Positions 1 to 64,000 of a stretch of 64,000 nucleotides of DNA are shown piece by piece. The notes under the pieces are model-generated. The model was not told where the DNA came from, did no database searches, and saw only the letters and a program-made list of their open reading frames with translations. Source of the stretch: an uncultured Gammaproteobacteria bacterium (GTDB lineage: Bacteria > Patescibacteriota > Microgenomatia > UBA12405); assembly GCA_964503465.1 (NCBI GenBank), contig CAZCYZ010000001.1, forward strand, positions 129,702 through 193,701, in the 5' to 3' direction. A program made the position numbers and the translations under genes. Positions within the stretch are counted from its first letter, which is position 1. Each line of letters opens with the position of its first letter.

Positions 1-1
1 T

Positions 2-217
2 CCCACTGGAACTCCCCAACCTACAAATACTCCAACTAACACTCCAATTCCAACTAACACTCCCACAAATCAGCCAACTTCAACCCCAATGCCAATCGTT
101 GAAGGCCCTAGTCCGACCAGGATTGTTCTCCCCAACGCTGGTATTAGTTTCCCTGGATCCAGTATGGTACTTTTTGGATCTATTGTGACCTTGCTTGGAT
201 TCTTGGTATTATTGTAG
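2..217 (+). CDS. C-terminal end of a Pro/Thr-rich secreted protein (5' part outside window) ending in an LPNAG sortase-type sorting signal plus hydrophobic tail
   Basis: The frame is open from the window edge to TAG at 215-217. It is absent from the ORF track because no start lies in the window. Own translation: PTGTPQPTNTPTNTPIPTNTPTNQPTSTPMPIVEGPSPTRIVLPNAGISFPGSSMVLFGSIVTLLGFLVLL. Confidence 0.55.
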   Translation, partial: PTGTPQPTNTPTNTPIPTNTPTNQPTSTPMPIVEGPSPTRIVLPNAGISFPGSSMVLFGSIVTLLGFLVLL

Positions 218-220
218 GTC

Positions 221-1132
221 ATGAAAATTATTGCTCTAATCGAGGCCCTACGCCCATTTCAGTGGATAAAAAATCTTAATCTATTTGCTGCTGCTATTCT
301 TAATGGCAAGCTCTTTGATCCACCAGTTTTTATTCAAAGTCTTATTGGTTTCTTGGTTTTTTCAGCACTATCATCTTCGTCATATTTGATCAATGATCTT
401 GTTGATATGGAACGGGACAAACTCCATCCCTTCAAGAAATTTCGTCCTTTAGCCAGGGGTGACGTTTCTCCAATTCAAGCAATCATTGTTTCATTTGGGT
501 TATTTTGTTTTGCCATTTTGGCTTCTCTTTATGTTAGTTTTGGTTTTTTCGTTCTTTCCCTTATTTTTATTATCATGCAATATTCTTATTCATTCGTATT
601 TAAACGTCGAGCCATTTTAGATATCATTGGCATTTCTCTCTTTTTTATCATTCGGGCTTTTGCTGGTGAAATTGCCACTGGTTACCATCTTCCTGTCTGG
701 ACTATGCTAACGGTTATTTTTCTCTCTCTTTTTATTGCCAGTGGTAAGCGTCGAAGTGAGCTGGTTAGAAGTGGCGTTAAAACTAGACAAGCACTCCAGG
801 GTTACGGTAAAAGTCTCCTTAACTTTTACACCACCATGTTTGCCGTCTGTACTTTGGTTACTTATGCTATGTACACTTTCTTTGCTGAACCTATTAGGTT
901 CCAGGGAATAATTCATCATTTCCTGTTAGATAATTTTCCTGCTGCCCTGGATCGTAAGTGGTATATGGTCACGTTGTTGCCGGTAATATTTGGCATCATG
1001 CGTTATGGCCAAATAATTTTTGAAATGGAAGAAGGGGAGAGGCCCGAACGTGTCGTTACCACCGATATTCCCCTGTTGATGTCAGTTCTTACTTGGGGGC
1101 TAATGATGATCACCATTATTTATGTTCTCTAG
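221..1132 (+). CDS. UbiA-superfamily prenyltransferase, decaprenyl-phosphate 5-phosphoribosyltransferase-like (Rv3806c-type)
   Basis: 303-aa polytopic protein. It has N-terminal LRPFQWIKN and the Asp-rich motif NDLVDMERDKLHPFKKFRPLARG, typical of UbiA enzymes. Both closely resemble the DPPR-synthase branch. The superfamily call is firm; the substrate call is inference. Confidence 0.8.
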   Translation: MKIIALIEALRPFQWIKNLNLFAAAILNGKLFDPPVFIQSLIGFLVFSALSSSSYLINDLVDMERDKLHPFKKFRPLARGDVSPIQAIIVSFGLFCFAILASLYVSFGFFVLSLIFIIMQYSYSFVFKRRAILDIIGISLFFIIRAFAGEIATGYHLPVWTMLTVIFLSLFIASGKRRSELVRSGVKTRQALQGYGKSLLNFYTTMFAVCTLVTYAMYTFFAEPIRFQGIIHHFLLDNFPAALDRKWYMVTLLPVIFGIMRYGQIIFEMEEGERPERVVTTDIPLLMSVLTWGLMMITIIYVL

Positions 1133-2648
1133 TATCGTTCTCTTTCTGTTAACCCTATTTACTCGTTTTTTTGGATTTAATTGGGGTAATGGTTTTTTCT
1201 TCCACCCAGACGAAAATAACATGGCCACAGCTATTACCCAGCTGTCTTGGCAAAACCTTAATCCTCACTTTTTTGCCTATGGCCAATTTCCGCTATATCT
1301 TGGTTATTTTTCCCTCAAAACACTTGGACTTGCCAACACCTTTTTCAATTCTGTTTATATTCTCCGTTTTTGGTCAGCTGTCTTTTCCTGTTTCTCTATT
1401 TTGTTTTTTTACCACATTTGTAGATCAAAAATTTTTACCTTGCTATTGGTCTTTACCCCGGGATTAATTCAGTTAGCTCATTTTGGAACCACTGAAAGTC
1501 TGTTGATCTTTGTCTTTGCTGTCAATCTCTATTTGAGCCAACTTATTATTCGCAGCCCCAAACCAAAATATTTTTTTTTGGCCTCTGTTGTTACCGGAAT
1601 CGGTCTGGCTACCAAAATCTCTGCAATTATATTTATTACTCCCGTTCTTCTGGCGACTCTGTTTAACAAAGATAAAAACAAGCTCCACCTCCTATTGTTT
1701 ACTATCTACTGTTTACTGTTCACCTTTCTCTTCTTTATTATTTTCTCTCCATATAACCTAATTGCTCATGCTGACTTCCTCTCATCTCTTCACTACGAGA
1801 CTCAAGTTGCCACTGGCAAATTACCAGTTTTCTACACTAATCAATTTCTTCACACCTCCCCATATTTTTTTCAATTGACCAAGATATTCCCCTACATTGC
1901 TGGTCTTCCGATGTTTATTTTCAGTTCCATAAGTTTTTGTCTTATTCTTAAGTCATATTTCATAGATCGCAAATCATTTAACAACTTAACTATCGTTTTA
2001 CTTTCTTGCCTAGTTTATTTTTTATATTTTGGCCAGGTCTATACCAAATGGACCCGTTTCATGTCCCCCATCTTTTTCATTTTTCCGTTCCTGACGACCG
2101 TCTTATTAGAAAAAATAAATAATATAAATAAAAAAAATATTTTTATTACTTATCTAAATAAGTTTATTATAGTTTTGTCAATTATTCCCGGCATTATGTT
2201 TATGAAGATCTATTTTCAACCCGATGTTCGTCTTATTGCCAGTCGATGGATGGTTCAAGCCATTCCTGCTAATTCGAAAATCCTCTCTGAAGCCGGTAAT
2301 GTAATCAATCTTCCTATAACTGACTTGCCCGCCGCAACCGACCATCAATTACAAGTCACCAATTTTGATTTCTACAACCTTGATACCAATACCAACCTTC
2401 AACCAAAATTGACTGACCAGATTGGTCAGTCTGATTACATTATCATCCCTTCTCGTCGAATTTTTAAAAATCAAAATAATTCCAATTTTCCTGTCTCTCA
2501 ACAATATTACCAACAGTTATTTTCCGGCCAACTCGGTTTTAGTCAAATTAAACAATTTTCTGTTTTTAATGACGAAAACGCCGAGGAAACCTGGTCAGTC
2601 TTCGATCACCCTGTAGTTAGAATTTTCCAAAGAAATTACTACGATTAA
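1122..2648 (+). CDS. polytopic membrane protein, GT-C fold glycosyltransferase-like (family 39/ArnT/PMT-like)
   Basis: 508 aa with more than 10 hydrophobic segments. An acidic motif FFFHPDENNM follows TM1, the position of the GT-C catalytic loop. It is a paralog of 4363-6063, sharing the HPDE motif, YGxFPLYL, ATKISA and a C-terminal FDHPxxxIF. Its start overlaps the upstream stop by 11 nt. Confidence 0.65.
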   Translation: MFSSIVLFLLTLFTRFFGFNWGNGFFFHPDENNMATAITQLSWQNLNPHFFAYGQFPLYLGYFSLKTLGLANTFFNSVYILRFWSAVFSCFSILFFYHICRSKIFTLLLVFTPGLIQLAHFGTTESLLIFVFAVNLYLSQLIIRSPKPKYFFLASVVTGIGLATKISAIIFITPVLLATLFNKDKNKLHLLLFTIYCLLFTFLFFIIFSPYNLIAHADFLSSLHYETQVATGKLPVFYTNQFLHTSPYFFQLTKIFPYIAGLPMFIFSSISFCLILKSYFIDRKSFNNLTIVLLSCLVYFLYFGQVYTKWTRFMSPIFFIFPFLTTVLLEKINNINKKNIFITYLNKFIIVLSIIPGIMFMKIYFQPDVRLIASRWMVQAIPANSKILSEAGNVINLPITDLPAATDHQLQVTNFDFYNLDTNTNLQPKLTDQIGQSDYIIIPSRRIFKNQNNSNFPVSQQYYQQLFSGQLGFSQIKQFSVFNDENAEETWSVFDHPVVRIFQRNYYD

Positions 2649-2656
2649 TTCACCCT

Positions 2657-4366
2657 ATGGTTAAACTAATTCACCAATTTCCACTGACGATTATTGGTGT
2701 CATTCTCTCTATCGTCTCCTTTGCCATCTCTTCTCCTACGCTTGGGTTAAACCAACTAGCTTTTTGCTATTTTCTGTTGTCAATATTACTGATCTTTTTT
2801 GATTATGTTCGAGCGCATGTCACCATTCGGCAGTTGTCAATACCAACTCGGTTGTTTTGGTTCGTCCTTGCCCTAGCTTTTGTATCCAGACTCTCTTTAC
2901 TTACCAGTTACCCTTTTGTTTCAGTTGGTGACCAGCTTCGTGATGGTGGTCTAGACGCCCAAAAAATTGTCAACCAGGAAATTTCAAATCTTTTCGAGTC
3001 TGGAGCTTACAATGCTCATGGACTAATCATTCCCTGGTTCTCCAGTTTGTTCTATCTCTTTATCGGTCCCTCAGTTCTAGTTTATCGAATTCCTGCTGCT
3101 CTTATTTCAATTCTTGACATTATTGCTATTTTTATTTTTGTCAAGTCAATTAAAGGTACCTGGTCAGCATTCTTTAGTAGTCTTGTCTTAATAGTCCTCC
3201 CCCTCCATCTTTTTTACGGCCGGACTGAATTAGTTGTTATTTTTAGTAGTCTGATGGCCACACTCACCCTTTTCACCGTCTATCATTTCTTTGCTCGGCC
3301 AGGTTATCCACTTTACATTCTCTTGGGATTAATAATTGGTTTCTCCTGGAATTTTCATGGCGGAGTCAAGGCCTTCACTATTCTTGTTGCTATTTTTGTG
3401 GTAACCAGAGACCTAATAACCATCGTTACTAAATTGTTATCTAAACAGTCAATTAAAAGTAATCTAATTGGGTTAACTCTATTGGCTGGTTTTCTTATCA
3501 TTGGCTTTGGGCCCAAAATTATTTTTACTAACCAACAGGGATTTGTCCATGCCTCTCGCTTTAACTCCAATAATCTAAGTTTAAATACTCTCACTAATAA
3601 TTATCTTAAGTCCCTTATGGTTTATTTTTATGAGCCAACCAATAGTTGGTATCCTGACCATCAGCCCATTTTGGTACCAATATTTGCCCTGTTCTTCCTC
3701 CTTGGCATCGGCAAAATCATCTTTCTTTCCAAAAATATTTTTGATTGGTTTCTGATATATCTGATTTCTTTAACCCCTTTTACTAACAGTACTATTACCG
3801 ACATCCTCAATGCCGACCACCGCCTGGTTCCTCTACTCCCCGTAATAGTTATCATTATTGGGATAGGAATTGATTATATTCTTGATTCCATTAGTACTAC
3901 TTCTCTCAAGCGTATTTCTACTATTACCCTGTCACTTTACATAATACTAGTCGGGATTCATTTTTTTATCAAGCGACCTGCCGACATTAATGACTATGTC
4001 AATCAAAAACAGGACCTAAAGGATTACCTGTCAATGCATCTTATTTATTTTCTTCGGTCCCAACCTTCGTTTACTATCTCCCCGAACCTTTGCATTTCTG
4101 CACCACCAGCTAACTATCCGAACTATATCTTGACCCACTACCAAGAGCAATATCAGTATTTTTTTCCTCACACGGTGGTCGGAGTAGAAGAAAATCCCAC
4201 TCTTACTGATAGTGAAATAATGATTACTCCTTCCGCTTGTTCATCATTATCCCCCAGTCCAAAAGACTATCAAATTTCCCAAATAGACTGTTCCAGGGAT
4301 AATTTTTTCACTTGTCCGCACGACTATTTAGGTAAAATGAAAATTTATTACCCTTTGTCATTATGA
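2657..4366 (+). CDS. polytopic membrane protein, probable GT-C glycosyltransferase (ArnT/PMT-like)
   Basis: 569 aa with many TM segments and a large C-terminal non-membrane domain. It lies between two clearer GT-C paralogs. Its stop overlaps the next start (ATGA). Confidence 0.5.
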   Translation: MVKLIHQFPLTIIGVILSIVSFAISSPTLGLNQLAFCYFLLSILLIFFDYVRAHVTIRQLSIPTRLFWFVLALAFVSRLSLLTSYPFVSVGDQLRDGGLDAQKIVNQEISNLFESGAYNAHGLIIPWFSSLFYLFIGPSVLVYRIPAALISILDIIAIFIFVKSIKGTWSAFFSSLVLIVLPLHLFYGRTELVVIFSSLMATLTLFTVYHFFARPGYPLYILLGLIIGFSWNFHGGVKAFTILVAIFVVTRDLITIVTKLLSKQSIKSNLIGLTLLAGFLIIGFGPKIIFTNQQGFVHASRFNSNNLSLNTLTNNYLKSLMVYFYEPTNSWYPDHQPILVPIFALFFLLGIGKIIFLSKNIFDWFLIYLISLTPFTNSTITDILNADHRLVPLLPVIVIIIGIGIDYILDSISTTSLKRISTITLSLYIILVGIHFFIKRPADINDYVNQKQDLKDYLSMHLIYFLRSQPSFTISPNLCISAPPANYPNYILTHYQEQYQYFFPHTVVGVEENPTLTDSEIMITPSACSSLSPSPKDYQISQIDCSRDNFFTCPHDYLGKMKIYYPLSL

Positions 4367-6063
4367 AAAAATTATCCAAAAATTATTTGACGACTATATT
4401 CATTTTCTTCGTGGTGTTGCTAGTCAGATTCTACGGCCTTAATTGGGACCAAGGTTATCATCTCCACCCAGACGAAAGAATGATATCTATGGTAGTTGAT
4501 AAAATTAAACTACCCCAAAGCTCAAACATTGGTCAAATATTTTCCCCCGATTCTAGTCTCAACCCGAAATTTTTTGCCTACGGTTCATTCCCCATCTACC
4601 TACTCAAAACGGTCTCTTCCATTTTTCCCTCCAATTCCCCCTACTCCCAGTATCAAGCCAATAATCTACTTGGTCGGGGCCTGTCAGCTATAGCCGATTC
4701 GGTTTCGGTCGTTCTAATCTACAAAATAGGGCAATTACTTTTCACTTCCCAAGTTGGTATTTTAGCCTCTTTAATTTATGGTTTTGCCGTTCTTCCATTC
4801 CAACTATCGCACTTTTACGCCGTCGACACTCTTTTAAATTGTTTTATTTTATTTACCATTTATCAACTTTGCCAACTCTACCTTCATCGTCGTCCTCTTA
4901 ATGCAATCTTGACCGGTATAGCATTTGGGCTATCTTTAGCTACCAAAATCAGTGCTACTGTTCTACTGGCATCTATTGGAGCCACCTTCTTAGTTGAGTT
5001 TTTACTCTACCTTGTCAAAAAAAATCCCAAACCATCACTCACCTCACTCCAAAATAACACTCTTCTCTTGCTACTAGTATTTCTCGTCACCTTTACCACT
5101 TTCTTCATTTGTCAGCCATTTGCTTTTTTTGACTTTCCAACCTTTTGGAACCAAATTAATGAACAAAAAGCCATGACTCGAAACGCTTTTGTTTTTCCCT
5201 ATACTCTTCAATACGTCTTTACCCCCCCATATGTTTATCAGCTTAAAAATATTTTCTTATGGGGATTTGGACCCATAGCCACAATTTTTGGGCTGTTAGG
5301 ATTTGTTCTCTCTTTAATTAAACTAATTAAAAATCTTTTTATTCCTGGCAATGACACCAAAGAGGGACTACTCCTAATAGTTTTTACCTTTTGCCTTGGC
5401 TATTTTCTTGTTGTTGGCTCCTTTGCGATTAAATTTGTGCGTTACTGTCTTCCGCTTTATCCATTTTTAGCTATCTTTGCCGCTTGGACTATTTTTTCTG
5501 CCCCATCAATTATTATTAAGAAAATCCTTCTAGTAATACTCATGCTATTTCAGCTTAGCTGGTTTTTGGCCTTTACCCATATTTACTCTCTCCCCAACAC
5601 CCGAGTCGAAGCCAGTAATTGGATTAACCAAAATATTCCCAAAGGTAGTCTTATCCTTCGAGAACATTGGGACGATGGTTTACCGCTTTTTGATTCCAGG
5701 CAATTTCGATATCAAGATCTAGCTCTTTACGACTCCGATCTTAATCCCAACAAATGGGCCCAAATTCAATCACAGCTAACTCAAGCCAATTATCTTATAG
5801 TTGCTAGTAATCGTCTTTATACTCCTCTTTTAAAGTTAACAAATTGTGAAGTTCTCCCGCCAGGAAAATGTTACCGCCAAACTGCTCAATACTACCAAGA
5901 TCTTTTTTCAGGTAAGCTGGGTTATCAACTAGTTGCTGAATTTGCTAGATTCCCAAGTTTTCTTGGAGTTGATATAAATGATCAATCAGCCGACGAATCC
6001 TTTACCGTCTACGACCACCCCAAAATAATGATTTTTAGGAACACTCAACAATCACATGAATAA
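4363..6063 (+). CDS. polytopic membrane protein, GT-C fold glycosyltransferase-like (paralog of 1122-2648)
   Basis: 566 aa. It has the motif YHLHPDERMI after TM1, then FAYGSFPIYL and LATKISAT, and a C-terminal YDHPKIMIFRN that parallels the 1122-2648 protein. Confidence 0.65.
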   Translation: MKKLSKNYLTTIFIFFVVLLVRFYGLNWDQGYHLHPDERMISMVVDKIKLPQSSNIGQIFSPDSSLNPKFFAYGSFPIYLLKTVSSIFPSNSPYSQYQANNLLGRGLSAIADSVSVVLIYKIGQLLFTSQVGILASLIYGFAVLPFQLSHFYAVDTLLNCFILFTIYQLCQLYLHRRPLNAILTGIAFGLSLATKISATVLLASIGATFLVEFLLYLVKKNPKPSLTSLQNNTLLLLLVFLVTFTTFFICQPFAFFDFPTFWNQINEQKAMTRNAFVFPYTLQYVFTPPYVYQLKNIFLWGFGPIATIFGLLGFVLSLIKLIKNLFIPGNDTKEGLLLIVFTFCLGYFLVVGSFAIKFVRYCLPLYPFLAIFAAWTIFSAPSIIIKKILLVILMLFQLSWFLAFTHIYSLPNTRVEASNWINQNIPKGSLILREHWDDGLPLFDSRQFRYQDLALYDSDLNPNKWAQIQSQLTQANYLIVASNRLYTPLLKLTNCEVLPPGKCYRQTAQYYQDLFSGKLGYQLVAEFARFPSFLGVDINDQSADESFTVYDHPKIMIFRNTQQSHE

Positions 6064-7111
6064 CAATATCTATATTCAACCAATTTCTCCTTCCACTGTT
6101 ATTTCTGACTATCAAAAGCTTCTTGCCAAGCTTCCTAAACCACAAAACACCCCAACCGTCATTAAATTGAATCTATCATGGACTAAGTTTTATCCAGCTG
6201 TTTCAACTCCACCTTGGCACTTTGATGCCATTCTAAAGTGGCTGATTGATTCCGGAGTTTCCCCCTCAAATATTATTCCAGTTGAGAACCGTACTGTTGT
6301 CACTAAGGTCGAAATTGGTGCCCGAAATCATGGTTGGACCAAAATTGCCAAAAAATACGACGTTAAGCTTCACTACCTCACCAAAGAAAAATACATTGAA
6401 TACCGTCCCAAGTCAAAAATGTTAGTTCTTGACCAAATTTTCCCTGACGGAATTCTTCTCCCGGAAGTAATAATGGATAAACCCCTTATTACTCTGTGCA
6501 CACTTAAGTCTCACGTGTTTACCACCATCACCGGTGCTATCAAAAATTATTTTGGCATGCTTAATACCAATCGTCATTTTTGTCATCGCCGTATTCACCA
6601 AACTATCATTGATCTTCTTCAGATCCAGCGGGAACTCCATCCCCAAATCTTTGCCGTGATGGATGGTAGTGTTCTTGGTTTTGGGCCTGGCCCTAGGGCC
6701 ATGGAGTGGGAGCCAGCCAACCTTGCCCTGGCCAGTTGCGATGAAGTTGCTCTTGATGCCACTGCCGCCAGAATCATTGGTTTTGATCCCAGTCAAATAG
6801 AATTCATCAAGTTAGGGCACAAAATGAAACTGGGCAATATGAACCCTACCTATTCACATTCCTTGCCAAATTTTCACCACTCCGTTCGCAAAGATACTTT
6901 CGCCTCCCGCGGGCAAAAATTTATTTATCACCATCTCCCTGAATGGTTTGAAAAACTAATTCTTCGAAGCCCTATTGCTCCTTGGTCATACGCCGCCTCA
7001 AACCTTTACCATGATGGTTACTGGTACAATTTTGTTGGCAAAAATCGATTGAGTGCTTATCTTCGGTCTGATTGGGGCAAACTGTTTAAAAATTACGTTC
7101 CTCGTGATTAG
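6056..7111 (+). CDS. DUF362-like protein (function unknown)
   Basis: 351-aa soluble protein. The N-terminal pattern TVIKLNLSW...PPWHFDAILKWLIDSG and its overall layout resemble DUF362. This was recognised by eye only. It overlaps the upstream gene by 8 nt. Confidence 0.55.
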   Translation: MNNNIYIQPISPSTVISDYQKLLAKLPKPQNTPTVIKLNLSWTKFYPAVSTPPWHFDAILKWLIDSGVSPSNIIPVENRTVVTKVEIGARNHGWTKIAKKYDVKLHYLTKEKYIEYRPKSKMLVLDQIFPDGILLPEVIMDKPLITLCTLKSHVFTTITGAIKNYFGMLNTNRHFCHRRIHQTIIDLLQIQRELHPQIFAVMDGSVLGFGPGPRAMEWEPANLALASCDEVALDATAARIIGFDPSQIEFIKLGHKMKLGNMNPTYSHSLPNFHHSVRKDTFASRGQKFIYHHLPEWFEKLILRSPIAPWSYAASNLYHDGYWYNFVGKNRLSAYLRSDWGKLFKNYVPRD

Positions 7112-7670
7112 GAAGTTACTATTCTGGCAGCCTTCCATCGATTGTTATCGTCTACTTTCCCAACATCGTTACGGCCAATCCTTCTTAGTGGCCACCAACT
7201 ATTTAATTTGGTTTTTCCTTTTCTTTGTTTCTTATTTGCTAATAAAGCAAAATACCAACGTTTTTTGGCAACTGCTCCTGGCCACCATTACTAGTGAAGT
7301 CATTGAGAAAATAGTTAAAGTCAAAAACCTATGGAAAAGACCAGCTTTTGCCAATGGTAACCAGATCCCTAATGGTTTTATTAAGTCCTGGTACCTCAAG
7401 GGCTCTTTTCCTTCTGGTCATACCATCAAAGCCGTTTTCTTTCTGTTGTTCATCCTTCAATATTCAGTCATATCCCCATTTGTCTATTTGGCTGTCGTTG
7501 TTCCCTTGTTATTAATCAGGGTTATTTGTGGTTTTCATTATCCCGTTGACATTCTTGGTGGGGGTATAATTGGTGGTTTAATTTGGGTCATGTTCAATCA
7601 CATTTACGCCCCCGAATGGCTAAATCAGATTATTTCCCAAATTTTTAATTTCGTTTTTTTTATCAAATAG
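7053..7670 (+). CDS. PAP2-family lipid phosphatase (start uncertain; a GTG at 7104 would avoid most of the overlap with the upstream gene)
   Basis: It carries the PAP2 signature motifs KxxxxRP-like (LWKRPAF), SFPSGHT and FHYPVDILGG, plus several TM helices. Confidence 0.8.
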   Translation: MLIFGLIGANCLKITFLVIRKLLFWQPSIDCYRLLSQHRYGQSFLVATNYLIWFFLFFVSYLLIKQNTNVFWQLLLATITSEVIEKIVKVKNLWKRPAFANGNQIPNGFIKSWYLKGSFPSGHTIKAVFFLLFILQYSVISPFVYLAVVVPLLLIRVICGFHYPVDILGGGIIGGLIWVMFNHIYAPEWLNQIISQIFNFVFFIK

Positions 7671-7674
7671 TCTC

Positions 7675-9732
7675 TTGACTATGTTTTCTGATCTAAAGTT
7701 TATTATTCTCTGGTGGTTTGTTATTTTAACTTGCGGCCTAGCCGTACTTCCTCTTACTCTTCGCCTGTTCTCCAAATTTTGGGATCGGGGATATGTTTTC
7801 GCCAAAATTATTTCTCTAGGATTGACAACATACCTCGTTCTAGTTCTTGGAATTTTTAAAGTTCTACCCTTCACCATTCCGGTTATTCTAGCTGTGTTGA
7901 TCGTTCTAGCTGCTGCCAGTTACAAACTCAATCCCCATTTTTTTGATGATTTACAAAAGAAATATCCGATTTTCGTCATCGAAGAACTGGTCTTTTTACT
8001 AATACTCATTGCTTGGTCTTATATTCGTGGTTTTGCCCCCGATATAGAAGGTCTCGAAAAGTACATGGACTGGGGTTTTATTAATTCTATGCTCCGGACC
8101 AAGTTTCTTCCGCCCATTGACATGTGGTTTGCCAGTGAGCCCATTAATTATTATTATTTTGGCCATCTAATTTTTGCCCTGATCACCAAGCTTTCTAATA
8201 TTCCTTCGGCTATTACTTACAATCTTTCCATCGCCACCGTCTGTTCATTAACTTTCGTTTCCACTTTTTCCTTGGCCTCAAATCTTGTCTCTTCTACCCT
8301 CAAAAAGCCCCGAGTTAAAACTATTATTGTCGCCGGTCTCATCTCCGCTATTATTCTTACATTTGGTGGCAATCTCCATGCTGTTTACAAGATTATCAAA
8401 ATCAATATCAACGATAACGGTCGTTTGACGTTAACTCCCGAGGCCATTACCAAATCCGCTCATGCATATTGGTATCCCGACGCTACTCGGTTTATTGGTT
8501 TTGATCCAGACATCAAAGATAAAACTATTCATGAATTTCCTCTCTATAGCTTTGTAGTTGCCGATCTTCATGGCCACATGAACGACATTCCGGTTATCCT
8601 ATTTTTTATTGCCTTTCTGTTTTCAAGTTTCATTAGTTTTCCTAGTGTCAAAAACCTCTTTAATTGGTTTCTAATTATTCCCTCCGCCCTCACCCTTTCA
8701 ATTGCCTACATGACCAATGCCTGGGATTTTGCTGTTTACGGCCTCCTTTTTGCTATTTCTCACTTTCTTATCTACTTTCAATCTACTCGTCATAAATTAT
8801 TTGAAACTGTCATCAAAACTTTTGTCAACGGAGTTGCAGTTATCATCTTTTGGTATCTATTTACCTTGCCTTTCTCCCTCAATTTCGTTCCCATGGCCCA
8901 AGGTTTAATGCTTTCTGACTCTCGCTCACCCTTTTATCAATTGTTTATTCTTTACGGTGGTTTTTGGCTTATTTGCTTGCCTTTTTTGTTCATTTTTTTG
9001 CAAAAGAACCAAAAGTTTCAAACGGCCGACCATTTTGTCCTTGCCCTGATAATCACCGCCACCATTCTCATTATCATCCCTGAGATTGGTTATCTAAAAG
9101 ACATCTATATCTATGAACATCGTCGAGCCAACACCATGTTTAAACTCGTTTACCAGGCATTTATCATGTACTCTCTCTGTTCAGGTTATATCCTAATTCG
9201 TTTATCAAAACATTTACTCTATCGCATATTATTTGTCATTATCTTTGTCTGTCACCTTCTTTACCCCTATTTTGCCATTCGTTCTTATTATGGTTTTCGC
9301 CAATACCGAGGCCTTTGGGGTTTAAATTATCTTCAAAATCTTTATCCTGACAGCTTGGCTGCTGTTGATTGGCTCAACGCCAATGTTACTGGTCAGCCGG
9401 TAATCCTTGAAGCAGTAGGGGACAGCTACACTACTTTTAATCATGTTTCATCGGCCACTGGTCTGCCCACTATTGAAGGGTGGGTAGTTCATGAATGGCT
9501 CTGGCGTGGCGGTTACGACCAGCCCGGAGCCAGATCGGCTGAAGTCCAAAAGATATATGAATCGACCAACCTTACCGAAGTTCAACAGTTGCTTCAAAAG
9601 TATAATGTCGAATATGTTATTGTTGGTCCCAAAGAGGTTGAGAAATATAAAGACCTTAAAGAAGACAACTTACTAAACCTGGGGGCAAAAGTTGTCTTTC
9701 AAACCGGTCAAACCAAAGTTTATCGACTTTAA
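7675..9732 (+). CDS. DUF2298 / YYY-motif polytopic membrane protein (likely ATG start at 7681)
   Basis: 685 aa with more than 12 TM segments. The hallmark motif EPINYYYFGH is present, and there is a C-terminal soluble domain. The track start at 7675 is TTG; an ATG follows two codons later. Confidence 0.75.
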   Translation: MTMFSDLKFIILWWFVILTCGLAVLPLTLRLFSKFWDRGYVFAKIISLGLTTYLVLVLGIFKVLPFTIPVILAVLIVLAAASYKLNPHFFDDLQKKYPIFVIEELVFLLILIAWSYIRGFAPDIEGLEKYMDWGFINSMLRTKFLPPIDMWFASEPINYYYFGHLIFALITKLSNIPSAITYNLSIATVCSLTFVSTFSLASNLVSSTLKKPRVKTIIVAGLISAIILTFGGNLHAVYKIIKININDNGRLTLTPEAITKSAHAYWYPDATRFIGFDPDIKDKTIHEFPLYSFVVADLHGHMNDIPVILFFIAFLFSSFISFPSVKNLFNWFLIIPSALTLSIAYMTNAWDFAVYGLLFAISHFLIYFQSTRHKLFETVIKTFVNGVAVIIFWYLFTLPFSLNFVPMAQGLMLSDSRSPFYQLFILYGGFWLICLPFLFIFLQKNQKFQTADHFVLALIITATILIIIPEIGYLKDIYIYEHRRANTMFKLVYQAFIMYSLCSGYILIRLSKHLLYRILFVIIFVCHLLYPYFAIRSYYGFRQYRGLWGLNYLQNLYPDSLAAVDWLNANVTGQPVILEAVGDSYTTFNHVSSATGLPTIEGWVVHEWLWRGGYDQPGARSAEVQKIYESTNLTEVQQLLQKYNVEYVIVGPKEVEKYKDLKEDNLLNLGAKVVFQTGQTKVYRL

Positions 9733-10290
9733 ATGAAAAATAACTCTGCTCTCAAGATTCTTTTTCTCTACAACTCAATTTTCGTTTTTGCTAACAATCT
9801 TATTGGCCCACTTTTTGCTCTTTACCTTCAAGGTTTTCATTCCAGTACTGTTACTATTAGCTTTACCTGGGCAGTTTTTGTTTTCTTTACGACCATTTTT
9901 ACTTATCTTTTTTCGAAGTTTGGCGATCGAATTAAAGAACAAGAATATACCCTTATGGCCGGCTTCCTTATTCGTTCCATCGTCTGGTTTCTCTATATTT
10001 TTACTGATTCACTCTCGATGGTGGTTGTGCTTCAAGTTGTTTTGGCCTTGGGGGAAGCCTTGGGTTCTCCAAGTTTTGACACCATCTTGTCTCAACATCT
10101 CGACGATGGTAGTCAAGTAGCCGAATATTCCACCTGGCGAGTCATGGCCAATTTATCAATGGCCCTGGCCACCATCATCGGTGGTTTTGTTGTTGCCAAG
10201 TTTGGTTTTCAGGTTTTATTTGTTGTTATGTCTCTTTTGGGTCTTTTTGCTTTTTTTGGCGTGCTCTCCAAACCCCGGGAGTTGCTGTAA
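9733..10290 (+). CDS. small six-TM membrane protein resembling half of an MFS transporter
   Basis: 185 aa with six hydrophobic helices and an MFS-like loop (FSKFGDRIKEQE). The family assignment is weak. Confidence 0.4.
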   Translation: MKNNSALKILFLYNSIFVFANNLIGPLFALYLQGFHSSTVTISFTWAVFVFFTTIFTYLFSKFGDRIKEQEYTLMAGFLIRSIVWFLYIFTDSLSMVVVLQVVLALGEALGSPSFDTILSQHLDDGSQVAEYSTWRVMANLSMALATIIGGFVVAKFGFQVLFVVMSLLGLFAFFGVLSKPRELL

Positions 10291-10297
10291 ATCTCCT

Positions 10298-12190
10298 ATG
10301 TCCGATATTCTTGATGGTCTGAACCCTCAGCAAAAAGAAGCTGTGACTCACATTGGTTCACCTCTCCTTGTTCTGGCTGGTGCCGGTTCAGGTAAAACCA
10401 GAGTTTTAACCCATCGAGCGGCATATTTTGTTCACCAAAAACTTGCCAAACCATCTGAAATCTTGCTTTTAACCTTTACTAACAAGGCCGCTGGCGAAAT
10501 GAAAGACCGTATGTCCAAATTGTTAACATCAACAATTAACAAGTCGCCATCCGACAACCTGTTTGCAGGTACCTTTCATTCTTTCTGTTGTTCAGTTCTT
10601 CGTCGGCATGGATCGTATGTTGGCATCCCTCACAACTTTGTTATTTACGATACCGATGATCAGGAAAACACTATTAGTTTAATTCTCAAAGACATTGGTT
10701 TTACCCCCAAAGAATTTAAACCGAGTAGTGTTCTCTATTTTATTGAATCCGCCAAAAACAATTTCCTGACTCCCAAAGAGGCCAGGCAACAAGCTTCCGG
10801 TTTTTGGGCTGAACATGCGGCCAAAATTTATCAACTTTACCAAAACAAGTTGACTGAATTTCAGGCCCTAGACTTTAATGATCTAATTTTTAGGACTATC
10901 GAACTTTTTTATCAAAGTCCAGAAATTCTTGACAAATATCAGGATCAATATCGTTATATTTTAATTGACGAATATCAGGATACTAATCAAACCCAGTACC
11001 TGTTAACCAAACTCTTATCGCTTAAACATCATCAAATTACTGTTGTTGGTGATGCGTCCCAGGCTATTTACGGCTGGCGTGGCGCCGATTATCACAACCT
11101 TGACAGCTTTCTTCGCGATTTTAACGATACCAAGGTTGTTAATCTTGAGGAAAATTATCGTTCGACTCAAACCATCTTGGATGCCGCCAATTCGGTTATC
11201 TCCAAAAATAATTCTCATCCTATTCTTAAACTTTTCACTCTCAAACAATCGAACGATAAGATTAAAATTTTTGAGGCCGAATCCGAAATTGCCGAGGCCG
11301 ATTATCTTTCCGATCGAATTAATTTTTTGGTCAACACCCATCGCATTCCTCATCGGGCTATTGCCGTCCTTTATCGAATGAATGCCCAATCGCGTGTTAT
11401 CGAAGAGTCCTTTCTAAAAAACAACATTCCCTACGTTCTAATTGGTGGCCTTCGTTTTTATGAGCGGGCCGAAATCAAAGATATTCTCGCCATGGTTCGT
11501 TTCGCTGTTAATCATCAAGACCAGGTATCGTATGGCCGACTCACTAAAACATTTGGTAAAAAACGATTGTTTAGTTTTGAAAACTACTTAAAGGATGTCG
11601 ACTTGTCTGACCTTTCCTCGCTTCAAATTCTCGAGTCGTTAGTCCTTAATTCCGGTTACCTTGACCGTTTCGATCCAAAAGATGATGACGATCAACGTCG
11701 AATCGAAAACATTAAGGAACTCAAGTCCGTTGCTACTTCCTTTCCCAAGATTAACGACTTTTTAGAAAACATTGCCTTGGTTCAAGCCGAATATAGTCAG
11801 CAGGAAAAATCCAAGAGAAAGGAAAAGCGCGACGGCATCAGGCTGATGACTCTTCACAGCAGTAAAGGATTAGAGTTTGAAGCGGTTTTTTTGGTCGGTT
11901 TTGAAGAGGGGATATTGCCCCATTCACGAAGCATGGTCGACGATTCCGATATCGAAGAAGAAAGGCGCCTTTGTTATGTTGGTATCACTCGGGCCAAAGA
12001 TTATCTTCACCTCTCCTATGCTTCCCGTCGTCTCTATTTTGGCCGCTCATCATTAAACGAACCTTCCCGTTTCCTGGCCGATATTCCAAACAACTTAATC
12101 GAATTTGACCAGGTTGCTAATATTACTCGAGACTATCGCCATCGTCAGGATTCTGGTGACGATCTTACTTATGATCCAGATATATACTAA
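10298..12190 (+). CDS. pcrA: UvrD/PcrA-type SF1 DNA helicase
   Basis: Motifs seen: LNPQQKEAV, Walker A AGAGSGKTRVLTHR, ILIDEYQDTN, VGDASQAIYGWRGA, NYRST and TLHSSKGLEFEAVFL. The ATG at 10298 fits family N-termini. The track start at 10181 is an in-frame extension across the upstream gene. Confidence 0.92.
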   Translation: MSDILDGLNPQQKEAVTHIGSPLLVLAGAGSGKTRVLTHRAAYFVHQKLAKPSEILLLTFTNKAAGEMKDRMSKLLTSTINKSPSDNLFAGTFHSFCCSVLRRHGSYVGIPHNFVIYDTDDQENTISLILKDIGFTPKEFKPSSVLYFIESAKNNFLTPKEARQQASGFWAEHAAKIYQLYQNKLTEFQALDFNDLIFRTIELFYQSPEILDKYQDQYRYILIDEYQDTNQTQYLLTKLLSLKHHQITVVGDASQAIYGWRGADYHNLDSFLRDFNDTKVVNLEENYRSTQTILDAANSVISKNNSHPILKLFTLKQSNDKIKIFEAESEIAEADYLSDRINFLVNTHRIPHRAIAVLYRMNAQSRVIEESFLKNNIPYVLIGGLRFYERAEIKDILAMVRFAVNHQDQVSYGRLTKTFGKKRLFSFENYLKDVDLSDLSSLQILESLVLNSGYLDRFDPKDDDDQRRIENIKELKSVATSFPKINDFLENIALVQAEYSQQEKSKRKEKRDGIRLMTLHSSKGLEFEAVFLVGFEEGILPHSRSMVDDSDIEEERRLCYVGITRAKDYLHLSYASRRLYFGRSSLNEPSRFLADIPNNLIEFDQVANITRDYRHRQDSGDDLTYDPDIY

Positions 12191-12193
12191 GTT

Positions 12194-13201
12194 ATGATTA
12201 CTCGGATTCTCTATGATGAGGAGAAAGACCAGTACAATGCCGTTGTTAATCATCCTCTTCAAACCTGGGAATGGGGTGAGTTTCAAAAGTCCCAAGGTCA
12301 TAAAGTCTACCGCCTGGGGGTCTTTGATCAGGAAAAACTGATCTCTGGTTACACCATCTCTTTCCACCAAGTTCCAAAAACAAAATATTCAGTTGGTACC
12401 ATTCTCCGTGGTCCGAATATCGACGAAGACTTACTAACTAATGTTTCCAAAATTGCCGTTGATGAAAACGCCATTTTTGTCAAACTCGAACCAGACGTTT
12501 TAAAAAAAAATAGCTCCTACTACTCCTTTTCTAATCTTTTTTCTTCCCCCAAGAGTGCTTTTTACCCCCATTCCCACATCGTCGATTTAACCAGGTCCGA
12601 AGAAGAATTATTGACCCTTTGTCACCCTAAAACTCGCTACAATATTCGTCTTGCTAATCGTCACGGGGTTAAAACTGAAGAAGTTACTACCGATTCTGGT
12701 TTCGAGCAATATCTTAAATTGATTTTTGAGTCCACCAAGCGTCAAGGTTTTTATCTTCACTCTCCCGAATATCATCGCCGTCAGTGGCAGATTCTCAAAA
12801 AAACCCATATCCCCCACATTTTTTTGGCTTCCTATCGAGGTGAAGTTTTGGCCGCCTTTATGACCTTTGTCTTTAGGGATCGTCTGTTTTACCCCTATGG
12901 CGGCACATCGGACAATCACAAAGAAGTTATGGCTCCAAATTTGTTAATGTGGGAGATTATCAAATTTGGTCGATCTCAAAATTTAAAAACCTTTGATATG
13001 TGGGGTAGTCTTGGACCTAATGCTCGGGAGGGGGATAATGGCTTTGGCTTTCATCGTTTTAAACAAGGTTATGGTGGTGAACTAAAAGAATTTGTTGGCA
13101 GTTATGATTTGGTACTTAACATCCAACTTTACAAATTTTACAACTTTATCAATTTAATTCGTTGGTTTCTTCTCCGCCTCAAAGCTAAATTTCTGCGCTA
13201 A
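12194..13201 (+). CDS. FemAB-family peptidoglycan interpeptide-bridge aminoacyltransferase
   Basis: 335 aa. N-terminal LQTWEWGEFQKSQGH, HPKTRYNIRLA, a central helical segment and a C-terminal YGGTS...APNLLMWEIIKF pattern are typical of FemAB/FemX (PF02388-like). Confidence 0.75.
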   Translation: MITRILYDEEKDQYNAVVNHPLQTWEWGEFQKSQGHKVYRLGVFDQEKLISGYTISFHQVPKTKYSVGTILRGPNIDEDLLTNVSKIAVDENAIFVKLEPDVLKKNSSYYSFSNLFSSPKSAFYPHSHIVDLTRSEEELLTLCHPKTRYNIRLANRHGVKTEEVTTDSGFEQYLKLIFESTKRQGFYLHSPEYHRRQWQILKKTHIPHIFLASYRGEVLAAFMTFVFRDRLFYPYGGTSDNHKEVMAPNLLMWEIIKFGRSQNLKTFDMWGSLGPNAREGDNGFGFHRFKQGYGGELKEFVGSYDLVLNIQLYKFYNFINLIRWFLLRLKAKFLR

Positions 13202-13210
13202 AATATACCC

Positions 13211-13504
13211 ATGTCTTCTGTTATCTCTGACGATCAGTTTCAGCACATTGCCAAATTATCCCGTTTAGAAATAAAACCGGAAGAAAATTTTATCAAGGAT
13301 CAGCTTTCTCAAGCAGCCGAATATGTCGAGGTTCTCAAAGAACTAGATACCACCAGCGTTGAGCCTACCTTTCAGGTAAATCACAAGCAAAACGTTTTCC
13401 GCCAAGATGTTGTAACTGAATCACTAACCCAACAAGAAGCCTTGTCCCAGGCCAAACTTACCCAAAACGGTTATTTTGTTACCACAGCAACCATTAAAAA
13501 ATAA
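13211..13504 (+). CDS. gatC: Asp/Glu-tRNA amidotransferase subunit C
   Basis: 97 aa. The IAKLSRLEIKPEE...EYVEVLKELDTTSVEPT pattern is present, and the gene lies directly upstream of gatA. Confidence 0.88.
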   Translation: MSSVISDDQFQHIAKLSRLEIKPEENFIKDQLSQAAEYVEVLKELDTTSVEPTFQVNHKQNVFRQDVVTESLTQQEALSQAKLTQNGYFVTTATIKK

Positions 13505-13535
13505 TGTTAAGAATCAAGACCTTTTTATTTTTAAG

Positions 13536-13568
13536 TCTCCCTTGTCAAGGGGAGATTTAGAGGGGTTT
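13536..13568 (+). repeat. intercistronic hairpin element, copy 1 (TCTCCCTTgtcaAAGGGGAGA + AGAGGGGTTTT SD-like box before ATG)
   Basis: An 8-bp stem pairs 13536-13543 with 13548-13555, followed by AGAGGGGTTTTATG. The same module recurs at 54596-54650. Confidence 0.6.
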
Positions 13569-13569
13569 T

Positions 13570-14967
13570 ATGAGTGACTTAAACAGACTAACTCTGGTGG
13601 AAGCCCGCCAAGGTTTATTATCAAAAAAGTTTTCTTCTCGTGAACTGATTACTGATTGCTTTTCTCAAATTAAAAAAGTTGAACCTCAATTAAACGCTTT
13701 TGTTTCATTATTCGAAGAAGAATCATTAACCAAAGCCGATAATATCGATCTGTCAAAACCATTGGCTGGTATTCCTGTGGCTGTCAAAGACAATTTTTTG
13801 GTCAAGGACCATCGCACCACCGCTTCAGCCAAGGTCCTTGATAGTTACACTGCTCAATATTCTTCCACTTTTACTCAGCGTCTTGAAGATGCTGGGGCCA
13901 TCATCATCGGTAAAACCAACATGGATGCTTGGGCTCACGGCTCATCTACCGAAACTTCCGATTATGGCCCGACCAAAAATCCTTGGAATACCAATCATCT
14001 ACCCGGCGGTTCCAGTGGTGGCAGTGCTGCAGCCGTTGCTGCTGATGAGTGTACTGTTGCTGTTGGTTCCGAAACTGCCGGCTCGATTCGTCAACCAGCT
14101 GCCTGGTGCGGGGTGGTTGGCTTCAAACCCACCTATGGTCGTTGTTCTCGTTACGGCACTATCGCTATGAAATCCAGCACCGATTCACCTGGACCAATTG
14201 CCAAGACAGTTGACGATGCCGCTTATATCCTTTCGCTTGTTTCTGGTTACGATCCCCACGATGCCACTAGTATCGAAGAAGGCCCGTGGTTAATCCCGCC
14301 ACCTTTAACTTCACTTAAGAATATTAAAATTGGCCTTCCTCTGTCGTATTTTCCTCCGCAAATTCAGCCAGATGTAAAACAGGCAGTTTTAAATTCCACT
14401 GAAATTTTCAAAAAACTAGGTGCTGAAATTGTTGAGCTCCCTGACGTTCTAGATCCCAAATATTCGGTTGCCATCTATACCATTCTTCAACGTTCCGAGG
14501 TTAGTAGCAACCTATCTCGATTTGATGGCATTCGCTACGGTAATGATCGCTCATTTTTTTCCCAAGAGGCCAAACGCCGGATTATGCTTGGAACTTATTC
14601 TCTTTCCGCTGGATATTACGATGCCTATTACACCAAAGCTCAAAAAGCCAGAACCCTCCTCTGTCAGGATTTTGACAAACAGTTTGCCAAAGTTGATGTC
14701 ATTATTGGTCCTACCTCTCCTAGTACTGCTCTGCCTCTTAAGGCCACCGAAGGTCAGGCTATGTTTGGTGAACTCCAAGACATGTTCTTGGAACCATCAA
14801 GTATTGCCGGTCTGGCTGGTATTTCCATTCCTTGTGGTTTTGACACTAACAATCTTCCCATTGGTCTTACTATCGTTGCTCCCCAAAAGCGCGAAGATAT
14901 TGTCTATCAACTGGCCAAAACCTTCGAATCCAACACCGATTATCATCTCCAAAAACCTAAACTATGA
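13570..14967 (+). CDS. gatA: Glu-tRNA(Gln)/Asp-tRNA(Asn) amidotransferase subunit A
   Basis: Amidase signature GGSSGGSAAAVAA, plus PVAVKDNF and GKTNMDAWAHGSSTE. Length is 465 aa. Confidence 0.95.
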   Translation: MSDLNRLTLVEARQGLLSKKFSSRELITDCFSQIKKVEPQLNAFVSLFEEESLTKADNIDLSKPLAGIPVAVKDNFLVKDHRTTASAKVLDSYTAQYSSTFTQRLEDAGAIIIGKTNMDAWAHGSSTETSDYGPTKNPWNTNHLPGGSSGGSAAAVAADECTVAVGSETAGSIRQPAAWCGVVGFKPTYGRCSRYGTIAMKSSTDSPGPIAKTVDDAAYILSLVSGYDPHDATSIEEGPWLIPPPLTSLKNIKIGLPLSYFPPQIQPDVKQAVLNSTEIFKKLGAEIVELPDVLDPKYSVAIYTILQRSEVSSNLSRFDGIRYGNDRSFFSQEAKRRIMLGTYSLSAGYYDAYYTKAQKARTLLCQDFDKQFAKVDVIIGPTSPSTALPLKATEGQAMFGELQDMFLEPSSIAGLAGISIPCGFDTNNLPIGLTIVAPQKREDIVYQLAKTFESNTDYHLQKPKL

Positions 14968-15872
14968 TTACCAGACTTGACTCCACCACTCTTGCCAAAA
15001 TCACTACTCAGGCCGATATGGACGAATTTGTTAATTCCCTTGGTCTGACGACTAATACCGTTATCATTAAGCCCAATTGGGTTGATGGTTGTCTTGGTAC
15101 TCATACCGAAGCAAAAGTTCTTGACCTGTTTTTAGGATCATTAAAAAATAAAAAAATTTATCTTGTCGAAAGTTACACTTTTTGGCGCAATCAAAAATCA
15201 ACCGAAGAAGGGGAGGATTCTTTTTCTTCTTCCGAAGCTCAATTTGATACTGGCCAAAAACATTGGGATTTTTTCAAAGCCGGTGACGACTGGTTTCTAA
15301 GAAACAGTGGTATCGGTAAAGTTATTGGGAAATATGGAATCACCTACATTAATGTCACCAATGAACTTTGGGCTGGCCGGGAATCACCCATCCCTCTGGT
15401 TCCCCAAGTTCTTTACGATCTTCAGGGTTCTGACTTTATTAGTTTTGCCAAACTAAAGGGTGATGGTGATTATGGCGCCACCCTATCTATCAAAAATCTT
15501 TTTGGCCTTTACCCAGACCCGCATCGAATGAAAAAATATCATGGGGAAAATGATGAATTGATAAAAGATTCAATTCTAAAGATTAATCAAACCTATCGGC
15601 CTCTCTTTAAACACTTTTCCATTGTCGAAGGTGTCTATTTTGCCAGTTATGTCCACTGGTCCAAACACATTCATCAAGTATCCCAAGATTTGGGTATTAT
15701 TATTGGTGGTCAAGACGCCCTCCAAGTTGACGACACCGCTCTTAAAATGACCCAAACTCAACCATCCGGATCTCTCAAAACACTTCTGGTTGACTATCAA
15801 AAACTTTTTGGTGGTAACTTCCAGTCTCAAAGTATCCCTTCCGATTACCATGTTGAGTTGTTCAAACTATGA
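14964..15872 (+). CDS. DUF362-like protein inserted between gatA and gatB
   Basis: 302 aa. The N-terminal VIIKPNWVDG...THTEAKVLDLFLGSL...KIYLVES pattern resembles DUF362 and the 6056-7111 protein. ATGA overlaps occur at both ends. Confidence 0.45.
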   Translation: MITRLDSTTLAKITTQADMDEFVNSLGLTTNTVIIKPNWVDGCLGTHTEAKVLDLFLGSLKNKKIYLVESYTFWRNQKSTEEGEDSFSSSEAQFDTGQKHWDFFKAGDDWFLRNSGIGKVIGKYGITYINVTNELWAGRESPIPLVPQVLYDLQGSDFISFAKLKGDGDYGATLSIKNLFGLYPDPHRMKKYHGENDELIKDSILKINQTYRPLFKHFSIVEGVYFASYVHWSKHIHQVSQDLGIIIGGQDALQVDDTALKMTQTQPSGSLKTLLVDYQKLFGGNFQSQSIPSDYHVELFKL

Positions 15873-16159
15873 AAGTCGTTCAATGGTCAATGACTGTTTC
15901 AAACAATTTACATCAAGAATTTATTGAATATTCCCAAAACGTATTAAAACCCACCTGGTTCAAGTTTGGTGCCATCGATTATCGACTTTTTGAAGGAGAA
16001 AATAAGTTTATAGAACAGCTATTCTTCCCAGAAGATTTCAATCCCGAAGAGTTCTTTGCCAAAGTTAAATCCGATCCAAAGGCCAACGAAGTTTCCAAAA
16101 GTTATGAACAACACTTTCAGGCCACCAACATTCAAAAGGAGGTACTAAATCAACTATGA
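15869..16159 (+). CDS. hypothetical 96-aa protein inserted between gatA and gatB
   Basis: The ORF has 4-nt ATGA overlaps with both neighbours, suggesting translational coupling. I recognised no motif. Confidence 0.5.
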   Translation: MKVVQWSMTVSNNLHQEFIEYSQNVLKPTWFKFGAIDYRLFEGENKFIEQLFFPEDFNPEEFFAKVKSDPKANEVSKSYEQHFQATNIQKEVLNQL

Positions 16160-17553
16160 CCACCACTCCCATCATCGGACTTGAGGTTCATGTCGAACTA
16201 AAAACCAAATCAAAAATGTTTTGTGGTTGCAATGCCGAGCATTTTCAGCAGCAGCCCAACACCCACACCTGCCCGGTTTGTCTGGGTCTCCCCGGGGCAC
16301 TACCTGTCCCCAACATTATTGCCTGCCAGTGGTGTCTTAAGCTTGGACTGGCCCTCGGTTGCAGTATCAACCAGCATTCTTTTTTTGAGCGTAAAAATTA
16401 TTTTTATCCCGATCTGGCCAAGGGTTATCAAATCTCCCAACTTCAAAAACCGTTTTGCATTAACGGTCAACTAATTATCGATTCCCACTCCGTTCGCATC
16501 AATCGAGTTCACATGGAGGAGGATACTGGTAAATCAGTTCATGTCGGCGACCAGACCCTATTGGATTTTAACCGTTCCGGTGTTCCCTTGGTCGAAATTG
16601 TCTCCGAACCGGATATTAATTCTCCCGAAATCGCTAAAAAATATCTTCAAAAAATTCAGCAAATTGTCCGTTACTTGGGAATTTCTGATGCCGATATTGA
16701 AAAGGGGAGCATGCGTTGCGAACCGACTGTCAATGTCAATATTGATGGCCATTTTACCCCCTTGGTCGAAATTAAAAACGTCGCCTCTCTTACCGGGGTT
16801 CTAAATGCTATCCAATACGAAATTGATCGTCAAATCAAACAATTCGAGACCGATCATCTCGAAAAATCGCCGACCAACAAAACTACCCGTGGTTGGGATG
16901 CTGATAAGCAACAAACCTTTTTGCAACGGGAAAAAGAGGGAAGTGCTGACTATCGCTATTTTCCCGAACCCGATATTCCCCCAGTTGTTTGGTCCGATGC
17001 TGATATTAACACCATCAAATCGACCATTCCCGAACTTCCTGACCAAAAAATTGCCAAATATAAATCCTATGGCCTATCCGATTACGATGCTAATCTTTTG
17101 GCCGAAGACCAGATGTTTGCTGCCACTTTTGAAAAAGTTACCGGTGACCAACCTTCTCCTGAATTTGCAAAGTTTGTAGCTAATTTGTTTATCGGTCCGC
17201 TTAAGGCCATTAATCTTGATCAAGTAAATCCAGTTTATTTCAAAAATCTTTTTGACCACAAGCATGAGTTATCCTCGACGGCCATAAAAGAACTAATCAT
17301 TGAATCACTTTCGTCTAATGTTGACCCTTTAAAAATCGCCGCCGATAAAAATCTCTTTCAGGTCTCCGACACTGATACCATCGAGAAACTTGCCAGGCAA
17401 GTTATCGCTACTAACACCAAGGCAGTTGACGATTATCACAAAAACCCATTGGCCATTGGATTTCTTGTCGGTCAACTAATGAAACTTTCCCAGGGTTCCG
17501 CCAACCCTCAACTGGCCAAGGAAGTACTTGAGAAACTTCTCTCGACTAAGTAA
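16156..17553 (+). CDS. gatB: Asp/Glu-tRNA amidotransferase subunit B
   Basis: Motifs IGLEVHVELKTKSKMFCGC, CPVCLGLPGALP, FERKNYFYPDL and a C-terminal YqeY-like tail. Length is 465 aa. Confidence 0.95.
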   Translation: MTTTPIIGLEVHVELKTKSKMFCGCNAEHFQQQPNTHTCPVCLGLPGALPVPNIIACQWCLKLGLALGCSINQHSFFERKNYFYPDLAKGYQISQLQKPFCINGQLIIDSHSVRINRVHMEEDTGKSVHVGDQTLLDFNRSGVPLVEIVSEPDINSPEIAKKYLQKIQQIVRYLGISDADIEKGSMRCEPTVNVNIDGHFTPLVEIKNVASLTGVLNAIQYEIDRQIKQFETDHLEKSPTNKTTRGWDADKQQTFLQREKEGSADYRYFPEPDIPPVVWSDADINTIKSTIPELPDQKIAKYKSYGLSDYDANLLAEDQMFAATFEKVTGDQPSPEFAKFVANLFIGPLKAINLDQVNPVYFKNLFDHKHELSSTAIKELIIESLSSNVDPLKIAADKNLFQVSDTDTIEKLARQVIATNTKAVDDYHKNPLAIGFLVGQLMKLSQGSANPQLAKEVLEKLLSTK

Positions 17554-17555
17554 AT

Positions 17556-17711
17556 ATGATCAAAAAAATTGCTTTGATTGTCCTAATTGTCATGGGCGCC
17601 ATCTTTGCTATTCGTTTGCTTACCCCCGAAGACACCTGGGTTTGCTCGCAGGGCCAATGGATTAAACATGGCAACCCCTCCATCCCCATGCCCTCATCTT
17701 CTTGTCCCTAG
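17556..17711 (+). CDS. small (51 aa) membrane-anchored protein
   Basis: Own translation of an ORF below the track cutoff: MIKKIALIVLIVMGAIFAIRLLTPEDTWVCSQGQWIKHGNPSIPMPSSSCP. It has an N-terminal TM helix, and the ATG lies 2 nt after the gatB stop. Confidence 0.4.
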   Translation: MIKKIALIVLIVMGAIFAIRLLTPEDTWVCSQGQWIKHGNPSIPMPSSSCP

Positions 17712-18443
17712 TTATTTGCGTTTCACTCGTCTCCCAAGTTCCTTCAATACACCAGCAACCTGTCGATCAAATGTCCGTCTTTCGTTAACAATCTCATATC
17801 CTAAACTTTTTCGGTGAGCCGCTCCGGCTCGTCCAATTCCAGCTATTTCACAGTCAAAAGCCAAAATATCTCCTCGATTTCTCGTGGCCACTTGTCGTAC
17901 GGTTTTTTCACCTCTCTTAGGATTGGCTCTTTCTTCTTCTATTTGCTCCTGAAGTGCTAGTATCCTATCTGCACCCCTAGCTATTTCAGTAATTTCCGGC
18001 CAAAGATCTTTTGCTCCGTCTGGTATAACAATTGTACTTCCATCGGCACTACCACCATCTTGGTACAGATAAATCACACCATTAACGTTTCGTCCATCTC
18101 TTGTTCCCCTAACCATACACCCGATTGTGGTTTGCAACAAATGATTTCCTCTTAGGGGTGGTGGTTTGAATTCAATTACTGCGCGGGGAGTTATTGCGTC
18201 AGATCTTACTGATAATTTCAATCCATCAGGTCCGATCTCGATTTCGTCTTCAACTTCAAATCTTGTCTCAACCCCTCGTAATCCTCTTAGTGGTTTGGGC
18301 AAGTCACCAGACACAATTCTTTTTTTGATTTCCTGATGGGCCTTTATTCCAGCCTTACTCGCTTCTTGGTCTAAATTTTTTGGTGGTCCACCCCGTATTA
18401 CTTCGGCTATCTTACTTGGCGTAATTCTCCTCTCCGCCACCAA
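17712..18443 (-). CDS. orphan protein with PD-(D/E)XK nuclease-like motifs (Cas4/RecB-like core), non-ATG start
   Basis: 243-aa minus-strand ORF with no competing + strand ORF. The candidate motif order is H/E helix (GIKAHQEIKK), LSVRSDAI (Asp), AVIEFK (ExK) and LLQTTIGC (QxxxY-like). The start is TTG or GTG at 18443/18440. The protein is rich in Arg, Gly and Ala, unlike its neighbours. Confidence 0.5.
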   Translation of the reverse strand: MVAERRITPSKIAEVIRGGPPKNLDQEASKAGIKAHQEIKKRIVSGDLPKPLRGLRGVETRFEVEDEIEIGPDGLKLSVRSDAITPRAVIEFKPPPLRGNHLLQTTIGCMVRGTRDGRNVNGVIYLYQDGGSADGSTIVIPDGAKDLWPEITEIARGADRILALQEQIEEERANPKRGEKTVRQVATRNRGDILAFDCEIAGIGRAGAAHRKSLGYEIVNERRTFDRQVAGVLKELGRRVKRK

Positions 18444-18542
18444 ATAACATTCTAATCAAGTACCCCACTTTATCAAGCAGATAATTGTCATCATTGTTAT
18501 CCTATAGTTTCAAAAATACAAAAAAGAGTTATAATCACCCAA

Positions 18543-18809
18543 ATGGAGAAACAAAAAATCAAATATCACGGAGTTGATGCCTGGGGTAATCGTATCCCTA
18601 TTGTTACTGCTACCAAACCGGGTAAAGGCGAAACAATACCTGGAGTTGCCCTAAACCGTTCATCCGCCTCTGTGATCGTTGATGGTAGAGCTATTCAGAT
18701 GCCATTCAGTGAAACCGATGTCCGAATTACTCGAATGCCCAACTGTAAAGGTGCCCAAAGATTTCGAGTTATGCCGGTTAGGGAATCACGTAGTCCCGAT
18801 TTTGAATAA
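18543..18809 (+). CDS. hypothetical 88-aa protein, divergent from the PD-(D/E)XK-like gene
   Basis: ATG-initiated ORF with TATAAT at 18530-18535, 7 nt upstream of the start. No recognisable motif. Confidence 0.4.
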   Translation: MEKQKIKYHGVDAWGNRIPIVTATKPGKGETIPGVALNRSSASVIVDGRAIQMPFSETDVRITRMPNCKGAQRFRVMPVRESRSPDFE

Positions 18810-18823
18810 CGCTATACTAGATA

Positions 18824-21800
18824 GTGATCAATAGTTTTGATTCCGAATATCAAAAGCTTAATTCCGACCAAAAACTAGCCGTCGATACTACCGATGGTCC
18901 AGTCATGGTTGTCGCCGGTGCTGGCACTGGCAAAACTCAAACTATTGCTCTCCGCATTGCCAACATCCTCCAAAAGACTCAAATCGGCCCTAGCAACATT
19001 CTCTGTTTAACCTTTACTGACTCGGCCGCTATCAACATGCGCCAGCGTTTGTCATCCATTATTGGCCCCGATGCCTATTCAGTTCGCATCAGCACCTTTC
19101 ATTCGTTTTGTCAGTCGATTATCAAACACCATCCCGAGCATTTTCTTCAGTTTCACTCCGATTCCGAAGCCCTGGACAAAATCGAACAAATTCAAATCAT
19201 TCAATCCTTGATCGATAAACTTCCTCCCAATAGCCCTCTGACCAGCTCCGTCGAAATCTACTATGCCCAAAACCAAATAATTTCGGCCATCGAATCACTT
19301 AAAAAAGAAAGTATTTCTTCATCAGTTCTTGCTGATCTAATCAATCAATCCAGTCAATTCCTTCAATCGGCTGCCAGCTGTTACCAACAACTAAAAACCA
19401 TTCGGGCCGACAAAAAAAATCTTAATCAAATCATCGATATCGTGAATAAGTTAATTAAATTACCCAACATTAATTCCACTTACCAAACCAAAATTTCCTC
19501 ACTTGTCAAAGATCACTTAACTTCAGCCAAAGAAATCAAAACTTCAATTATTTGTTTTTATGAAAACTGCCAAAAAAACCTTCCCAAACAACAATCTCTC
19601 CTTTGGCTGTTTATCGAGTATCAACAACAACTTAGCTCTCGCCACCTCTTTGATTTTGATGACATGATCCTCTCAGTCATCGATCTTTTCAAAAATAAAC
19701 CAGAAATTTTGGCTGAATATCAGGAAAGATTCCAATATATCCTTGTTGATGAGTATCAAGACACAAATTCTTCTCAAAACCAAATTATTGATTTACTTGC
19801 CGGTTCTGATTTCCCTAATGTTTTTGTCGTTGGTGACGACGACCAATCAATTTTCCGCTTTCAGGGAGCTAGCACTGAAAATGTTTATCACTTCTATCTT
19901 CGTTATCACCCCCAACTGGTTGTCCTTCGCAATAATTACCGCAGTCATAGATTAATTTTAGCTTCAAGCCAAACACTTATTAACCGCAATCTCAATCGAA
20001 TTGCTACCAAAATTAGTAATATTGACAAGACTTTGATTGCCTCTCGGGATTACGACCCCGACCCAATCAATTTTTATGTTGCCCAGTCAAACATTGAAGA
20101 AAATTATTGTCTGGCTTCTTCCATTAAAAAACTTACTGATACCGGAGTAGATCCGAACCATATTGCCGTTTTAGTTCGAAATAATGCCGATATTGATGAT
20201 CTCCTGCCAGCATTATCAAGTTTCAATATCAAATACACCAAAGATTTTAGTATCAACATTCTTCTCCAACCGCCAATCATTCAACTTATTGACCTCCTTC
20301 GTTTGCTCTCCAATCCAACTGATTCCATTCTTTTTGGTAAAGTTCTAAATTTTCAGTTCCTAAATTTCCCCGCAATTGACCTTTATCGTCACTTCCACCA
20401 ACAACCAACATCTGACAAGTTTGTCAAACGTCTTGATAGGTTTACTGACCGTCTTGCTAAATTTCAAAAACAAAAGTTAAATCTTCCACCTGACAGACTT
20501 TTCAATCGCCTTATCCGTCGTTTTGGTTACCTAAAATGGGTTCTGCGTTGCCGTAATCTCGAACTCCTAAAACAACTCGACCGACTTTACCAGGAATTTA
20601 AAGTTAACTACACCGACAAAAGGCTGACTTTCGATCAAATAGTCTCCCGCCTTTCAACCCATTTTGATAGCAACCTATCCCTCAATTGTCCACCGCTTTT
20701 GTCCGAGTCGGTTAACTGCGTTCGTCTCATGACTATTCACAAAGCTAAAGGCTTGGAATTTGACCATGTTTTTCTCCCTAAGGCCCTAGCTTCTCGTTGG
20801 GAAGATGCTCGCGGTCGACAGTCAATTCCCCTTCCGCTTGGAATTATTGCCTCTGAAGTTATTGGCCCCAATTATGACCAAGAGCTTGAGGAAAACCGCC
20901 GTCTCTTTTATGTTGCCTTAACCCGGGCTAAAAACCAAATTTATCTCTCCTACACTCAAAATAATCCCGAAGGTCGGGAACTTCTCCCCACTCGTTTTAT
21001 TGCCGAAATTGACCCCAAAAATATTCAGACTTTTCCCACCGACCCCAATATCGAATCGTCCGCCCTAAAGTTACAGTTCTCCATGCCCAACACCAAATTG
21101 TTCTCGACTCAATTGTCCGACTATCTTCGGTGGTACTTTGCCAACAAATACCGCCTCAATATTACCCACCTTAACTCATATCAAAAATGCCCTCTTTGTT
21201 TTTTCTTCAAAACCATTTTAAAAATTCCTCAAGCCAAGACTATACCACTTTCTTATGGCACTTCTGTTCATGGGGCCCTCGCCTATCTTTTTTCAAGCTA
21301 TAAAAGAACCGATTCCTTAATTCCTCTCAATCAATTTCTTAACATTTTTCAAAATAATTTAGTCAGAGAGAATTTACCACTCAAAAATTTTGACGAATTA
21401 CTGACTCGTGGCCGTCAACAGCTAACCGAATATTACCAGCATTATCAATCAAACTTCAGTGGTCGTTGTCTAGTCGAACATGATTTTCGTCCTTATCTGG
21501 CACGGATCGATGATATCCCTATCACTGGTAAGGTTGACAAGATTGAGATTATTTCTGGAAGAAAAGTCAATGTAGTTGATTTTAAAACTGGTAAACCAGA
21601 CAACAAATATCATGAAATTTCTCGGGAAGGGGATTATTTCCGCCAACTTGTCTTTTACAAGATTCTAGCCGATCACAGTCCTGGCTTTAATTATCAGGTT
21701 GTTTCTGGTTCAATTGACTTTATTCAGACCAACTCTCGCAACCAATTTGTCCGTCGTGATTACGACATTACTCCTTCCGACATTTCATCCCTCACTAGCA

Positions 21801-21928
21801 TTATCAAAGATACCTATCAAAAAGTTATCTCTTTAAATTTTTCCCAAAACCCATCCTGCCCCGACCACGACCACCTTCATCATCTTGCTTCCAAATACTT
21901 TTTCACTTGTTCCTCGATCCAGGGGTAA
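18824..21928 (+). CDS. UvrD-like SF1 helicase fused to a C-terminal PD-(D/E)XK (RecB/AddA-type) nuclease domain
   Basis: 1034 aa with a GTG start. Helicase motifs: VVAGAGTGKTQT, ILVDEYQDTN, VGDDDQSIFRFQGA, NYRS and TIHKAKGLEFDHVFL. Nuclease-domain motifs: YQKCPLCFFF, GKVDKIE, VVDFKTGK and RQLVFYKIL. Confidence 0.85.
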   Translation: MINSFDSEYQKLNSDQKLAVDTTDGPVMVVAGAGTGKTQTIALRIANILQKTQIGPSNILCLTFTDSAAINMRQRLSSIIGPDAYSVRISTFHSFCQSIIKHHPEHFLQFHSDSEALDKIEQIQIIQSLIDKLPPNSPLTSSVEIYYAQNQIISAIESLKKESISSSVLADLINQSSQFLQSAASCYQQLKTIRADKKNLNQIIDIVNKLIKLPNINSTYQTKISSLVKDHLTSAKEIKTSIICFYENCQKNLPKQQSLLWLFIEYQQQLSSRHLFDFDDMILSVIDLFKNKPEILAEYQERFQYILVDEYQDTNSSQNQIIDLLAGSDFPNVFVVGDDDQSIFRFQGASTENVYHFYLRYHPQLVVLRNNYRSHRLILASSQTLINRNLNRIATKISNIDKTLIASRDYDPDPINFYVAQSNIEENYCLASSIKKLTDTGVDPNHIAVLVRNNADIDDLLPALSSFNIKYTKDFSINILLQPPIIQLIDLLRLLSNPTDSILFGKVLNFQFLNFPAIDLYRHFHQQPTSDKFVKRLDRFTDRLAKFQKQKLNLPPDRLFNRLIRRFGYLKWVLRCRNLELLKQLDRLYQEFKVNYTDKRLTFDQIVSRLSTHFDSNLSLNCPPLLSESVNCVRLMTIHKAKGLEFDHVFLPKALASRWEDARGRQSIPLPLGIIASEVIGPNYDQELEENRRLFYVALTRAKNQIYLSYTQNNPEGRELLPTRFIAEIDPKNIQTFPTDPNIESSALKLQFSMPNTKLFSTQLSDYLRWYFANKYRLNITHLNSYQKCPLCFFFKTILKIPQAKTIPLSYGTSVHGALAYLFSSYKRTDSLIPLNQFLNIFQNNLVRENLPLKNFDELLTRGRQQLTEYYQHYQSNFSGRCLVEHDFRPYLARIDDIPITGKVDKIEIISGRKVNVVDFKTGKPDNKYHEISREGDYFRQLVFYKILADHSPGFNYQVVSGSIDFIQTNSRNQFVRRDYDITPSDISSLTSIIKDTYQKVISLNFSQNPSCPDHDHLHHLASKYFFTCSSIQG

Positions 21929-22845
21929 GTTAGCTCTACCCCCCGTTTTAATGGAAATTGAGCTTTCCAGCCAGTAGCATAGATTTTGTCGTTACTAAAA
22001 TTTCGTGATTGAACACCAACCGGCCCCCTAATGTGTTTGATGGTAATATTTTTATTAGCCACCTTGGCAACTATTGCCACTAGTTCGTCAACCGAGACAT
22101 ACTCTGGATTACCAATATTCGTTGGTACCGAAACTTCCGAGTCTACTAACTTTCTTATCCCGTCTACCATATCGTCCACATAAGTGTATGACCTTACCGC
22201 CGTTCCGTCCCCCCAAACTTCTATCTCCCCCGAGTCACCTTTGATTTCGGCCACCTTTCGGCATATTGCCGCCGGGGCTTTTTCTCGTCCCCCTTGCCAA
22301 GTTCCTTCAGGTCCATAACAGTTCTGAAATCTGGCTATCCGTACTTTCATCGAGTATTTTCGCCCATACGCTAGCAACATTCTTTCACTATAAAGCTTTT
22401 CCCATCCATATTCATTATCCGGCTGGGCTGGATAAGCCTGTTCTTCGACCATTTCTGGTTCACCGATTTTCATATCACGATACACACAGACCGAAGATGA
22501 AAAAAAATACTTTCTCACCCCTAGTTTGGCGGCGGAGTCAATCATATTAATATTAATTAAGGCGCTATTTCTCATAATTTCGCATTCGGCTGAGTGGATA
22601 AAGCCCATCCCCCCCATATCTGCCGCTAGCTGATAGACCTCATCAAATCCACCGTCTATGGTTAAAGCTTTAATGCAATTTTCTCTTTCCCTCAAATCTA
22701 ATACTAAGAACTCATCTGCGACTGATTTGGTGAATTCATGATTTTTTATATCCACCCCTCTAACCCAATAACCATCTTTTTTTAGCCTCTTAACCAAATG
22801 TCCGCCAATAAAACCTCCTGCTCCCCCAACCAAAACTTTTTTCAT
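21880..22845 (-). CDS. NAD-dependent sugar-nucleotide epimerase/dehydratase (extended SDR, GDP-mannose 3,5-epimerase-like)
   Basis: Rossmann motif GGAGGFIGGHL and catalytic YGWEK (YxxxK). Length is 321 aa. Its 3' end overlaps the convergent helicase gene by 49 nt. Confidence 0.85.
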   Translation of the reverse strand: MKKVLVGGAGGFIGGHLVKRLKKDGYWVRGVDIKNHEFTKSVADEFLVLDLRERENCIKALTIDGGFDEVYQLAADMGGMGFIHSAECEIMRNSALININMIDSAAKLGVRKYFFSSSVCVYRDMKIGEPEMVEEQAYPAQPDNEYGWEKLYSERMLLAYGRKYSMKVRIARFQNCYGPEGTWQGGREKAPAAICRKVAEIKGDSGEIEVWGDGTAVRSYTYVDDMVDGIRKLVDSEVSVPTNIGNPEYVSVDELVAIVAKVANKNITIKHIRGPVGVQSRNFSNDKIYATGWKAQFPLKRGVELTYPWIEEQVKKYLEAR

Positions 22846-22962
22846 ATCTCTAGTCTACATAAATCACTTTAAAAAATCACCCAACTGATTCCAACCTGAA
22901 ATATGTCTGATAATATTTTAGTCCCTTGACAAACCCTACTATAAGTCTTTGACTTAAATAAA

Positions 22963-25900
22963 GTGCGTCCATTCAAGTTTTTTGGGATATTGTTTTGCGC
23001 AGTAGCATTGGCCTTCTTGACCATAAGTCCATCTTTTGCTGTTAATCAAGCCACCATCACTTCCCTGACTGTTTCTGACTCAGCTGTTGGTGCTACCAAT
23101 GTTACCTACACTCTTCAGTTTCAATTAGATACCGAAATTACCGCCGACACAGCCAAGTCAATGAATTTTGATCTCAACAGAATGAGTACCAAAAGTACCT
23201 GGGAAGGTGGAGATCAAACATCCAACATGGCCACGGCCACTGGCACCTTTAGCAGTTTTCAATATGACAGTACTGGTAGTGGTAATTGGGTCGATATTGA
23301 CTTTGGCGGCGCTAGTTATTTTCACAAAGAAATTTCAACCGACAATTCACTGTTAATTTGGGGTCTAGGTTATGTCGACAATAACGACATCCATTCGATT
23401 CAAACAACCATTCCTGTCAACAAAACGGTCAAATTAGTTGTTACTGGTGTTACTAACCCCAATAAAGCCGGTGCTTATACTTTTAGTATTGAAAGTGGTT
23501 TAGGACCAGCTAGTGACACCTACTGGTTGTTGCCCCAGGATTCTCTTGCTCGGGACCGAGCTCTGTATGTTGATATCGGCACCTATTGTTTACGGGCCAA
23601 GATCAAAGATCCTACCGGGGCTACTGCCATTGCCAAGGCCGAACTCTATCTTCACAATTCTAACTGGACCATCACTTCTTGGGGCGGTAGAACTTTTGCC
23701 GATGGTGCTGTCTCTTACTACCCAGATGATTTCTGGTACACTGGCGGTCCGGCCCAGGAAACCTGTCCTACTGGCATAATTACCATCGAAGCCAACCCTC
23801 CAGGTGGCGTAAATACTTATGCCAAGGCTGTCGATAAGACACCCACATTACCGGGGGATAAAGACACTTATTACAATACCCCGATTACTATGTCGGCCAT
23901 TCAGCTTCAGGGTAGACTTCATAATCCTGCCGTCTCCTCTGGTCAGTATCACTATATCACCAACTCTAATGTCAGTTTTACTCCTTCCGACTTTAATCCA
24001 ACGGGGTTTAAAAACACTCAATCCGACAACAACGGAATTTTCAGAATTGGCGGTTTAGCCGTTGGAACTACCTACACCGTTGGATTTATGATGCCTTGGG
24101 ATAGTGGTTACGGAGGTATTAATGTCCCCGATTCATTTCAAGTTGTTGTTGATGCTGACGGGAAAGTAAAAACGGTCGCCGTCGGCGGCACTTGCCCTGA
24201 TTTTGCCGTTAATTGTGATTTGGGTGACATTGATTACACTGTCGCTACTAAGACCATCACCGGTACCCTCAAAGACAGTGATGGTAACCCAATAACCAGT
24301 GGTCGTATTCGAGCTTTTAAAGAAATGGGCATGGGCCAAGCCCAGGACGAGGTCGACTCCAACGGTAATTATTCTCTAACTGTCGGTGGCGGTACCTGGG
24401 GATTGCAGCCTGAACCCAATTGGAATCCTAGTAGTCCTCCCGATTGGTCTTATTGTGGTATGTCTAAATTTTTTGTCTTTGCCGGTGATACTACTGTCGA
24501 GACCAAAACTAGTGCCAATAGTAGTGGTCAAACAGACTTTACCGTCAAGAGAACTACTGTCACCGTCACCGGTGATGTCGTTTACCCCAACGGCAATCCA
24601 CTAACCGGCCAGGGTGGAGTTGAAGTTCGATCCAAGGAAGGTTGCGGTACCTTTGCTCAATTGGATATGAATGGTCATTTTTCCACCAAAGTTGCTCCCG
24701 GAACCTACAATGTTATGGTTCAAGTTTGGGATCAAACATACAGTGCTCCGTCTGTTCAAACCATCACCGTCTCTACCAGTAATTACAATGTTGGGACTCT
24801 CACTCTAACCGAAAAGAAAGACACCATTACTGGCCGAGTTTGGAATGATATCGATGGCGACAATACTTACGATTCCGGCGAGGGAATCAGCGGTCAACAG
24901 ATAAATGCCTCTAAAATGTCCAAAAAATTTGATGAATTTGGCGGTCCAGGCAGTGGTCCGATGATGGGTCCTGGCGGTGGTGATTTTAGCGGTACCACTA
25001 GTGGTAACAATGGAGTTTATTCTCTAAAAGTTACTCCGGGTACCTGGATGATTAATCTTATGTCCGACCCAGGGATGATGGGGGGATATTCCGAAAGCAG
25101 CACTAATTATATTTACAACGGCAGTCCGCTTGAAGTCAATGTTACCTCCTCGGCTAATGGTGGCACCTTCCCTGACAATAATTTTAAACTTACTGTTGCC
25201 GACGCCACCATTAAAGGCAAGCTGGTTGATAGTAACGGTACTGCTATTGCTGGTGTTTGGGGTTTTGCTTTTGCTGATACCGGTTCAGGTGGACCAATGA
25301 TGGGTGCTGGCATGGGGGCTCCGATTCAAAATGGTATCTTCACCATCAAGGTTCCTGCCGGCACTTACAACGTCGGCGTCGAATTTCCTCCCGAATCGTC
25401 TGGGTATACTCCCGCCTCGTCAACTGAAACCACTATCACCGCCGGTGAAACCAAATCAATTGATATTACTGTTAAACCCAATAACCGGAGGATAAAAGTT
25501 AACTTCAAAGACACCAACGGTAACCCTATTACCACCCTTTCTCAAGCTAATATTTTTGCCGACAACAGCAGTGGCGGTCATATGTTTAAAATGCTTTATG
25601 GTTCGGATCTGGTTAGCGGATCAACTACTCTTTCTGTTAGCGAGGGCACTTGGAATATTGGCTACTTCATTGATCCGACTACTAACAACTATATGTCCGA
25701 ACCCATGTCCAAGGACAATGGTATTACTGTTACTAGTGTTCATACTGCCGATAATCCGGCTGTTCTTAATATTACTCTTCGTAGTGCCGATTCAACCATT
25801 TCAGGTACTGTCACCGGTCCAACTGGCACTGCCTTGGCTGGTGTTTGGATTTCCACCGACAACCGTAAAGCCTCAGGATTCTCTAGTGGTGGCCCAATGT

Positions 25901-27366
25901 TCATGACTGGCAGTGCCACCGACTCAAACGGTAGTTATTCTATTTCTTTACCAGCCGGTACCTATAAAGTTCAGGCGTTCTTGCCTCCGTCAATGGGCTA
26001 TATTAATCCAGATGGAGTCGAGGTGACAATCAGTCCAAGTAGCCCTGGCGTCGCCAATTTACAGTTTAGTCAATCCGACGCTACTATTACCGGTTCTGTC
26101 TACCTAAACGAGGTTAAAAAAGGTGCCTTTATTTCCGCCTATTCGGACAAGGGTGGTTATAGTGAAACCAATGCTAATAGTGGTGATTATTCTCTCAATG
26201 TCACCAAGGATGACACTTGGTATGTTCGTGCTATGTACGAAACCGGTTCTGATTTTTACCAAAGCACCATTAACAAAGTCATTATGGCTGGTGCATCCAC
26301 CAAAAGCCAAAATCTTACGCTCACCAAAGCCTCATTCACCTTACCTGATTCAGTTTCAACTACCTTTGACTATCAGAATGCTAAAAAAATTAGTCTTAGT
26401 AACGGTTTCAATCTATCTATCCCTGCCGGCGCCATTCCCCCCACTAGTAACGCTACGGGAGATAACATTACTATCACCATTTCGCCTACCTCACAACTTT
26501 CTACCCAAAATAAGGCCATTCCCATTGGTATTGGTTATGAAATTACTGCCACCGATGACTCTGGTAGTCTTATCACCTCCAATTTTAACGACAATGTCAC
26601 CATTACCATTCCTTACACCGCCACCTATCTTGAGGAGGCGCTTGGTTCCAGTGACGAAACCTTGCTTGATAATGGTTATTGGGATACCACCACTTCTACT
26701 TGGAAAGGTATAACCGGTACCACCATTGACACTACTAATAAGACTATTTCCTTCACGGTTAACCACTTTACCACCTTCTCTATCCTCTCCAACAAAGACC
26801 CCAATACTGTTGGTGGCTCATCCGGTAGCAATTCTACTCAAGCTAGTACCAACAGTAACAGCACTCCAAGTTGCAACAGTCAGGTGCCAGGCAGTGCTCC
26901 AACTTTATTCAGAATCGATCGTACCAAAACCACTGCTAAACTTTACTTTGCTCCCTCCAGCGATCCGGTCACTTATTACTATATTGCTTATGGCCACAAG
27001 GTAGGGGATTATCGCTATGGGGCATCTTTTGACCAAGGACATTCAGGGGGTGTACTAACCTACACTATCAAAAGCCTCAAGCCCAATGTTAAATACTATT
27101 TTTCAATCCGTGCCGGTAACGGTTGCATGCCTGGACCATGGTCAAATTGGTTCCCCAACAAAAATGCCAAAGTAACTCCAGTTACTGCCTCGACATCTCT
27201 CAGGGCAAAAAACAATGCTGCGACTACCAACCTACCTCAACCCTCAATTCCCCCGGTGGTCGAAGCTCTCCCTACTTCTACTCCTCCTCCAAAACCACTT
27301 CCTACCCCCACTCCTAAGAAAAACATTTTTCAACAAGGTCTCGAATGGTTGAGGAAAATCATCTAG
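22963..27366 (+). CDS. giant secreted surface protein with tandem carboxypeptidase-regulatory-like/Ig-like beta-sandwich modules and a C-terminal FN3-like domain
   Basis: 1467 aa with a GTG start and a signal peptide, MRPFKFFGILFCAVALAFLTISPSFA. The module signature recurs: GTLKDSDGNPITSG, GDVVYPNGNPLTG, GKLVDSNGTAIAGV and GTVTGPTGTALAGV, each followed by GxYxV. An SdrD-B-like GRVWNDIDGDNTYDSGE is present. The C-terminus has an FN3-like YYFSIRAGNGCMPGPWS and a Pro-rich tail. Confidence 0.8.
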   Translation: MRPFKFFGILFCAVALAFLTISPSFAVNQATITSLTVSDSAVGATNVTYTLQFQLDTEITADTAKSMNFDLNRMSTKSTWEGGDQTSNMATATGTFSSFQYDSTGSGNWVDIDFGGASYFHKEISTDNSLLIWGLGYVDNNDIHSIQTTIPVNKTVKLVVTGVTNPNKAGAYTFSIESGLGPASDTYWLLPQDSLARDRALYVDIGTYCLRAKIKDPTGATAIAKAELYLHNSNWTITSWGGRTFADGAVSYYPDDFWYTGGPAQETCPTGIITIEANPPGGVNTYAKAVDKTPTLPGDKDTYYNTPITMSAIQLQGRLHNPAVSSGQYHYITNSNVSFTPSDFNPTGFKNTQSDNNGIFRIGGLAVGTTYTVGFMMPWDSGYGGINVPDSFQVVVDADGKVKTVAVGGTCPDFAVNCDLGDIDYTVATKTITGTLKDSDGNPITSGRIRAFKEMGMGQAQDEVDSNGNYSLTVGGGTWGLQPEPNWNPSSPPDWSYCGMSKFFVFAGDTTVETKTSANSSGQTDFTVKRTTVTVTGDVVYPNGNPLTGQGGVEVRSKEGCGTFAQLDMNGHFSTKVAPGTYNVMVQVWDQTYSAPSVQTITVSTSNYNVGTLTLTEKKDTITGRVWNDIDGDNTYDSGEGISGQQINASKMSKKFDEFGGPGSGPMMGPGGGDFSGTTSGNNGVYSLKVTPGTWMINLMSDPGMMGGYSESSTNYIYNGSPLEVNVTSSANGGTFPDNNFKLTVADATIKGKLVDSNGTAIAGVWGFAFADTGSGGPMMGAGMGAPIQNGIFTIKVPAGTYNVGVEFPPESSGYTPASSTETTITAGETKSIDITVKPNNRRIKVNFKDTNGNPITTLSQANIFADNSSGGHMFKMLYGSDLVSGSTTLSVSEGTWNIGYFIDPTTNNYMSEPMSKDNGITVTSVHTADNPAVLNITLRSADSTISGTVTGPTGTALAGVWISTDNRKASGFSSGGPMFMTGSATDSNGSYSISLPAGTYKVQAFLPPSMGYINPDGVEVTISPSSPGVANLQFSQSDATITGSVYLNEVKKGAFISAYSDKGGYSETNANSGDYSLNVTKDDTWYVRAMYETGSDFYQSTINKVIMAGASTKSQNLTLTKASFTLPDSVSTTFDYQNAKKISLSNGFNLSIPAGAIPPTSNATGDNITITISPTSQLSTQNKAIPIGIGYEITATDDSGSLITSNFNDNVTITIPYTATYLEEALGSSDETLLDNGYWDTTTSTWKGITGTTIDTTNKTISFTVNHFTTFSILSNKDPNTVGGSSGSNSTQASTNSNSTPSCNSQVPGSAPTLFRIDRTKTTAKLYFAPSSDPVTYYYIAYGHKVGDYRYGASFDQGHSGGVLTYTIKSLKPNVKYYFSIRAGNGCMPGPWSNWFPNKNAKVTPVTASTSLRAKNNAATTNLPQPSIPPVVEALPTSTPPPKPLPTPTPKKNIFQQGLEWLRKII

Positions 27367-27380
27367 TGTAAAATTACTTT

Positions 27381-28418
27381 GTGATCCCTGTCTATGCTCT
27401 CCTAATTCTGATTCTGGTTGCGATTGTCTATTTTATATATCTTCAGAAAAAAAATAAAACCCAGGAAATAGATTTGTCAAAAGCTATTGATACCCTGGTC
27501 AACATTGCCAACGAAAAGTTAAATGATAAAAACCAGCAAATTCAAATCGATCTTAACAACAAGAAAGATTCCATCGAAAAGATGGTTAAACAAGTTCTCG
27601 ATCAACTTTCGGTCGTTGAAAAAGATCGAATTGGTAGCTTCAATGGTCTAAGGGAAGCCATCGAAAATAGCCGCAAAGTCACTGAACAGCTTTCAATTAC
27701 CACCGAAGGTCTCAAGCGAACCCTAAGTAGCGATCGGATGCGAGGTGCTTTTGGTGAAAGGGTGGCCGAAGATTTACTCAAACAAGCTGGTTTTGTTGTT
27801 GGTACTGACTATAGTAGGCAAGAAGTTTTTGGGGAAGGTCGGCCTGATTTTACTATCTATCTCCCCGACAAAACCAAAATCAACATTGACGCCAAATTTC
27901 CTTATTCCAACCTAGTTAAAATGAGTGAGTCCAATAATGTTGATCAAAAGAATCAATTTCTTAAAGCCTTTGAAATCGACATCAAAAGAAAAATTACCGA
28001 TGTTTCGTCCCGAAACTATATTAACCCCGAGGAAAAAACCGTTGATTTTGTGGTCGTCTTTATCCCCAACGAAATGATCTTCAGTTTTATCTATGAGAAA
28101 TTTCCTGAGTTATTGGAAGAAGCCTTCAACAAAAAAATCGTTTTCGCTGGCCCTTTTAGCTTTGTCGCTATTTTACGCATGGTTCGTCAGGCTTATGACA
28201 ACTTCCGTTATCAAAAGAATATTCAAAACATCATTACTCAAATCAAAATTTTTGAAAAAGAGTTTATTAAATATAACCAGGAATTTCAAAAAATTGGTGC
28301 CAAAATTGATAGTCTTTCCCACCAATATGACGAGGTTGATCACACACGAACTAACAAGCTGTTAAGAGTTGTTGAAAAAATCAACCTTGAAAACCAAAAT
28401 CCTACGGCCATCGAATAA
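27381..28418 (+). CDS. rmuC: DNA recombination protein RmuC
   Basis: 345 aa with an N-terminal TM helix and a coiled coil. Motifs RGAFGERVAEDLLKQAGF, RPDFTIYLPD, INIDAKFP and VVFIPNE are typical of RmuC. The start is GTG. Confidence 0.85.
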   Translation: MIPVYALLILILVAIVYFIYLQKKNKTQEIDLSKAIDTLVNIANEKLNDKNQQIQIDLNNKKDSIEKMVKQVLDQLSVVEKDRIGSFNGLREAIENSRKVTEQLSITTEGLKRTLSSDRMRGAFGERVAEDLLKQAGFVVGTDYSRQEVFGEGRPDFTIYLPDKTKINIDAKFPYSNLVKMSESNNVDQKNQFLKAFEIDIKRKITDVSSRNYINPEEKTVDFVVVFIPNEMIFSFIYEKFPELLEEAFNKKIVFAGPFSFVAILRMVRQAYDNFRYQKNIQNIITQIKIFEKEFIKYNQEFQKIGAKIDSLSHQYDEVDHTRTNKLLRVVEKINLENQNPTAIE

Positions 28419-28686
28419 ATTGCCACTCTTCCTCTGGCTGTTGTTTGTTCTAGGAGTTATTTTTGTCCCTCCAAGCTCACCAGTTGTGGTAATTACTTTT
28501 TTTCTCCTCTTATTCTTGTGTCTTTTTGGAACCATAGGAATTTTCGTTCGTCCATTTCGTCGTCGATTAGTTCTTAGTCTCTGTCCAATTATTATTCTAG
28601 GATTACTTTTTGGTCGCCTTTTAAGCCCCATTAGTTTGGTTCTGGTTCTCGCTTTGACCTTCATTTTCCTCCTTGACACCCGTTAG
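28369..28686 (+). CDS. small hydrophobic membrane protein (start uncertain; a TTG at 28420 lies just after the rmuC stop)
   Basis: Three predicted TM helices (LFLWLLFVLGVIFV, VVVITFFLLLFLCLFGTIGIF, LCPIIILGLLFG...LVLVLALTFIFLL). It is on the same strand as its neighbours. The mirror ORF on the minus strand is Arg/Lys low-complexity. Confidence 0.35.
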   Translation: MLKKSTLKTKILRPSNKLPLFLWLLFVLGVIFVPPSSPVVVITFFLLLFLCLFGTIGIFVRPFRRRLVLSLCPIIILGLLFGRLLSPISLVLVLALTFIFLLDTR

Positions 28687-28701
28687 CAGTCAGCATATTA
28701 T
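28673..28701 (+). promoter_or_regulatory. sigma-70-like promoter of the hrcA-grpE-dnaK-dnaJ operon
   Basis: TTGACA (28673-28678), a 17-nt spacer, then TATTAT (28696-28701). It overlaps the CIRCE inverted repeat. Confidence 0.55.
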
Positions 28702-28709
28702 ATTGCTAA
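28683..28709 (+). promoter_or_regulatory. CIRCE-like HrcA operator
   Basis: TTAGCAGTC-N9-TATTGCTAA, compared with the consensus TTAGCACTC-N9-GAGTGCTAA. The outer TTAGCA/TGCTAA arms are perfectly inverted. The element ends 1 nt before the hrcA ATG. Confidence 0.7.
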
Positions 28710-28710
28710 T

Positions 28711-29448
28711 ATGCCAGATCTAACTCAACGACAAATCAAAATTCTCAAGTGTATTGCCGAGGAATTTATCAATTCCGCTGAACCAGTTGGTTCAGAAACA
28801 CTGGAAAGAAAATACAACCTAGGAATTTCCTCTGCTACCATCCGAAATGAAATGTCAGCCTTAACTCAGTTAGGGTTTCTTAAAAAAGGCCATCTTTCTG
28901 CCGGCCGTAGTCCTACCTCGATGGGCCTTAAATATTATGTTAGAAATCTTTTGGTCCCAAAAAACTTAACCGTTACCGAAGAAGTTGGTGTCAAAGAAAA
29001 AGTTTGGGACTATAGAAATGAGTTTGAAAAACTTATTAAGGAATCAACTCGAGAACTAGCTAATCGTTGTCGTGGTATGGCTATTGCCACCACTGATCAA
29101 GGCTCCCTCTTTTGCTATGGTGCTAGCAATTTACTGGAGGAGCCAGAATTTTACAATATTGATGTTACCAAGACTGTTCTTTCTCTGATTGATAACGTCA
29201 ACTATTGGTTTGAAATGGTCAACAAATCTGGTCCACATGACCCTAATTCTGCCGAAATAGTTCACCTTCTTATTGGTGAAGACCTGGGAATGGAACATCT
29301 CGAACCATGCGGTTTTATTTATCAACATTACCAATCTGGTCCTCATCATGGCATTATGGGGGTTGTTGGCCCAGCCAGACTTCACTACCAAACAGTTATT
29401 CCCTTGGTTGACTACTTTGCTCAATTGCTTTCCACTATTAGCCGTTAA
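28711..29448 (+). CDS. hrcA: heat-inducible transcription repressor HrcA (short form, 245 aa)
   Basis: N-terminal winged-helix LTQRQIKILKCIAEEFINSAEPVGSETL...ISSATIRNEMSALTQLGFL. It lies directly upstream of grpE-dnaK-dnaJ. Confidence 0.85.
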   Translation: MPDLTQRQIKILKCIAEEFINSAEPVGSETLERKYNLGISSATIRNEMSALTQLGFLKKGHLSAGRSPTSMGLKYYVRNLLVPKNLTVTEEVGVKEKVWDYRNEFEKLIKESTRELANRCRGMAIATTDQGSLFCYGASNLLEEPEFYNIDVTKTVLSLIDNVNYWFEMVNKSGPHDPNSAEIVHLLIGEDLGMEHLEPCGFIYQHYQSGPHHGIMGVVGPARLHYQTVIPLVDYFAQLLSTISR

Positions 29449-29454
29449 TTGTCT

Positions 29455-29922
29455 ATGACCACCAAGAAAAAATCCACTACCAACAATCAACATCTTGAGC
29501 TTCAAACACAAATTAATAGTCTTCGTGACCAGTTGGCACGATCTTTAGCTGATTATTCCAACCTCGAAAAACGAGTCGATAGTCAGCGACAATTAATTGC
29601 TACTCTCGCCTCGGCTACCATTGTTACCAAGATGGTCGAAGTCCTCGATGATCTTTATCTTGCTCAAGACCATCTCCGCAACCCAGGTCTCCAAATTGCC
29701 GTCGACAAATTATTAAACATCCTTAAGTCCGAAGGACTGGTCGAAATCAACGCTATCAATCAGCCTTTTGATCCAGAAACCATGGACTGTGTCGAAGTAT
29801 CTATTGGACCACAAGACCAAGTAACTGAGGTCAAAAAGAAAGGTTATCTTCTCAATAACCATTGTCTTCGTCCTGCCAAGGTCGTGGTTGGCAAAGAAGA
29901 TGCTCCAAACAAAAAATTATAA
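29455..29922 (+). CDS. grpE: nucleotide exchange factor GrpE
   Basis: Coiled-coil [23 protein letters not shown] and a C-terminal beta domain FDPETMDCV...[16 protein letters not shown]. The ATG is at 29455; the track start at 29449 is TTG. Confidence 0.88.
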
Positions 29923-29939
29923 GTTTTAAATTAAATAAT

Positions 29940-31847
29940 ATGTCAACTAACAAAATCATTGGTATCGATTTAGGTACCACCAACTCTTGTGTCGCTGTTA
30001 TGGAAGGTGGTACTCCAAAAGTAATTCTTACTTCGGAGGGCCGCAATATCATTCCTTCGGTGGTTGAACCAATCAAAAAATTAGTTGGTGATCTGGCCAA
30101 AAGGCAAATGGTCCTTAATCCCGAAAATACCATCTATAGTATCAAACGTCTTATGGGTCGACGTATTGATGACGAACAGGTCAAGAAAACCCAAAAGATT
30201 GCCCCCTACAAAATTGTTGCCGGTAAGGACAACATGGCTGCTGTTGATATCAACGGTAAAATTTATACACCTCAAGAAATTTCAGCCATGATTCTTCAAA
30301 AAGCCAAAACTGATGCTGAAAAATACCTTGGTGACAAAGTTACCGATGCCGTCATTACTGTTCCAGCCTATTTTGATGATTCTCAACGCCAGGCTACTAA
30401 ACAAGCCGGCGAAATCGCTGGGCTTAAAGTTCAAAGAATTGTCAATGAACCTACTGCTTCCGCTCTAGCCTATGGTCTTGACAAGAAGAAAAAAGGTATT
30501 GTTGCTGTTTATGATCTTGGTGGTGGAACTTTTGATATTTCCATTCTTGAAATCGGCGACGGTGTTTTTGAAGTTAAAGCTACCAATGGTGACACCTTTC
30601 TTGGCGGTGATGATTTTGATCAGAAAATTATTAATTGGCTTTTGGATAGTTTTCAAAAAGACCATGGAGTTGATCTAACCAAAGATCCTCAGGCCCTTCA
30701 ACGTATTCGTGAGGCTGCTGAGAAGGCCAAAATTGAGTTAAGTAGTACCGTTGAGACCGAAATTAACCTTCCTTTTATTACCCAAAAAGATGGTCAACCG
30801 CTTCATTTAACCGTCAAACTGACCCGAGCTGAGTTGGAGAAAATGGTTGATGATTTAATTCAAAAAACCATCAAACCAGTTGAATTGTGCCTCAAAGATG
30901 CGGGTATCTCCAAAGGTGAGGTCACCGACGTTATTATGGTTGGTGGTATGACCCGAATGCCCAAAGTTCTTGAGGTTGTCAAAGACTTTTTTGGTAAAGA
31001 TCCCAATACTAGTGTTAATCCTGATGAGGTCGTCGCTGTTGGTGCCGCCGTTCAGGGAGCTGTTCTTTCCGGCGACGTCAAAGATATTGTTCTTCTTGAC
31101 GTCACTCCTCTTACCTTGGGTATCGAAACTGCTGGTGGAGTCCGTACTCCTCTAATTGATCGCAACACTACTGTCCCGACCAAAAAATCTCAAGTATTTA
31201 CCACCTATTCTGACAACCAGCCTCAAGTTGAGGTTAACGTTCTTCAGGGTGAACGTCCCATGGCTGTCGACAACAAATCACTTGGCCGGTTCATTCTTGA
31301 TGGTATTGCTCCAGCTCCGCGTGGCATGCCCCAAATTGAAGTCACTTTTGACATCGACAGTAACGGTATTCTTTCGGTGTCAGCCAAAGATAAAGGCACC
31401 GGCAAAGAGCAAAAGATTACCATTCAAAATGCCACCAACCTCTCCGAGGAAGAAGTCGAAAAAATGCGCAAAGACGCCGAATCCCATGCCAATGATGACG
31501 AGGTCAAGCGCCTTTTGGCTGAAAGTCGGAACCGTCTTGATGCCACCATCTTCAGTGCCGAAAAAACCCTCAAAGACTTTGCTGATAAAGTTAAGCCAGA
31601 AGATAAGTCAAAAATTGAGGACAAGGTTAAAGAAGCCAAGGAACTTCTTGTCAAAACTGACGCCAGCAAAGAGGATTTTAACAAAACTAGTGATGAATTG
31701 TCTCAAATCCTCCAGGTTGTCGGTCAGGCGGTTTATCAACAGCAAACTCCTCCGCCAACTGGTGAGCAACAATCCACGTCGGAAGAACCAAAAACCGATA
31801 CTAAAACCGACACCAAAACCGCCGAAGAAGGGGAAATTGTTAAATAA
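29940..31847 (+). CDS. dnaK: molecular chaperone DnaK (Hsp70)
   Basis: Motifs [27 protein letters not shown] and VGGMTRMP. The family-typical start is the ATG at 29940; the track start at 29862 is an in-frame upstream extension overlapping grpE. Confidence 0.97.
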
Positions 31848-31867
31848 AATTAATTTTTATATTGGTA

Positions 31868-31888
31868 GGGCGGACCTCGTGTCCGCCC
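31868..31888 (+). promoter_or_regulatory. GC-rich hairpin between dnaK and dnaJ (no U-tract)
   Basis: GGGCGGAC-ctcgt-GTCCGCCC forms a perfect 8-bp stem with a 5-nt loop. It is followed by gttatgat, which is not T-rich, so it is more likely an mRNA stability or partial-attenuation element than an intrinsic terminator. Confidence 0.5.
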
Positions 31889-31901
31889 GTTATGATATCA
31901 G

Positions 31902-32768
31902 ATGAAACGCGATTATTACGAAGTTTTGGGGGTCAACAAATCTGCCTCAACGGCAGACATCAAATCGGCCTATCGCAAAAAAGCCATGGAATGGCATCCT
32001 GATCGCAACAAGTCCACCGATGCTGAAGAAAAATTCAAGGAAATCAACGAAGCTTATGAAATTTTAAGTAATAGTCAAAAGAAGCAGGCCTACGACCAAT
32101 TCGGTCATGCTGCTTTTGACCCATCTTCTGGAGCCTCTGGTGGTCACACCTATACCGACCGCAGTGGCCCTTTCACCTACACCTGGAGTAGTGGTGGTCA
32201 AAACCCATTCGGCGGTAATGCTGACTTTGATTTTGGAGGTTTTAGCAATCCTTTTGATATTTTCGAACAATTCTTTGGTACTGGCGGCTTCCAATATGGT
32301 GGCCGTCAACAAAAACGTCTTGCTACCTACAAAATTCAACTTACTTTTCTTGAAGCTGCCAAGGGTTGCGACAAAGAAGTCGAGATCGACGGTAAACGCA
32401 AAACTATCAAAATACCTGCCGGAGTTGATGATGGCCAACGAATTAAATTTACTGACTTTATCCTTTATGTTGACGTCATTCCTGACAATATTTTCAAACG
32501 TGACGGCAACGATGTTTACATCAACCAAATTATTAGTTTTTCTACTGCAGTCCTTGGGGCCGATATCGAAGTTCCTACCCTCAATGGTTCTCTCAAAGTT
32601 CGAGTCAAACCAGGCACTCAACCCAACACTCTGATTCGCCTTCAGTCAAAAGGTATTCGTGACGTCAATGGTTATGGATACGGTGATTTCTATATCAGAT
32701 TGATCGTTGAAGTCCCCACCCGTCTCTCTTCTCGTCAGAAAGAATTGCTAAAAGAGCTCGAGTTGTAA
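31902..32768 (+). CDS. dnaJ: J-domain co-chaperone DnaJ/CbpA-like (class II: no zinc-finger domain)
   Basis: J domain DYYEVLGV...YRKKAMEWHPDRN, a Gly/Phe-rich linker and C-terminal substrate-binding domains. No CxxCxGxG repeats occur anywhere in the 288 aa. Confidence 0.88.
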   Translation: MKRDYYEVLGVNKSASTADIKSAYRKKAMEWHPDRNKSTDAEEKFKEINEAYEILSNSQKKQAYDQFGHAAFDPSSGASGGHTYTDRSGPFTYTWSSGGQNPFGGNADFDFGGFSNPFDIFEQFFGTGGFQYGGRQQKRLATYKIQLTFLEAAKGCDKEVEIDGKRKTIKIPAGVDDGQRIKFTDFILYVDVIPDNIFKRDGNDVYINQIISFSTAVLGADIEVPTLNGSLKVRVKPGTQPNTLIRLQSKGIRDVNGYGYGDFYIRLIVEVPTRLSSRQKELLKELEL

Positions 32769-32802
32769 TATAATACCCTAGCACTATTAATTGGTATCAC
32801 TC

Positions 32803-32829
32803 AAAGGGGCTGTGGACGGCCCCTTTTTT
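32803..32829 (+). terminator. rho-independent terminator after dnaJ
   Basis: AAAGGGGC-tgtggacg-GCCCCTTT followed by TTT, giving T24-T29 a run of six T. It lies 35 nt after the dnaJ stop. Confidence 0.6.
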
Positions 32830-32836
32830 AATAAAA

Positions 32837-33835
32837 ATGGATCTTAGAAAGTTACCAAAAACCGAGTTTGCCGCCGCCGTCGCTCAAATTGCCGGCGAAC
32901 GCAACATTGATGTTCAGTCTATCCTTGATTCTATTGAGTTAGGTTTAATTTCTGCCTATAAACGTGACCAGAAAGAACACGGGATTATTATCCCCGATGA
33001 AGATCAGTTTGAGGCTGAATTAAGCCCTGAAACTGGTTCATTTAAAGTTTTTAAAATTGAAGCCAAAAAACGTATTGATGTTACTCCTCCTGGTTTTGGT
33101 CGTATTGCTGCTCAAACAGCCAAACAAGTTATTGACCAAAAAATTCATGAAGCCGAAAAGGCGGTCATCATTACCGAATACCAAAAGAAAATCGGCACCC
33201 TTCTACCTGGTTCCGTTCTCAAGGCTGACCCACACAAATTAACCGTCGGTATTGGTAAAACTGAAGGAGTTTGTCCTCGGGACGAGCAGATAAAAGGGGA
33301 GATTCTTCCCATTGGCGCTCGTAAGCTTTTTTTGCTTCGAGCCATCGTTGTTGATCCTGAAACCGGTAGAAGCGATATCGTCCTTTCACGTCGCGATCCC
33401 GAGTTTATTAAGGAACTATTTGCCCGAGAAGTTCCCGAAGTTGGTAATCGCGGAGTCATTGTTGAGGCTATCGCTCGTGAAGCAGGAGAACGAACAAAGA
33501 TTGCCGTTTCATCTTCCCAGCCGGGTATTGATCCAGTTGGTTCCTGTATCGGTCAAAAAGGCTCACGAATTCAAGCGGTTCTAAATGAACTGCCCCAGTC
33601 GGAGAAAGTTGACGTTGTTCTTTATTCTAAAAATTCAAATCAATTTATCATCAACGCTCTATCTCCCGCCCAAAACGCCAAAGTAGTTTCGGTCACCAAT
33701 GGTGTTGCTGTTGTTGTCGTCCCCGAAGACCAACTAGCTCTAGCTATTGGGGCCGGTGGTGAGAATGTCCGTTTGGCTGGTATCTTGACCAATACCGACA
33801 TCAAAGTTCGATCGGAAAACGAAACTGTCAAATAA
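32837..33835 (+). CDS. nusA: transcription termination/antitermination factor NusA (short form)
   Basis: N-terminal domain, an S1-like segment and two KH motifs (GIDPVGSCIGQKGSRIQAV, AIGAGGENVRLAG). It lies upstream of infB. Confidence 0.9.
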   Translation: MDLRKLPKTEFAAAVAQIAGERNIDVQSILDSIELGLISAYKRDQKEHGIIIPDEDQFEAELSPETGSFKVFKIEAKKRIDVTPPGFGRIAAQTAKQVIDQKIHEAEKAVIITEYQKKIGTLLPGSVLKADPHKLTVGIGKTEGVCPRDEQIKGEILPIGARKLFLLRAIVVDPETGRSDIVLSRRDPEFIKELFAREVPEVGNRGVIVEAIAREAGERTKIAVSSSQPGIDPVGSCIGQKGSRIQAVLNELPQSEKVDVVLYSKNSNQFIINALSPAQNAKVVSVTNGVAVVVVPEDQLALAIGAGGENVRLAGILTNTDIKVRSENETVK

Positions 33836-33853
33836 CATTCCGGTTTTAAAAAT

Positions 33854-35311
33854 ATGTCCCAAGATTTACCTACCACCAAATTCCGCCCACCTATTGTAGC
33901 CGTCATGGGCCATATTGATCACGGCAAAACTAGCCTACTGGACCGCATTCGTTGCGCCAACGTTGCTGCTCGTGAGGCTGGTGGCATTACCCAACATATA
34001 TCTGCCTATCAAGTCGTAATTAAAACCAAAAAAAATAAAACCGGTATCATCACTTTCATCGATACTCCAGGTCACGCCGCTTTTTGCCAGATGCGTTCTC
34101 GCGGAGCCCTAACCACCGATTTGGTTGTTCTGGTAATCTCGGCCATCGATGGTGTCATGGCTCAAACCAGGGAGTGCATTGACCAAATAAAAAAAGCCAA
34201 TCTTCCAGTAATCGTTGTTGCCAACAAAGTTGATCTCTCTGGTATTCAGATGGAAAAAGTTAAGGGTCAATTAGTTGAGCTCGGATTAACTCCCGAAGAG
34301 TATGGTGGTCAAGTGCCCTTAATTTCTACTTCAGCCAAAACCGGTGAAGGTGTTGACGATCTGCTTGAATCCATTCTACTTCATGCCGAGGTTATGGAAC
34401 TAAAAAATGAACCACAATCACCACTCGAAGCGGTGGTTATCGAATCAAAACTTGATAAAAACCGGGGTCCAGTTGCCTTGGTCATTATCAAAAAAGGCAC
34501 TCTGTCAATCGGTGACCAGGTTTATTCCGACCAAATTGCTGGTAAAGTTAAAGCACTCTTCTCCCCCGACGGCAAGGCCATCAGTCAGGCCACACCCAGT
34601 TGTCCAGTTGAAATTTTAGGTTTTGAATCAGTGCCAGCTGTTGGTAGTCTTATCACCGATCATTTAACGTCTCTCACCTCGACTCCTCCAACTTCCCCAA
34701 AAACCACTTCCACAGCCGACAGTACCGCTTCTACTTTAAAACTTCCAATTGTTCTCAAGGCTGATGTTCAGGGTACTCTCGAGGCAATTCTTAATAGTTT
34801 TTCCGACGATGTTAAGGTTATCCATGCTGGTGTCGGCCCGGTCTCCGATAATGACATATTTTTAGCCAAACCCGCCAATGCTCAGATTTTTGCTTTCAAT
34901 GTAGCCGTGCCTCGGTTTATCCAGAATTTAGCCGACAACGAAAAAGTTAAGATTTTCCCCACTAAAATCATTTATGAAATTATCGAGACAGTTCAGAATC
35001 AAGTTCTTAAAATGCTTGAACCCACTATCGACGAAACCATACTTGGTCAGGCAACCGTCATCGCTGAATTTAATATCAATAAGGTTAGGATTGCCGGTAT
35101 CAAATGCACCAAAGGCGAGCTTAAGCCCGGTGACTCTGTCCACCTCAAGCGGGACGACAAAATCATCAAGGATACCAAGATAGAAGGCATCCGCCTTCAC
35201 AAAGACAGCGTCGACAAAGCTAAGGCTGGCCTCGAGTATGGAATCACCTTTAGACCTTATGTTGACTTTAAGTTAAACGATGTTATAATAGCCTATAAGG
35301 TTGAGAAATGA
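33854..35311 (+). CDS. infB: translation initiation factor IF-2 (N-terminally truncated form, 485 aa)
   Basis: It begins almost directly at the G domain: RPPIVAVMGHIDHGKTSLLD, DTPGHAAF, NKVD. Confidence 0.93.
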   Translation: MSQDLPTTKFRPPIVAVMGHIDHGKTSLLDRIRCANVAAREAGGITQHISAYQVVIKTKKNKTGIITFIDTPGHAAFCQMRSRGALTTDLVVLVISAIDGVMAQTRECIDQIKKANLPVIVVANKVDLSGIQMEKVKGQLVELGLTPEEYGGQVPLISTSAKTGEGVDDLLESILLHAEVMELKNEPQSPLEAVVIESKLDKNRGPVALVIIKKGTLSIGDQVYSDQIAGKVKALFSPDGKAISQATPSCPVEILGFESVPAVGSLITDHLTSLTSTPPTSPKTTSTADSTASTLKLPIVLKADVQGTLEAILNSFSDDVKVIHAGVGPVSDNDIFLAKPANAQIFAFNVAVPRFIQNLADNEKVKIFPTKIIYEIIETVQNQVLKMLEPTIDETILGQATVIAEFNINKVRIAGIKCTKGELKPGDSVHLKRDDKIIKDTKIEGIRLHKDSVDKAKAGLEYGITFRPYVDFKLNDVIIAYKVEK

Positions 35312-36177
35312 GCAGGTTAGCTAGTACCTTGTTTAACTCAACCCCACCGATCAATAATCAATTCGAAAGCAGGTCGAATATGAAAAACTACAATGTCAGT
35401 CAAATTAAACCCCTTCTTGCTCAGGCTAAATCTGCCCTGGTCGTTGTTCCTCAACTAAGTGTCGATAGTGTCGGCGCCGCTCTGGCCCTTGCCTTAGGTC
35501 TAAAGAAAAATAATCTCGAAGTTAAAGTTTATTGTCCACAAAAAACTGACAATAACTATTCCAAACTCAGTGGTCTTGACCTTTTGACCGACAGTATCAG
35601 CCTCAACGACTTGGTAGTTTCTCTAGATTATCCGGTTGATCAAATCGAGCAGGTCTCCTATAACGATGACGGTGGTCATCTTAACCTGGTGGTCAAAACC
35701 AAATCAGGTGCCCCAAAAGTTGAAAATAATCAGATTCTTATTAACAATCAATCCTCTTCTGCCGACCTTTGTTTTATTCTGGGCGATGAAACTGGCTTGG
35801 GGGTCAATTCCTCTATGATCAACAAAGGTAATTGGATTCTTATTTCCCCAATCGAAGTGACCAAAGCCTGGGCCAAAGCTTCCTTGATCGACCCAGATGC
35901 TCCTTATTCCGAAATCTTTACCTTTCTTTTGCCCATGCTCGGTTTGGAACTGGACATGGACACTGGCAAGAATCTGTTGATAGGGCTTCGGGTTGCCACC
36001 CAATCTTTTTCAGTCAATGTTTCTCCAGAAACATTTGAAGCTGGAGCTATCTGTCTTCGGGCAACTCAGCCAGAAGATAATCTAGCTTCACCCGAAACAA
36101 CTCCGATTCAAAATGTTGAAAAAACCGGTGGTATTGTCCCCGGTACCAACAAACCCAACCCCACTCCAACGATTTGA
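35308..36177 (+). CDS. hypothetical protein (possibly a degenerate DHH-like fold; alternative start at 35380)
   Basis: 289-aa ORF coupled to infB by an ATGA overlap. The segment ALVVVPQLSVDSVGAALALALGL loosely recalls DHH motif I, but the catalytic DHH/GGGH motifs are not evident. Confidence 0.45.
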   Translation: MSRLASTLFNSTPPINNQFESRSNMKNYNVSQIKPLLAQAKSALVVVPQLSVDSVGAALALALGLKKNNLEVKVYCPQKTDNNYSKLSGLDLLTDSISLNDLVVSLDYPVDQIEQVSYNDDGGHLNLVVKTKSGAPKVENNQILINNQSSSADLCFILGDETGLGVNSSMINKGNWILISPIEVTKAWAKASLIDPDAPYSEIFTFLLPMLGLELDMDTGKNLLIGLRVATQSFSVNVSPETFEAGAICLRATQPEDNLASPETTPIQNVEKTGGIVPGTNKPNPTPTI

Positions 36178-36272
36178 TGTAAAGTGCTAAAATAATCATG
36201 TGGTCAAGGTTAAACATCCGTTAGCCCGACTGGTAATTGCTTTTGATTTATTTCTTTTGGCTTTGTTCTTCT

Positions 36273-36302
36273 TTGTGAAAGTGGCCGGATTAATGCTATA
36301 AT
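36273..36302 (+). promoter_or_regulatory. candidate rpsO promoter
   Basis: TTGTGA (36273-36278), an 18-nt spacer, then TGc-TATAAT (36297-36302, extended -10). This would give a 5' UTR of about 70 nt. Confidence 0.4.
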
Positions 36303-36318
36303 CCTCTCTGTTCACCTC

Positions 36319-36364
36319 AATCGGTATTTTGGTTGCCATTCCAAAATTAATTATTGCACCGATT
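36319..36364 (+). promoter_or_regulatory. structured rpsO 5' leader (candidate S15 autoregulatory element)
   Basis: AATCGGT (36319-25) pairs with ACCGATT (36358-64). ATTTTGG (36326-32) pairs with CCAAAAT (36341-47). Together they form a 14-bp interrupted hairpin with an 8-nt loop and a 10-nt 3' bulge, ending just before an AAGG SD-like box. Confidence 0.4.
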
Positions 36365-36379
36365 AAGGCGATATAAACC

Positions 36380-36649
36380 ATGGCTCTATCCAAACAGGAC
36401 AAGCAGGACATTATTACCAAATTTTCTCAAGCTAAGGGTGATACCGGTTCTCCCGAAATTCAAGTCGCTATTCTTAGCCTTGAAATCACCAGGCTCCAGG
36501 AACATTTAGCCGCCAACAAACACGACTCACCGGCCAAACGTGGTCTATTAAGTAAAATTGCCAAACGTCGCCGATTATTACGTTATCTTTCTGCTCACAA
36601 TCCAGAACGTTACACCAAACTCACCAAAGACCTTGGTCTCAAGAAATAA
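36380..36649 (+). CDS. rpsO: 30S ribosomal protein S15
   Basis: 89 aa; GDTGSPEIQVAILSLEITRLQEHL...KHDSPAKRGLL...RRRLLRYL. Confidence 0.96.
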   Translation: MALSKQDKQDIITKFSQAKGDTGSPEIQVAILSLEITRLQEHLAANKHDSPAKRGLLSKIAKRRRLLRYLSAHNPERYTKLTKDLGLKK

Positions 36650-36675
36650 CAGCCTGGTATCTATATAATCAATCT

Positions 36676-38841
36676 ATGAACAAACAAACATTTGATATTT
36701 CTATTGGCAGTCAGGTTATCACTTTAACCACTGGCTACCTTGCTCCTCAAGCCACCGCTGGAGTGTTGGCCAAATCCGGCAACACTGTCGTTTTGGCCAC
36801 TGTGGTTATGGGTAAGGTCGATGAAACCAAAGATTATTTTCCCCTTTCAGTTGAATTTGCCGACAAGCTTTATGCTGGTGGTGTGATTAAAGGTGGCAAA
36901 TGGGTCAAACGCGAACTCAATCCATCAGACAATTCAATCCTCTTTGGTCGAATCATTGATCGTTCGGTTCGCCCTTTGTTCCCAGCTGATTTCCATCACG
37001 AGGTTCAAATCATTGTTACTGTTTTAAGTAATGACAAGGAAAATGACGTTATTGTCCCGGCTTTCTTGGCCGCTTCTACCGCTTTAAGTATCTCCAAGAT
37101 TCCTTTTAATGGTCCTGTATCCGCTATCCGTGTAGCCCAGGTTGATGGCAAACCAATCGTCGGTCCGACCTCGTCCACCCTCCAGTCATCAAAATTTGAT
37201 CTGCTCGTTTGTACTGGGGTTGCTGGCGTCAACATGATCGAGGCCAGTGCCGATATTGTTGACAACCAAACCATGTTAGATGCCATTACCCTAGCTAAGG
37301 AAACAGCTGATCAGGTTAACCAGCAAATTCAGGGGATTGTTGCCAAAATTGGTCAGGAAAAAGTTAAATACGAATCATATGCCCCATCAGACAAGTTATT
37401 GTCGGAAATTGAGAAATTTGTTAGCCAAGATCTAGTCGAGTTTTTCAAGAATGGTATGGATGGCAATCATCAAACTGCCGAGGAACTAATTATTGATAAA
37501 GTTCTAGAAAAATATCAAGCCCAAATAAAATCAGAAGAAATTACCAAAACCCAACTAATTTCTGCTGTTGATATCTTGGTCGGCCGATACTTTCGACAGC
37601 AAACTCTTGCTGGTCAGCGCTATGACAAGCGTCAATTTGACGAAATCAGACCACTTCACCTTGAAGTTGGAGTTCTTCCCTGTACTCACGGTAGTGCCCT
37701 CTTTCAACGCGGCCTGACTCAAGCCTTAACTACCACCACTCTTGGGCCTCTAGCCGACAAACAATATCTCGAAGACTCGATGGGTGAAACCACCAAGCGT
37801 TACCTTCACTATTATTCCGCTGCTCCTTTTTCTACAGGTCAAACCGGTCGCTTTGGCCGTCCTGGTCGACGGGAAATTGGCCATGGTGCCCTAGCCGAAA
37901 AAGCTCTTATACCAGTCATCCCTTCGGAAGATGACTTTCCTTACACTATCGTCTTGACGTCCGAAGTAATGTCTCAAAATGGCTCATCCTCTATGGCCTC
38001 TACTTGCGGCTCGACCCTTAGTCTTCTTGATGCTGGTGTTCCCATCAAGGACAAAGTTGCTGGCATCTCCGTTGGTATGATTTCCGACAATAGCGGTAAA
38101 TATATTCTGCTAACCGATATTGCCGGGATCGAAGATCATCATGGTGACATGGATTTCAAAATTACTGGTACCAAGAATGGCATTACTGCCATTCAGCTTG
38201 ACATCAAACGTCCCGGTTTGACTCTACCAATGATTGCCGACACTTTTGTTGCTAGCACCAAAGCCAGACTTCAAATCCTCGAAACGATTGAAAAAACCAT
38301 GCCTACCCCTCGTCCACAACTGTCTCCATTTGCTCCAAAAATTAAATTGGTCAAAATCCCAGAAGACAAAATTGGTGAGGTCATTGGATCAGGGGGCAAA
38401 ACTATCAAAGCTCTGATGGTCAAGTATGCAGTTCAAATCGATATTGACGATGATGGTCGGGCTTCAATCTCATCTCTTGACGAAACCAGTATTGCCAACG
38501 CTGCTTTTGAGATCGAATCCATGGTTAGAGATATTAATGTTGGTGAGGAGTTCGATGGTATTGTTACTCGCGTCGAAAACTTTGGTGCTTTCATTGAATT
38601 TTTGCCAGGCCGTGAGGCTCTACTGCATGTCTCTGAAATGAGTGGTGGATTTCTATCTGACCCATCGACCATCATCAAGGTTGGGGATCCAATCCATGTC
38701 AAAGTTTCTGGTTTTAACGACAACCACCAAATCAAATTATCTGCCCCAGCTTTTAAAGCCGCCCACCCTGGTCAACCCAGAAGCAATAATCCCAGTCGGG
38801 TCCAATTTTCCAAATTCTCTTCTCCTCGTCCCCATCGCTAA
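36676..38841 (+). CDS. pnp: polyribonucleotide nucleotidyltransferase (PNPase)
   Basis: 721 aa with two RNase PH domains (GSALFQRG, GRREIGHGALAEKAL), a KH domain (IGEVIGSGGKTIKAL) and an S1 domain (GIVTRVENFGAFIEF). Confidence 0.96.
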   Translation: MNKQTFDISIGSQVITLTTGYLAPQATAGVLAKSGNTVVLATVVMGKVDETKDYFPLSVEFADKLYAGGVIKGGKWVKRELNPSDNSILFGRIIDRSVRPLFPADFHHEVQIIVTVLSNDKENDVIVPAFLAASTALSISKIPFNGPVSAIRVAQVDGKPIVGPTSSTLQSSKFDLLVCTGVAGVNMIEASADIVDNQTMLDAITLAKETADQVNQQIQGIVAKIGQEKVKYESYAPSDKLLSEIEKFVSQDLVEFFKNGMDGNHQTAEELIIDKVLEKYQAQIKSEEITKTQLISAVDILVGRYFRQQTLAGQRYDKRQFDEIRPLHLEVGVLPCTHGSALFQRGLTQALTTTTLGPLADKQYLEDSMGETTKRYLHYYSAAPFSTGQTGRFGRPGRREIGHGALAEKALIPVIPSEDDFPYTIVLTSEVMSQNGSSSMASTCGSTLSLLDAGVPIKDKVAGISVGMISDNSGKYILLTDIAGIEDHHGDMDFKITGTKNGITAIQLDIKRPGLTLPMIADTFVASTKARLQILETIEKTMPTPRPQLSPFAPKIKLVKIPEDKIGEVIGSGGKTIKALMVKYAVQIDIDDDGRASISSLDETSIANAAFEIESMVRDINVGEEFDGIVTRVENFGAFIEFLPGREALLHVSEMSGGFLSDPSTIIKVGDPIHVKVSGFNDNHQIKLSAPAFKAAHPGQPRSNNPSRVQFSKFSSPRPHR

Positions 38842-38862
38842 AATTTTTGTATACTCTATCTA

Positions 38863-39924
38863 ATGCCCGATTCTCCGTTAACGATAGATGAAGCTATTAA
38901 TAGGCTGATTGCCAAGTCTCAGTCAGTTAAGTTACCCCCTGGTTTACTTAGCAAACTCGAAGAACTTTTTGGGGAATTACGAATCAATGCTAACTCGCCC
39001 CAGACTTTCTGGCAAAGTTATCAAGTGGTCAGCAAATATCTCGACTGGATTGTTTCCCTTCCTTGGTTTTCCAAAACTGACGACATCCTTGATATTGATC
39101 ATGCTCGTCAACAGTTAAATCTCAATCATTATGGCCTTGATGCTGCTAAAGAAAGAATTCTTGAGTTTATTGCTGTTCTTGCTCTTCAGCAACACCGTCA
39201 TCCGGAAGCCAAACCTCATGCCCCAGTACTTCTTTTTACTGGTTTGGTTGGCACCGGCAAAACCACTCTTGCCCGTTCCATTGCTCACGCCCTTGGTCGT
39301 CAGTTTATTCGTATTCCTTTCGGCGGTTTGGGGGACCCTCTCTATCTTCGTGGTCGTTCTCGAATTTATCCCGAAGCCGAGCCTGGCGCCATCATCAAAG
39401 GTCTAATATCAGTCAAAAGTAACAACCCGGTTATCTTATTGGACGAGATCGATCGTATTGCCGACGATGCCCTCAACACCATTATGGGAGTTTTGGTTGA
39501 ACTTCTTGATCCGGAACAGAACAATCATTTTGTTGACCATTATCTTGATTATCCTTTTGATCTTAGCAATTGTCTTTTTTGTGCCACTTGTAATAACACC
39601 ACTCGTATTGCCACTGCCGTTATGGACCGGCTCGAAGTTATCCAAATGCCTTCTTACACTGACGAGGAAAAGACTATCATCGGCCGTGACTATATTCTCC
39701 CCAAGGCAATTATCGAATCCGGACTCAATCCGGAGGAAATTACTATTTCTCCTGACGTTTGGCCAAATATTGTCCGGCCGTTAGGTTTTGATGCCGGTGT
39801 CAGAACTCTTAAACGCAATATTGAAGGATTGTGCCAAAAAGCCGCTCGTCAAATTCTTGAAGGTCGAGCTCAAAAAATTACTATTGATGACTCCAATGTT
39901 AAATTATTTGTCCCCCAGTGGTAA
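38863..39924 (+). CDS. stand-alone Lon-type AAA+ ATPase module (no LON N-domain, no protease domain)
   Basis: Motifs YLDWIVSLPW, HYGLDAAKERILEFIAV, Walker A GLVGTGKTT, RGRSRIYPEAEPGAII and Walker B VILLDEIDRI. The ORF ends right after the AAA+ lid, and no Ser-Lys protease domain lies downstream. Confidence 0.75.
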   Translation: MPDSPLTIDEAINRLIAKSQSVKLPPGLLSKLEELFGELRINANSPQTFWQSYQVVSKYLDWIVSLPWFSKTDDILDIDHARQQLNLNHYGLDAAKERILEFIAVLALQQHRHPEAKPHAPVLLFTGLVGTGKTTLARSIAHALGRQFIRIPFGGLGDPLYLRGRSRIYPEAEPGAIIKGLISVKSNNPVILLDEIDRIADDALNTIMGVLVELLDPEQNNHFVDHYLDYPFDLSNCLFCATCNNTTRIATAVMDRLEVIQMPSYTDEEKTIIGRDYILPKAIIESGLNPEEITISPDVWPNIVRPLGFDAGVRTLKRNIEGLCQKAARQILEGRAQKITIDDSNVKLFVPQW

Positions 39925-40003
39925 AGTTTCCATTCCTTTCAGTCCTGCTTCTTTGCGTTGCTTTTGTCATTCTTCTCTTTACTCTCTCTCCATTTTTTCC
40001 TAA

Positions 40004-40588
40004 ATGAAACAAGACCCATTTCTTATTCCCGTTCTACTGGCCATTATTTTTGTTTCTATTTTGGGCAATATTTATCTTTATTTTCATAAAAATATCAATT
40101 TCTCTCCCACCCCATTTGACACCAGCATTCTTATCACTCCTACTCTTTACCCCTCCTTGGTGCCAACTATCCCAGCCACCACTTCGACCTCGGTTAATGG
40201 ACTTGTGACATACACCAATCGGGAGGATGGCCTAAGTTTTCAATATCCCGAAGATTGGTACTTTGATGGTGGTGTCCTCTCAAACTATGACCCATCCAAT
40301 AGAGGTCCAGTAGAATCCCACCAGGGTGACATTAAGTGTGACCTGTTTGCCGCCAAGTTTGTGGATGAATCGACGTTGGTTGGGACAAAACAACTCAAAA
40401 TCAATTCAAAAAGTACAATTTACCAATCTAAACTACAATCCGAATTATATGAAGATATTTTTTACACTGTTTTTAGCATTTATTCCCCAAATAAATCAAA
40501 GTTAAATCATTTCATCTGCTACTCACTCGCCCAAAACCAGATTCAGGCCTTCTATAAGGTACTTAGCTCTTTTGAATTTATCAACTAA
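40004..40588 (+). CDS. membrane-anchored exported protein, family shared with 40588-41214 and 57711-59633
   Basis: It has an N-terminal TM helix, IPVLLAIIFVSILGNIYLYF. The domain starts with YTNREDGLSFQYPEDW and ends with FYKVLSSFEFIN. Confidence 0.6.
   Translation: MKQDPFLIPVLLAIIFVSILGNIYLYFHKNINFSPTPFDTSILITPTLYPSLVPTIPATTSTSVNGLVTYTNREDGLSFQYPEDWYFDGGVLSNYDPSNRGPVESHQGDIKCDLFAAKFVDESTLVGTKQLKINSKSTIYQSKLQSELYEDIFYTVFSIYSPNKSKLNHFICYSLAQNQIQAFYKVLSSFEFIN
40040..40080 (+). repeat. 41-nt perfect direct repeat (second copy 40633-40673) encoding the shared TM helix
   Basis: gccattatttttgtttctattttgggcaatatttatcttta is identical at both positions, although the rest of the two genes has diverged. 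Confidence 0.9.
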
Positions 40589-41214
40589 TGTCTACTAATT
40601 CATTAAGTCCAAAACTAGTACCCATTCTCCTCGCCATTATTTTTGTTTCTATTTTGGGCAATATTTATCTTTACTTTACTCGGAACCAGCCATTTACTCC
40701 TTTAGTTCCCGATACCAGTATTTTTATCACCCCCACTCCTTATCCCCCAACTGCCACCCCAATAACCCGGCAACAATATCAACACTCCCGACTCAAGTAC
40801 CAAATTAGTTACCCTTCATCCTGGCAATTAGAAGTCGACGGGCAATACCCGGATATAGTTAACCTTACTCTCGGTGATCTGGCTAGAATTACTATCGACC
40901 CTACCAACCAACTACAAATTACCCCCACGATTAAACAGTGGGTCGAAAAAACTAACCATCAAACCTCCACCGATCCCAATCGCAAGTCATTTTCGTCGCT
41001 TTTAACCATTCTTCCCGATGACGGTCTCATTACCAATCAAGTGGGTAAGTCACTTGTCATTTTGGACGAAGGTTTTTTTGAACAAAACGGCAAGCAATAT
41101 CTTTTTACTCGCGGTAATACAATTTATAATCTTACCGCTGTTTATTACGGTGAAAACTCTTCAGCCTCCATCGACATCAATGGCATCGTTTCTAGTCTCA
41201 AGTTTATTGATTAG
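40588..41214 (+). CDS. membrane-anchored exported protein, tandem paralog of 40004-40588
   Basis: It has the same TM helix, VPILLAIIFVSILGNIYLYF. The domain starts with LKYQISYPSSW and ends with IVSSLKFID. Its start overlaps the upstream stop. Confidence 0.6.
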   Translation: MSTNSLSPKLVPILLAIIFVSILGNIYLYFTRNQPFTPLVPDTSIFITPTPYPPTATPITRQQYQHSRLKYQISYPSSWQLEVDGQYPDIVNLTLGDLARITIDPTNQLQITPTIKQWVEKTNHQTSTDPNRKSFSSLLTILPDDGLITNQVGKSLVILDEGFFEQNGKQYLFTRGNTIYNLTAVYYGENSSASIDINGIVSSLKFID

Positions 41215-41243
41215 TTGCAATTCGTAGCCACAAGTGTTACAAT
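41215..41243 (+). promoter_or_regulatory. candidate rnj promoter
   Basis: TTGCAA (41215-41220), a 17-nt spacer, then TACAAT (41238-41243). This would leave a 5' UTR of about 90 nt containing a 7-bp pairing, GACCCGA (41279-85) with TCGGGTC (41320-26). Confidence 0.5.
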
Positions 41244-41338
41244 ACCCTTCAAGCTTCTGAATACGGTTACACACATTCGACCCGACGTTTCCTAAGCAAT
41301 TTATATTATTTTAGTCTTTTCGGGTCTATTATTTTTGT

Positions 41339-43075
41339 ATGAATCAAATCAATCAATTTCAGGGTCTAAAAAACCCCGTTCGTCAGTTTAACTCCCAAAA
41401 CGATTCAGTTCGTATTAGTTCACTGGGCGGTTTTGGTGACGTTACTCAAAACATGTTCGTTTATGAGTATGCTCCCAATGGTGACTTTACCAAAAGCGAA
41501 ATTATTATTGTTGACTGTGGTGTCGGTTTTCCCGAAGAAGACGCTTTTGGTGTTGATCTTCAAATTCCCGATACTACTTATCTTACCGACAAGAAAGATC
41601 GAATCAAAGCTATTTTTATTACTCACGGTCACGAGGATCATATTGGTGCTGTCAGATTTATTTTGCCAATTTTGGGTAAGGATATCCCCATTTATGCCCC
41701 TCGTCTGGCCGCCGCCTTTATTCAGGCTCGTTTGGAAGAATTCAACATTCGTCCCAAGCTTGAAGTAATTCAAGATGGTATTTCTATCATCAAAAGTCCT
41801 TTCACTGTTGAGCCAGTTCGAGTAACCCACTCCGTCCCTGATACTTATCATTATGCTATTCACACCCCAGTTGGTATTTTTTACCACGGGAGTGATTTCA
41901 AGTTTGATCTTTTCCCTCTCGACGGTGTTCAGGCTGATCTCCGTCGTATTGCCGCCGTTGGTGGTCAGAATGTAGTTTGTCTTCTTTCTGATTGTCTCGG
42001 GGCCGATCATGAAGGCTATTCGCCCTCCGAAGGTGCTATTGCCGAAAACTTTGAACGAGAAATAAAAACTGCCAAAGGGCGAGTCTTTGTCACTGCCATC
42101 AGTAGTAACATTGTCCGTTGGAGTCAGGCTATTGATTGTGCCAAAAAAGTTGGTCGTAAAATAGTTATTGTTGGTATGTCGGTTGACAAGGCCATTAGAA
42201 TTGCCAAAGAGCTGGGTTATGTTCATTTGGTCGAATCCGATATCATTCCCGTCGAGAAAGTTCGTAATTTTTCTGACAACAAACTAATTTTTCTGACCGC
42301 CGGTTTTGCTGGACAACCAGATTCGGCTCTTTCCAAAATGACTATGGGCAAACATCGGATCAAAATAAAATCTGGTGATAAGGTTATTTTCTCTTCACCC
42401 GATTACATTCCCGGTACCACTACCGCCATTTTTGACATGATTGACAACCTTTCTCGGCTTGGAGCTGAGGTTGCCTACGGTGAAAAAGAAGAACTTCATG
42501 TTAGTGGTCATGGTTATCAAAAGGAACATGCTCTTTTAATCCAGCTACTTCATCCCAAATATCTTCTTCCCATTGGTGGCAACTACCGTCATGTCAAAAG
42601 TTATCAGACTATGGCTAAAAGTTTAGGTTTTAACGACAATCAGTTTATTGCTCCCGATCACGACTCTTCGGTCACTTTTCACGGGGATCGCTCCTTTGAC
42701 ACCAGCTTTAGAATCCCTCTTCGTAAAGTTTTGATTGACGGACTTGGGGTGGGGGATGTTGGCACTACCGTTCTTCGTGACCGTAAACTTTTAGCTGAAG
42801 ATGGTATGTTTAGTGTTGTTGTCTTAGTCGACAAAGAACATGGCAAACTTTACCAGGAGCCCGTTATTCTTAGCCGAGGTTTTGTTTTTGTCAAAGAAAA
42901 TACTGACCTTTTAAATTACTTAAAGCAGGAGGTTACCAATAAGTTTCAACAGCTTGCCAGCAAACCGGCTAATCTTGATTACATTCGCACCGAGCTCCAA
43001 TCGTATCTTGAGGGAATTATCATGGAAAAAACCGGCCGTCAACCTATGGTGCTACCTCTAGTTATCGAGATTTAA
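41339..43075 (+). CDS. rnj: ribonuclease J
   Basis: 578 aa with the metallo-beta-lactamase motif ITHGHEDHIGA, a beta-CASP region, HVSGHG and a C-terminal domain. Confidence 0.93.
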   Translation: MNQINQFQGLKNPVRQFNSQNDSVRISSLGGFGDVTQNMFVYEYAPNGDFTKSEIIIVDCGVGFPEEDAFGVDLQIPDTTYLTDKKDRIKAIFITHGHEDHIGAVRFILPILGKDIPIYAPRLAAAFIQARLEEFNIRPKLEVIQDGISIIKSPFTVEPVRVTHSVPDTYHYAIHTPVGIFYHGSDFKFDLFPLDGVQADLRRIAAVGGQNVVCLLSDCLGADHEGYSPSEGAIAENFEREIKTAKGRVFVTAISSNIVRWSQAIDCAKKVGRKIVIVGMSVDKAIRIAKELGYVHLVESDIIPVEKVRNFSDNKLIFLTAGFAGQPDSALSKMTMGKHRIKIKSGDKVIFSSPDYIPGTTTAIFDMIDNLSRLGAEVAYGEKEELHVSGHGYQKEHALLIQLLHPKYLLPIGGNYRHVKSYQTMAKSLGFNDNQFIAPDHDSSVTFHGDRSFDTSFRIPLRKVLIDGLGVGDVGTTVLRDRKLLAEDGMFSVVVLVDKEHGKLYQEPVILSRGFVFVKENTDLLNYLKQEVTNKFQQLASKPANLDYIRTELQSYLEGIIMEKTGRQPMVLPLVIEI

Positions 43076-43476
43076 AAATATTTCTCCAATCGTCTCAAAG
43101 TATCATCAGTAGGGGTATTAGATACTTGTCTGACCGCTAAATCCACTGACGTCCATCCGTCGCCACCGATTCTTTTAACCTGAATTCGACCTCCCTCTCT
43201 GTCGGCTACTCGACGCAGTTCTTGTTGTAGAGCGTGAAGTTCAGCGTAAGCCCTAGGCTCATCTAGTCCCCCGCCATGTAACCGTTGTCTTTTCCCAGAT
43301 ATCGTCACTATGGCTGTTCCATCTTTTCCTGCAGTTTTTAGAATATCCTCCGCTTCATCATATCGCACTCTAATCTTTGCCGGCTTTCTCGGGACTACTC
43401 TGTCCCTGGTTGGCCCCCAGTTAATCTCTTGAGCCTCTGCTTCGGTGGCTCTTCTAATCATCGTTACTGGACTCAT
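43072..43476 (-). CDS. orphan 134-aa Arg-rich protein, translationally coupled to the upstream cyclase gene
   Basis: Minus-strand ORF whose ATG overlaps the cyclase stop (ATGA). Its stop shares a palindromic TTAA with the rnj stop at 43072-43075. I recognised no family. Confidence 0.5.
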   Translation of the reverse strand: MSPVTMIRRATEAEAQEINWGPTRDRVVPRKPAKIRVRYDEAEDILKTAGKDGTAIVTISGKRQRLHGGGLDEPRAYAELHALQQELRRVADREGGRIQVKRIGGDGWTSVDLAVRQVSNTPTDDTLRRLEKYF

Positions 43477-44267
43477 TTTTTGAAATTAACCGGTAATCTT
43501 CTAATTTGAACCGTTGGTGTCGGGGCAGGGAATACCCTTGATCTAATTAAATTCTTTGTTTTTATTGGCAATTTACTCCAAGCAAATACCACCACTACTA
43601 CTATCAGGGCTAAATACAACAATTTCACAATTCCTGGAAACGATTCTTCCTCCGTGGTCCTGTCGCTGGTGTTGTGTTTGTCTTTATCCAAATTAGCATG
43701 TTGGTATGTCTTCTCGCTTCGAGCACTTTTGTGTTTATCCATTGCTCCCTCTTCTTGCAACACCTTATATACCTTTACCTGATCAGCAATTCCCTTAAGA
43801 TAACGATAACCAATCTCTGCCGTTGGCACCTCGTTTTTATTCATTGCCAGGTATACCGCTTCTGTGAAATACACCTCCCCCGGTTCGGCAATCGACTCGA
43901 TTCTTGAAGCAATATTGACCGGTTCCCCAAAAACATCATCGTCCTTAAGGTTTACTTCCCCAAAGTTCACTGCGATCCTTAGTTCAAACTTCTCATCTTC
44001 GTTCGCGTCATGGTTGTGCTTAGCAATTGTTTCCTGAACCTTGACTCCGCACAGTACTGCATTAGTCGGGGATTCGAAAGTTACCAAATAGGCGTCACCA
44101 ATAGTTTTAACTATTGTTCCATCGTACTGTCCAAATATTGGCCGCACCACTTCATCTTGAATCTCCAGTAAATGCTGTATTTCTTCTCGTGATTCAAGCG
44201 AAGTTCTGGTCGTAAACCCTTTCATGTCGGTAAACATTATCGCCAGCCCTTTGGTCTTTGCCCCCAT
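43473..44267 (-). CDS. class III adenylate/guanylate cyclase catalytic domain with a C-terminal single TM anchor
   Basis: Motifs: MFTDMKGFT (metal-binding Asp), VKTIGDAYLV (Lys and second Asp), RIAVNFGEV and FGEPVNIASRIES. After a linker comes the TM helix IVKLLYLALIVVVVVFAW and a short basic tail. Confidence 0.8.
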   Translation of the reverse strand: MGAKTKGLAIMFTDMKGFTTRTSLESREEIQHLLEIQDEVVRPIFGQYDGTIVKTIGDAYLVTFESPTNAVLCGVKVQETIAKHNHDANEDEKFELRIAVNFGEVNLKDDDVFGEPVNIASRIESIAEPGEVYFTEAVYLAMNKNEVPTAEIGYRYLKGIADQVKVYKVLQEEGAMDKHKSARSEKTYQHANLDKDKHNTSDRTTEEESFPGIVKLLYLALIVVVVVFAWSKLPIKTKNLIRSRVFPAPTPTVQIRRLPVNFKK

Positions 44268-44308
44268 GGCTTATTTTAACTCAAATATCTTTTGGTGTAG
44301 ACTTTTAT

Positions 44309-45031
44309 ATGGACAAAAAACATCCTCACCATCTTGGTCTTTTTATTCTTCTTGCCTCCATTATTTGGTCGTTTGCCTTTTATCGGGCTAAAGTCGTTAC
44401 TTCTCGTCAAACCATTTCTGTCACTGGTGTTGCTTATCAAGATGTTACTTCTGACTTAGCCGACTGGTCATTTACTCTAGAGCGTCGGGACTCAGGTCGG
44501 AAAAATAGTTACGACAATTTGTTGTCCGACGAGAAAAATTTTCTTGATCATCTTAAGAAACTCAACATTACCGATTCCGAAATCCGCAAAGGCACTTACC
44601 ACACTTTTCCTGTTTACCGTAAGGAAAACTATACCGATACCGACGAAATCATTGCTTACACTTCCACCATCAATTATTCCATTGTTGGTTCTGACATTAG
44701 TAAAATTGCCAACATTGCCGACAATATCAATGCCTACTTAATCGCCAATAATCTTACTCTCTCTCAAAACTATCAATCCTACACCTACAATCAACTCGAA
44801 GGGCTCAAGATCTCTCTCCTCGAAGCCGCTATCAAAAATGCCGAAAGTCGGGCCAAAGCCATTGGTAAAACTACTCATTCCCGAATTGGGAAGATCGTTA
44901 ATGCTTCCCAGGGGATTTTTCAAGTCAACCCCAGAAACGACTACAGTGTCTCCGGTGAAGGCAACTTTGATACTTCCTCCATTGGTAAAACTATCCGCGC
45001 CACTGTTTCGGTTGATTTCGAGCTCAAGTGA
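44309..45031 (+). CDS. SIMPL (DUF541) domain protein with N-terminal TM anchor
   Basis: TM helix LGLFILLASIIWSFAFY. The pattern ISVTGVAY...SFTLE...LEAAIKNAESRAKAIGK...IRATVSVDFELK resembles the SIMPL/DUF541 family. The ATG is at 44309; the track start at 44258 would overlap the cyclase gene. Confidence 0.6.
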   Translation: MDKKHPHHLGLFILLASIIWSFAFYRAKVVTSRQTISVTGVAYQDVTSDLADWSFTLERRDSGRKNSYDNLLSDEKNFLDHLKKLNITDSEIRKGTYHTFPVYRKENYTDTDEIIAYTSTINYSIVGSDISKIANIADNINAYLIANNLTLSQNYQSYTYNQLEGLKISLLEAAIKNAESRAKAIGKTTHSRIGKIVNASQGIFQVNPRNDYSVSGEGNFDTSSIGKTIRATVSVDFELK

Positions 45032-45040
45032 TGTCATAAT
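45012..45040 (+). promoter_or_regulatory. candidate promoter of the proS T-box leader
   Basis: TTGATT (45012-45017), a 17-nt spacer, then TGt-CATAAT (45035-45040, extended -10). Confidence 0.45.
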
Positions 45041-45046
45041 TCCCTC

Positions 45047-45183
45047 AAACCTATGAAACCGTTTCCCGCGGTGGAGGTGACGGCGACGAGCCGCTCCAGA
45101 AACAAACTGTAAAATATTCATCAAGAAGTAAATAGGGTGGTACCACGACGCTTGCGCTCGTCCCTAACAGGACGAGCTTTTTT
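45047..45183 (+). promoter_or_regulatory. T-box riboswitch leader controlling proS
   Basis: The conserved T-box sequence AATAGGGTGGTACCACGACG lies at 45131-45150. The antiterminator can be drawn by hand: helix A1 AGGG (45134-37) with CCCT (45162-65), a 7-nt bulge TGGTACC (45138-44), and helix A2 ACGA/CG (45145-50) with CG/TCGT (45055-61 offset +100, i.e. 45155-45161). A competing terminator lies at 45156-45183. Confidence 0.8.
45156..45183 (+). terminator. T-box terminator hairpin
   Basis: GCTCGTCC-ctaaca-GGACGAGC followed by TTTTTT. Its 5' arm overlaps the 3' strand of the antiterminator. Confidence 0.8.
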
Positions 45184-45281
45184 AGTTTCTTTAGGTCTAA
45201 TTTTAAACCGAAGGTGATAAAATTTGCCTAAAGACACAATCCCGATGGGCAGACAATGTTGGGATAGTTTAAAATTTGACT

Positions 45282-46715
45282 ATGGATCAACAATTCAAAA
45301 AAGAACAACTTAAGGATCGCAATCTTGATTTATCCGAGTGGTACAACGATATTGTTCTCAAGGCCGAATTGGCCGACTACGCCCCCGTCAAGGGCTGCAT
45401 GGTCATCCGCCCCTATGGTTATGCCCTTTGGGAAGGAATCCAGAACTTTATGGATAAGCTCATCAAGGACTATGGCGTTCACAATGCCTATTTTCCCCTC
45501 TTTATCCCCATGCATTATCTTCAAAAAGAAAAAGAACACGTTAAAGGTTTCTCCCCTCAACTAGCGGTAGTTACCCATGGCGGTGGCGAGAAGCTTGCTG
45601 AAAATTTGGCTGTCAGGCCCACTTCCGAAACTATTATGTACGACATGTATCGCAAGTGGACTAATTCTTGGCGTGATTTACCCATCCTCATTAACCAGTG
45701 GTGCAATGTCGTTCGATGGGAAAAACGCACCTATCTCTTCTTGCGCACTTCAGAGTTCTTGTGGCAGGAGGGCCATTGTGCCCATCTAACCCAAGAAGAA
45801 AATCTCAAAACTGTTTTCTGGGCTCTGGATATGTATCAGCAAACTTACAACCAACTTCTGGCCATGTATGGCATCAAAGGTGTCAAAAGTTCCAGCGAAA
45901 AATTCCCTGGTGCCGGTAACACTTACACTTTTGAATCCCTCATGCCCAATGGTAAATCACTTCAAGCTTGCACCTCCCATGATTTGGGTCAAAACTTCAG
46001 CAAGTCGTTTGAGTGGACAGTTCAGGATCAGTCAAAAAACAAAATTTATCCTTATCAAAACTCTTGGGGCTTTTCTACTCGCAGTATCGGCGGCCTGATC
46101 ATGGCCCATGGTGATCAAAACGGTCTTAAACTTCCTCCTAGCATTGCCCCCATCCAGGCCGTTATCGTTCCTATTCCTGGTCACTCCCAAGCCCTTCCCC
46201 AGGCCGACAAAATTTATCCCCAGCTCAAAAACAATTTCCGGGTCAAACTTGACGACTTTGAAGGTGAAACCGCAGGTTTCAAGTTCAATCATTGGGAACT
46301 CAAGGGTGTTCCCCTTAGAATCGAAATTGGCGACCGTGATGTTAGTAATCATAGTGCCGTTTTGGTCCGCCGTGACACTGGTGAAAAAGTTACTGTCGAT
46401 GTTGATAACCTTAACTCATCTATTACCAAAATCTTGGCCGATATTCAGGACTCACTTTTTGCCGCTCACCAAAAATTTACCGACAGTCACACCCATTCTG
46501 TTGATTCCTATCAGGACTTTAAACAGATTATGTCCACCGATCGTGGTTTCATTCGAGCCCATTGGTGTGAAGATGCCAATTGTGAAACCAAAATCAAAGA
46601 CGATACCAAAGCGACCACCCGTTGCCTTCCTCTTGATGCTCCCACGGAATCTGGTAAGTGCATTTATTGTGGCCGCCCCTCAACTCATCGCTGGCTCTTT
46701 GGTCTTAGTTACTGA
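45282..46715 (+). CDS. proS: prolyl-tRNA synthetase, archaeal/eukaryotic-like type (no bacterial INS editing domain, C-terminal zinc-binding domain)
   Basis: Motifs WYNDIVLKAELADYAPVKGCMVIRPYGYALWE and RTSEFLWQEGH, class II motifs, and a C-terminal CEDANCE...CIYCGRPS. The ATG is at 45282; the track start at 45276 is TTG. Confidence 0.93.
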   Translation: MDQQFKKEQLKDRNLDLSEWYNDIVLKAELADYAPVKGCMVIRPYGYALWEGIQNFMDKLIKDYGVHNAYFPLFIPMHYLQKEKEHVKGFSPQLAVVTHGGGEKLAENLAVRPTSETIMYDMYRKWTNSWRDLPILINQWCNVVRWEKRTYLFLRTSEFLWQEGHCAHLTQEENLKTVFWALDMYQQTYNQLLAMYGIKGVKSSSEKFPGAGNTYTFESLMPNGKSLQACTSHDLGQNFSKSFEWTVQDQSKNKIYPYQNSWGFSTRSIGGLIMAHGDQNGLKLPPSIAPIQAVIVPIPGHSQALPQADKIYPQLKNNFRVKLDDFEGETAGFKFNHWELKGVPLRIEIGDRDVSNHSAVLVRRDTGEKVTVDVDNLNSSITKILADIQDSLFAAHQKFTDSHTHSVDSYQDFKQIMSTDRGFIRAHWCEDANCETKIKDDTKATTRCLPLDAPTESGKCIYCGRPSTHRWLFGLSY

Positions 46716-46754
46716 TCACTGTTCACTAATCACCGATCACTGATATACTGAAGT

Positions 46755-48887
46755 ATGGCCAGACGCGGGCGAAAAAAGAAAAAACACAGCACTGTTCCCA
46801 GTTTCCGTCTCCGCCCCGATACTGTTAATTCTATTTTCTTTATTTTTTTTCTTCTCCTCTCCATTGTCTCTGTTTTTTCCTTTCTCCAGATTGGTCCACT
46901 TCCTACCCAATACAATCTTTTTCTTTCTAAATACTTTGGTTTCGCCTCCGTTTTAATCCCTTTCCTTTTAGTCTTAGTTTCTTTTATTTTTACTAAAATA
47001 AAAATCCCTCTTAAAGAACCCAACGTTCCCTTGGGGTTTTCTTTAATGCTCATTTCCGTTGTTAGCCTTTTTCAGCAGGGGATAGTTGGTCGTTTTATTT
47101 GGGATCAACTCATTTATCTTTTTACCAGTCCTGCTATCGTTTTTTTGCTTTTCTTCTTTCTTTTCACAGTTGGCTTTGTGGTCCTCTTTGATACCTCAGT
47201 CGTTCAAATAGTTCGCACTGTTTTGCGGATCTTGGCTATTATTCGTAAATACACCCTCGGGTCTCGTTCCCGTCTCTCCTCAATCAAAAAACCAAATCGC
47301 GATGAAGCCATTTATGTTGAATCACCCAAAGAAAATGAAAAAGAGAAAGCTAATGACTTTGTTGTCGGTGTTCCTCCAGTTCTCAAATCCTCCTCCACTA
47401 CTCCCACTCTTCCTCTCAAATCTCCGCCGATTAATTCTTCCAGTCACCAGGTCTGGGAATATCCACCTATCACGATTTTTGAAGATCCTACTGGTACCAA
47501 GGCTGACCGCGGTGATGTCCGTCACAATGCTCAGACTATTGAGCAAACTCTTGATTCCTTCGGTATTACCGCTCGGGTCAAAGAAATCAACAATAGCCCT
47601 TCGGTGACTCAATATGCTCTTGAGGTTGCCCTGGGTACTAAGTTGGCTAAAATCATGAGTCTTAGTAACGACTTGGCTATGGCCCTAGCCGCTCCCGGTG
47701 GTCAAATCCGTGTCGAAGCTCCAATCCCTGGTCGTTCTTTAGTTGGCATCGAAGTTCCCAATCGTTCACTTGAAATCGTTCCTATCAGAAAAATTATTGA
47801 ATCCGACCCCATGAAGCATTCCAAGTCCAAGTTAGCCGTGCCCCTAGGTCTCGATGTTGGTGGTAACCCTCGAATTGCTGACATTACCAAAATGCCCCAT
47901 GTTCTTATCGCTGGTCAAACTGGCTCTGGAAAATCAGTTTGTGTTAACTCCTGGATTTGTTCACTCCTATTTCGTTCCTCTCCTGACGAAGTTAAACTAA
48001 TCCTTGTCGATCCCAAACGAGTCGAACTAACCCCATACAATGGTATTCCGCACTTATTAACCCCGGTTATCGTTGAACCAGAGAAGGTTGTTTCTGCCCT
48101 CAAATGGGCCGTTTCCGAAATGGAGCGTCGTTATAAGGTCTTCACCGAAATTGGCGCTAAAAATATTGAAAGTTTTAATGATATGTCGGGTTTCCAGTCA
48201 ATGCCATACATTGTTATTTTTGTTGATGAATTAGCAGAAATTATCATGTACTCTCCCTCCGAGGTTGAGGACAATATTTGTCGATTAGCCCAAATGGCCC
48301 GAGCCGTGGGTATTCATTTGGTTTTGGCCACCCAGCGGCCATCAGTCAATGTTATTACCGGCTTAATTAAAGCTAATGTTCCTACCAGAATTGCTTTTGC
48401 TGTTGCCTCAATGACCGATTCTCGGGTAGTGTTGGACACTCCTGGTGCCGAAAAACTTCTTGGTAGAGGAGATATGTTATATATCCCCCCCGATCTAGCC
48501 AAACCAATTCGTATTCAAATGTGTCTAATTACCGACGCCGAAACTAATCGCTTGATTGATCACCTCAAAAATCAGGCTAGTACTCAGCCACAATACAATG
48601 ACCAAATTACCAGCCAACCAGTTGCTAGCCCCACCTCCAAAAGCGTCAATCTTCAATCAGTCGATGGCGAAGAACGTGACGCCGTTTTTGATCAGGCGGT
48701 CGCTCTAATTCAGTCGTCAGGCAAGGCTTCGGCTTCCTTGTTCCAGCGTCATCTCAAACTTGGATATGCACGGGCTGCTCGTCTTTTGGACCAACTAGAA
48801 TCGGCTGGTATTGTTAGTCCCGGTCAAGGCGCCAAACCTCGTCAAATTCTTATTCCCCACACACCCTCTAGTGATGACGAAGCCTAA
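46755..48887 (+). CDS. ftsK: DNA translocase FtsK
   Basis: Four N-terminal TM helices and a linker. The motor domain has GQTGSGKSV, FVDELAEI and ATQRPS. The C-terminal gamma domain has ASASLFQRHLKLGYARAARLLDQLE. Confidence 0.94.
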   Translation: MARRGRKKKKHSTVPSFRLRPDTVNSIFFIFFLLLSIVSVFSFLQIGPLPTQYNLFLSKYFGFASVLIPFLLVLVSFIFTKIKIPLKEPNVPLGFSLMLISVVSLFQQGIVGRFIWDQLIYLFTSPAIVFLLFFFLFTVGFVVLFDTSVVQIVRTVLRILAIIRKYTLGSRSRLSSIKKPNRDEAIYVESPKENEKEKANDFVVGVPPVLKSSSTTPTLPLKSPPINSSSHQVWEYPPITIFEDPTGTKADRGDVRHNAQTIEQTLDSFGITARVKEINNSPSVTQYALEVALGTKLAKIMSLSNDLAMALAAPGGQIRVEAPIPGRSLVGIEVPNRSLEIVPIRKIIESDPMKHSKSKLAVPLGLDVGGNPRIADITKMPHVLIAGQTGSGKSVCVNSWICSLLFRSSPDEVKLILVDPKRVELTPYNGIPHLLTPVIVEPEKVVSALKWAVSEMERRYKVFTEIGAKNIESFNDMSGFQSMPYIVIFVDELAEIIMYSPSEVEDNICRLAQMARAVGIHLVLATQRPSVNVITGLIKANVPTRIAFAVASMTDSRVVLDTPGAEKLLGRGDMLYIPPDLAKPIRIQMCLITDAETNRLIDHLKNQASTQPQYNDQITSQPVASPTSKSVNLQSVDGEERDAVFDQAVALIQSSGKASASLFQRHLKLGYARAARLLDQLESAGIVSPGQGAKPRQILIPHTPSSDDEA

Positions 48888-48893
48888 CAACTT

Positions 48894-49487
48894 ATGCATC
48901 GTGCTTCAACCACTCTTTCCACTACTCGTCTCGACAAAGAATTAACATACGACGAAATTTCCAAAAGAACAAAAATTCCCATTAAGTACCTAGAAGCCAT
49001 TGAAGCGGAAAATACCCAAAATCTTCCCAATGAGCCCTACTGTTCCTTGATAGTCAAAGATTACGCTGAATCTCTTGGTCTCAATGGTTCTCATCTTCTC
49101 TCACTTTTCCGCCGTGATGTTCTTACCCCCAGACGTTTGCAACCAACTAGTCGGAAAATTTTGTCTTTTACTCCGCAGTTGGCCTTAACTCTAGTTATGA
49201 CTATCTCATTTCTGACTTTTGCTGGGTATTTATTTTACGAATACAACAAATTTAACCGCCCACCAAGTTTAAAAATCGATTGGCCCGAAAAAATCAACGA
49301 TTCTAAATTGGAAATTACTGGTATTACCGATCCAGAAGCTACTATTCGTGTCAATGACAGTTTAGTCATCGTCGACGCTAATGGCCATTTTTCCAAGAAG
49401 ATAAACATTGATACCAATCCTGCCAAGATTATCATTGAATCAAAATCTCGTGGGGGCAAAACCACCGTTGAAGAGAAAACCTACTAA
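48894..49487 (+). CDS. RodZ-like helix-turn-helix membrane protein
   Basis: N-terminal HTH LTYDEISKRTKIPIKYLEAIEAEN, a central TM helix (LALTLVMTISFLTFAGYLFY) and an extracytoplasmic beta-rich C-terminus. Confidence 0.6.
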   Translation: MHRASTTLSTTRLDKELTYDEISKRTKIPIKYLEAIEAENTQNLPNEPYCSLIVKDYAESLGLNGSHLLSLFRRDVLTPRRLQPTSRKILSFTPQLALTLVMTISFLTFAGYLFYEYNKFNRPPSLKIDWPEKINDSKLEITGITDPEATIRVNDSLVIVDANGHFSKKINIDTNPAKIIIESKSRGGKTTVEEKTY

Positions 49488-49505
49488 GTGTATAAATAAA
49501 CATAG

Positions 49506-49751
49506 ATGGACCCAACCCAAATAGTCATTATTCTCAGCTTGATTTCCATCACTGTTGTTTTTGTTGTTGTTGGTATTTGGCTAGTTCTTGTTCTTCGTGA
49601 AGCCAAACAAATTCTTGAAGATACTCACTCTATTACTTCTTCAGTCGCCAAACCAGTTAATTCTTTTTCCGAATTCTTGATGGGCTTCAAAAACGGCTTT
49701 ACTCTTTTCAACAAGTTTTTTCCCGACAACCAAGATGAGTCAAAGAAATAA
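49506..49751 (+). CDS. small membrane protein (81 aa)
   Basis: N-terminal TM helix IVIILSLISITVVFVVVGIWLVLVL. It is on the same strand and tightly packed. Confidence 0.45.
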   Translation: MDPTQIVIILSLISITVVFVVVGIWLVLVLREAKQILEDTHSITSSVAKPVNSFSEFLMGFKNGFTLFNKFFPDNQDESKK

Positions 49752-50031
49752 TTCATGTGATTGTTGTTCATCTTCCTCTTCTGGTTTTGTTTTTGGTCTT
49801 ATTTGTGGTGCCATTATCGCCGCTCTAGTGGCCATTTATGTCTACCGTAATCCCAAGTCAGAAGTTTTCCAAAATCTCAAGAAAAAGTTTGACGAATTTT
49901 TTAAAACCAAATCATCCCCACCTCCAAAGAACCACAAAAAATCTGTCACCCTCCCTCCTATGTTGGCTGTTACCACCCCTCCTTCGGCTCCCAAGATCAA
50001 AGCTAAAAAGTTTCTCAAACCGAAGAAATAA
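49735..50031 (+). CDS. small membrane protein (98 aa), YtxH-like appearance
   Basis: TM helix GFVFGLICGAIIAALVAIYVY followed by a Lys/Pro-rich tail. It overlaps the upstream ORF by 17 nt. Confidence 0.4.
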   Translation: MSQRNNSCDCCSSSSSGFVFGLICGAIIAALVAIYVYRNPKSEVFQNLKKKFDEFFKTKSSPPPKNHKKSVTLPPMLAVTTPPSAPKIKAKKFLKPKK

Positions 50032-50061
50032 TCTCTCTCGTTTCTGTTATATAATTCCCCT

Positions 50062-51822
50062 ATGACTCCTCGGGATTTAAAGGACAAATTTGTTAAATTT
50101 TTTGTTAATCGTGGCCATGTCGAAATTCCCAGTGCTTCTCTCGTTCCCGAAAATGATCCAACCACTCTCTTTATATCCGCTGGGATGCATCCACTAGTTC
50201 CATTTTTACTCGGCCAGCCGCACCCTCTGGGTCAGCGTTTGGTTGACGTTCAAAAAAGCCTCCGTACCGGCGATATTGAGGAAACAGGGGATACTGTTCA
50301 CCACACTTTTTTTGAAATGCTTGGTAATTGGAGTTTGGGTGATTATTTCAAGAAAGAACAAATTGAATGGAGTTATGAATTCCTAACCAAAGAACTTGGC
50401 TATGACCCTGCAGCTATCCATGTTACCTGTTTCGAAGGCGATATCGATGCTCCAAAGGATGAAGAGTCGGCCGCCATTTGGGAATCAGTTGGAATTCCTA
50501 AAGACAGGATTCACTTTCTTCCCAAGAAAGACAACTGGTGGGGTCCGGCCGGATCTACTGGTCCTTGTGGTCCCGACACCGAAATGTTTGTTGACACTAA
50601 ACCAGAAGAAGGACCAATTGATTTTGTTGTCGGTTGTCAATCATGTCGGATCGTTGAAATTGGTAACGATGTTTTTATGCAATATAACAAAACTACTAAT
50701 GGTCAATATGTTCTTTTGCCTCAGAAAAATGTCGATACTGGTTGGGGAGTTGAACGCAACACTGCTATTGCCAATGGTCACGCCGACAATTATTTAACGG
50801 TCATATGGCAACCAATTATTAAAAAGATCGAACAACTATCAGGTAAAAAATACGACCAAGATCCTCGACCTTTCAGAATTATTGCTGACCATATCCGTGC
50901 GGCTGTTTTTGTTATCGCTGATGGTGTTGAACCCAGCAACAAGGAAAGGGGATATGTCCTTCGTCGTCTTATTCGCCGCTCGATCCGTCAGGGAAAACTA
51001 CTAGGAATCGAACATAACTTTATCGTTGCCATTGGTCGGGCGGTTCTTGATAATCAGGGAAATTACGCTGGGATCTATCCTGAACTAAGTCAAAACAAAG
51101 ACAAAATTTTAAATATTCTTGATCTTGAGGAAAATAAATTCCGCAAAACCCTAAACCACGGTCTTTCACAAATCCAAAGACTGATCGATCGCCAAAAGTC
51201 TGTTTCCGGTCAAGAGGCCTTTGATATTTATCAAAGTTTTGGTTTTCCAGCCGAAATGATTGAGGAAGAACTCAAGAAAAACAATTTAACCTTAGATATC
51301 GATGAGTTTAACAAATTTAAACTAGATCATATTGAAAAATCTCGCACCCTTTCTGCTGGTATGTTTAAATCCGGCCTGGCCGACCATTCTGAAGCCATGA
51401 CCAAATATCATACCGCCACTCATCTTCTTCACGCCGCCCTTCGTCAGATTCTTGGAACCCATGTTCAGCAATCGGGTTCCAATATTACCGCCGAGCGTCT
51501 TCGTTTCGATTTTTCCCACCCAGACAAACTTACCGACGACCAATTGGCTCAAGTTTCTAATTTAATAAACCAAAAAATAACCGAAGGGATTGAGGTTAAG
51601 GTTGACACCATGAAATTTGTTGACGCCAAAAATTCCGGTGCTCTAGCTTTTTTTGGGGCCAAATATCCCGAAGTTGTTACCGTCTATACCATTAATGGTT
51701 TTTCCAAAGAAGTCTGTACTGGTCCTCACGTCACCAATACCTCAAAGCTTGGTCAGTTCCAAATTATCAAAGAAGAGTCGGCTGGTAGTGGTAAACGTCG
51801 CATCTACGCTATACTAATTTGA
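50062..51822 (+). CDS. alaS: alanyl-tRNA synthetase (short form lacking the C-Ala/DHHA1 domain)
   Basis: Motifs FFVNRGHVEIPSASLVP, FEMLGNWSLGDYFK and WWGPAGSTGPCGPDTE. The editing domain has HTATHLLHAALRQ and CTGPHV. The protein ends after the editing domain at 586 aa. Confidence 0.94.
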   Translation: MTPRDLKDKFVKFFVNRGHVEIPSASLVPENDPTTLFISAGMHPLVPFLLGQPHPLGQRLVDVQKSLRTGDIEETGDTVHHTFFEMLGNWSLGDYFKKEQIEWSYEFLTKELGYDPAAIHVTCFEGDIDAPKDEESAAIWESVGIPKDRIHFLPKKDNWWGPAGSTGPCGPDTEMFVDTKPEEGPIDFVVGCQSCRIVEIGNDVFMQYNKTTNGQYVLLPQKNVDTGWGVERNTAIANGHADNYLTVIWQPIIKKIEQLSGKKYDQDPRPFRIIADHIRAAVFVIADGVEPSNKERGYVLRRLIRRSIRQGKLLGIEHNFIVAIGRAVLDNQGNYAGIYPELSQNKDKILNILDLEENKFRKTLNHGLSQIQRLIDRQKSVSGQEAFDIYQSFGFPAEMIEEELKKNNLTLDIDEFNKFKLDHIEKSRTLSAGMFKSGLADHSEAMTKYHTATHLLHAALRQILGTHVQQSGSNITAERLRFDFSHPDKLTDDQLAQVSNLINQKITEGIEVKVDTMKFVDAKNSGALAFFGAKYPEVVTVYTINGFSKEVCTGPHVTNTSKLGQFQIIKEESAGSGKRRIYAILI

Positions 51823-53861
51823 TGTCCTCTTTTTGGTTAATTGTTCTTCATTCCACCCATCTCTCGGTCGTCCTAGTTGAAGGAGAACAGATTGTTGCCA
51901 CTGGCCCAAAAGTTGATTGGAACCCCGACGATGATTCGATAACCTTGGCTGTCGATCAATCACTTTCGCAAGCAGCCGAAAACCATAACCTATCCCCATC
52001 AAACGAGCCTACTCAAGCCGCTTTCGTCCTTCCTCCTGATTGGGTTGGTTCCGACGGCAAAATCACTTCTCGAATTCTGTCCAAAATTGAACTAGTCTGT
52101 CGCCAGCTAAAACTAGAGCCCATGGGTTTTGTTGGCCAGGATGAGGCCATTATTGAAAGTTTTAATTCCAATGGCGGTGTTCCTGCTAGTTTTGTTCTTA
52201 TCCATTTCGATCACCAAAGCTTTGATATCTCATTAATATTCTTAGGTCAAATCAAAAAACGTATTTTTCAGAGTTTCACTCCACCATTTACCCCCACCAT
52301 CCTTGAGTCAGTTCTCAATTCACTCGATCAAGATTCAACTCTTCCTCCTCGAATTATCGTTTTTGGCCACGTTTCCGAATCAGCCGTTACCGATCTGACT
52401 AATTATCCCTGGTTAAACAAACCAGATTTTAAGGCTTTTCTTCAACTTCCTGAAATTACTTATTATCCTGAATCCGAACTTATCAAGATCTATGTCGATT
52501 TAATACTTCACCAACTTCAACCACCATCCTCATCCGTTGCCTCCCCTCCACCACCTCCTCCGGAACCCGTTACTCCTCTCAACGAAGTCAGTCCCGAATC
52601 TTTTGGTTTTGGAGTAAACAATTCCGTTTTAAAGCCCGAAATCTCCCCCCCGACAATTTCCAACAGTCAACCCGTTAGACCTCCATCCCGCCCAACATTC
52701 ACTTTTCCCAAAATCAAGTTGCCTCATATTAGAATTAAACTCAAAACGAATTGGTTGTTCGCTTTCGTTTTTGTCCCGACACTATTACTAATTCCGTTTT
52801 TCTTTCTCAAAACACATCTTACTCTTTATATTAACCCTTATGTTTATTCACAGCAGTTTCCAGTCACACTTACCACCAAAATCTCCACCCTGGATACAAA
52901 TCAAAAATTAATCCCCGTCAAAGCCCAATCTTTTACTGTCACTGCCAGTGCCACCACTCCCTCAACTGGCAAGCTCACTATCGGCAATAAGGCTCGGGGA
53001 GAGATTACTATCTATAACCAACAAAACAAAGTCCAAAATATCGCCAAAGGTGCCATTATTACTGATCCAACTGGTAAAAAATTTGAACTTTTTGTTGCCA
53101 CCAACGTAGCTTCTAGTAGTTCCAATCTAGACGCTGGTATTGTCACCCTAGGCCAAACCAAAGCAACCGTAATTGCCGTTGACGTTGGCCCAGAGTACAA
53201 CCTCACCAAGGACACCAAGCTCATCTTCAAAGATTACCCCGACACTCTTCTTCTCGCTCGTTGCTCTCAGGCTTTTTCTGGTGGTAGTCGTCAGGAAGTA
53301 AATGCCGTTGCCCTTGCCGATAGAACCACCCTCGACCAAAAACTTCAGTCTCTATTAAATAGCAACATTACTGCCAAAATCGACCAAGAATTCAAAGCCA
53401 ATTCTGATATTATCAAGGAATTTTCCCAGACCAAAAAAAACCGTATTGATTTTAGTCGTGAGGTCAACGAAGAGGCAGATGAATTATCAGCTACCTTAAC
53501 TGCTTCAGTCACCCTTTTCTCACTTGCTATTCCCAAACCGCAAATTATTACGGCTTTCCTGGCCACTGACTCCACTCTTCCCCAGTTAAATTTTGATACC
53601 GATCTATCCTCCCTCAGTTTTCAGGTAAACAAATCTGATGCCAATCAAGCCTCGGCTGTTCTTAACATTCAAGGTCAGGCCTTACCCAAAATTGATATTT
53701 CCGGTCTCCAACGTAAACTTATATTTAGAACACCATCCTCTGCTGCTAAAATTCTTCAGCAACAAGTTGATCGTCTTTACGATTTCCGTCTTGTTCCAAG
53801 CTTTATTCTTCCAATCCGTCCTCAAAATATTATCATCGATATCAAAACCAACAATCAATGA
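51819..53861 (+). CDS. hypothetical bitopic membrane protein (possible actin-like/FtsA-PilM-like N-domain; baseplate-J-like C-domain)
   Basis: 680 aa. The order is a cytoplasmic N-domain, a Pro-rich linker (PPPPPPEPVTP), a TM helix (WLFAFVFVPTLLLIPFFFL) and a large external domain. The external segment GEITIYNQQNKVQNIAKGAIITDPTGKKFEL...ATVIAVDVGPEYNL reminded me of baseplate J/gp47-like repeats. The domain calls are tentative. Confidence 0.5.
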   Translation: MMSSFWLIVLHSTHLSVVLVEGEQIVATGPKVDWNPDDDSITLAVDQSLSQAAENHNLSPSNEPTQAAFVLPPDWVGSDGKITSRILSKIELVCRQLKLEPMGFVGQDEAIIESFNSNGGVPASFVLIHFDHQSFDISLIFLGQIKKRIFQSFTPPFTPTILESVLNSLDQDSTLPPRIIVFGHVSESAVTDLTNYPWLNKPDFKAFLQLPEITYYPESELIKIYVDLILHQLQPPSSSVASPPPPPPEPVTPLNEVSPESFGFGVNNSVLKPEISPPTISNSQPVRPPSRPTFTFPKIKLPHIRIKLKTNWLFAFVFVPTLLLIPFFFLKTHLTLYINPYVYSQQFPVTLTTKISTLDTNQKLIPVKAQSFTVTASATTPSTGKLTIGNKARGEITIYNQQNKVQNIAKGAIITDPTGKKFELFVATNVASSSSNLDAGIVTLGQTKATVIAVDVGPEYNLTKDTKLIFKDYPDTLLLARCSQAFSGGSRQEVNAVALADRTTLDQKLQSLLNSNITAKIDQEFKANSDIIKEFSQTKKNRIDFSREVNEEADELSATLTASVTLFSLAIPKPQIITAFLATDSTLPQLNFDTDLSSLSFQVNKSDANQASAVLNIQGQALPKIDISGLQRKLIFRTPSSAAKILQQQVDRLYDFRLVPSFILPIRPQNIIIDIKTNNQ

Positions 53862-54583
53862 CCTATATTTACGTCAAAAAAACACCACCACCTATTCGTC
53901 CCCAGCCTAGACTAAATCCGCCAACCCGTCGTATTCTTGCTTTGGTTCTTTTGTTGGCCGGTTTGGCTTTTTTAACCTCGGCCATTTTTCCCATCGTCCA
54001 GTTTCAATTAGCTTACGCCAATCGTTTCCGGGAAGTCATCAATCCGCTTTCAAGTCGCTTTTATAACCGTCAAGACAATGTTTTAGGAGATGTTGATTAT
54101 ACCCAACTTAATAACTGGTTTATTTCCAATTCAAACAACTCTACCCCGGGGACTTTAGCTTCTTCTCCATCCAACACCTACTACATTTCTATTCCCAAGC
54201 TCAACATTGATTCGGCCACTGTCGAGGTTGGCAGTCTCGATCTCAAACACAGTCTCATTCAATATCCTCAAACCGCTCTTCCGGGTCAATTTGGTAATTC
54301 AGTTATTTTTGGTCACTCCGTTTTGCCGCAGTTTTTTAACCCCAAATCATATTTAACTATTTTTTCCACTCTCTATCGTCTCAAGCAAGGTGATGAAATT
54401 TTTGTTGATTTTGATCAGATTCGTTATAAATTCTTAGTCGAAGAAATGTATGAAGTCCAACCAACCGACCTTTCAGTTCTCGAACAACGTTTTGATGGCC
54501 GTTATCTTACCCTCATCACTTGTAGTCCGCCCGGTACCTACCTCCGCCGCCTGATCGTTAAAACTCGCATTGTCGACATTTAA
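53858..54583 (+). CDS. sortase-family transpeptidase
   Basis: N-terminal TM anchor, the catalytic His in VIFGHSV, the catalytic Cys motif LTLITCSPPG, and the Arg in LRRLIVKTR. Confidence 0.85.
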   Translation: MTYIYVKKTPPPIRPQPRLNPPTRRILALVLLLAGLAFLTSAIFPIVQFQLAYANRFREVINPLSSRFYNRQDNVLGDVDYTQLNNWFISNSNNSTPGTLASSPSNTYYISIPKLNIDSATVEVGSLDLKHSLIQYPQTALPGQFGNSVIFGHSVLPQFFNPKSYLTIFSTLYRLKQGDEIFVDFDQIRYKFLVEEMYEVQPTDLSVLEQRFDGRYLTLITCSPPGTYLRRLIVKTRIVDI

Positions 54584-54595
54584 ATTATTTTTTAT

Positions 54596-54650
54596 TCTCC
54601 CTTTCCTCAAGGGGAGATGTCCCGAGCTTGTCGAGGGACAGAGGGGTTTT
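54596..54650 (+). repeat. intercistronic hairpin element, copy 2 (with an extra inserted hairpin)
   Basis: TCTCCCTTTcctcAAAGGGGAGA forms a 9-bp stem (54596-54617). It is followed by TGTCCC-N11-GGGACA (54618-54640) and AGAGGGGTTTTATTATG. The flanks match copy 1 at 13536-13568. Confidence 0.6.
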
Positions 54651-54653
54651 ATT

Positions 54654-55025
54654 ATGAATTTACTCGGTATCGACTATGGCACCAAAAGGATTGGTCTAGC
54701 CATTGCTATCAACGGTGTTATCTCTCCGCTTTCGGTCATCGTCAACGATTCAAACTCCATCACCAAAATTCAAGAAGCAATCAATCAGCACCACATACAC
54801 AAAGTATATGTAGGGGTATCGGAAGGACACTTTGCCGTTATCACTCGCCAATTTGTTGAGAAGCTCACCCATGTGTTAAAATTACCGGTCGAGACCATCG
54901 AGGAGGCTGTTTCTACCATTGAGGCCGGACAAATTTATCGGCAAAATCGTGGTAAAAATAAGCATTACCAAGATAGGATTGACGCCATTTCCGCTGCAGT
55001 TATTCTTAATCGGTTATTAATTTGA
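54654..55025 (+). CDS. ruvX: YqgF/RuvX-like pre-16S rRNA nuclease / putative Holliday junction resolvase
   Basis: MNLLGIDYGTKRIGLAIA at the ATG at 54654. The track extension from 54570 simply translates the hairpin repeat. Confidence 0.85.
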   Translation: MNLLGIDYGTKRIGLAIAINGVISPLSVIVNDSNSITKIQEAINQHHIHKVYVGVSEGHFAVITRQFVEKLTHVLKLPVETIEEAVSTIEAGQIYRQNRGKNKHYQDRIDAISAAVILNRLLI

Positions 55026-55031
55026 CCTCCA

Positions 55032-55229
55032 ATGATCAAAAATTTAATTGCCCCAATCCAAGCCTGGTTGTTATCTCAAGGACGTTGTGTCGGCTGCGGA
55101 ACTGATCTTTCTCAAGGAACCAAAAAGGAAGTTCGCGGCAAAACCACAGTTACCTGTCGTTGTGGTCGTATTTTTATCCACGATCCCGTCAAAAAGTCCT
55201 ACCGCCGAGCCTTGTTTGATGAAGTTTAG
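55032..55229 (+). CDS. small zinc-ribbon protein (65 aa)
   Basis: Two Cys pairs, CVGCG...CRCG. It is tightly packed between ruvX and mltG. Confidence 0.5.
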   Translation: MIKNLIAPIQAWLLSQGRCVGCGTDLSQGTKKEVRGKTTVTCRCGRIFIHDPVKKSYRRALFDEV

Positions 55230-55231
55230 TC

Positions 55232-56137
55232 ATGAAAAAGGCCCTCTTGTTTTTTCTGGTTGTTATCTTCGCTGCTGTCGGTTTTGTTGTCATTTCGCTT
55301 CAACCAGTTTCTTCATCAATTCAACCCCAACAGTTCGTTATTAATCAAGGTGATAGTCTCAACCTCATTGCCTCCAGACTTTATTCAAGCAAGCTTGTCC
55401 GTAGTCGTTATGTCTTTATTATTTGGTCGTACCTAAAAGGTCTTAATCGTCGTCTTCAGGCCGGATCTTTTGAGCTTCTTCCGTCTCTGTCAACTCCGGA
55501 TATTGTCCTCAAGCTTTCCACGGGTGGCAGTCATGATTATTGGTTAACTATTATTGGTGGTAGTCGGCGTGAGGAAATTTCCCCACCACTAACTGGTGCC
55601 AGTGAGGGCTACTTATTTCCCGACAGTTATCTAGTCCCACGCGACTTTACTCCATCGGAAATTCTTGAGGTTATCAATCAAAACTTCCAAAAAAAATTTG
55701 CTCAGGCTAAACTTTCCCAAACTACTTCTCTTACCGATTCTGAAACCTTAGTTCTTGCCTCTCTTCTCGAACGTGAGGCCCGACTTCTTCCCACCAAACA
55801 AATGATTGCTGGCATCCTTCTTAATCGCCTCCAGATCAACATGGCCCTCCAGGTTGATGCCTCAGTTCAGTATGCTCGTGATAATCTCAAAAAACCCACC
55901 AAATACTGGCAACCGGTAACCAAAGCCGACCTTAAGATTAGTTCTCCCTTTAATACTTATCTTTATCCTGGACTTCCTCCTGCTCCCATTTGCAACCCTG
56001 GTTACGATTCTATCTTCGCCGCCTTTCATCCCACTCCCTCAAAATATCTTTTCTATATCACCGACGATTCGGGTCAAATCCACTACGCCCAGACTCTTGA
56101 CGAACACAATGCCAACATTGCTAAATACCTACGTTAA
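55232..56137 (+). CDS. mltG: endolytic murein transglycosylase MltG (YceG family)
   Basis: N-terminal TM helix and a LysM-like FVINQGDSLNLIASRL. The YceG core has ASLLEREA and SPFNTYLYPGLPPAPICNPG. Confidence 0.88.
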   Translation: MKKALLFFLVVIFAAVGFVVISLQPVSSSIQPQQFVINQGDSLNLIASRLYSSKLVRSRYVFIIWSYLKGLNRRLQAGSFELLPSLSTPDIVLKLSTGGSHDYWLTIIGGSRREEISPPLTGASEGYLFPDSYLVPRDFTPSEILEVINQNFQKKFAQAKLSQTTSLTDSETLVLASLLEREARLLPTKQMIAGILLNRLQINMALQVDASVQYARDNLKKPTKYWQPVTKADLKISSPFNTYLYPGLPPAPICNPGYDSIFAAFHPTPSKYLFYITDDSGQIHYAQTLDEHNANIAKYLR

Positions 56138-57104
56138 TTAACTCATTTAGTATTTTCCATCGTCTTTTTTTCTCTTTTGGAGGAATGTCATCTTTGTAAA
56201 TTTTTGCCGAAACTGTTCCCCGTCGTGGTGAATATTTATTAATATAAGCAATTTCAAAACCAACTTTTTGGCACAAATCTACCGTATTTTGAAAAGCCGG
56301 TTCATCCTCACCTGGAAAACCAACAATAATATCAGTCGACAATCTTACTCCCTCAATCGCGGTTCTTATTTTGTTGACCAACTTCAAATAATCCTCTCTG
56401 GTGTAACCCCGATTCATCTTTTTAAGTATTTCATTATCCCCGGATTGAATCGGCAGATGAATCAGCCTGTCAATATTCTGGTGTTTGGCTATTACCTGTA
56501 TCAGTTCGTTATCAAAATCCCATGGATTGCTACTAATAAACGATACTTTCCTTAACTTTCTACCGGCCACCTTATCCAGTAAATCAAAAAACTTTCCTTT
56601 TTGCCAAGAATTGACGCTTTGTCCAATCAGCATTACTTCCTCAAAACCTTCTTTTATGGCTTTGTCTACTTCCTCAAGAATTTCTTTTTCACTTCGATAC
56701 ATTTCTCGCCCTCTGGAATAGGGGACTATACAATAGCTACAATAATGGTCACAACCACTACTAATGGGTATCAATGCCGCTCGCTTCTTGTCTCTTATTG
56801 GCCCATCAACCTCAAATTTCTTTATTGGCCACCACTCCACTCCTTCGATTTTTTTCTTTCGCACGGGCACTAAACACCCGGTAATAATTATTCTTTTACT
56901 TTTTATATTGTTAATCAGGCCGTAAACTCTATTTTCTGCCGATTCTCTAATCACACAGGTATTTATCACTACCAGGTCAGCTGTTTTTAAGTCGTCCACC
57001 TCTTCGTACCCCTTTGTCCAAAAGTATGCCCGTATTTTTTCTGAATCAGCTTGGTTTTGAATACAACCAAAAGTTTTAATGTGAAATCTTATAACCTTAT
57101 TCAT
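56121..57104 (-). CDS. MiaB/RimO-like radical-SAM methylthiotransferase lacking a TRAM domain
   Basis: The UPF0004 domain has FHIKTFGCIQNQADSE. The radical-SAM cluster is SSGCDHYCSYCIVP. The protein ends without a TRAM domain. An ATG at 57104 is preferred over the track start at 57170, which would overlap the divergent gene. The 3' end overlaps mltG by 17 nt. Confidence 0.85.
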   Translation of the reverse strand: MNKVIRFHIKTFGCIQNQADSEKIRAYFWTKGYEEVDDLKTADLVVINTCVIRESAENRVYGLINNIKSKRIIITGCLVPVRKKKIEGVEWWPIKKFEVDGPIRDKKRAALIPISSGCDHYCSYCIVPYSRGREMYRSEKEILEEVDKAIKEGFEEVMLIGQSVNSWQKGKFFDLLDKVAGRKLRKVSFISSNPWDFDNELIQVIAKHQNIDRLIHLPIQSGDNEILKKMNRGYTREDYLKLVNKIRTAIEGVRLSTDIIVGFPGEDEPAFQNTVDLCQKVGFEIAYINKYSPRRGTVSAKIYKDDIPPKEKKRRWKILNELINVGI

Positions 57105-57125
57105 TCTCGTATTATACCCATTAAT

Positions 57126-57154
57126 TTGACACTGATTTTCAAAAGTGCCATAGT
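57126..57154 (+). promoter_or_regulatory. candidate promoter placing the TSS at or near the 57161 ATG
   Basis: TTGACA (57126-57131), a 17-nt spacer, CATAGT (57149-57154), then 6 nt to the ATG. Confidence 0.4.
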
Positions 57155-57160
57155 TATTCC

Positions 57161-57721
57161 ATGGATTCAAATCAACAGTACCAAGATATTCTTGATCAAT
57201 ATCAAAAGACTTTTAGTAATCCGCCTTCACCCTCAGTACCAGCCCCCCCTCAACCACTCGAATCAGTACCTCCATCTCCAGTACCTCCTCCTTCACCTGT
57301 TTTACTTCCACCTGTTTCACCCCCACCCATATCACCGCCACCACAACCGGTTTTACCTCCACCCCCACCTGTTCAAGCCCTGACTAAGCCAAGTAAGGAC
57401 TCAACTATTTTCTTTAAAATTTTGTTTATCCTTTCCTTTCTTCTATTTTTAGGAGTTGCTGCTGCCGTTGTTTATAATCTCCTAAGCCAACAATTGGGGT
57501 CAAACCCTCTTCCTATCAAAAAAATTACTACCACCCCATCGGAAACGCCCACTCAAGCAGTTTCTTTTTGCGAACTCAACGATCAACGTTACCAAGTCGG
57601 TCAATCATTTCCCGCCGCCGATGGCTGCAATACCTGTACTTGTCTTGAGGACTTAACTATTAGTTGCACCGAACTTTCTTGTGACATTACTCCTGCAGTT
57701 TCTCCGGTAAATGGATCATAA
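57161..57721 (+). CDS. bitopic membrane protein: Pro-rich N-terminus, TM helix, small Cys-rich (VWC-like) ectodomain
   Basis: The N-terminus is PPSPSVPAPPQPLESVPPSPVPPPSPVLLPPVSPPPISPPPQPVLPPPPPV. The TM helix is IFFKILFILSFLLFLGVAAAVVY. The C-terminus is CELNDQRYQVGQSFPAADGCNTCTCLEDLTISCTELSC. Confidence 0.6.
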   Translation: MDSNQQYQDILDQYQKTFSNPPSPSVPAPPQPLESVPPSPVPPPSPVLLPPVSPPPISPPPQPVLPPPPPVQALTKPSKDSTIFFKILFILSFLLFLGVAAAVVYNLLSQQLGSNPLPIKKITTTPSETPTQAVSFCELNDQRYQVGQSFPAADGCNTCTCLEDLTISCTELSCDITPAVSPVNGS

Positions 57722-59633
57722 CCGTCCCCGAATAATTATTTTTCTTTTTGTACTTATTGCCATTATTTTTGTCGATATTTTATTGGTCATTTATCGTCGG
57801 CAGTCCCCTCCTGCCCCAACATCCCCCGATCTCACCTCCACTTGGAAGACCTACGAGAACAAAGAATACGGATTCTCGCTTGAGTATCCGGGTCAGTATG
57901 GTCTTAAGTCGGACACGACCAACAATCTAACCAATATTGTATCCTCCGACTACCGCGACGACTCCTACGACTCCGAACCTGGTGCGGCATATCAATACGC
58001 CTCAGCAATGTTCGGAATATCAGTTGAAGATCGTGCTTGCACTCCGCCGTCCGTAGACACATCTAACCCATCTTCGGCAAAAACCACCATCGTTTCAACC
58101 AAGGATGTTGCAACAGGTGTTGTGTACGGATTTCAAAGTTACCCAGATAACTACAGTTTGTTCCAGGCTAGAATGTTCAATAACAAGTGCCTAGTTATTT
58201 CTTGTTTATCTTCAACCAAAGGTTGTTTGGAAAATGAAGTCAGTGAGGAATTTAACCAAATCCTTTCTACTCTTCAGTTTGCTGATCCTGCCTCTACCTG
58301 GAAAACATACGAAAACAAAAAATATGGTTTTTCTTTGCAGTATCCAAGTACATGGACTGTGGAAGAAAGTACAAATTCATCCCCCTCGGTCTCCTTCAAC
58401 CCTCATATAGATTCTCCCCACCTGGCCGGCCCAATAGAACCAAAAGCAGTCCCGTATGAATTAACAATTGATAAAACCAATGATAATTTTGACAAGTGGA
58501 AACAAAGGAATAATTTTCTCCCTGATATAAAGTTTTCCGTCCTGAAGATAAATAACTTGAATTTATATATTACCCGAGATCTACCGGATATGTTTGGTAA
58601 TTATGATGTCTTTGTAGATTATCCGGATGGCAGTGGTTTATTGAGATTTACTTTGTTTCCCGTCGAGGATGATCAGGAGTTAGATAACAAAATAATATCT
58701 ACTTTTAACCAAATTCTCTCCACTTTTAAATTTCTTGACACCCCCGATCTCACCTCCACTTGGAAGACATACGAGAACAAAGAACTTGGAATTAGTTTGA
58801 AGTATCCGTCGTCTTGGTACCCAGAAGGTAATTTCTTAATGCACGAAACCTGCAAAGCAAACACTAGCTGCCTGACATTGTCATTCAGTTTGACACCAAA
58901 ATCACTTCAACAATTAACCTCCGAGATTGCCATTAATGATGGTGCAGTCGACAATACCGACACCAAACCTACCCCGGTTATGGTCAACAACTTGTCTGGT
59001 TTCGAGCTTGTATACGGTGATGCCATGGGCTTAGGTAACCGAAAAATATATCTTAGTCGTCTCAACCAAAATCTTTTGATCGAACACATTATTCATGAAT
59101 CGAATCTAAAATCACAAATTAACCAAATCCTAGCCACTCTCGTCTTTAATCCCCTCGACTCTACCTCCACCTGGAAAACCTACGAAAATAAAGAGTACAA
59201 CTTTACTTTCAAATACCCGGCTACACTTAAGTTAGAACAAAATTATAATTCCCAAGATCACAAGAATTATTACGTTTCCCTTAGTAACTACAGTGAAGAC
59301 CAAACCCAGATACTACATGTATCTGAGAACTACATAAAGATCGAATTTATCACCGAAGATCTCTCCTCTGTTTCTAACATTTCTGAATTTGCCAACGACC
59401 CCAACATATTTTTACGCCACGTCAAAGACCAGCACCTTTCTGGCAATGATCCAACTAGTGCACAATCCCAAGTCATCGGCGGCCATAACTGTTGGTATAT
59501 CAAAGGGTCAGACACATCAGTTCATTGCTTTGATTCAGTTCATAAGAGGGAGTTCATCATTAGTAGAGGCATCCCCACTATTGCTTCACTGTCCGTTTTT
59601 GATCAAATTTTATCAACTCTAAAATTCCTTTAA
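57711..59633 (+). CDS. membrane-anchored exported protein with four tandem copies of the STWKTYEN...ILSTLKF domain
   Basis: It has an N-terminal TM helix. Four modules each open with (T)STWKTYENKEYGFSLxYP and close with FNQILSTLxF. The module starts lie near 57823, 58290, 58741 and 59159. Confidence 0.75.
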   Translation: MDHNRPRIIIFLFVLIAIIFVDILLVIYRRQSPPAPTSPDLTSTWKTYENKEYGFSLEYPGQYGLKSDTTNNLTNIVSSDYRDDSYDSEPGAAYQYASAMFGISVEDRACTPPSVDTSNPSSAKTTIVSTKDVATGVVYGFQSYPDNYSLFQARMFNNKCLVISCLSSTKGCLENEVSEEFNQILSTLQFADPASTWKTYENKKYGFSLQYPSTWTVEESTNSSPSVSFNPHIDSPHLAGPIEPKAVPYELTIDKTNDNFDKWKQRNNFLPDIKFSVLKINNLNLYITRDLPDMFGNYDVFVDYPDGSGLLRFTLFPVEDDQELDNKIISTFNQILSTFKFLDTPDLTSTWKTYENKELGISLKYPSSWYPEGNFLMHETCKANTSCLTLSFSLTPKSLQQLTSEIAINDGAVDNTDTKPTPVMVNNLSGFELVYGDAMGLGNRKIYLSRLNQNLLIEHIIHESNLKSQINQILATLVFNPLDSTSTWKTYENKEYNFTFKYPATLKLEQNYNSQDHKNYYVSLSNYSEDQTQILHVSENYIKIEFITEDLSSVSNISEFANDPNIFLRHVKDQHLSGNDPTSAQSQVIGGHNCWYIKGSDTSVHCFDSVHKREFIISRGIPTIASLSVFDQILSTLKFL

Positions 59634-59642
59634 TCTCCCCCA

Positions 59643-59671
59643 TTGACCCATACCTAACTTGTATATATAAT
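59643..59671 (+). promoter_or_regulatory. sigma-70-like promoter of rpoB-rpoC
   Basis: TTGACC (59643-59648), a 17-nt spacer, then TATAAT (59666-59671). Confidence 0.6.
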
Positions 59672-59688
59672 ACCCAACATCGTCAGAG

Positions 59689-62600
59689 GTGGGCGTCCTG
59701 GGCCCTTTTATTAAACAAAATTCAAAAAACTCGATGGGTTCCGCAAAAAGAATTAACTGGGGTAAAAAATACCCCAATCTTCCCGCGCTTGATTTAGTTA
59801 AGGTCCAAAAAGAATCTTGGAATCAACTGCTCCACCAGGAACTTGCTCAAACAATTTGTTCTATTTCACCAATTTCTGACTACACTGGTAACAACTGGGA
59901 ATTAACTCTTGGTGACCTTTCCTACGAACCAATCACTATTACTCCTGACATCGCCAAGAAAAAAGGTCTCAACTATACCGTTCCGGTCCGTGTCAAGGCC
60001 ACTCTTACCAACAAACGTACTGGTCATGTTGCGCAAGAAAATGTCTTTTTCCTAAACCTTCCCACCATGACCGAAGAAGGTACCTTTATTGTTAACGGTA
60101 TCGAAAGAGGTGTTATCAATCAATTAGTTCGATCTCCCGGAGTCTACTTTACCGCTCAAGCTGATCCTGCCACTGGTAAAAGTCTTTACAATGCCGAGAT
60201 TCGCCCCGTCCGTGGTTCATGGCTTGAATTTTTTATTGGCAAAAAAGATGTTATTTTTGCCCGTATCGATAGGAAGAAAAAATTTCCCGCCAGTATAATT
60301 CTTCGAGCCGCTTGCCAATTCTCCGACAAACAATTTGTTGACGAATTTTCCGATTATATTAATCACACTCTTCAGGCCGATGTAACCAAGAACAGCGAGG
60401 AGGCTATTATGGAGTTTTATCGCAAACTTCGACCCGGTGAGCCAGTGATTTTGGAAAACGCCCAAAAATTTTTTGAAGAAAGATTTTTTGACCTTCGCAC
60501 TTATGAGCTCGGTAATGTCGGTCGTTACAAAATCAACAAAAAATTCTCTTTCCGTTTCTCCGATGAAGATAAGTCCAACTGGGTTCTCAAAAAAGAAGAT
60601 CTTATCGCCACGGTCAAATATTTAATTCAACTTCAAAAAGGCGAAGTTAATCGTCTCGACGATATTGACAGTCTCGGGAATCGTCGTCTTCGTCGTTGTG
60701 GCGAAATTGTTTCCCAGGTTGCTATCCGTCCCGCTCTTATTCGCTTCGAGCGGATGATTAAGGAACGAATGAGTTTGATTTCCACCAAAGAAAAACCCAC
60801 CCCGAGCCAAATGATTAATCCCCAGCCATTAATTTCCTCCCTCAATACTTTCTTTAGAAGCAATCAACTTTCAGCTATTTTGGACCAGACCAATCCTCTC
60901 TCTGAAGTCGATCTTTTGCGTCGAGTCACCGTAGTTGGTATCGGAGGCTTAACTCGCGAAAGAGCCGCCTTTTCCATTCGTGACGTTCATTCGTCTCAAT
61001 ATGGTCGTATTTGTACTGTTCGTTCTCCCGAAGGTCCCAACATCGGTTTGGTTACTTATCTTGCTCTTTATGCTCAAGTTAATAAGTATGGTTTTATCGA
61101 AGCACCCTTCCGCCCTGTTGAAAAAGTAGGCAAGCACTATCGAATCGCTGACAAGTTTGTCTATCTCGACGCCGATGATGAGTTTGATAAACACATTACT
61201 CACTTAGCTATCAAAATTAACGACGAAGGTGTTATTGAGCAAGAATGGATCCCGATTCGTTATCAGGGTGAATTTATCGAAGGTCCAGTTGAATTAGTTG
61301 AGTTTATTGACCTTGTCCCCCGGCAAATAGTTGGGTCATCTGCCTCTCTAATTCCTTTTGTCGATCACGACGACGCTACCCGGGCTCTTATGGGCAGCCA
61401 CATGCAGACTCAGGCTGTACCTTTGGTCAAACCAGAGACCCCAATTGTCGGTACCGGTATGGAGTCCCATATCGCTTCTGCCATGAAAAGAAGTATTACC
61501 GCCAACCACGGTGGCAAAGTCACTTATGTTGATGCTCAAAAAGTCATAATTACTCTGAACAAGAAGGTTGATCCCCAAGATGTTCACGACCATAGCGAAA
61601 TTAGTAAAGACGGCAAACTCCAAACTTATCATCTAACCAAGTTTGAGCGCACCTCTCCATATGGTACTTGTTACAACCAACGAGTTGTTGTTAATGTTGG
61701 TGACACCGTTAAGGAAGGGGATCTTCTTATTGATGGTCCTTCCACCGAGAATGGCGAATTATCTCTTGGTCGTAATCTTTTGGTTGCCTACGCCTCCATT
61801 GATGGTCTCTCATATGAAGATTCTTTCTTGATTTCCGATCGCTTAGTCAAGGAAGATGTTCTCACCAACATTCAAATTTACGAATACCCCGCCAATGTTG
61901 TCGAAACCAAGCTGGGTAGTGAGGAATTAACCAAAGATATTCCCAATGTTTCCGAGAATGAACTCGCCAAACTAACCGATGATGGGATTGTTATGATTGG
62001 AGCCATTGTTGGTCCAAATGACATTTTGGTAGGTAAAGTTGAGCCTCGTGGTGAAAAAGAACTTACCGCTGAAGAAAGATTGCTTCGTGCTATTTTTGGC
62101 GAGAAAGCTCGTGAAGTTAAGGACACTTCACTTCGTGTCCCCAATGGTGAAGGCGGAGTCGTCATCAAAGTCGATGTCCTCGATAAGGACAAGGGTGACG
62201 AACTTGATCCAGGTGTTAATAAGGTTGTCAAAGTTTACGTTGCTCAAATCCGTCGGATTCAGGAGGGTGACAAAATTGCTGGACGACACGGGAACAAAGG
62301 TGTTGTTTGCCGTATTATGCCCGAATATGACATGCCACATCTGGCTGATGGTACCCCGGTAGATTTAGTTATTTCACCTCTTTCTGTTATTGCTCGTATG
62401 AACTTGGGCCAAATTCTTGAAACCACTCTCGGTTTGGCTGGTCATTCTCTCTCCCGTCAATACGCTGTTCCGGTATTTGATAAGTATTCCGAGGATCAAA
62501 TTGCCAAAGAACTCCAACAAGCAGGTTTAGACACTATCGGCAAAACTCAATTGTATGATGGCCGAACCGGTGAACCATACGATCAAAAGTCCGTTGTTGG

Positions 62601-63015
62601 TGTCAGCTACATTCTCAAATTGGTTCACATGGTTGACGACAAGGTTCATGCCCGTTCAACTGGGCCTTATTCTCTCGTTACCCAACAACCACTGGGCGGT
62701 AAAGCCCGCATGGGTGGTCAACGTTTGGGCGAAATGGAGGTTTGGGCTCTGGAAGCTCATCGAGCTGCCCATACTCTCCAGGAAATGCTCACCCTCAAGT
62801 CAGACGATATCGAGGGTCGTACTCGTGCCTTTCAATCAATTATCAAAGGTCTCCCCATTCCCGAACCCGATATTCCCGAGTCATTTAAGGTTCTTACCAA
62901 AGAGTTAGCTGGTTTGGGCATTGATATTTCTCCGGTCGGATTTTCACCAAAAGTTGACGAAGTTATTCCTAGTCAACCGTTAGCAGATTTAGATACCACT
63001 CAAAAAAATGACTGA
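59689..63015 (+). CDS. rpoB: DNA-directed RNA polymerase subunit beta (start GTG 59689 or ATG 59734)
   Basis: Motifs [53 protein letters not shown] and [44 protein letters not shown]. Confidence 0.97.
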
Positions 63016-64000
63016 TTTTACCGGACTTCGTATTAAACTTGCCTCACCTGAAGAGATCCTCAAATGGTCGCACGGTGAAGTCACCAAGCCTGAAACTATC
63101 AATTATCGTAGCTGGCGTCCCGAGAAAGATGGGCTTTTCTGCGAAAAAATCTTTGGGCCAAGTCGTGACTACGAATGTTATTGTGGTAAGTACAAAAAAA
63201 TTAGATTTAAGGGTGTTATTTGTGATAAATGTGGAGTTGAAGTCACCACCTCCAAAGTCCGACGCGAACGTATGGGTCACATCTCTCTGGCTGCTCCAGT
63301 CACTCATCTCTGGTACCTTCGCAACACTCCATCACCCATTAGCGTCATCCTCGATATTCCTCAAAAAGATCTTGAGTCAGTTGTTTACTTTACCAAATAT
63401 CTTGTTACTTCAGTCGATAACGACAAAAGAAAAGAGGCCCTCGACAATCTACATCAGTTAAGTCGCCAAAGAGTCGAGCAAATCGATGTCGATACTAAAC
63501 GAGCCATCGATTCGTCCACCAAACAAGCTCAAGAGGACAAAAAAGTACTCAAAACCAAAATCAAAAATCCAGACCAACTTCTTATTGCCCAAAAAGAACG
63601 CGATGTCCGCCTCAAGCAGGATGTTCAAAAGATCGAAAACAAAGCTCAAACTGAAAAATCTCGAATTGAAAGCTTGATTAAGTTTCTCGAGGATAAGATT
63701 CGTTCCTTGGATACCCTAACTGTTATTGGAGACGAAGAAAGTTTTTATTTAGCCCAGTTTAAGGCCGACATCTTCTTCCAATCCAAAATGGGCGCCGAGG
63801 CTGTCTATGAAGTTCTCAAGAAAATTGATCTCCCTGAAACTGTTAAGAATCTTAAAAAAGAGCTTGCTAAGACCAGTAGCCGTCTTCGTAAGAAGAAAAT
63901 CATGTACAAAATCCGCATTATCAACGGCATGATCGAAAATGAAATCCGTCCCGAATGGATGGTTATGACCAATGTTCCAGTTGTCCCACCAGATCTTCGA
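63008..64000 (+). CDS. rpoC: DNA-directed RNA polymerase subunit beta' (5' part; continues beyond window)
   Basis: Own translation from the ATG at 63008, which overlaps the rpoB stop by 8 nt: [79 protein letters not shown]...[15 protein letters not shown]. The zinc-binding CxC...CxxC motif is present. The ORF is absent from the track because no stop lies in the window. Confidence 0.95.

Follow-up and report, generated by a model that had tools for sequence, protein, structure and literature searches.

A putative polyprenyl-phosphate pentofuranose glycosylation locus in Candidatus Shapirobacteria

The locus described here, which lies in a 64-kb stretch of DNA (the window) from a member of Candidatus Shapirobacteria (Patescibacteria, CPR), is probably the form that polyprenyl-phosphate pentofuranose glycosylation takes in this lineage. 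A preliminary description had proposed a lipid-linked pentofuranose donor pathway together with its GT-C consumers, and the branch of the UbiA protein, the GT-C fold and synteny all support this. The locus is not new in principle, since the mycobacterial DPA pathway and three-component systems have been published (PMC11127046); the lineage and the gene set are new. No paper placing a pentofuranose pathway in CPR bacteria was found in the literature searched.

Organization of the locus

All features of the preliminary description were located in the window (Table 1). The interval 221-9732, described as a nine-gene locus, was found to contain seven complete genes on the + strand, encoding UbiA, three PMT-like polytopic proteins, DUF362, PAP2 and DUF2298. 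A count of nine is reached only with the partial Pro/Thr-rich ORF and the half-size MFS gene at its two ends. The run is indeed co-directional and closely packed, with junctions of -11, +8, -4, -8, -8 and +10 nt from UbiA to DUF2298, the first being an 11-nt overlap of the UbiA and GTC1 reading frames. The packing runs on into the unrelated UvrD and FemAB genes (junctions +7 and +3 nt); in a genome this compact, close packing by itself is therefore not enough to mark out an operon.

Table 1. Features of the locus and its immediate flanks
Feature	Position (nt)	Strand	Basis	Assignment
Pro/Thr-rich surface protein, C-terminal end	2..217	+	translation; sortase-type tail	candidate acceptor, non-enzyme
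UbiA, 303 aa	221..1132	+	PF01040, DPPRS models	putative polyprenyl-phosphate 5-phosphoribosyltransferase (Rv3806c-like DPPRS/PPPRS)
GTC1	1122..2648	+	PMT_2	PMT/ArnT-like GT-C (predicted), C-terminal extracytoplasmic domain; constant frame
GTC2	2657..4366	+	PMT_2, sub-cutoff	more distant PMT_2-like polytopic protein, accessory
GTC3	4363..6063	+	PMT_2	PMT/ArnT-like GT-C (predicted), variable, tracks cassette
DUF362 protein	6056..7111	+	PF04015	LarA-like fold in model; soluble cassette gene
PAP2 lipid phosphatase	7104..7670 (ORF from 7053)	+	PF01569	
DUF2298 / Chlor_Arch_YYY	7681..9732 (ORF from 7675)	+	PF10060, TIGR03662	GT-C fold (model)
Half-size MFS protein	9733..10290	+	MFS_1	N-terminal six helices; accessory

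Conservation in related loci

More than 100 related loci keep the frame UbiA-GTC1-GTC3-[cassette]-PAP2-DUF2298. Synteny, listed earlier as a point to be checked, was counted in two independently seeded locus sets and was conserved in 49/50 UbiA-seeded and 28/30 DUF2298-seeded loci; GTC1 was found in 49 of 50 loci, adjacent to UbiA in each. Cassette content varies: the inserted genes encode a GT4 (55/100 loci), a PF01370 SDR epimerase (16/100), FkbM or class I methyltransferases, or DUF362. On the best reading, UbiA, GTC1, PAP2 and DUF2298 are the constant frame, and GTC3 with the cassette is an exchangeable module. Gene order in the lineage is conserved well past the locus, into UvrD and FemAB, so synteny alone is weak evidence of functional coupling.

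Minimal loci from two species (L051 and L077) retain UbiA-PAP2-DUF2298 alone, while in a more distant lineage (L084) UbiA-GTC1-GTC3 adjoin a polyprenyl synthetase gene and UppS. Another locus (L086) carries GT-C, DUF362 and DUF2298 genes with no UbiA in the 17 kb around DUF362 (~8 kb on each side).

The UbiA protein

The UbiA protein carries LRPFQWIKN and NDLVDMERDKLHPFKKFRPLARG and, judged by sequence, belongs to the decaprenyl-phosphate phosphoribosyltransferase branch, the Rv3806c branch to which it had been assigned. It matches PF01040 (E 7e-24; Pfam), and its top NCBIfam matches are three DPPRS models (198, 175 and 159 bits), compared with 15-46 bits for aromatic/heme UbiA families; the score against DPPRS model NF008978 (197.7 bits) falls just below the equivalog cutoff of 207. 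In the PDB, the E value was 7e-36 for the Rv3806c structure 8j8j versus 6e-7 for an archaeal UbiA.

The 11 Mg/PRPP-contact residues listed for Rv3806c (PMC10994848) all align in the locus protein and are identical save for Y157F, a change that occurs in some mycobacteria (PMC10994848). Residues R22, K28, Y70, N73, D77, K87, R90, Q135, Y138, K143 and Y157 of Rv3806c correspond to R11, K17, Y55, N58, D62, K72, R75, Q120, Y123, K128 and F142, and the mapped positions are invariant across UbiA orthologs (n=20). K28, Y70 and Q135 are phosphoribose-specific and absent as conserved positions from ordinary UbiA enzymes (PMC10994848). Some source annotations label orthologs '4-hydroxybenzoate polyprenyltransferase', but with these residues retained and the MenA/UbiA/CyoE-type families scoring so low, an ordinary aromatic or heme prenyltransferase is extremely improbable. 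The protein groups with DPPR synthases and apart from the quinone, heme and chlorophyll prenyltransferases.

The polytopic proteins GTC1, GTC2 and GTC3

Profile matches support GTC1 and GTC3 as predicted PMT/ArnT-like GT-C glycosyltransferases, with presumed donor and acceptor. At a PMT_2 cutoff of 26.1 bits (Pfam), GTC1 (29.2) and GTC3 (39.2) scored above and GTC2 (25) just under. The earlier call for a GT-C fold check was answered by 46 GTC1/GTC3 orthologs, 37 of which match PMT_2 and 29 PMT. The best PDB profile matches of GTC1 are yeast Pmt2 (E 0.005) and ArnT. GTC1 and GTC3 are paralogs (hhalign probability 100), and GTC2 aligns with both at a probability of 81-93.

The acidic loop noticed earlier in two paralogs was seen as HPDE after the first helix in GTC1 (FFFHPDENN) and GTC3 (HLHPDERM), and was not found in GTC2. 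In GTC3, HLHPDER follows TM1, the N-terminus (MKKLSKN) being predicted inside. P29-D30-E31 (GTC1 numbering) is invariant among the 46 GTC1/GTC3 orthologs and paralogs. PMTs carry a DE motif in the first outer loop, and GTC1 and GTC3 resemble PMT (GT39) in keeping this Asp-Glu, as they resemble PMT and ArnT (GT83) in their profile matches. They differ in their low PDB scores (E 0.005 at best), their own distinct C-terminal domain, and a context suggesting pentofuranose rather than mannose or Ara4N as donor.

Orthologs of GTC2 occur in only a handful of loci (e.g. L031, L043, L047, L069 and L098). GTC3 proteins of DUF362-bearing loci share 63% identity within the group versus 50% to others (permutation p<0.0005); no such grouping was found in UbiA, GTC1, PAP2 or DUF2298.

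We infer that all four GT-C proteins, DUF2298 included, consume the UbiA product. It is unlikely that they instead act independently of UbiA, with GTC1 and GTC3 as PMT-type protein O-glycosyltransferases that glycosylate the Pro/Thr-rich neighbour from a polyprenyl-P-hexose made elsewhere, UbiA and PAP2 serving another purpose and the clustering reflecting general envelope-gene order. The nearest families (PMT_2, PMT) and structures (yeast Pmt2, ArnT), the ever-present Pro/Thr-rich sortase-type neighbour, the synteny reaching unrelated genes and the GT-C genes of L086 with no UbiA nearby are consistent with such independence. However, of the recurrent genes from UbiA to DUF2298, where GT2, phosphoglycosyltransferase and flippase genes were sought (singleton ORFs and flanks were partly profiled), none was found to encode a polyprenyl-P-hexose synthase of GT2 type. 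Moreover, UbiA and GTC1 overlap here and adjoin in nearly all loci, and GT-C enzymes are known partners of DPPRS-type enzymes (PMC11127046).

DUF2298, PAP2 and the MFS protein

The DUF2298 protein (PF10060, E 4e-96; TIGR03662, 493 bits) contains INYYYFGH. Its predicted model matches GT-C enzymes only, with AftA among the best structural matches and STT3A, yeast STT3 and AglB as the best full-length Foldseek matches. On this model, the protein is a glycosyltransferase of the GT-C fold whose C-terminal globular domain resembles that of AglB/STT3 and superposes on AglB-S2. It shares the GT-C membrane domain with STT3/AglB/PglB, but sequence identity is ~10%, neither a WWDYG nor a DxD motif was demonstrated in it, and the conserved frame contains no lipid-diphosphate oligosaccharide assembly genes.

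PAP2 (PF01569, E 1e-13; Pfam), recognized earlier by SFPSGHT and HYPVD, also has the third motif of the family, KxxxxxxRP (KVKNLWKRP), and all three are conserved in orthologs (n=59). The closest of its weak NCBIfam matches are undecaprenyl-diphosphatases, and in almost all loci its gene immediately precedes that for DUF2298. We propose that it is either an Rv3807c-like 5-phosphate phosphatase or a polyprenyl-diphosphate recycling phosphatase.

The latter role would fit an STT3/AglB-type oligosaccharyltransferase, with DUF2298 transferring a lipid-diphosphate-linked glycan en bloc and PAP2 recycling polyprenyl diphosphate outside. The Foldseek matches, the linkage of PAP2 to DUF2298 rather than to UbiA, its undecaprenyl-diphosphatase-like scores and the frequent cassette GT4, which could assemble a lipid-linked oligosaccharide, point in this direction. 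Nevertheless, the recurrent UbiA-to-DUF2298 genes yielded neither an initiating phosphoglycosyltransferase nor a flippase of Wzx type, UbiA, PAP2 and DUF2298 stay together in the minimal loci, and the conserved HEWLWRGGY lies in a low-confidence model region, with no demonstrated match to WWDYG. We consider an oligosaccharyltransferase improbable.

No dedicated flippase (MATE, SMR/GtrA) was found in the conserved frame. The MFS protein, which covers MFS_1 profile positions 1-166 of 347, is a weak flippase candidate; its gene is immediately 3' of DUF2298 in 4/108 loci in a strict census and in a few more metagenome loci.

DUF362 and the identity of the sugar

The DUF362 protein (PF04015, E 6e-26; Pfam) is proposed to modify the lipid-linked sugar; its model shows the fold of LarA, a racemase/epimerase. 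The preliminary description had taken the pentose to be ribose from the absence of DprE1/DprE2. Neither was seen within the 64-kb window, but ribose is uncertain because the LarA-fold DUF362 fills the slot held by the SDR epimerase in 16 other loci. A second DUF362 paralog was located in an unrelated context.

As a variant of the pentofuranose pathway, DUF362 might replace DprE1/DprE2 or the SDR epimerase and convert polyprenyl-P-ribose into an arabino- or xylofuranose epimer, which we consider doubtful and less probable than either alternative above. Besides the fold, this draws on the shared slot and strand with the PF01370 epimerase, on epimerases occupying the corresponding slot in published systems (PMC11127046), and on DUF362 loci being scattered over the UbiA tree yet sharing one distinct GTC3 subtype. 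The two genes never co-occur, but with ~1.3 co-occurrences expected this is not statistically meaningful. DUF362 and LarA (DUF2088) belong to a common Pfam clan, and the invariant H153-x9-K163 of DUF362 is spaced as H174-x9-K184 of LarA, a likeness of sequence spacing rather than superposition. On the other hand, no sequence-level match to LarA was obtained, only ~220/351 residues align, with the LarA C-terminal domain unmatched, and the paralog stands elsewhere. LarA also requires a nickel-pincer cofactor from LarB, LarC and LarE, none of which was seen here, and its substrates known so far are 2-hydroxy acids, not lipid-linked sugars.

Candidate acceptors

Directly upstream of UbiA in 76/76 related loci is a gene for a Pro/Thr-rich sorting-signal protein of 216-610 aa, with a stretch rich in P/T/S (0.53-0.9 over 40 aa) and a tail of LPxxG or PxTG type; Pfam Big_13 was recorded for such proteins in relatives. 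Here the tail is LPNAG followed by a hydrophobic segment. Because of this constant adjacency, the protein is a reasonable acceptor candidate, as had been suggested; for the other acceptor put forward, a giant protein (22963-27366), no link to the locus was seen. Candidate acceptors are this protein's Pro/Thr-rich stalk and/or a peptidoglycan-associated polymer. LysM in some DUF2298 orthologs and an LCP gene in L086 were counted as acceptor hints, and PilN/PilO-like genes lie just upstream in relatives.

Comparison with known systems

Three-component pentofuranose systems are described as widespread (Kelly et al. 2024; PMC11127046). In Citrobacter, where the pathway has been shown by experiment, a phosphatase and a GT-C act together with a UbiA-type synthase, an SDR epimerase being optional; the C. 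youngae proteins are ORF15 (synthase), ORF14 (MATE flippase), ORF12 (GT136 GT-C) and optional ORF13 (SDR epimerase) (PMC11127046). The locus shares with it the PRPP-dependent polyprenyl-P-ribofuranose synthase (predicted here) paired with a GT-C transferase, the optional pentose-changing epimerase and glycan diversification through gain or loss of modifying genes. In Citrobacter, however, the phosphatase is a fused HAD domain, a MATE flippase and one GT-C are present, and the system is a serotype-specific add-on, whereas here PAP2 is separate, the frame has no MATE gene, three to four GT-C proteins of other families occur, DUF362 takes the epimerase slot, and the locus is near-universal in the whole lineage.

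The mycobacterial DPA pathway likewise has a UbiA-fold phosphoribosyltransferase with matching PRPP-contact residues (Rv3806c), a clustered PAP2 gene (Rv3807c) and several GT-C consumers (presumed ones in the locus), of which AftA structurally resembles DUF2298. It differs in having DprE1/DprE2, neither of which was seen in the window, and Emb/Aft GT-C families instead of PMT_2-like or DUF2298 proteins; the CPR host has no mycolate envelope and its cassette varies between species. In Pseudomonas aeruginosa, as cited in PMC11127046, a DPPRS ortholog and a GT-C transferase O-arabinosylate pilin, a surface protein, with a lipid-linked pentofuranose. The PilN/PilO-like and Pro/Thr-rich genes of relatives recall this, the pili link being one of neighbourhood only; unlike there, no pilin acceptor gene or DprE1/E2 homologs were seen here.

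Proposed pathway

At the cytoplasmic face, the UbiA-like enzyme would move 5-phosphoribose from PRPP onto polyprenyl phosphate, and PAP2, by analogy with Rv3807c, would strip off the 5-phosphate, leaving polyprenyl-P-ribofuranose. The sugar may be changed in some species by an enzyme of the cassette (DUF362 here, the SDR epimerase elsewhere). A flippase, to which no gene is assigned, would carry the donor to the outer face, where GTC1, GTC3 and DUF2298, with accessory GTC2, would pass the sugar to surface acceptors.

Several observations were weighed for this pathway: the minimal loci, the inserted glycan genes, the co-variation of GTC3 with the cassette, and polyprenyl synthetase and UppS beside UbiA-GTC1-GTC3 in L084. 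Weighed against it were the hexose or Ara4N donors normally taken by PMT/ArnT-type enzymes, the gene content of L086, the sub-equivalog UbiA score, the PAP2 matches, the frame without a dedicated flippase, and the 64-kb window, in which no PRPP synthase was seen. In the pathway that we favour, an exchangeable GTC3/cassette module would make the glycan differ between species.

Organization of the locus

Seven co-directional genes on the plus strand fill window positions 221-9732, where the preliminary description had counted nine; the motifs that it quoted are all found in the encoded proteins, and the protein families that it named were confirmed with Pfam and NCBIfam. The junctions between the genes range from -11 to +10 nt. 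Equally tight spacing runs on into the genes for a half-size MFS protein, UvrD and FemAB, and the packing is therefore a property of the compact genome. Homologs place the source organism in Candidatus Shapirobacteria (Patescibacteria/CPR).

Features of the locus and of the surrounding window
Feature	Position	Strand	Length (aa)
Partial ORF with Pro/Thr-rich run	2-217	+	
UbiA-family protein	221-1132	+	303
GTC1, polytopic	1122-2648	+	508
GTC2, polytopic	2657-4366	+	569
GTC3, polytopic	4363-6063	+	566
DUF362	6056-7111	+	351
PAP2 phosphatase	7104-7670	+	188
DUF2298 / Chlor_Arch_YYY	7681-9732	+	683
Half-size MFS protein	9733-10290	+	185
UvrD-family helicase, first	10298-12190	+	
gatA	13570-14967		
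Second DUF362 paralog	14964-15872	+	302
gatB	16156-17553		
UvrD-family helicase, second	18824-21928	+	1034
SDR epimerase/reductase	21880-22845	-	
Secreted protein with CarboxypepD_reg and fn3 domains	22963-27366	+	1467
Protein without Pfam match (interval includes the sortase gene)	51819-54583	+	680
Sortase, overlapping the preceding gene	53858-54583	+	

The half-size MFS protein, 0 nt from DUF2298, matches the MFS_1 profile over the N-terminal half only, and such a gene lies directly 3' of DUF2298 in four of 108 loci in a strict census (e.g., L112, L114 and L145). Of the two UvrD-family helicases in the window, the first follows DUF2298 at a fixed place in nearly every related locus, and the second carries a C-terminal PD-(D/E)XK nuclease domain and is AddA-like. 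Every 2-kb bin of window 1-64000 shows negative GC skew (cumulative -5.03), even though the plus strand carries nearly all of the genes.

The UbiA protein belongs to the DPPRS branch

The UbiA protein matched PF01040 with 84.8 bits and has the membrane fold of the UbiA superfamily. Its best NCBIfam matches were the three models for decaprenyl-phosphate phosphoribosyltransferase (DPPRS), NF008978 (197.7 bits, below the curated equivalog cutoff of 207 bits), NF008977 (175.2 bits) and NF008976 (158.9 bits), followed by a UbiA model matched through its C-terminal half (151.8 bits); the models for CyoE (heme O synthase), UbiA (4-hydroxybenzoate prenyltransferase), ChlG (chlorophyll synthase) and GGGP (archaeal lipid) all gave at most 46 bits. 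A more distant UbiA ortholog, from the related locus L084, reached 203 bits with the NCBIfam DPPRS models. Among solved structures, Rv3806c of M. tuberculosis (8j8j) was matched with an E value of 7e-36, compared to 6e-7 for an archaeal UbiA, and 220 residues align to the 8j8j chain. These comparisons bear out the proposed placement of the protein in the DPPRS rather than the quinone, heme or chlorophyll branch.

In Rv3806c, the contacts with Mg, ribose, 5-phosphate and pyrophosphate are made by R22, K28, Y70, N73, D77, K87, R90, Q135, Y138, K143 and Y157; conservation of the phosphoribose sites does not extend to ordinary UbiA enzymes (PMC10994848). In the HMMER alignment these positions correspond to R11, K17, Y55, N58, D62, K72, R75, Q120, Y123, K128 and F142 of the window protein. 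Ten of the eleven are identical, the exception being the replacement of Y157 by F142, a Tyr-to-Phe change that also occurs in some mycobacteria (PMC10994848). All eleven positions are invariant across 20 UbiA orthologs. Judged by its sequence, the enzyme very probably uses PRPP and polyprenyl phosphate, and this is the best-supported step of the pathway.

A constant frame and a variable cassette in related loci

A scan for UbiA orthologs with one genome per species identified 93 species, from which 80 loci were fetched, all of them Shapirobacteria-like; a second, DUF2298-seeded scan of metagenomes provided 80 further loci. Both scans returned only Shapirobacteria-like close relatives, since the conserved patterns chosen for them were lineage-specific. 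The titles of L005, L008, L011, L015 and many other loci read 'uncultured Gammaproteobacteria', 'Candidatus Methanoperedens' or 'Parcubacteria'; as the loci with such labels are 65-73% identical to, and collinear with, those of Shapirobacteria, the labels look wrong or default.

Synteny was counted where the sequence extended for 9.5 kb or more downstream in a UbiA-seeded locus or upstream in a DUF2298-seeded one. DUF2298, GTC1 and GTC3 were each found in 49 of the 50 UbiA-seeded loci and PAP2 in 48, while all four partners were present in 28 of the 30 DUF2298-seeded loci; the synteny expected of relatives is thus observed. The gene order is UbiA-GTC1-GTC3-(0 to 5.6 kb cassette)-PAP2-DUF2298-UvrD-FemAB, with only UbiA-PAP2-DUF2298 retained in two species (L051 and L077). 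Among the cassette genes, the one for a GT4 glycosyltransferase lies on the opposite strand; others encode an NAD-dependent epimerase (PF01370), methyltransferases of the FkbM or class I type, additional PMT_2 proteins and DUF362.

Cassette types in 100 complete loci
Cassette	Loci
GT4 alone	27
None	14
One methyltransferase alone	12
SDR epimerase alone	10
DUF362 alone	8
SDR epimerase + GT4 (some also with methyltransferase or GTC2)	6
GT4 + methyltransferase and/or GTC2	22
GTC2 + methyltransferase	1

Loci with DUF362 are scattered over the UbiA tree. Their GTC3 proteins nevertheless form a distinct subtype, with 63% identity within the group compared to 50% to the others (permutation p<0.0005), and no such grouping by DUF362 is seen in UbiA, GTC1, PAP2 or DUF2298. 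Covariation confined to GTC3 was also observed for the methyltransferase and GT4 cassette types. As GTC3 varies with the cassette and the other genes do not, the locus can be divided into a constant frame (UbiA, GTC1, PAP2 and DUF2298) and an exchangeable module (GTC3 with the cassette). This covariation is a stronger signal than the mutual exclusion of DUF362 and SDR epimerase, which was considered and set aside, not being statistically meaningful alone (∼1.3 co-occurrences expected). The covariation could result from physical linkage in recombination and not from function.

L084 represents a more distant lineage (UbiA 55% identical), in which UbiA-GTC1-GTC3 is flanked on one side by an FAD amine-oxidase-like gene and on the other by genes for a polyprenyl synthetase and an undecaprenyl-diphosphate synthase. 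The latter two lie directly after UbiA-GTC1-GTC3 at positions 14355-16899 of L084, the polyprenyl synthetase on the minus strand; the UppS is long (429 aa), and its Prenyltransf domain spans residues 24-242 only. FAD amine-oxidase-like genes of more distant lineages were found at 8664-9968 in L084, 2841-4136 in L086 and 6946-8163 in L166, next to UbiA, GT-C genes or DUF2298; in L086 the gene stands in the place of UbiA. The L084 copy matched NF005560 ('hypothetical protein') above cutoff with 326.8 bits, and those of L086 and L166, compared with Pfam only, matched Amino_oxidase.

The putative GT-C transferases

By hhalign, GTC1 is clearly a paralog of GTC3 (probability 100), with GTC2 further off (81-93). 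Residues P29-D30-E31, located after the first helix, are invariant in an alignment of 46 GTC1 and GTC3 orthologs. Pfam PMT_2 was matched by 37 of these 46 proteins and PMT by 29, and the few remaining matches were also to GT-C families, GT87 being touched weakly by only three members. A GTC1/GTC3 profile ranked yeast Pmt2 first in the PDB (E 0.005) and ArnT next. In one of the main rival readings, the PMT-like enzymes would draw on a hexose donor made elsewhere; the yeast Pmt2 and ArnT matches speak for it, and the adjacency of UbiA and GTC1 speaks against it.

Direct sequence searches of the PDB with GTC3 and DUF2298 yielded nothing useful. DUF2298 showed no relationship to GTC1-3 in hhalign (probability 0.3-24), so its assignment to GT-C derives solely from the structure model, for which the ten best Foldseek matches were STT3A, DPY19, yeast STT3, AglB and AftA, the last a structural neighbour yet only ∼10% identical. 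Residue D35 of DUF2298, which belongs to the loop that follows helix 1, is invariant. The features of the GT-C superfamily, a polytopic membrane domain of GT-C fold whose first outer loop holds a conserved acidic residue, were found, and the count of four GT-C-like proteins stands, most firmly for DUF2298, GTC1 and GTC3 and least so for GTC2. The Pfam search for Emb/Aft-family arabinofuranosyltransferases gave no match to Arabinose_trans. No function is given for DUF2298 in the literature searched, which mentions it only in passing. The DUF2298 orthologs P0219, P0228 and P0234 (770 aa) bear an additional LysM domain (PF01476), which hints that these proteins may act at or near peptidoglycan.

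PAP2 and DUF362

All three phosphatase motifs are present in PAP2 and conserved across 59 orthologs, and its weak NCBIfam matches are undecaprenyl-diphosphatases. Hydropathy and positive-inside analysis favoured neither membrane orientation. A second main rival would make DUF2298 and PAP2 an OST-like pair with diphosphate recycling; in its favour are the STT3 and AglB matches of DUF2298 and the diphosphatase matches of PAP2, and against it stand the two species that retain UbiA together with PAP2 and DUF2298.

The structure model of the locus DUF362 has a LarA-like fold, in agreement with the Pfam clan that DUF362 shares with LarA (PMC11770544). In LarA, the nickel-pincer cofactor is held by R75, K184 and H200, with H108 and H174 as catalytic residues. 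The invariant DUF362 residues H153-x9-K163 and H174/H177 are candidates for equivalent cofactor and catalytic sites; the direct PDB search with DUF362 gave nothing useful and the DUF362 profile search nothing at all, and no sequence alignment to LarA was obtained. The third main rival holds that the sugar in this genome is an epimer produced by DUF362: the LarA-like model and the distinct GTC3 subtype speak for it, and the lack of a sequence-level match to LarA speaks against it.

The second DUF362 paralog in the window, which sits between gatA and gatB, is very divergent (PF04015, 47.8 bits); BLASTP gave nothing significant between it and the DUF362 of the locus, and it had no NCBIfam match.

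Other pathway genes and possible acceptors

Neither the DprE1 (FAD oxidase)/DprE2 (reductase) 2'-epimerase pair nor a PRPP synthase was found among window ORFs of at least 150 aa before position 56138, and DprE1/DprE2 were likewise absent from the locus cassettes. The window SDR, a candidate for an epimerase encoded outside the locus, shares 25% identity over 179 residues with the cassette SDR and was discarded as an ortholog of it. Its gene lies divergently beside that of the 1467-aa protein, and its best matches, all below cutoff, are GDP-L-fucose synthase and GalE models. The conserved frame contains no dedicated flippase of the MATE or SMR/GtrA type; relatives have a MurJ/MatE-like gene at a distance of five genes upstream.

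The product of the partial ORF at the start of the window finishes with a Pro/Thr-rich stretch that is followed by LPNAG and a hydrophobic tail. A Pro/Thr-rich protein is encoded just upstream of UbiA in all 76 of 76 loci, its tail being of LPxxG or PxTG type. Across species (L002-L084), the two sortase-type tails read 'RIVLPxxG...LILL' and 'PSTSSGxPxTG...KK'. Further upstream in relatives are PilN/PilO-like genes and MurJ, and an LCP gene is present in one related locus. This neighbourhood fits either an O-glycosylated Pro/Thr-rich stalk or a wall-linked polymer as the acceptor. The giant 1467-aa protein, also put forward as an acceptor, begins with a signal-like segment and is Pro/Thr-rich at its C-terminus; it lacks a sorting motif, and nothing connects it to the locus. 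The 680-aa protein beside the sortase gene showed no LPxTG-like motif.

Proposed pathway and its significance

The locus had been read as a lipid-linked pentofuranose donor pathway with its GT-C consumers, and this interpretation came through the three tests set for it, namely the branch of UbiA, the GT-C fold and synteny. In the proposed mechanism, UbiA would convert PRPP and polyprenyl phosphate to polyprenyl-P-ribose-5-P, a step supported at residue level, and PAP2 would remove the 5-phosphate by analogy with Rv3807c. The sugar might then be altered by a cassette enzyme, and the donor would be flipped to the outer face by some protein for which we propose no gene. Finally, the GT-C enzymes, identified by their fold, would transfer the sugar on the outer side of the membrane, with pentofuranose donor and acceptor as suggested by context.

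The principle of lipid-linked pentofuranoses is established in mycobacteria, where the PRPP-to-lipid chemistry, the same as proposed for the cluster, is a drug target in tuberculosis. Unlike in the mycobacterial DPA pathway, neither DprE1/DprE2 nor Emb/Aft enzymes were found among the window ORFs and cassettes searched. For Citrobacter, Kelly et al. (2024, PMC11127046) proved a three-component system, in which pentofuranoses are added outside the cytoplasm by a polyprenyl phosphoribose synthase of UbiA type together with a flippase and a GT-C enzyme, and an SDR epimerase switches ribose to xylose. As in such systems, transferases of GT-C fold (GTC1, GTC3 and DUF2298) are encoded along with the synthase. 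The locus described here differs from those systems in its CPR lineage, in a putative 5-phosphatase that, like the mycobacterial one, is a stand-alone PAP2 protein and not a fused HAD domain, in its GT-C families (PMT_2-like and DUF2298) and number of GT-C genes (three to four), in a frame without a flippase gene, and in having the LarA-fold DUF362 among the alternative cassette genes. In the literature searched, no paper linking the pathway with CPR bacteria was found. The pathway principle is thus known, and the CPR lineage and gene set are new.

In a more far-reaching reading, which we regard as quite improbable when its parts are taken jointly, DUF2298 would be a new polyprenyl-P-pentofuranose GT-C family and DUF362 a lipid-ribose epimerase, together producing a species-variable pentofuranose coat. 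If true, it would give first roles to two widespread domains of unknown function, with DUF2298 (Chlor_Arch_YYY) transferases hard-wired to a PAP2 phosphatase and a single LarA-fold protein in place of the DprE1/DprE2 pair or an SDR epimerase. With the exchangeable GTC3 subtype, it would also mean a serotype-like pentofuranose coat in Shapirobacteria, borne on the sortase-anchored Pro/Thr-rich protein or the cell wall.

The cluster offers a testable context for DUF362, with its LarA fold, and for DUF2298, in which GT-C and OST-like domains are joined, and its significance would be higher if both have the roles that their context suggests. Its constant frame and variable transferase/cassette module form a natural variant set for studying GT-C donor and acceptor specificity, usable also for glycoengineering of pentofuranose additions. 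To our knowledge, the envelopes of CPR/Patescibacteria are almost uncharacterised chemically. Since CPR cells live attached to hosts, their surface glycans likely matter for attachment and phage defence. That no fewer than 93 species-level genomes have kept the cluster, in a lineage with reduced genomes, speaks for a core function in the envelope.

What the first reader, a model, noticed from the sequence alone, without database searches (positions are those of the whole stretch)
17556..21928. Orphan PD-(D/E)XK-like gene on the minus strand, divergent 88-aa ORF, and an adjacent helicase-nuclease fusion
Between gatB and a 1034-aa UvrD-helicase/RecB-nuclease fusion sits a 243-aa minus-strand gene.
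- It starts with TTG or GTG.
- Its composition is rich in Arg, Gly and Ala, unlike the Ile/Leu/Phe/Asn-rich neighbours.
- It carries a plausible restriction-endonuclease-fold motif series: SVRSDAI, 9 residues, then IEFK, then QTTIGC.
- Its stop abuts the stop of a 51-aa membrane ORF with no spacer (TAG TTA at 17709-17714).

A divergent 88-aa ORF follows across a 99-nt gap, with TATAAT 7 nt before its ATG.

Two readings are possible. One is a mini AddB-like partner or accessory for the AddA-like helicase-nuclease. The other is a small acquired nuclease + small protein + helicase module, such as a defence or toxin-antitoxin-like system. I cannot match it to a named defence system.
Basis: partly seen in the sequence, partly recalled or inferred. 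Interest (0 to 1): 0.5.

Follow-up and report, generated by a model that had tools for sequence, protein, structure and literature searches.

The report
Orphan RecB/Cas4-fold nuclease beside helicase
The 243-aa minus-strand gene is a real, fast-evolving DNA nuclease of the well-known RecB/Cas4 fold, from a small family with no existing database profile; it occupies a variable slot next to a housekeeping helicase-nuclease in a few CPR bacteria and is not part of a conserved three-gene system.

Summary

The helicase-nuclease is a core gene of Microgenomates-type CPR bacteria, in a conserved gatCAB–helicase–RmuC–hrcA/grpE/dnaK block. The gatB–helicase interval is a variable slot. The nuclease occupies it in five lineages, but in only 1 of 12 loci found by searching with the helicase, with no remnants elsewhere. 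It evolves about three times faster than its neighbours (dN/dS ≈0.22 vs 0.05–0.09).

The 88-aa ORF is a genome-specific orphan with a good coding signature and a leaderless-type promoter. The 51-aa ORF is a conserved small membrane protein.

Best reading: an autonomous, dispensable DNA-end-processing nuclease. The "mini-AddB partner" and "defence/TA trio" readings lack support. Modest interest.

The parts
16156..17553 (+). gatB (465 aa), the left anchor of the conserved synteny block.
   Evidence: ORF. Orthologs called GatB_N/GatB_Yqey in related loci. 67-82% identity across lineages.
17556..17711 (+). 51-aa small membrane-anchored protein. It is conserved and belongs to the core block, not to the nuclease.
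   Evidence: 53% identity over 45 aa to the 52-aa ORF at the same post-gatB position in L015. In-frame codon score 0.345, typical of real genes. Its ATG lies 2 nt after the gatB stop.
17712..18440 (-). Stand-alone RecB/Cas4-fold PD-(D/E)XK nuclease. It is 242 aa from the conserved GTG, or 243 aa from the TTG at 18443. The nuclease core spans about residues 1-140. Residues 141-243 form a helical C-terminal extension with a basic tail.
18132..18338 (-). Catalytic motif block: H36 (18336-18338), D82 (18198-18200), E91 (18171-18173), K93 (18165-18167), Q104 (18132-18134).
   Evidence: Conservation in the 36-sequence alignment: H 35/36, D 36/36, E/D 35/36, K 35/36, Q 33/36. Codons were checked by eye against the sequence. 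The residues match motifs I-IV of RecB-family nucleases (established knowledge). The same series occurs in the helicase's own nuclease domain: H816, D905, D919-x-K921, Q941.
18449..18476 (-). Promoter-like site for the nuclease gene, TTGATA-16-TAGAAT. The -10 element ends 8 nt before the GTG start, implying a leaderless or near-leaderless transcript.
   Evidence: 10 of 12 matches. One search shows this geometry is the norm in the window (14 of 44 genes vs 2.7% of random positions).
18530..18535 (+). Perfect TATAAT -10 element, 7 nt upstream of the 88-aa ORF start.
   Evidence: Sequence. Geometry matches the window-wide leaderless pattern. No good -35 element, and the site is not listed by the two-hexamer scan.
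18543..18809 (+). 88-aa genome-specific orphan ORF. It is probably a real leaderless gene. Its function is unknown, and it is not a conserved partner of the nuclease or the helicase.
   Evidence: Only a self hit in 5.8 billion proteins. No Pfam/NCBIfam/PADLOC/PHROG/PDB/phage hits. Codon score 0.283, above all 102 spurious ORFs (max 0.259) and within the range of real genes. No significant similarity to small ORFs at the same position in other lineages. No Rfam match.
18824..21928 (+). 1034-aa UvrD/PcrA-type SF1 helicase fused to a C-terminal Cas4-like (PDDEXK_1) nuclease. It is a core gene of Microgenomates-type CPR bacteria. A -10-like TATACT at 18814-18819 lies 5 nt before its GTG.
   Evidence: Pfam. 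NCBIfam best match is PcrA at 325 bits, with AddA and RecB far below their cut-offs. PDB best match is PcrA, then UvrD, then AdnB. 7914 homologs with E<=1e-30. Conserved H816, D905, D919, K921, Q941, Y945 and C789/C792/C1012. Promoter geometry.

Best explanation
The minus-strand gene (17712-18440) encodes a genuine, probably active, metal-dependent DNA nuclease of the RecB/Cas4/lambda-exonuclease branch of the PD-(D/E)XK superfamily. It belongs to a small, previously unmodelled family restricted, as far as sampled, to Microgenomates-type CPR bacteria. It lacks the Fe-S cluster of Cas4/AddB and carries a helical, basic C-terminal extension.

The most likely mechanism is inferred from the fold, the conserved H-D-E-K-Q site and the behaviour of its structural neighbours. 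It would bind a free DNA end and degrade or clip single-stranded DNA or the 5' strand, using Mg/Mn held by H36, D82 and E91, with K93 as the catalytic lysine. That makes it an accessory end-processing enzyme for recombination/repair or for disposal of linear DNA.

It is transcribed on its own from a leaderless-type promoter. It sits in a variable slot between gatB and a housekeeping UvrD-Cas4-like helicase-nuclease. It appears to have been inherited mostly vertically within one subclade, with repeated clean losses, and it evolves about three times faster than its neighbours.

It is therefore best read as an autonomous, dispensable 'solo' nuclease. It is not an obligate subunit of the helicase and not part of a nuclease/88-aa/helicase system. 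The 88-aa ORF is a genome-specific orphan that is probably expressed. The 51-aa ORF is a conserved small membrane protein of the core block.
For: Real gene:
- Homologs at 49-52% identity in L001 and L003, and 33-36% in L006-L009.
- Family of 36 clusters.
- dN/dS 0.21-0.23.

Fold:
- AF2 pLDDT 92.3.
- Foldseek against PDB and viral libraries.

Active site: H36, D82, E91, K93, Q104 conserved 92-100%.

No Fe-S cluster: only one semi-conserved Cys, C109 in 28/36.

Own promoter.

The helicase is core: thousands of orthologs, and the gatB-helicase-RmuC-hrcA-grpE-dnaK block is conserved.

Variable slot:
- Unrelated cargo or nothing in L004, L005 and L014-L020, L070, L088.
- No nuclease remnants.
- The nuclease is in 1 of 12 helicase-seeded loci with gatB directly upstream, and 0 of 73 distant ones.

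Vertical inheritance with fast evolution: nuclease identity ranks with helicase identity, and dN is 0.41 against 0.13-0.15 for the neighbours.

No phage, plasmid or IMG/VR relatives. No PADLOC hit.

Precedent: solo Cas4-family nucleases are over-represented in CPR genomes (PMC5704561, read).
Against: - No biochemical evidence exists. Polarity and substrate are inferred only from structural neighbours that share 10-17% identity.
- In all four nuclease-seeded lineages with enough context (window, L001, L006/7, L008/9), and in L003, the gene lies in the gatB-helicase interval. In L001 and L006 it is directly divergent from the helicase gene. A functional link is therefore not excluded.
- Unusual Arg-rich composition, atypical codon usage and elevated dN/dS would also fit a defence or conflict-related role.
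- dS is near saturation (1.7-2.4), so dN/dS values are rough.
- Contexts of the distant family members come from short contigs, so helicase linkage there is unresolved.
- Loss versus gain history was judged from pairwise identities, not from trees.
Confidence: 0.6

Rival explanations
1. Minimal AddB-like partner. The stand-alone nuclease docks onto the single-chain UvrD-Cas4-like helicase-nuclease and cuts the 5'-terminated strand, while the helicase's own nuclease cuts the 3' strand. Together they form a two-nuclease end-resection machine analogous to AddAB/AdnAB.
For: - The gene lies next to, or in the same interval as, the helicase gene in five lineages, with nuclease identity down to 33%. 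It is directly divergent from the helicase in L001 (29 bp) and L006.
- The fold matches the AdnAB, RecB and AddB-type nuclease domains.
- No AddB/AdnA-like second subunit exists in the window.
- An unfused UvrD + Cas4-like operon is reported in Clostridiales (PMC5704561).
Against: - Only 1 of 12 helicase-seeded loci with the gatB-helicase arrangement has the gene, and 0 of 73 more distant helicase loci do. Absences are clean.
- The family has 36 clusters against thousands of helicase orthologs.
- The genes are transcribed divergently from separate promoters and are not an operon.
- In L003 and L008/9, other genes separate the two.
- The distant member on L013 has no helicase within 1.4-3.9 kb.
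- The protein lacks AddB's helicase-like scaffold and Fe-S cluster.
- It is not a duplicate of the helicase's nuclease domain (hhalign finds no hit).
Confidence: 0.15
2. Defence or conflict nuclease. A solo-Cas4-like effector degrades invading linear DNA, sits in a hot-spot for accessory genes, and evolves fast because of an arms race.
For: - dN/dS is 3-4 times that of its neighbours.
- Composition and codon usage are outliers.
- Distribution is patchy, in a slot with variable cargo that includes a Y1-transposase-like gene in L004 and an NTase/kinase fusion in L003.
- The best viral structural neighbours are archaeal-virus Cas4-like nucleases.
- Solo-Cas4 genes in small-genome organisms have been proposed to act in defence or repair (PMC5704561).
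Against: - No PADLOC hit.
- No conserved partner such as a methylase, sensor or ATPase.
- No relatives in phage, plasmid or IMG/VR collections.
- Slot cargo elsewhere is mostly housekeeping-like: hydrolases, HIT-like and HAD-like proteins.
- Divergence ranks with the helicase, so inheritance looks vertical and not mobile.
- dN/dS of 0.22 is still clear purifying selection.
Confidence: 0.2
3. Toxin-antitoxin-like or nuclease-immunity pair, formed by the 243-aa nuclease and the divergent 88-aa protein.
For: The two are adjacent and divergent, both are Arg-rich with low GC3, and the 88-aa ORF shows a coding signature and a perfect -10 element.
Against: - The 88-aa ORF has no homolog anywhere.
- It is absent next to every other family member.
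- Small neighbours in other lineages are unrelated to it.
- The nuclease persists without any conserved small partner.
Confidence: 0.03
4. Spurious or decaying ORF. The 243-aa frame is not a functional gene.
For: Its codon-usage score (-0.14) is below all 40 reference genes in the window, and it has no database profile.
Against: - Homologs are conserved across 36 clusters with an intact catalytic site.
- The AF2 model is confident.
- dN/dS is 0.22.
- No long ORF exists on the other strand.
Confidence: 0.01

Closest known systems
Cas4 (COG1468 / pfam01930, e.g. SSO0001, PDB 4ic1), including 'solo-Cas4' of CPR genomes
   Different: No match to the Cas4 HMMs. No four-Cys Fe-S cluster. No CRISPR array in the window and no Cas-family Pfam hit among the flanking ORFs that were scanned. 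It also has a helical C-terminal extension.
MGME1 (human mitochondrial genome maintenance exonuclease 1, PDB 5zyu)
   Different: 11% identity, eukaryotic and mitochondrial, with no evolutionary continuity shown. The substrate preference of the CPR protein is untested.
RecE / lambda exonuclease / YqaJ-type alkaline exonucleases (PDB 3h4r, 3slp, 3syy)
   Different: No adjacent single-strand annealing protein. No phage context. Oligomeric toroid formation is unknown.
AddB / AdnA / RecB nuclease domains of AddAB, AdnAB and RecBCD
   Different: The protein is 243 aa with no helicase-like scaffold and no Fe-S cluster. It is divergently transcribed, and it is present beside only a small minority of orthologous helicases.
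UvrD-Cas4-like fusion proteins of pfam12705 and the unfused UvrD + Cas4-like operon of Clostridiales (Hudaiberdiev et al. 2017, PMC5704561)
   Same: The 1034-aa neighbour has exactly this UvrD + PDDEXK_1 architecture. A separate Cas4-like gene beside a UvrD-type gene has precedent.
   Different: Here the helicase already has its own intact nuclease domain. It sits in a housekeeping block, whereas the paper describes R-M and Dcm contexts. The extra nuclease is not in an operon with it.

Membership tests
PD-(D/E)XK superfamily, RecB/Cas4/lambda-exo branch | alpha-beta-beta-beta-alpha-beta core fold superposable on known members | tested here: met
PD-(D/E)XK superfamily, RecB/Cas4/lambda-exo branch | Catalytic D ... 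(D/E)xK on adjacent strands, plus a metal-binding His/Glu in helix 1 | tested here: met
   D82 36/36, E/D91 35/36, K93 35/36, H36 35/36. They lie at the ends of strands 76-84 and 88-93 and in helix 26-45 of the model.
PD-(D/E)XK superfamily, RecB/Cas4/lambda-exo branch | RecB-family motif IV, QxxxY, in the helix after the ExK strand | tested here: inconclusive
   Q104 is conserved (33/36) in helix 99-116, but the +4 position is not Tyr. A conserved Tyr (Y127, 34/36) sits on the next strand.
PD-(D/E)XK superfamily, RecB/Cas4/lambda-exo branch | Metal-dependent nuclease activity | not testable with these tools
   Requires purified protein and D82A/K93A controls.
Cas4 sensu stricto (pfam01930 / TIGR00372 / COG1468) | Match to the family HMM | tested here: not met
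   No Pfam or NCBIfam hit for the window protein at E<=1. No Cas4, DUF83 or PDDEXK Pfam family is matched by any of the 36 members at E<=0.1.
Cas4 sensu stricto (pfam01930 / TIGR00372 / COG1468) | Four conserved Cys that bind an Fe-S cluster | tested here: not met
   Only C109 is semi-conserved (28/36). Members have 0-5 Cys, with no CxxC...C pattern.
Cas4 sensu stricto (pfam01930 / TIGR00372 / COG1468) | Association with cas1/cas2 or a CRISPR array (for CAS-Cas4) | tested here: not met
   No repeat array in the 64-kb window. The neighbours are gatB, small ORFs and the helicase.
AddB / AdnA-type second subunit of a helicase-nuclease | Large subunit with an (inactive or active) SF1 helicase-like scaffold N-terminal to the nuclease | tested here: not met
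   The protein is 243 aa, and the whole chain is a nuclease core plus helices.
AddB / AdnA-type second subunit of a helicase-nuclease | Co-operonic and co-occurring with the helicase-nuclease partner | tested here: not met
   Divergent orientation with separate promoter-like sites. Present in 1 of 12 helicase-seeded loci with the gatB-helicase arrangement and 0 of 73 others.
AddB / AdnA-type second subunit of a helicase-nuclease | Physical complex with the helicase subunit | not testable with these tools
   No multimer prediction or biochemistry was available.
Known anti-phage defence systems (PADLOC-DB v2) | Match of the nuclease or the 88-aa protein to a defence-system model, with the system's partner genes adjacent | tested here: not met
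   No hits for the 243-aa, 88-aa or 51-aa proteins. The helicase matches GajB models only through its generic UvrD core, and no GajA is present.
Type II toxin-antitoxin-like pair | Conserved two-gene cassette across homologs | tested here: not met
   The 88-aa ORF is unique to this genome. Small neighbours of other family members are unrelated.
AddA / RecB equivalog (for the 1034-aa helicase-nuclease) | Score above the NCBIfam equivalog cut-off | tested here: not met
   addA_Gpos scores 129 bits against a cut-off of 708. recB scores 138 against 696. The best match is pcrA at 325 against 911. The architecture is UvrD/PcrA core + PDDEXK_1.

The most novel reading that the evidence does not exclude
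In a subclade of Microgenomates the stand-alone nuclease is a detachable, scaffold-free equivalent of the AddB/AdnA nuclease. It binds the single-chain UvrD-Cas4-like helicase-nuclease through its helical C-terminal extension and supplies 5'-strand cleavage. The result would be the most reduced two-nuclease DNA-end resection machine known. Its rapid evolution would then reflect conflict with phage-encoded inhibitors of end-processing enzymes.
Probability: 0.1. Interest if true: 0.6.

Novelty: new member of a known kind. Interest (0 to 1): 0.3.

Why it matters
The result adds a small family, invisible to sequence profiles, to the RecB/Cas4 branch of PD-(D/E)XK nucleases. It shows that the family becomes recognisable only after an exhaustive profile search supplies enough sequences for structure prediction (pLDDT rose from 37 to 92).

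It gives one more concrete example of the 'solo' Cas4-like nucleases that are enriched in CPR bacteria and whose role is still unknown. It also defines a variable slot inside an otherwise rigid gatCAB-helicase-RmuC-dnaK block that could be used to study gene turnover in these reduced genomes.

It does not reveal a new system. The suggested trio is not conserved, and the helicase is housekeeping. If the partner model were true, it would be of real interest for how minimal genomes resect DNA ends.

Tried and rejected
1. Profile libraries (Pfam, NCBIfam, PADLOC, PHROGs) for the 243-, 88- and 51-aa proteins gave nothing. Pfam on all 36 family members gave only noise.
2. PDB sequence searches with a single sequence and with two profiles gave noise.
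3. AF2 with a two-sequence alignment gave pLDDT 37.5 and was unusable. It was superseded by the 35-sequence run.
4. hhalign of the family against the helicase's own nuclease domain gave no hit. The stand-alone gene is therefore not a recent duplicate of that domain.
5. Scans of GTDB genomes, JGI metagenomes and IMG/VR with the nuclease or the helicase gave no confirmed loci, or the alignment was too divergent to seed a search. Because of this the organism could not be named. Its placement rests on named helicase homologs from Shapirobacteria and Woesebacteria.
6. tblastn against phages and plasmids gave no match.
7. A non-coding RNA explanation for the interval was rejected: no Rfam hit at gathering threshold or at E<=1, and no tRNA.
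8. No mobile-element boundaries were found: no meaningful direct or inverted repeats around the genes.
9. No degraded nuclease remnants were found in loci that lack the gene.
10. The idea that the 88-aa ORF belongs to a weakly conserved family of small ORFs upstream of the helicase was rejected (z <= 1.9 against shuffles). L008_78 and L019_72 are, however, related to each other.
11. The AFDB50 fold library was unavailable.
12. The 'high-GC foreign island' idea was rejected: GC is ordinary and GC3 is below the host mean.

Full report
**1. Observation**

The last carries UvrD-helicase, UvrD_C and PDDEXK_1 domains.

The sequence details also hold:
- The two stop codons abut (TAG 17709-17711, TTA 17712-17714).
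- The gap to the 88-aa ORF is 99 nt.
- A perfect TATAAT (18530-18535) lies 7 nt before its ATG.

The composition claim holds quantitatively. Arg is 11.5% against 3.9 +/- 1.6% for 40 window genes, and Arg+Gly+Ala is 30.3% against 15.4 +/- 3.5%. However, total GC is ordinary (0.439 vs 0.416) and GC3 is low (0.291 vs 0.383 +/- 0.034). The gene is odd in amino-acid and codon usage; its codon score of -0.14 is below every reference gene. It is not GC-rich foreign DNA.

The conserved start is the GTG at 18440 (242 aa). The public gene call and both close homologs begin there.

**2. Is the 243-aa ORF a gene, and what fold does it have?**

Pfam, NCBIfam, PADLOC and PHROGs give nothing. The word-indexed search of 5.8 billion proteins finds only itself and one 49%-identical protein. 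A third homolog at 52% identity turned up in a related contig (L003).

An exhaustive HMMER search with a two-sequence profile against 1.84 billion cluster representatives found 36 clusters at E<=1e-3, of which 14 are at E<=1e-10. All are 190-390 aa long, most of them 200-255 aa. None of the 36 aligned sequences has a meaningful Pfam hit, and PDB sequence searches fail.

The alignment shows one invariant residue, D82. Near-invariant residues are G32, H36, K93, P94, Q104 and Y127, and E/D91 is present in 35 of 36.

AlphaFold2 on two sequences was useless (pLDDT 37.5). On 35 sequences it gave pLDDT 92.3 and pTM 0.86.
- Foldseek agrees on the PDB (RecE 2.4e-5, Cas4 1.6e-4, RecBCD, AdnAB).
- Foldseek also agrees on viral models (archaeal-virus Cas4-like nucleases).

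The match covers about 150 residues at the N-terminus. Residues 141-243 are long helices ending in a basic tail.

In the model, H36 sits in helix 26-45, D82 at the end of strand 76-84, E91-x-K93 on strand 88-93, and Q104 in helix 99-116. This is the order of motifs I-IV of RecB-family nucleases (established knowledge). The helicase's own nuclease domain shows the parallel series H816, D905, D919-x-K921, Q941...Y945.

Only one Cys (C109, 28/36) is semi-conserved, so the Fe-S cluster of Cas4/AddB/Dna2 is absent.

dN/dS between the window and L003 or L001 is 0.21-0.23, which is purifying selection. It is 3-4 times the 0.05-0.09 of helicase, gatB, DUF362 and RmuC for the same genome pair, and dN is about three-fold higher (0.41 vs 0.13-0.15). 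dS is near saturation, so these values are rough.

Conclusion: this is a real, probably active RecB/Cas4-fold nuclease from a family that no profile library covers.

**3. The helicase-nuclease and the neighbourhood**

The 1034-aa protein is closest to PcrA/UvrD in its motor and falls far below the AddA and RecB equivalog cut-offs. It has at least 7914 homologs at E<=1e-30. The named ones come from Candidatus Shapirobacteria and Woesebacteria, which are Microgenomates-type CPR bacteria.

In every related contig examined it sits in the same block: (UvrD paralog)-FemAB-gatC-gatA-...-gatB-[slot]-helicase-nuclease-[second variable stretch]-RmuC-hrcA-grpE-dnaK-dnaJ. The window has the same order. 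It is therefore a housekeeping gene and not a defence module. No AddB/AdnA-like second large subunit occurs in the window.

**4. The slot between gatB and the helicase**

Contents differ from lineage to lineage:

| Locus | Slot contents |
|---|---|
| Window | 51-aa (+), nuclease (-), 88-aa (+) |
| L001 | nuclease directly divergent from the helicase, 29 bp apart, no 88-aa ORF |
| L003 | nuclease (-), a 629-aa NTase/APH-like fusion (-), a 151-aa ORF (+) |
| L006/7 | two small ORFs, then the nuclease divergent from the helicase |
| L008/9 | a 102-aa ORF, the nuclease, a 64-aa membrane protein, a 72/78-aa ORF |
| L004 | a Y1-transposase-like gene only |
| L005 | 118-aa, 313-aa (weak GT2), 63-aa, 68-aa |
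| L014, L015 | one small ORF |
| Seven JGI loci | 24-1561 bp with an alpha/beta-hydrolase-like ORF, HAD-like or HIT-like ORFs (by eye), or nothing |

A six-frame HMM scan finds no remnant of the nuclease in any locus that lacks it.

Counting only loci found through the helicase, so unbiased with respect to the nuclease, 1 of 12 loci with the gatB-helicase arrangement has the gene. None of 73 more distant helicase-nuclease loci does. Distant family members (P0135, P0138, P0147) lie on short contigs in other contexts, one beside folD and one near a Y1_Tnp-like gene.

Within the slot-resident subfamily, nuclease identity ranks with helicase identity:

| Compared with the window | Nuclease identity | Helicase identity |
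|---|---|---|
| L003 | 54% | 81% |
| L008 | 46% | 70% |
| L006 | 37% | 53% |

This pattern fits long residence with fast divergence and repeated loss. It does not fit recent acquisition. No relatives occur in phage, plasmid or IMG/VR collections.

**5. The small ORFs**

The 51-aa ORF is 53% identical over 45 aa to a 52-aa ORF at the same post-gatB position in L015 (TPEDTWVCS.G.W..HG.PS.P). It has a normal codon score. It is a conserved small membrane-anchored protein of the core block.

The 88-aa ORF has no homolog at all and no profile, PDB or phage match. It shows no significant similarity to small ORFs occupying the same position elsewhere. Its in-frame codon score (0.283) exceeds all 102 spurious ORFs of similar size (max 0.259) and lies within the range of real genes.

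Its TATAAT 7 nt before the ATG fits a window-wide pattern. Fourteen of 44 gene starts have a >=5/6 -10-like hexamer ending 4-10 nt upstream, against 2.7% of random positions. Only 2 of 44 have a Shine-Dalgarno-like motif. The nuclease gene (TTGATA-16-TAGAAT, 8 nt before the GTG) and the helicase (TATACT, 5 nt before the GTG) show the same geometry. So the 88-aa ORF is probably a real, leaderless, genome-specific orphan gene. The three genes look like separate transcription units (inference).

**6. Mechanism**

Shown: the fold, the conserved catalytic residues, purifying selection, an independent promoter-like site, the slot variability and the low co-occurrence with the helicase.

Inferred: a Mg/Mn-dependent nuclease acting on free DNA ends, either as a 5'-3' exonuclease or as an ssDNA/flap endonuclease. 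This follows its closest structural relatives MGME1, Cas4, RecE and Dna2. It would serve as a dispensable accessory enzyme in recombination/repair or in the disposal of linear DNA.

I rate the autonomous solo-nuclease reading at about 0.6. The rivals are:
- Defence effector (0.2). It is supported by fast evolution and odd composition. It is weakened by the lack of any PADLOC match, any partner or any mobile-element link.
- Mini-AddB partner of the helicase (0.15). It is supported only by proximity. It is weakened by 1/12 co-occurrence, divergent transcription and intervening genes.
- Toxin-antitoxin pair with the 88-aa ORF (0.03).
- Spurious ORF (0.01).

**7. Comparison with known systems**

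It works like a Cas4/RecB-type nuclease. It fails membership of Cas4 proper, because it has no HMM match, no Fe-S cysteines and no CRISPR array in the window. It also fails membership of AddB/AdnA, because it has no helicase-like scaffold, no operon and no co-occurrence.

Hudaiberdiev et al. 2017 (PMC5704561, read) already reported three relevant things: solo Cas4-family genes are over-represented in CPR genomes, UvrD-Cas4-like fusions form a large pfam12705 branch, and an unfused UvrD + Cas4-like pair exists in Clostridiales. The present locus is a further, sequence-divergent example in that landscape.

**8. Verdict**

This is a new family-level member of a known kind of enzyme, of modest interest (0.3). 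The most novel reading still open is a scaffold-free AddB-like partner for a single-chain helicase-nuclease, at roughly 0.1 probability.

Noticed in passing
whole window; examples at 18530-18535, 18449-18454, 18814-18819, 36662-36667, 50048-50053: Fourteen of 44 gene starts have a >=5/6 TATAAT-like hexamer ending 4-10 nt before the start codon, against 2.7% of random positions. Only 2 of 44 (gatA, gatB) have a Shine-Dalgarno-like motif. Leaderless transcripts seem to be the norm for first genes of transcription units in this CPR genome.
   Followed up: partly
window 17556-17711 (+); L015 6766-6924: The 51-aa ORF right after gatB is a conserved small membrane-anchored protein with two Cys (motif TPEDTWVCS.G.W..HG.PS.P). 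It is 53% identical over 45 aa to a 52-aa ORF at the same position in a lineage whose helicase is only 56% identical. It has no family annotation.
   Followed up: partly
window 17554-18823 and the same interval in L003-L006, L008, L014-L020, L070, L088: The gatB-helicase interval is a variable slot inside a rigid block, ranging from 24 bp to about 3.5 kb. Its unrelated cargo includes a 629-aa NTase+APH-like kinase fusion and a 151-aa ORF with a Nudix-box-like motif (by eye; no Pfam hit) in L003, a Y1_Tnp-like gene in L004, a weak GT2-like gene in L005, and an alpha/beta-hydrolase-like ORF and HAD-like and HIT-like ORFs (by eye) in L017-L019.
   Followed up: partly
window 21880-27366; L005 9033-15009; L015 10063-10915; L006 1263-2709: A second variable stretch lies between the helicase and RmuC. 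The window has a minus-strand epimerase and a 1467-aa CarboxypepD_reg/fn3 surface protein. L005 has 370-, 123- and 1446-aa proteins. L015 has a SocA_Panacea-like protein. L006 has an RHH protein and a dUTPase.
   Followed up: no
window 18824-21928, residues 789-792 and 1012-1019 of the helicase-nuclease: The nuclease domain of the helicase keeps C789-x2-C792 at its N-terminal side and C1012...D1014, D1016, H1017, H1019 at its C-terminus, invariant or nearly so in 56 orthologs. This could be a metal site or cluster with a ligand pattern different from the canonical Cas4/AddB arrangement as I recall it (one Cys N-terminal, three C-terminal).
   Followed up: partly
window 21880-21928: The 3' end of the helicase gene (+) and the 3' end of the epimerase gene (-) overlap convergently by 49 bp.
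   Followed up: no
L008 4035-4271 (-) and L019 6318-6536 (+): A small protein encoded just upstream of the helicase is conserved between two lineages (ELxxxxYLxPxxGGxxGNxxxVD; Smith-Waterman z 6.1 against shuffles). It is unrelated to the window's 88-aa ORF. A 63/64-aa membrane protein (L005, L008, L009; 63% identity) is also shared upstream of the helicase.
   Followed up: partly
window 15869-16159 (+); L005 1425-1724: A 96-aa ORF between DUF362 and gatB has no Pfam family but is 66% identical to a 99-aa ORF in L005, so it is a conserved unannotated small protein.
   Followed up: no
L004 628-1197 and L013 1549-2226: Y1_Tnp (IS200-like) related genes occur twice in this story: once filling the slot in a lineage that lacks the nuclease, and once 1.7 kb from a distant nuclease-family member. 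This may be coincidence.
   Followed up: no
L003 3281-5170, L005 4227-4583, L008 5421-5729, window 18543-18809: Several unrelated slot genes in different lineages share the Arg-rich composition of the nuclease, which is unlike the host proteome (sequences; only the window ORFs were quantified). The cause is unknown; nucleic-acid binding or a common foreign origin are possibilities.
   Followed up: no
window 10181-12190 (+): A second UvrD-type helicase (669 aa) without a nuclease domain lies 6.6 kb upstream of the helicase-nuclease. It occupies the same position in L014 and L015.
   Followed up: no

What the first reader, a model, noticed from the sequence alone, without database searches (positions are those of the whole stretch)
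43072..44267. Minus-strand two-gene unit: membrane-anchored class III nucleotide cyclase overlapping a 134-aa Arg-rich orphan
The unit lies on the opposite strand in an otherwise + strand housekeeping stretch. The first gene has an intact class III cyclase catalytic core: FTD and IGD metal-binding Asps, the Lys of VKTIGDAY at the base-specifying position, and FGEPVNIASRIES. A single C-terminal TM helix follows.

Its stop overlaps the ATG of a 134-aa protein (ATGA) for which I can name no family. That gene's stop shares the palindrome TTAA with the rnj stop, so the unit is wedged in with no spacer.

A cyclase plus a translationally coupled unknown partner is the generic architecture of nucleotide second-messenger signalling or defence modules. 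Here the partner lacks an obvious cNMP-binding, TIR, SAVED or TM effector signature. If the pair is a functional unit, the sensor/effector would be new. Which nucleotide is produced cannot be read from the sequence alone.
Basis: partly seen in the sequence, partly recalled or inferred. Interest (0 to 1): 0.55.

Follow-up and report, generated by a model that had tools for sequence, protein, structure and literature searches.

The report
Adenylate cyclase beside unrelated small orphan gene
Both genes are real, but they are not a conserved pair: one is an ordinary, widespread cAMP-making enzyme of ultra-small bacteria, and the other is a very rare small basic protein that sits next to it only in this genome.

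Summary
The sequence-level observation is correct. A 264-aa class III cyclase (43473..44267, minus strand) with a C-terminal TM helix overlaps a 134-aa Arg-rich ORF (43072..43476, minus) by ATGA. That ORF's stop shares TTAA with the rnj stop.

The cyclase belongs to a large family (940 hits, mostly Patescibacteria). All six canonical catalytic residues are invariant across 28 homologues. The specificity pair K54/D111 aligns with K101/D157 of the Ma1120 adenylate cyclase, so cAMP is the predicted product.

- The four closest cyclase orthologues (71-79% identity, same proS…rnj synteny) abut or overlap rnj directly, with no gene in between.
- The 134-aa protein has only two homologues among about 15 billion proteins.
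- One homologue lies between proS and rnj with no cyclase, again overlapping the rnj stop. The other follows a different 122-aa ORF.

Most likely this is a chance juxtaposition in a variable slot. Interest is low.

The parts
43473..44267 (-). Gene for a 264-aa tail-anchored class III adenylate cyclase: cytosolic catalytic domain of about residues 1-170, a charged linker, one TM helix and a short basic tail.
   Evidence: ORF. PF00211 E 4e-21. 940 homologues. Catalytic residues invariant in 28 homologues. Best PDB sequence hits are 3mr7 (9e-25), Ma1120, Rv1900c LipJ and Rv1264.
43758..44267 (-). Cyclase catalytic domain (residues 1-170). Metal Asp D14 and D58; substrate pair K54 and D111; R97; transition-state N118 and R122.
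   Evidence: Positions checked. Alignment to Ma1120 and 3mr7. K101/D157 of Ma1120 were shown by mutagenesis to set ATP preference (PMC4215837). Invariance.
43572..43640 (-). Single predicted TM helix (residues about 210-232, FPGIVKLLYLALIVVVVVFAWSK).
   Evidence: Kyte-Doolittle 19-residue maximum of 2.6 at residue 210. A hydrophobic block at the same alignment position in the homologues.
43072..43476 (-). ORF134: a small basic (pI 9.8) Arg-rich protein and one of a three-member family (with P0123 and P0124). Predicted topology is β-α-α-β-α-β-β-α.
   Evidence: homologues. (models, pLDDT 70.9 and 79.9). (pN<pS). (GC3 0.363, host-like).
43473..43476 (-). ATGA overlap of the cyclase stop and the ORF134 start.
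   Evidence: The same ATGA junction links P0124 to a different upstream ORF in L005. In L004 the homologue follows a 139-bp intergenic region.
43072..43075 (.). TTAA: overlapping stop codons of rnj (+) and ORF134 (-).
   Evidence: L004 has the equivalent 4-nt overlap (TTAG) between P0123 and rnj.
41339..43075 (+). rnj (RNase J, 578 aa), the convergent neighbour. It is the conserved anchor of the slot.
   Evidence: Pfam RNase_J_b_CASP 6e-32 and RNase_J_C 1.8e-25. 71-89% identity to rnj in L001, L002, L004, L087 and L088.
44273..44301 (-). Promoter-like site upstream of the cyclase (TCTACA-17-TAAAAT, 9/12). A weak consensus match only.
   Evidence: The number of sites found equals the shuffle expectation, so this is not evidence of function.
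44309..45031 (+). Divergent SIMPL/DUF541 gene, another variable occupant of the proS-rnj slot.
   Evidence: PF04402 3.7e-20. Present in L001; no match in L002, L087 or L004.

Best explanation
The "unit" is two independently inherited genes that happen to be adjacent in this Patescibacteria (CPR) genome. They lie in a variable slot between proS and the 3' end of rnj.

(1) The cyclase. It is a member of a large, conserved family of tail-anchored class III cyclases found mainly in CPR genomes. Its cytosolic domain should homodimerise to form two active sites: D14/D58 bind two metal ions, K54/D111 read adenine, and R97/N118/R122 handle the phosphates and the transition state. It should convert ATP to cAMP. 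The sequence features are shown; the activity is inferred.

(2) ORF134. It is a genuine, fast-evolving small basic protein with only three known members. Its one repeated neighbour is the rnj stop codon, not the cyclase. In this genome it is probably co-transcribed and translationally coupled with the cyclase through ATGA. This looks like a consequence of genome compaction rather than a conserved partnership.

My best guess for its activity, at about 25% likelihood and inferred only, is nucleic-acid (RNA) binding. The reasons are pI 9.2-9.8, eight invariant Arg/Lys, two invariant Trp, and an Alba/IF3-C-like β-α-β-α-β-β topology.
For: Cyclase identity and chemistry.

Independence of the two genes:
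- L001, L002, L087 and L088 have cyclase identities of 79, 74, 76 and 71%, and rnj identities of 82, 82, 89 and 79%. In each the cyclase sits directly against rnj (20-bp gap, or 14-32-bp overlap), with no ORF134 match by tblastn (also for L001 and L002).
- L004 (ProRS 80-85% and rnj 71% identical to the window) carries P0123 between proS and rnj with no cyclase or SIMPL gene.
- In L005, P0124 follows a 122-aa ORF and an FMN-reductase-like gene.
- Cyclase homologues at about 53% identity have unrelated neighbours.

Rarity of ORF134:
- Exhaustive phmmer over 1.84 billion representatives gives only P0123 and P0124. It also gives two repeat-summed spurious hits.
- The profile search adds nothing.
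- Genome, metagenome and viral contig scans and phage tblastn add nothing.

ORF134 is a real gene:
- 35 invariant columns across the three members.
- pN 0.38-0.44 against pS 0.67-0.74.
- GC3 0.363 against 0.358 for rnj.

Fold: two independent models share one topology. Structural neighbours are weak.
Against: - ATGA coupling in this genome is compatible with co-expression, so a lineage-specific functional link cannot be excluded.
- The L004 and L005 contigs are only about 2.4 kb, so those genomes might encode a cyclase elsewhere.
- The cyclase-only genomes are incomplete metagenome contigs. A distant ORF134 homologue elsewhere could have been missed, though none appears in the protein databases that include those assemblies.
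- The direction of the gain or loss of ORF134 is unresolved.
Confidence: 0.75

Rival explanations
1. One reading: the cyclase and ORF134 form a functional two-gene second-messenger module for signalling or anti-phage defence. ORF134 would be a new kind of sensor, regulator or effector of the cyclic nucleotide.
For: - ATGA overlap and shared orientation.
- Weak PADLOC PycC matches for the cyclase (1.2e-5).
Against: - The pair occurs in one genome only. 4 of 4 closest cyclase orthologues lack the partner, and the two ORF134 homologues lack the cyclase upstream.
- The cyclase family has 940 members against 3 for ORF134.
- ORF134 matches no effector or cNMP-binding model.
- The PycC score (23 bits) is far below the generic PF00211 score (75.8 bits).
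- The neighbourhood is housekeeping, not a defence island.
- The H-NOX match covers only half of that domain. I saw no Tyr-x-Ser-x-Arg heme-contact motif (recalled from memory) on inspecting the three sequences, and I did not map the heme-ligating His position.
Confidence: 0.07
2. ORF134 is functionally tied to RNase J rather than to the cyclase. It could be an RNA-binding cofactor or regulator. Alternatively, its obligate convergent, stop-overlapping transcription could modulate the 3' end of rnj by antisense.
For: - In both contexts where the downstream neighbour is visible (the window and L004), the family member ends in a 4-nt stop-codon overlap with rnj.
- The proteins are basic, with conserved Arg/Lys/Trp.
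Against: - Only two informative contexts exist, and they are probably orthologous, so they count as one evolutionary event.
- In L005 the 20 nt after the stop do not read as an rnj 3' end.
- Cyclase-only relatives also overlap rnj by 14-32 bp, so tail-to-tail overlap is a general compaction feature here.
- Close relatives have RNase J but no ORF134.
Confidence: 0.15
3. ORF134 is a selfish or accessory small gene, for example one half of a toxin-antitoxin-like bicistron or a relic of a mobile element, inserted into a permissive intergenic slot.
For: - Patchy presence and absence among close relatives.
- In L005 it forms a compact ATGA-overlapping pair with another small basic ORF.
Against: - No flanking repeats.
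- No phage or viral relatives.
- No PADLOC or PHROG match at a significant level.
- GC3 is host-like.
- It is solo in L004 and paired with a cyclase here, so there is no consistent partner.
Confidence: 0.08
4. ORF134 is not a functional gene but a chance or decaying ORF.
For: - Extremely narrow distribution.
- No obvious Shine-Dalgarno sequence upstream (by inspection).
- The public gene caller chose a different start.
Against: - Intact ORFs of 121-134 aa in three divergent genomes, with 35 invariant positions.
- tblastn E about 1e-15.
- pN clearly below pS.
- Confident, consistent fold prediction from only three sequences.
- P(chance ORF) about 7e-4.
Confidence: 0.03

Closest known systems
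Mycobacterial-type class III adenylate cyclases with a short dimer arm: Ma1120 (PDB 4wp9), Rv1900c/LipJ (1ybt), Rv1264 (1y10), and the Ruegeria structural-genomics cyclase 3mr7
   Same: - Same catalytic domain: phmmer E 9e-25 to 3e-10; PF00211.
- Same Lys/Asp adenine-specifying pair (K54/D111 = Ma1120 K101/D157).
- Same two metal-binding Asp and the same catalytic Arg.
- Same short loop between the GEV strand and the DxFG motif.
   Different: - There is no N-terminal regulatory domain (no pH sensor, lipase or α/β-hydrolase domain). Instead the catalytic domain is N-terminal and tail-anchored by one C-terminal TM helix with a variable extracytoplasmic tail.
- It keeps the canonical Asn (N118) where Ma1120 has Ala164.
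- The organism is a CPR bacterium, and activity is untested.
Pycsar (PycC cyclase plus PycTM/PycTIR effector) anti-phage systems
   Same: Class III-like cyclase fold followed on the same strand by a small gene. Weak PADLOC PycC matches (best E 1.2e-5).
   Different: - The downstream gene has no cNMP-binding, TM or TIR domain.
- The pair is not conserved.
- The specificity residues are the purine (ATP) Lys/Asp pair.
- The gene is part of a conserved housekeeping neighbourhood.
H-NOX proximal subdomain, with Bet3/TRAPP, YslB and PoxR sensory-domain entries (which I recall as V4R/Bet3-type small-molecule-binding folds)
   Different: - Below any homology threshold, at 5-14% identity.
- Only half of the H-NOX domain is covered, with no distal helical subdomain.
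- I saw no Y-x-S-x-R heme-contact motif (recalled from memory) in the three sequences; the His ligand position was not mapped.
- This is a lead, not a classification.
Alba / SpoVS / IF3-C-like nucleic-acid-binding α/β domains
   Different: - No sequence similarity (Pfam and PDB profile searches are empty).
- Extra N-terminal basic loop and C-terminal helix.
- The scores are typical of generic two-layer sandwiches.

Membership tests
Class III nucleotidyl cyclase (PF00211) | Significant match to the catalytic-domain profile | tested here: met
   PF00211 E 4.1e-21, 75.8 bits against a cut-off of 21.9, covering 8-180 of 183 profile positions. PDB cyclases at E 9e-25 and weaker.
Class III nucleotidyl cyclase (PF00211) | Two metal-binding Asp residues | tested here: met
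   D14 (FTD) and D58 (IGD). D58 is invariant. D14 is nearly invariant; the exceptions are N-terminally truncated entries.
Class III nucleotidyl cyclase (PF00211) | Transition-state Asn and Arg, plus the phosphate-binding Arg | tested here: met
   N118, R122 and R97 are present and invariant in 28 homologues.
Adenylate (rather than guanylate or pyrimidine) cyclase | Lys/Asp substrate-specifying pair (GCs have Glu plus Cys/Ser/Thr/His/Ala/Gly) | tested here: met
   K54 and D111 align with K and D of Ma1120 (K101/D157). Their role in ATP preference was shown by mutagenesis in PMC4215837. Both are invariant.
Adenylate (rather than guanylate or pyrimidine) cyclase | Measured cAMP synthesis; homodimer formation | not testable with these tools
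   Requires an enzyme assay or LC-MS.
Pycsar defence system | Cyclase matches PycC models better than generic cyclase models | tested here: not met
   Best PADLOC PycC hit is 23 bits, E 1.2e-5, against 75.8 bits for PF00211.
Pycsar defence system | Adjacent effector with a cNMP-binding domain fused to TM or TIR | tested here: not met
   ORF134 has no Pfam or PADLOC match at E<=1 and no hydrophobic segment (maximum KD 0.26).
Pycsar defence system | Cyclase-effector adjacency conserved across homologues | tested here: not met
   0 of 6 other cyclase contexts examined carry an ORF134 homologue.
H-NOX domain | Full domain of about 180 aa with a distal helical subdomain, a proximal His heme ligand and a Y-x-S-x-R motif (features recalled from memory) | tested here: not met
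Alba/IF3-C-like nucleic-acid-binding fold | Significant structural or profile similarity | tested here: inconclusive
ORF134 family (window ORF134, P0123, P0124) | Shared motifs IR-A-x3-E-x4-NW-P, RKP, GT-x2-V-x-I-x-G, R-x-Q, GG-x2-W and AVR, with length 121-134 aa | tested here: met
   phmmer E 1.4e-7 and 1.3e-6 against 1.84 billion proteins. 35 invariant columns. Reciprocal tblastn 1e-14 to 4e-29.

The most novel reading that the evidence does not exclude
In this one lineage, ORF134 has been recruited as a partner of the tail-anchored adenylate cyclase. Its fold weakly resembles the H-NOX proximal subdomain, which regulates cyclases elsewhere. It could act as a regulator that gates the cyclase or as a new type of small cAMP-responsive protein. 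The ATGA coupling would then be functional rather than incidental.
Probability: 0.06. Interest if true: 0.55.

Novelty: new member of a known kind. Interest (0 to 1): 0.2.

Why it matters
If the module idea had held, it would have defined a new effector class for cyclic-nucleotide signalling. It does not hold.

Two modest points remain:
- A well-conserved, uncharacterised family of tail-anchored adenylate cyclases is widespread in ultra-small CPR bacteria. Homologues of 43-64% identity also occur in MAGs labelled Nanoarchaeota and Elusimicrobia. I found no paper in the searched library that discusses cAMP signalling or this cyclase family in CPR bacteria.
- A tiny family of small basic proteins (three members among about 15 billion proteins) is wedged against the rnj stop codon in two related genomes. 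It illustrates how compact genomes create operon-like overlaps between unrelated genes. This is a caution against reading ATGA overlaps as evidence of functional coupling.

Tried and rejected
- Pfam, NCBIfam, PADLOC and PHROGs on ORF134 and its homologues gave nothing significant.
- The word-indexed search of 5.8 billion proteins found only the query itself. The profile search with alignment A1 found only the three members.
- Exhaustive phmmer also returned two giant repeat proteins (P0122, 5994 aa; P0125, 1391 aa). I rejected them as repeat-summed artefacts: P0122 is 28 repeats of about 2.7 bits each with bias 76, and the A1 profile scores 0.1 bits on P0125 and does not report P0122.
- Other scans with A1:
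  - The genome-contig scan found no relative.
  - The metagenome scan found only a duplicate of L005.
  - The viral-contig scan found nothing.
  - Phage tblastn gave E >= 0.08.
It returned mostly distant cyclases (best 64% identity), so it was not useful for the close neighbourhood.
- The PDB sequence-profile search with A1 gave nothing below E = 1.
- The 122-aa ORF upstream of P0124 was tested as a possible paralogue. hhalign probability was 0.65%, so this was rejected despite a shared "INW" motif.
- Repeats flanking ORF134, as a mobile-element signature: none found.
- Rfam over 40-47 kb found nothing in the pair.
- Terminator and promoter scans were at the shuffle expectation.
- The end of L005 was checked for an rnj 3' end. 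It is not recognisable.
- Literature searches for a cyclase or cAMP in CPR/Patescibacteria found nothing relevant.
Full report
**1. What is in the sequence**

The window carries two minus-strand ORFs at the stated coordinates: 43473..44267 (264 aa) and 43072..43476 (134 aa).
- The cyclase stop and the ORF134 start overlap as ATGA.
- The ORF134 stop and the stop of the plus-strand RNase J gene (41339..43075) overlap as TTAA.
- From about 27 kb to 63 kb, nearly all ORFs of 130 aa or more lie on the plus strand. Besides the pair, the minus-strand exceptions are 32064..32621 (overlapping + strand ORFs), 41420..42226 (inside rnj) and 56121..57170, which I did not examine.
- The flanking genes are housekeeping or conserved: RNase J, a SIMPL/DUF541 protein, ProRS and FtsK.

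**2. The cyclase**

The 264-aa protein matches PF00211 at E 4e-21 (75.8 bits). Among solved structures it is closest to 3mr7 (E 9e-25), Ma1120 (1e-16), Rv1900c/LipJ (3e-12) and Rv1264 (3e-10).

All six canonical class III residues are present: metal-binding D14 and D58, substrate-specifying K54 and D111, R97, and transition-state N118 and R122.
- In an alignment of 28 homologues down to 43% identity, K54, D58, R97, D111, N118 and R122 are invariant.
- D14 is missing only in N-terminally truncated entries.

In the HMMER alignment, K54 and D111 fall on the Lys and Asp of Ma1120, and N118 falls on the Ala that replaces Asn in Ma1120. For Ma1120, mutagenesis showed that K101 and D157 set ATP preference, and that guanylate cyclases carry Glu plus Cys/Ser/Thr/His/Ala/Gly at these sites (PMC4215837). 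The sequence therefore predicts ATP to cAMP.

The protein has one strongly hydrophobic segment (residues about 210-232, Kyte-Doolittle 2.6), followed by about 30 basic residues. The homologues keep a hydrophobic block at the same place, followed by tails of very variable length. The architecture is thus an N-terminal cytosolic catalytic domain, a charged linker, one TM helix and a variable outside tail.

The family is large. There are 940 hits at E<=1e-3, and the named ones are mostly Patescibacteria, Microgenomates, Roizmanbacteria, Falkowbacteria and Buchananbacteria. Some MAGs are labelled Nanoarchaeota and Elusimicrobia.

PADLOC PycC models match only weakly (best 23 bits), as expected for generic class III similarity.

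**3. ORF134**

The 134-aa product is Arg-rich (18 of 134 residues) with pI 9.8. It has no significant match in Pfam, NCBIfam, PADLOC or PHROGs.

Homologue searches:
- The word-indexed search of 5.8 billion proteins returned only the protein itself, called as 129 aa from Met6.
- The exhaustive phmmer scan of 1.84 billion representatives found two small homologues: P0123 (123 aa, E 1.4e-7) and P0124 (121 aa, E 1.3e-6). It also found two giant repeat proteins.
- The giant proteins are artefacts. P0122 scores through 28 repeats of about 2.7 bits each, and a profile of the three small proteins gives 0.1 bits on P0125 and does not report P0122.
- A profile search and scans of genome, metagenome and viral contigs and of phage genomes added no further member.

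The three proteins share 35 invariant positions, including R8, N19-W20-x-P22, R30-K31-P32, G53-T54, R97-x-Q99, G104-G105-x2-W108 and A114-V115-R116. Their N-termini align to Met1 of the 134-aa reading, which supports the ATGA start.

ORF134 behaves as a real gene under selection:
- Nei-Gojobori counts give pN 0.38-0.44 against pS 0.67-0.74.
- The rough dN/dS is 0.2-0.3 with dS saturated. The C-terminal part of rnj gives about 0.1 between the same genomes.
- GC3 is 0.363, which is host-like (rnj 0.358). The raised GC of the gene comes from second codon positions, that is from its Arg/Ala/Gly-rich composition. It is therefore not a recent foreign insertion.
- No repeats flank it.

**4. Comparative genomics: the decisive test**

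The four closest cyclase orthologues all lie in the same proS…rnj neighbourhood.

| Locus | Cyclase protein | Cyclase identity | Junction with rnj |
|---|---|---|---|
| L001 | P0003 | 79% | 20-bp gap |
| L002 | P0004 | 74% | 32-bp overlap |
| L087 | P0005 | 76% | 14-bp overlap |
| L088 | P0006 | 71% | 32-bp overlap |

- tblastn confirms the rnj, proS and SIMPL identities and finds no ORF134 remnant.
- L087 is the nearest relative by rnj (89% over 513 aa) and still lacks ORF134.

Conversely, P0123 lies on a contig (L004) whose ProRS is 80-85% identical to the window's and whose rnj C-terminus is 71-72% identical.
- The order there is proS(-), a 139-bp AT-rich spacer, P0123(+), then rnj(-) with a 4-nt stop overlap.
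- There is no cyclase and no SIMPL gene.

P0124 (L005) follows a 122-aa unknown ORF with the same ATGA junction. Upstream of both is an FMN-reductase-like gene, and the contig ends 20 nt after the stop.

More distant cyclases (53% identity) sit beside a second cyclase between trp and aro genes (L089), or after dnaG and rpoD (L091).

Three of the four possible states of this slot are therefore seen among close relatives: both genes, cyclase only, and ORF only. The cyclase does not need ORF134, and the ORF134 family does not need the cyclase. The only repeated neighbour of the ORF134 family is the rnj stop codon.

**5. What ORF134 might do**

Two AlphaFold2 models were made from the three-sequence alignment: ORF134 with pLDDT 70.9 and pTM 0.64, and P0123 with pLDDT 79.9 and pTM 0.70. 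Both give the same topology, β1-α1-(basic loop)-α2-β2-α3-β3-β4-α4.

Structural searches found nothing significant:
- Foldseek gives nothing at E <= 0.001. Its weak list is headed by Bet3/TRAPP, YslB, a PoxR sensory domain and H-NOX.

The fold is thus a small two-layer α/β sandwich with no assignable superfamily.

Given the basic charge and the conserved Arg, Lys and Trp residues, I rate nucleic-acid binding as the single most likely activity, at about 25%. A small-molecule-binding role of the H-NOX or V4R type is possible but unsupported. I saw no Y-x-S-x-R heme-contact motif (recalled from memory) in the three sequences, and only half of the H-NOX domain is covered.

**6. Verdict**

The descriptive part of the finding is right.

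The best explanation is an ordinary, conserved CPR adenylate cyclase that in this genome happens to lie upstream of a rare lineage-specific small gene. Both sit in a compact, variable slot between proS and rnj. The ATGA and TTAA overlaps reflect genome compaction: cyclase-only relatives overlap rnj too, and P0124 shows the same ATGA junction with a different upstream gene.

Novelty is that of a new member of a known enzyme family plus an uncharacterised micro-family. Interest is low (0.2).

Noticed in passing
window 45044-45168 (+): Sub-threshold Rfam T-box leader match (32.1 bits against a gathering score of 93, E 2.5e-4). It lies in the 245-bp spacer just upstream of proS. L001 and L002 instead carry a 111-aa tRNA_bind (PF01588) gene immediately upstream of proS.
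   Followed up: no
window 40004-40588 and 40588-41214 (+): Two tandem genes (194 and 208 aa). Their N-terminal TM segments are 70% identical over 40 residues, while the rest has diverged. Both give weak PsbP_2 matches (E about 0.003-0.004). In L002 the corresponding position upstream of rnj holds a UDG gene and two small ORFs instead.
   Followed up: partly
P0081, P0092; L009, L011, L012: Cyclase homologues with 43-61% identity occur in MAGs labelled Nanoarchaeota (DPANN archaea) and Elusimicrobia. This suggests either cross-domain sharing of the family among ultra-small organisms or binning errors.
   Followed up: no
L089 5001-6718: A relative with 53% identity has two tandem cyclase paralogues. 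They lie between a trp operon (anthranilate synthase, TrpD, IGPS, PRAI) and aromatic amino-acid genes (DAHP synthase, PDT x2, chorismate mutase/PDH).
   Followed up: no
L005 1667-2035: A 122-aa basic ORF (pI 8.9) overlaps the start of P0124 by ATGA and carries an "AINW" motif like the family's "EINW/QINW". hhalign does not support homology (probability 0.65%). It is a possible very divergent tandem paralogue or an unrelated partner.
   Followed up: partly
window 43461 versus 43476: The public gene call for ORF134 starts at Met6 (129 aa, 12 nt after the cyclase stop). Homologue N-termini support Met1 with the ATGA overlap.
   Followed up: yes
window 44309-45031 and loci L001, L002, L004, L087: The proS-rnj interval is a small variable slot in this clade. 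SIMPL is present in the window and L001, and no SIMPL match is found in L002, L087 or L004. L002 has an extra 73-aa ORF. The cyclase is absent from L004.
   Followed up: partly
window 41420-42226 (-): A 268-aa antisense ORF lies entirely inside rnj. It is presumably a non-coding shadow ORF.
   Followed up: no
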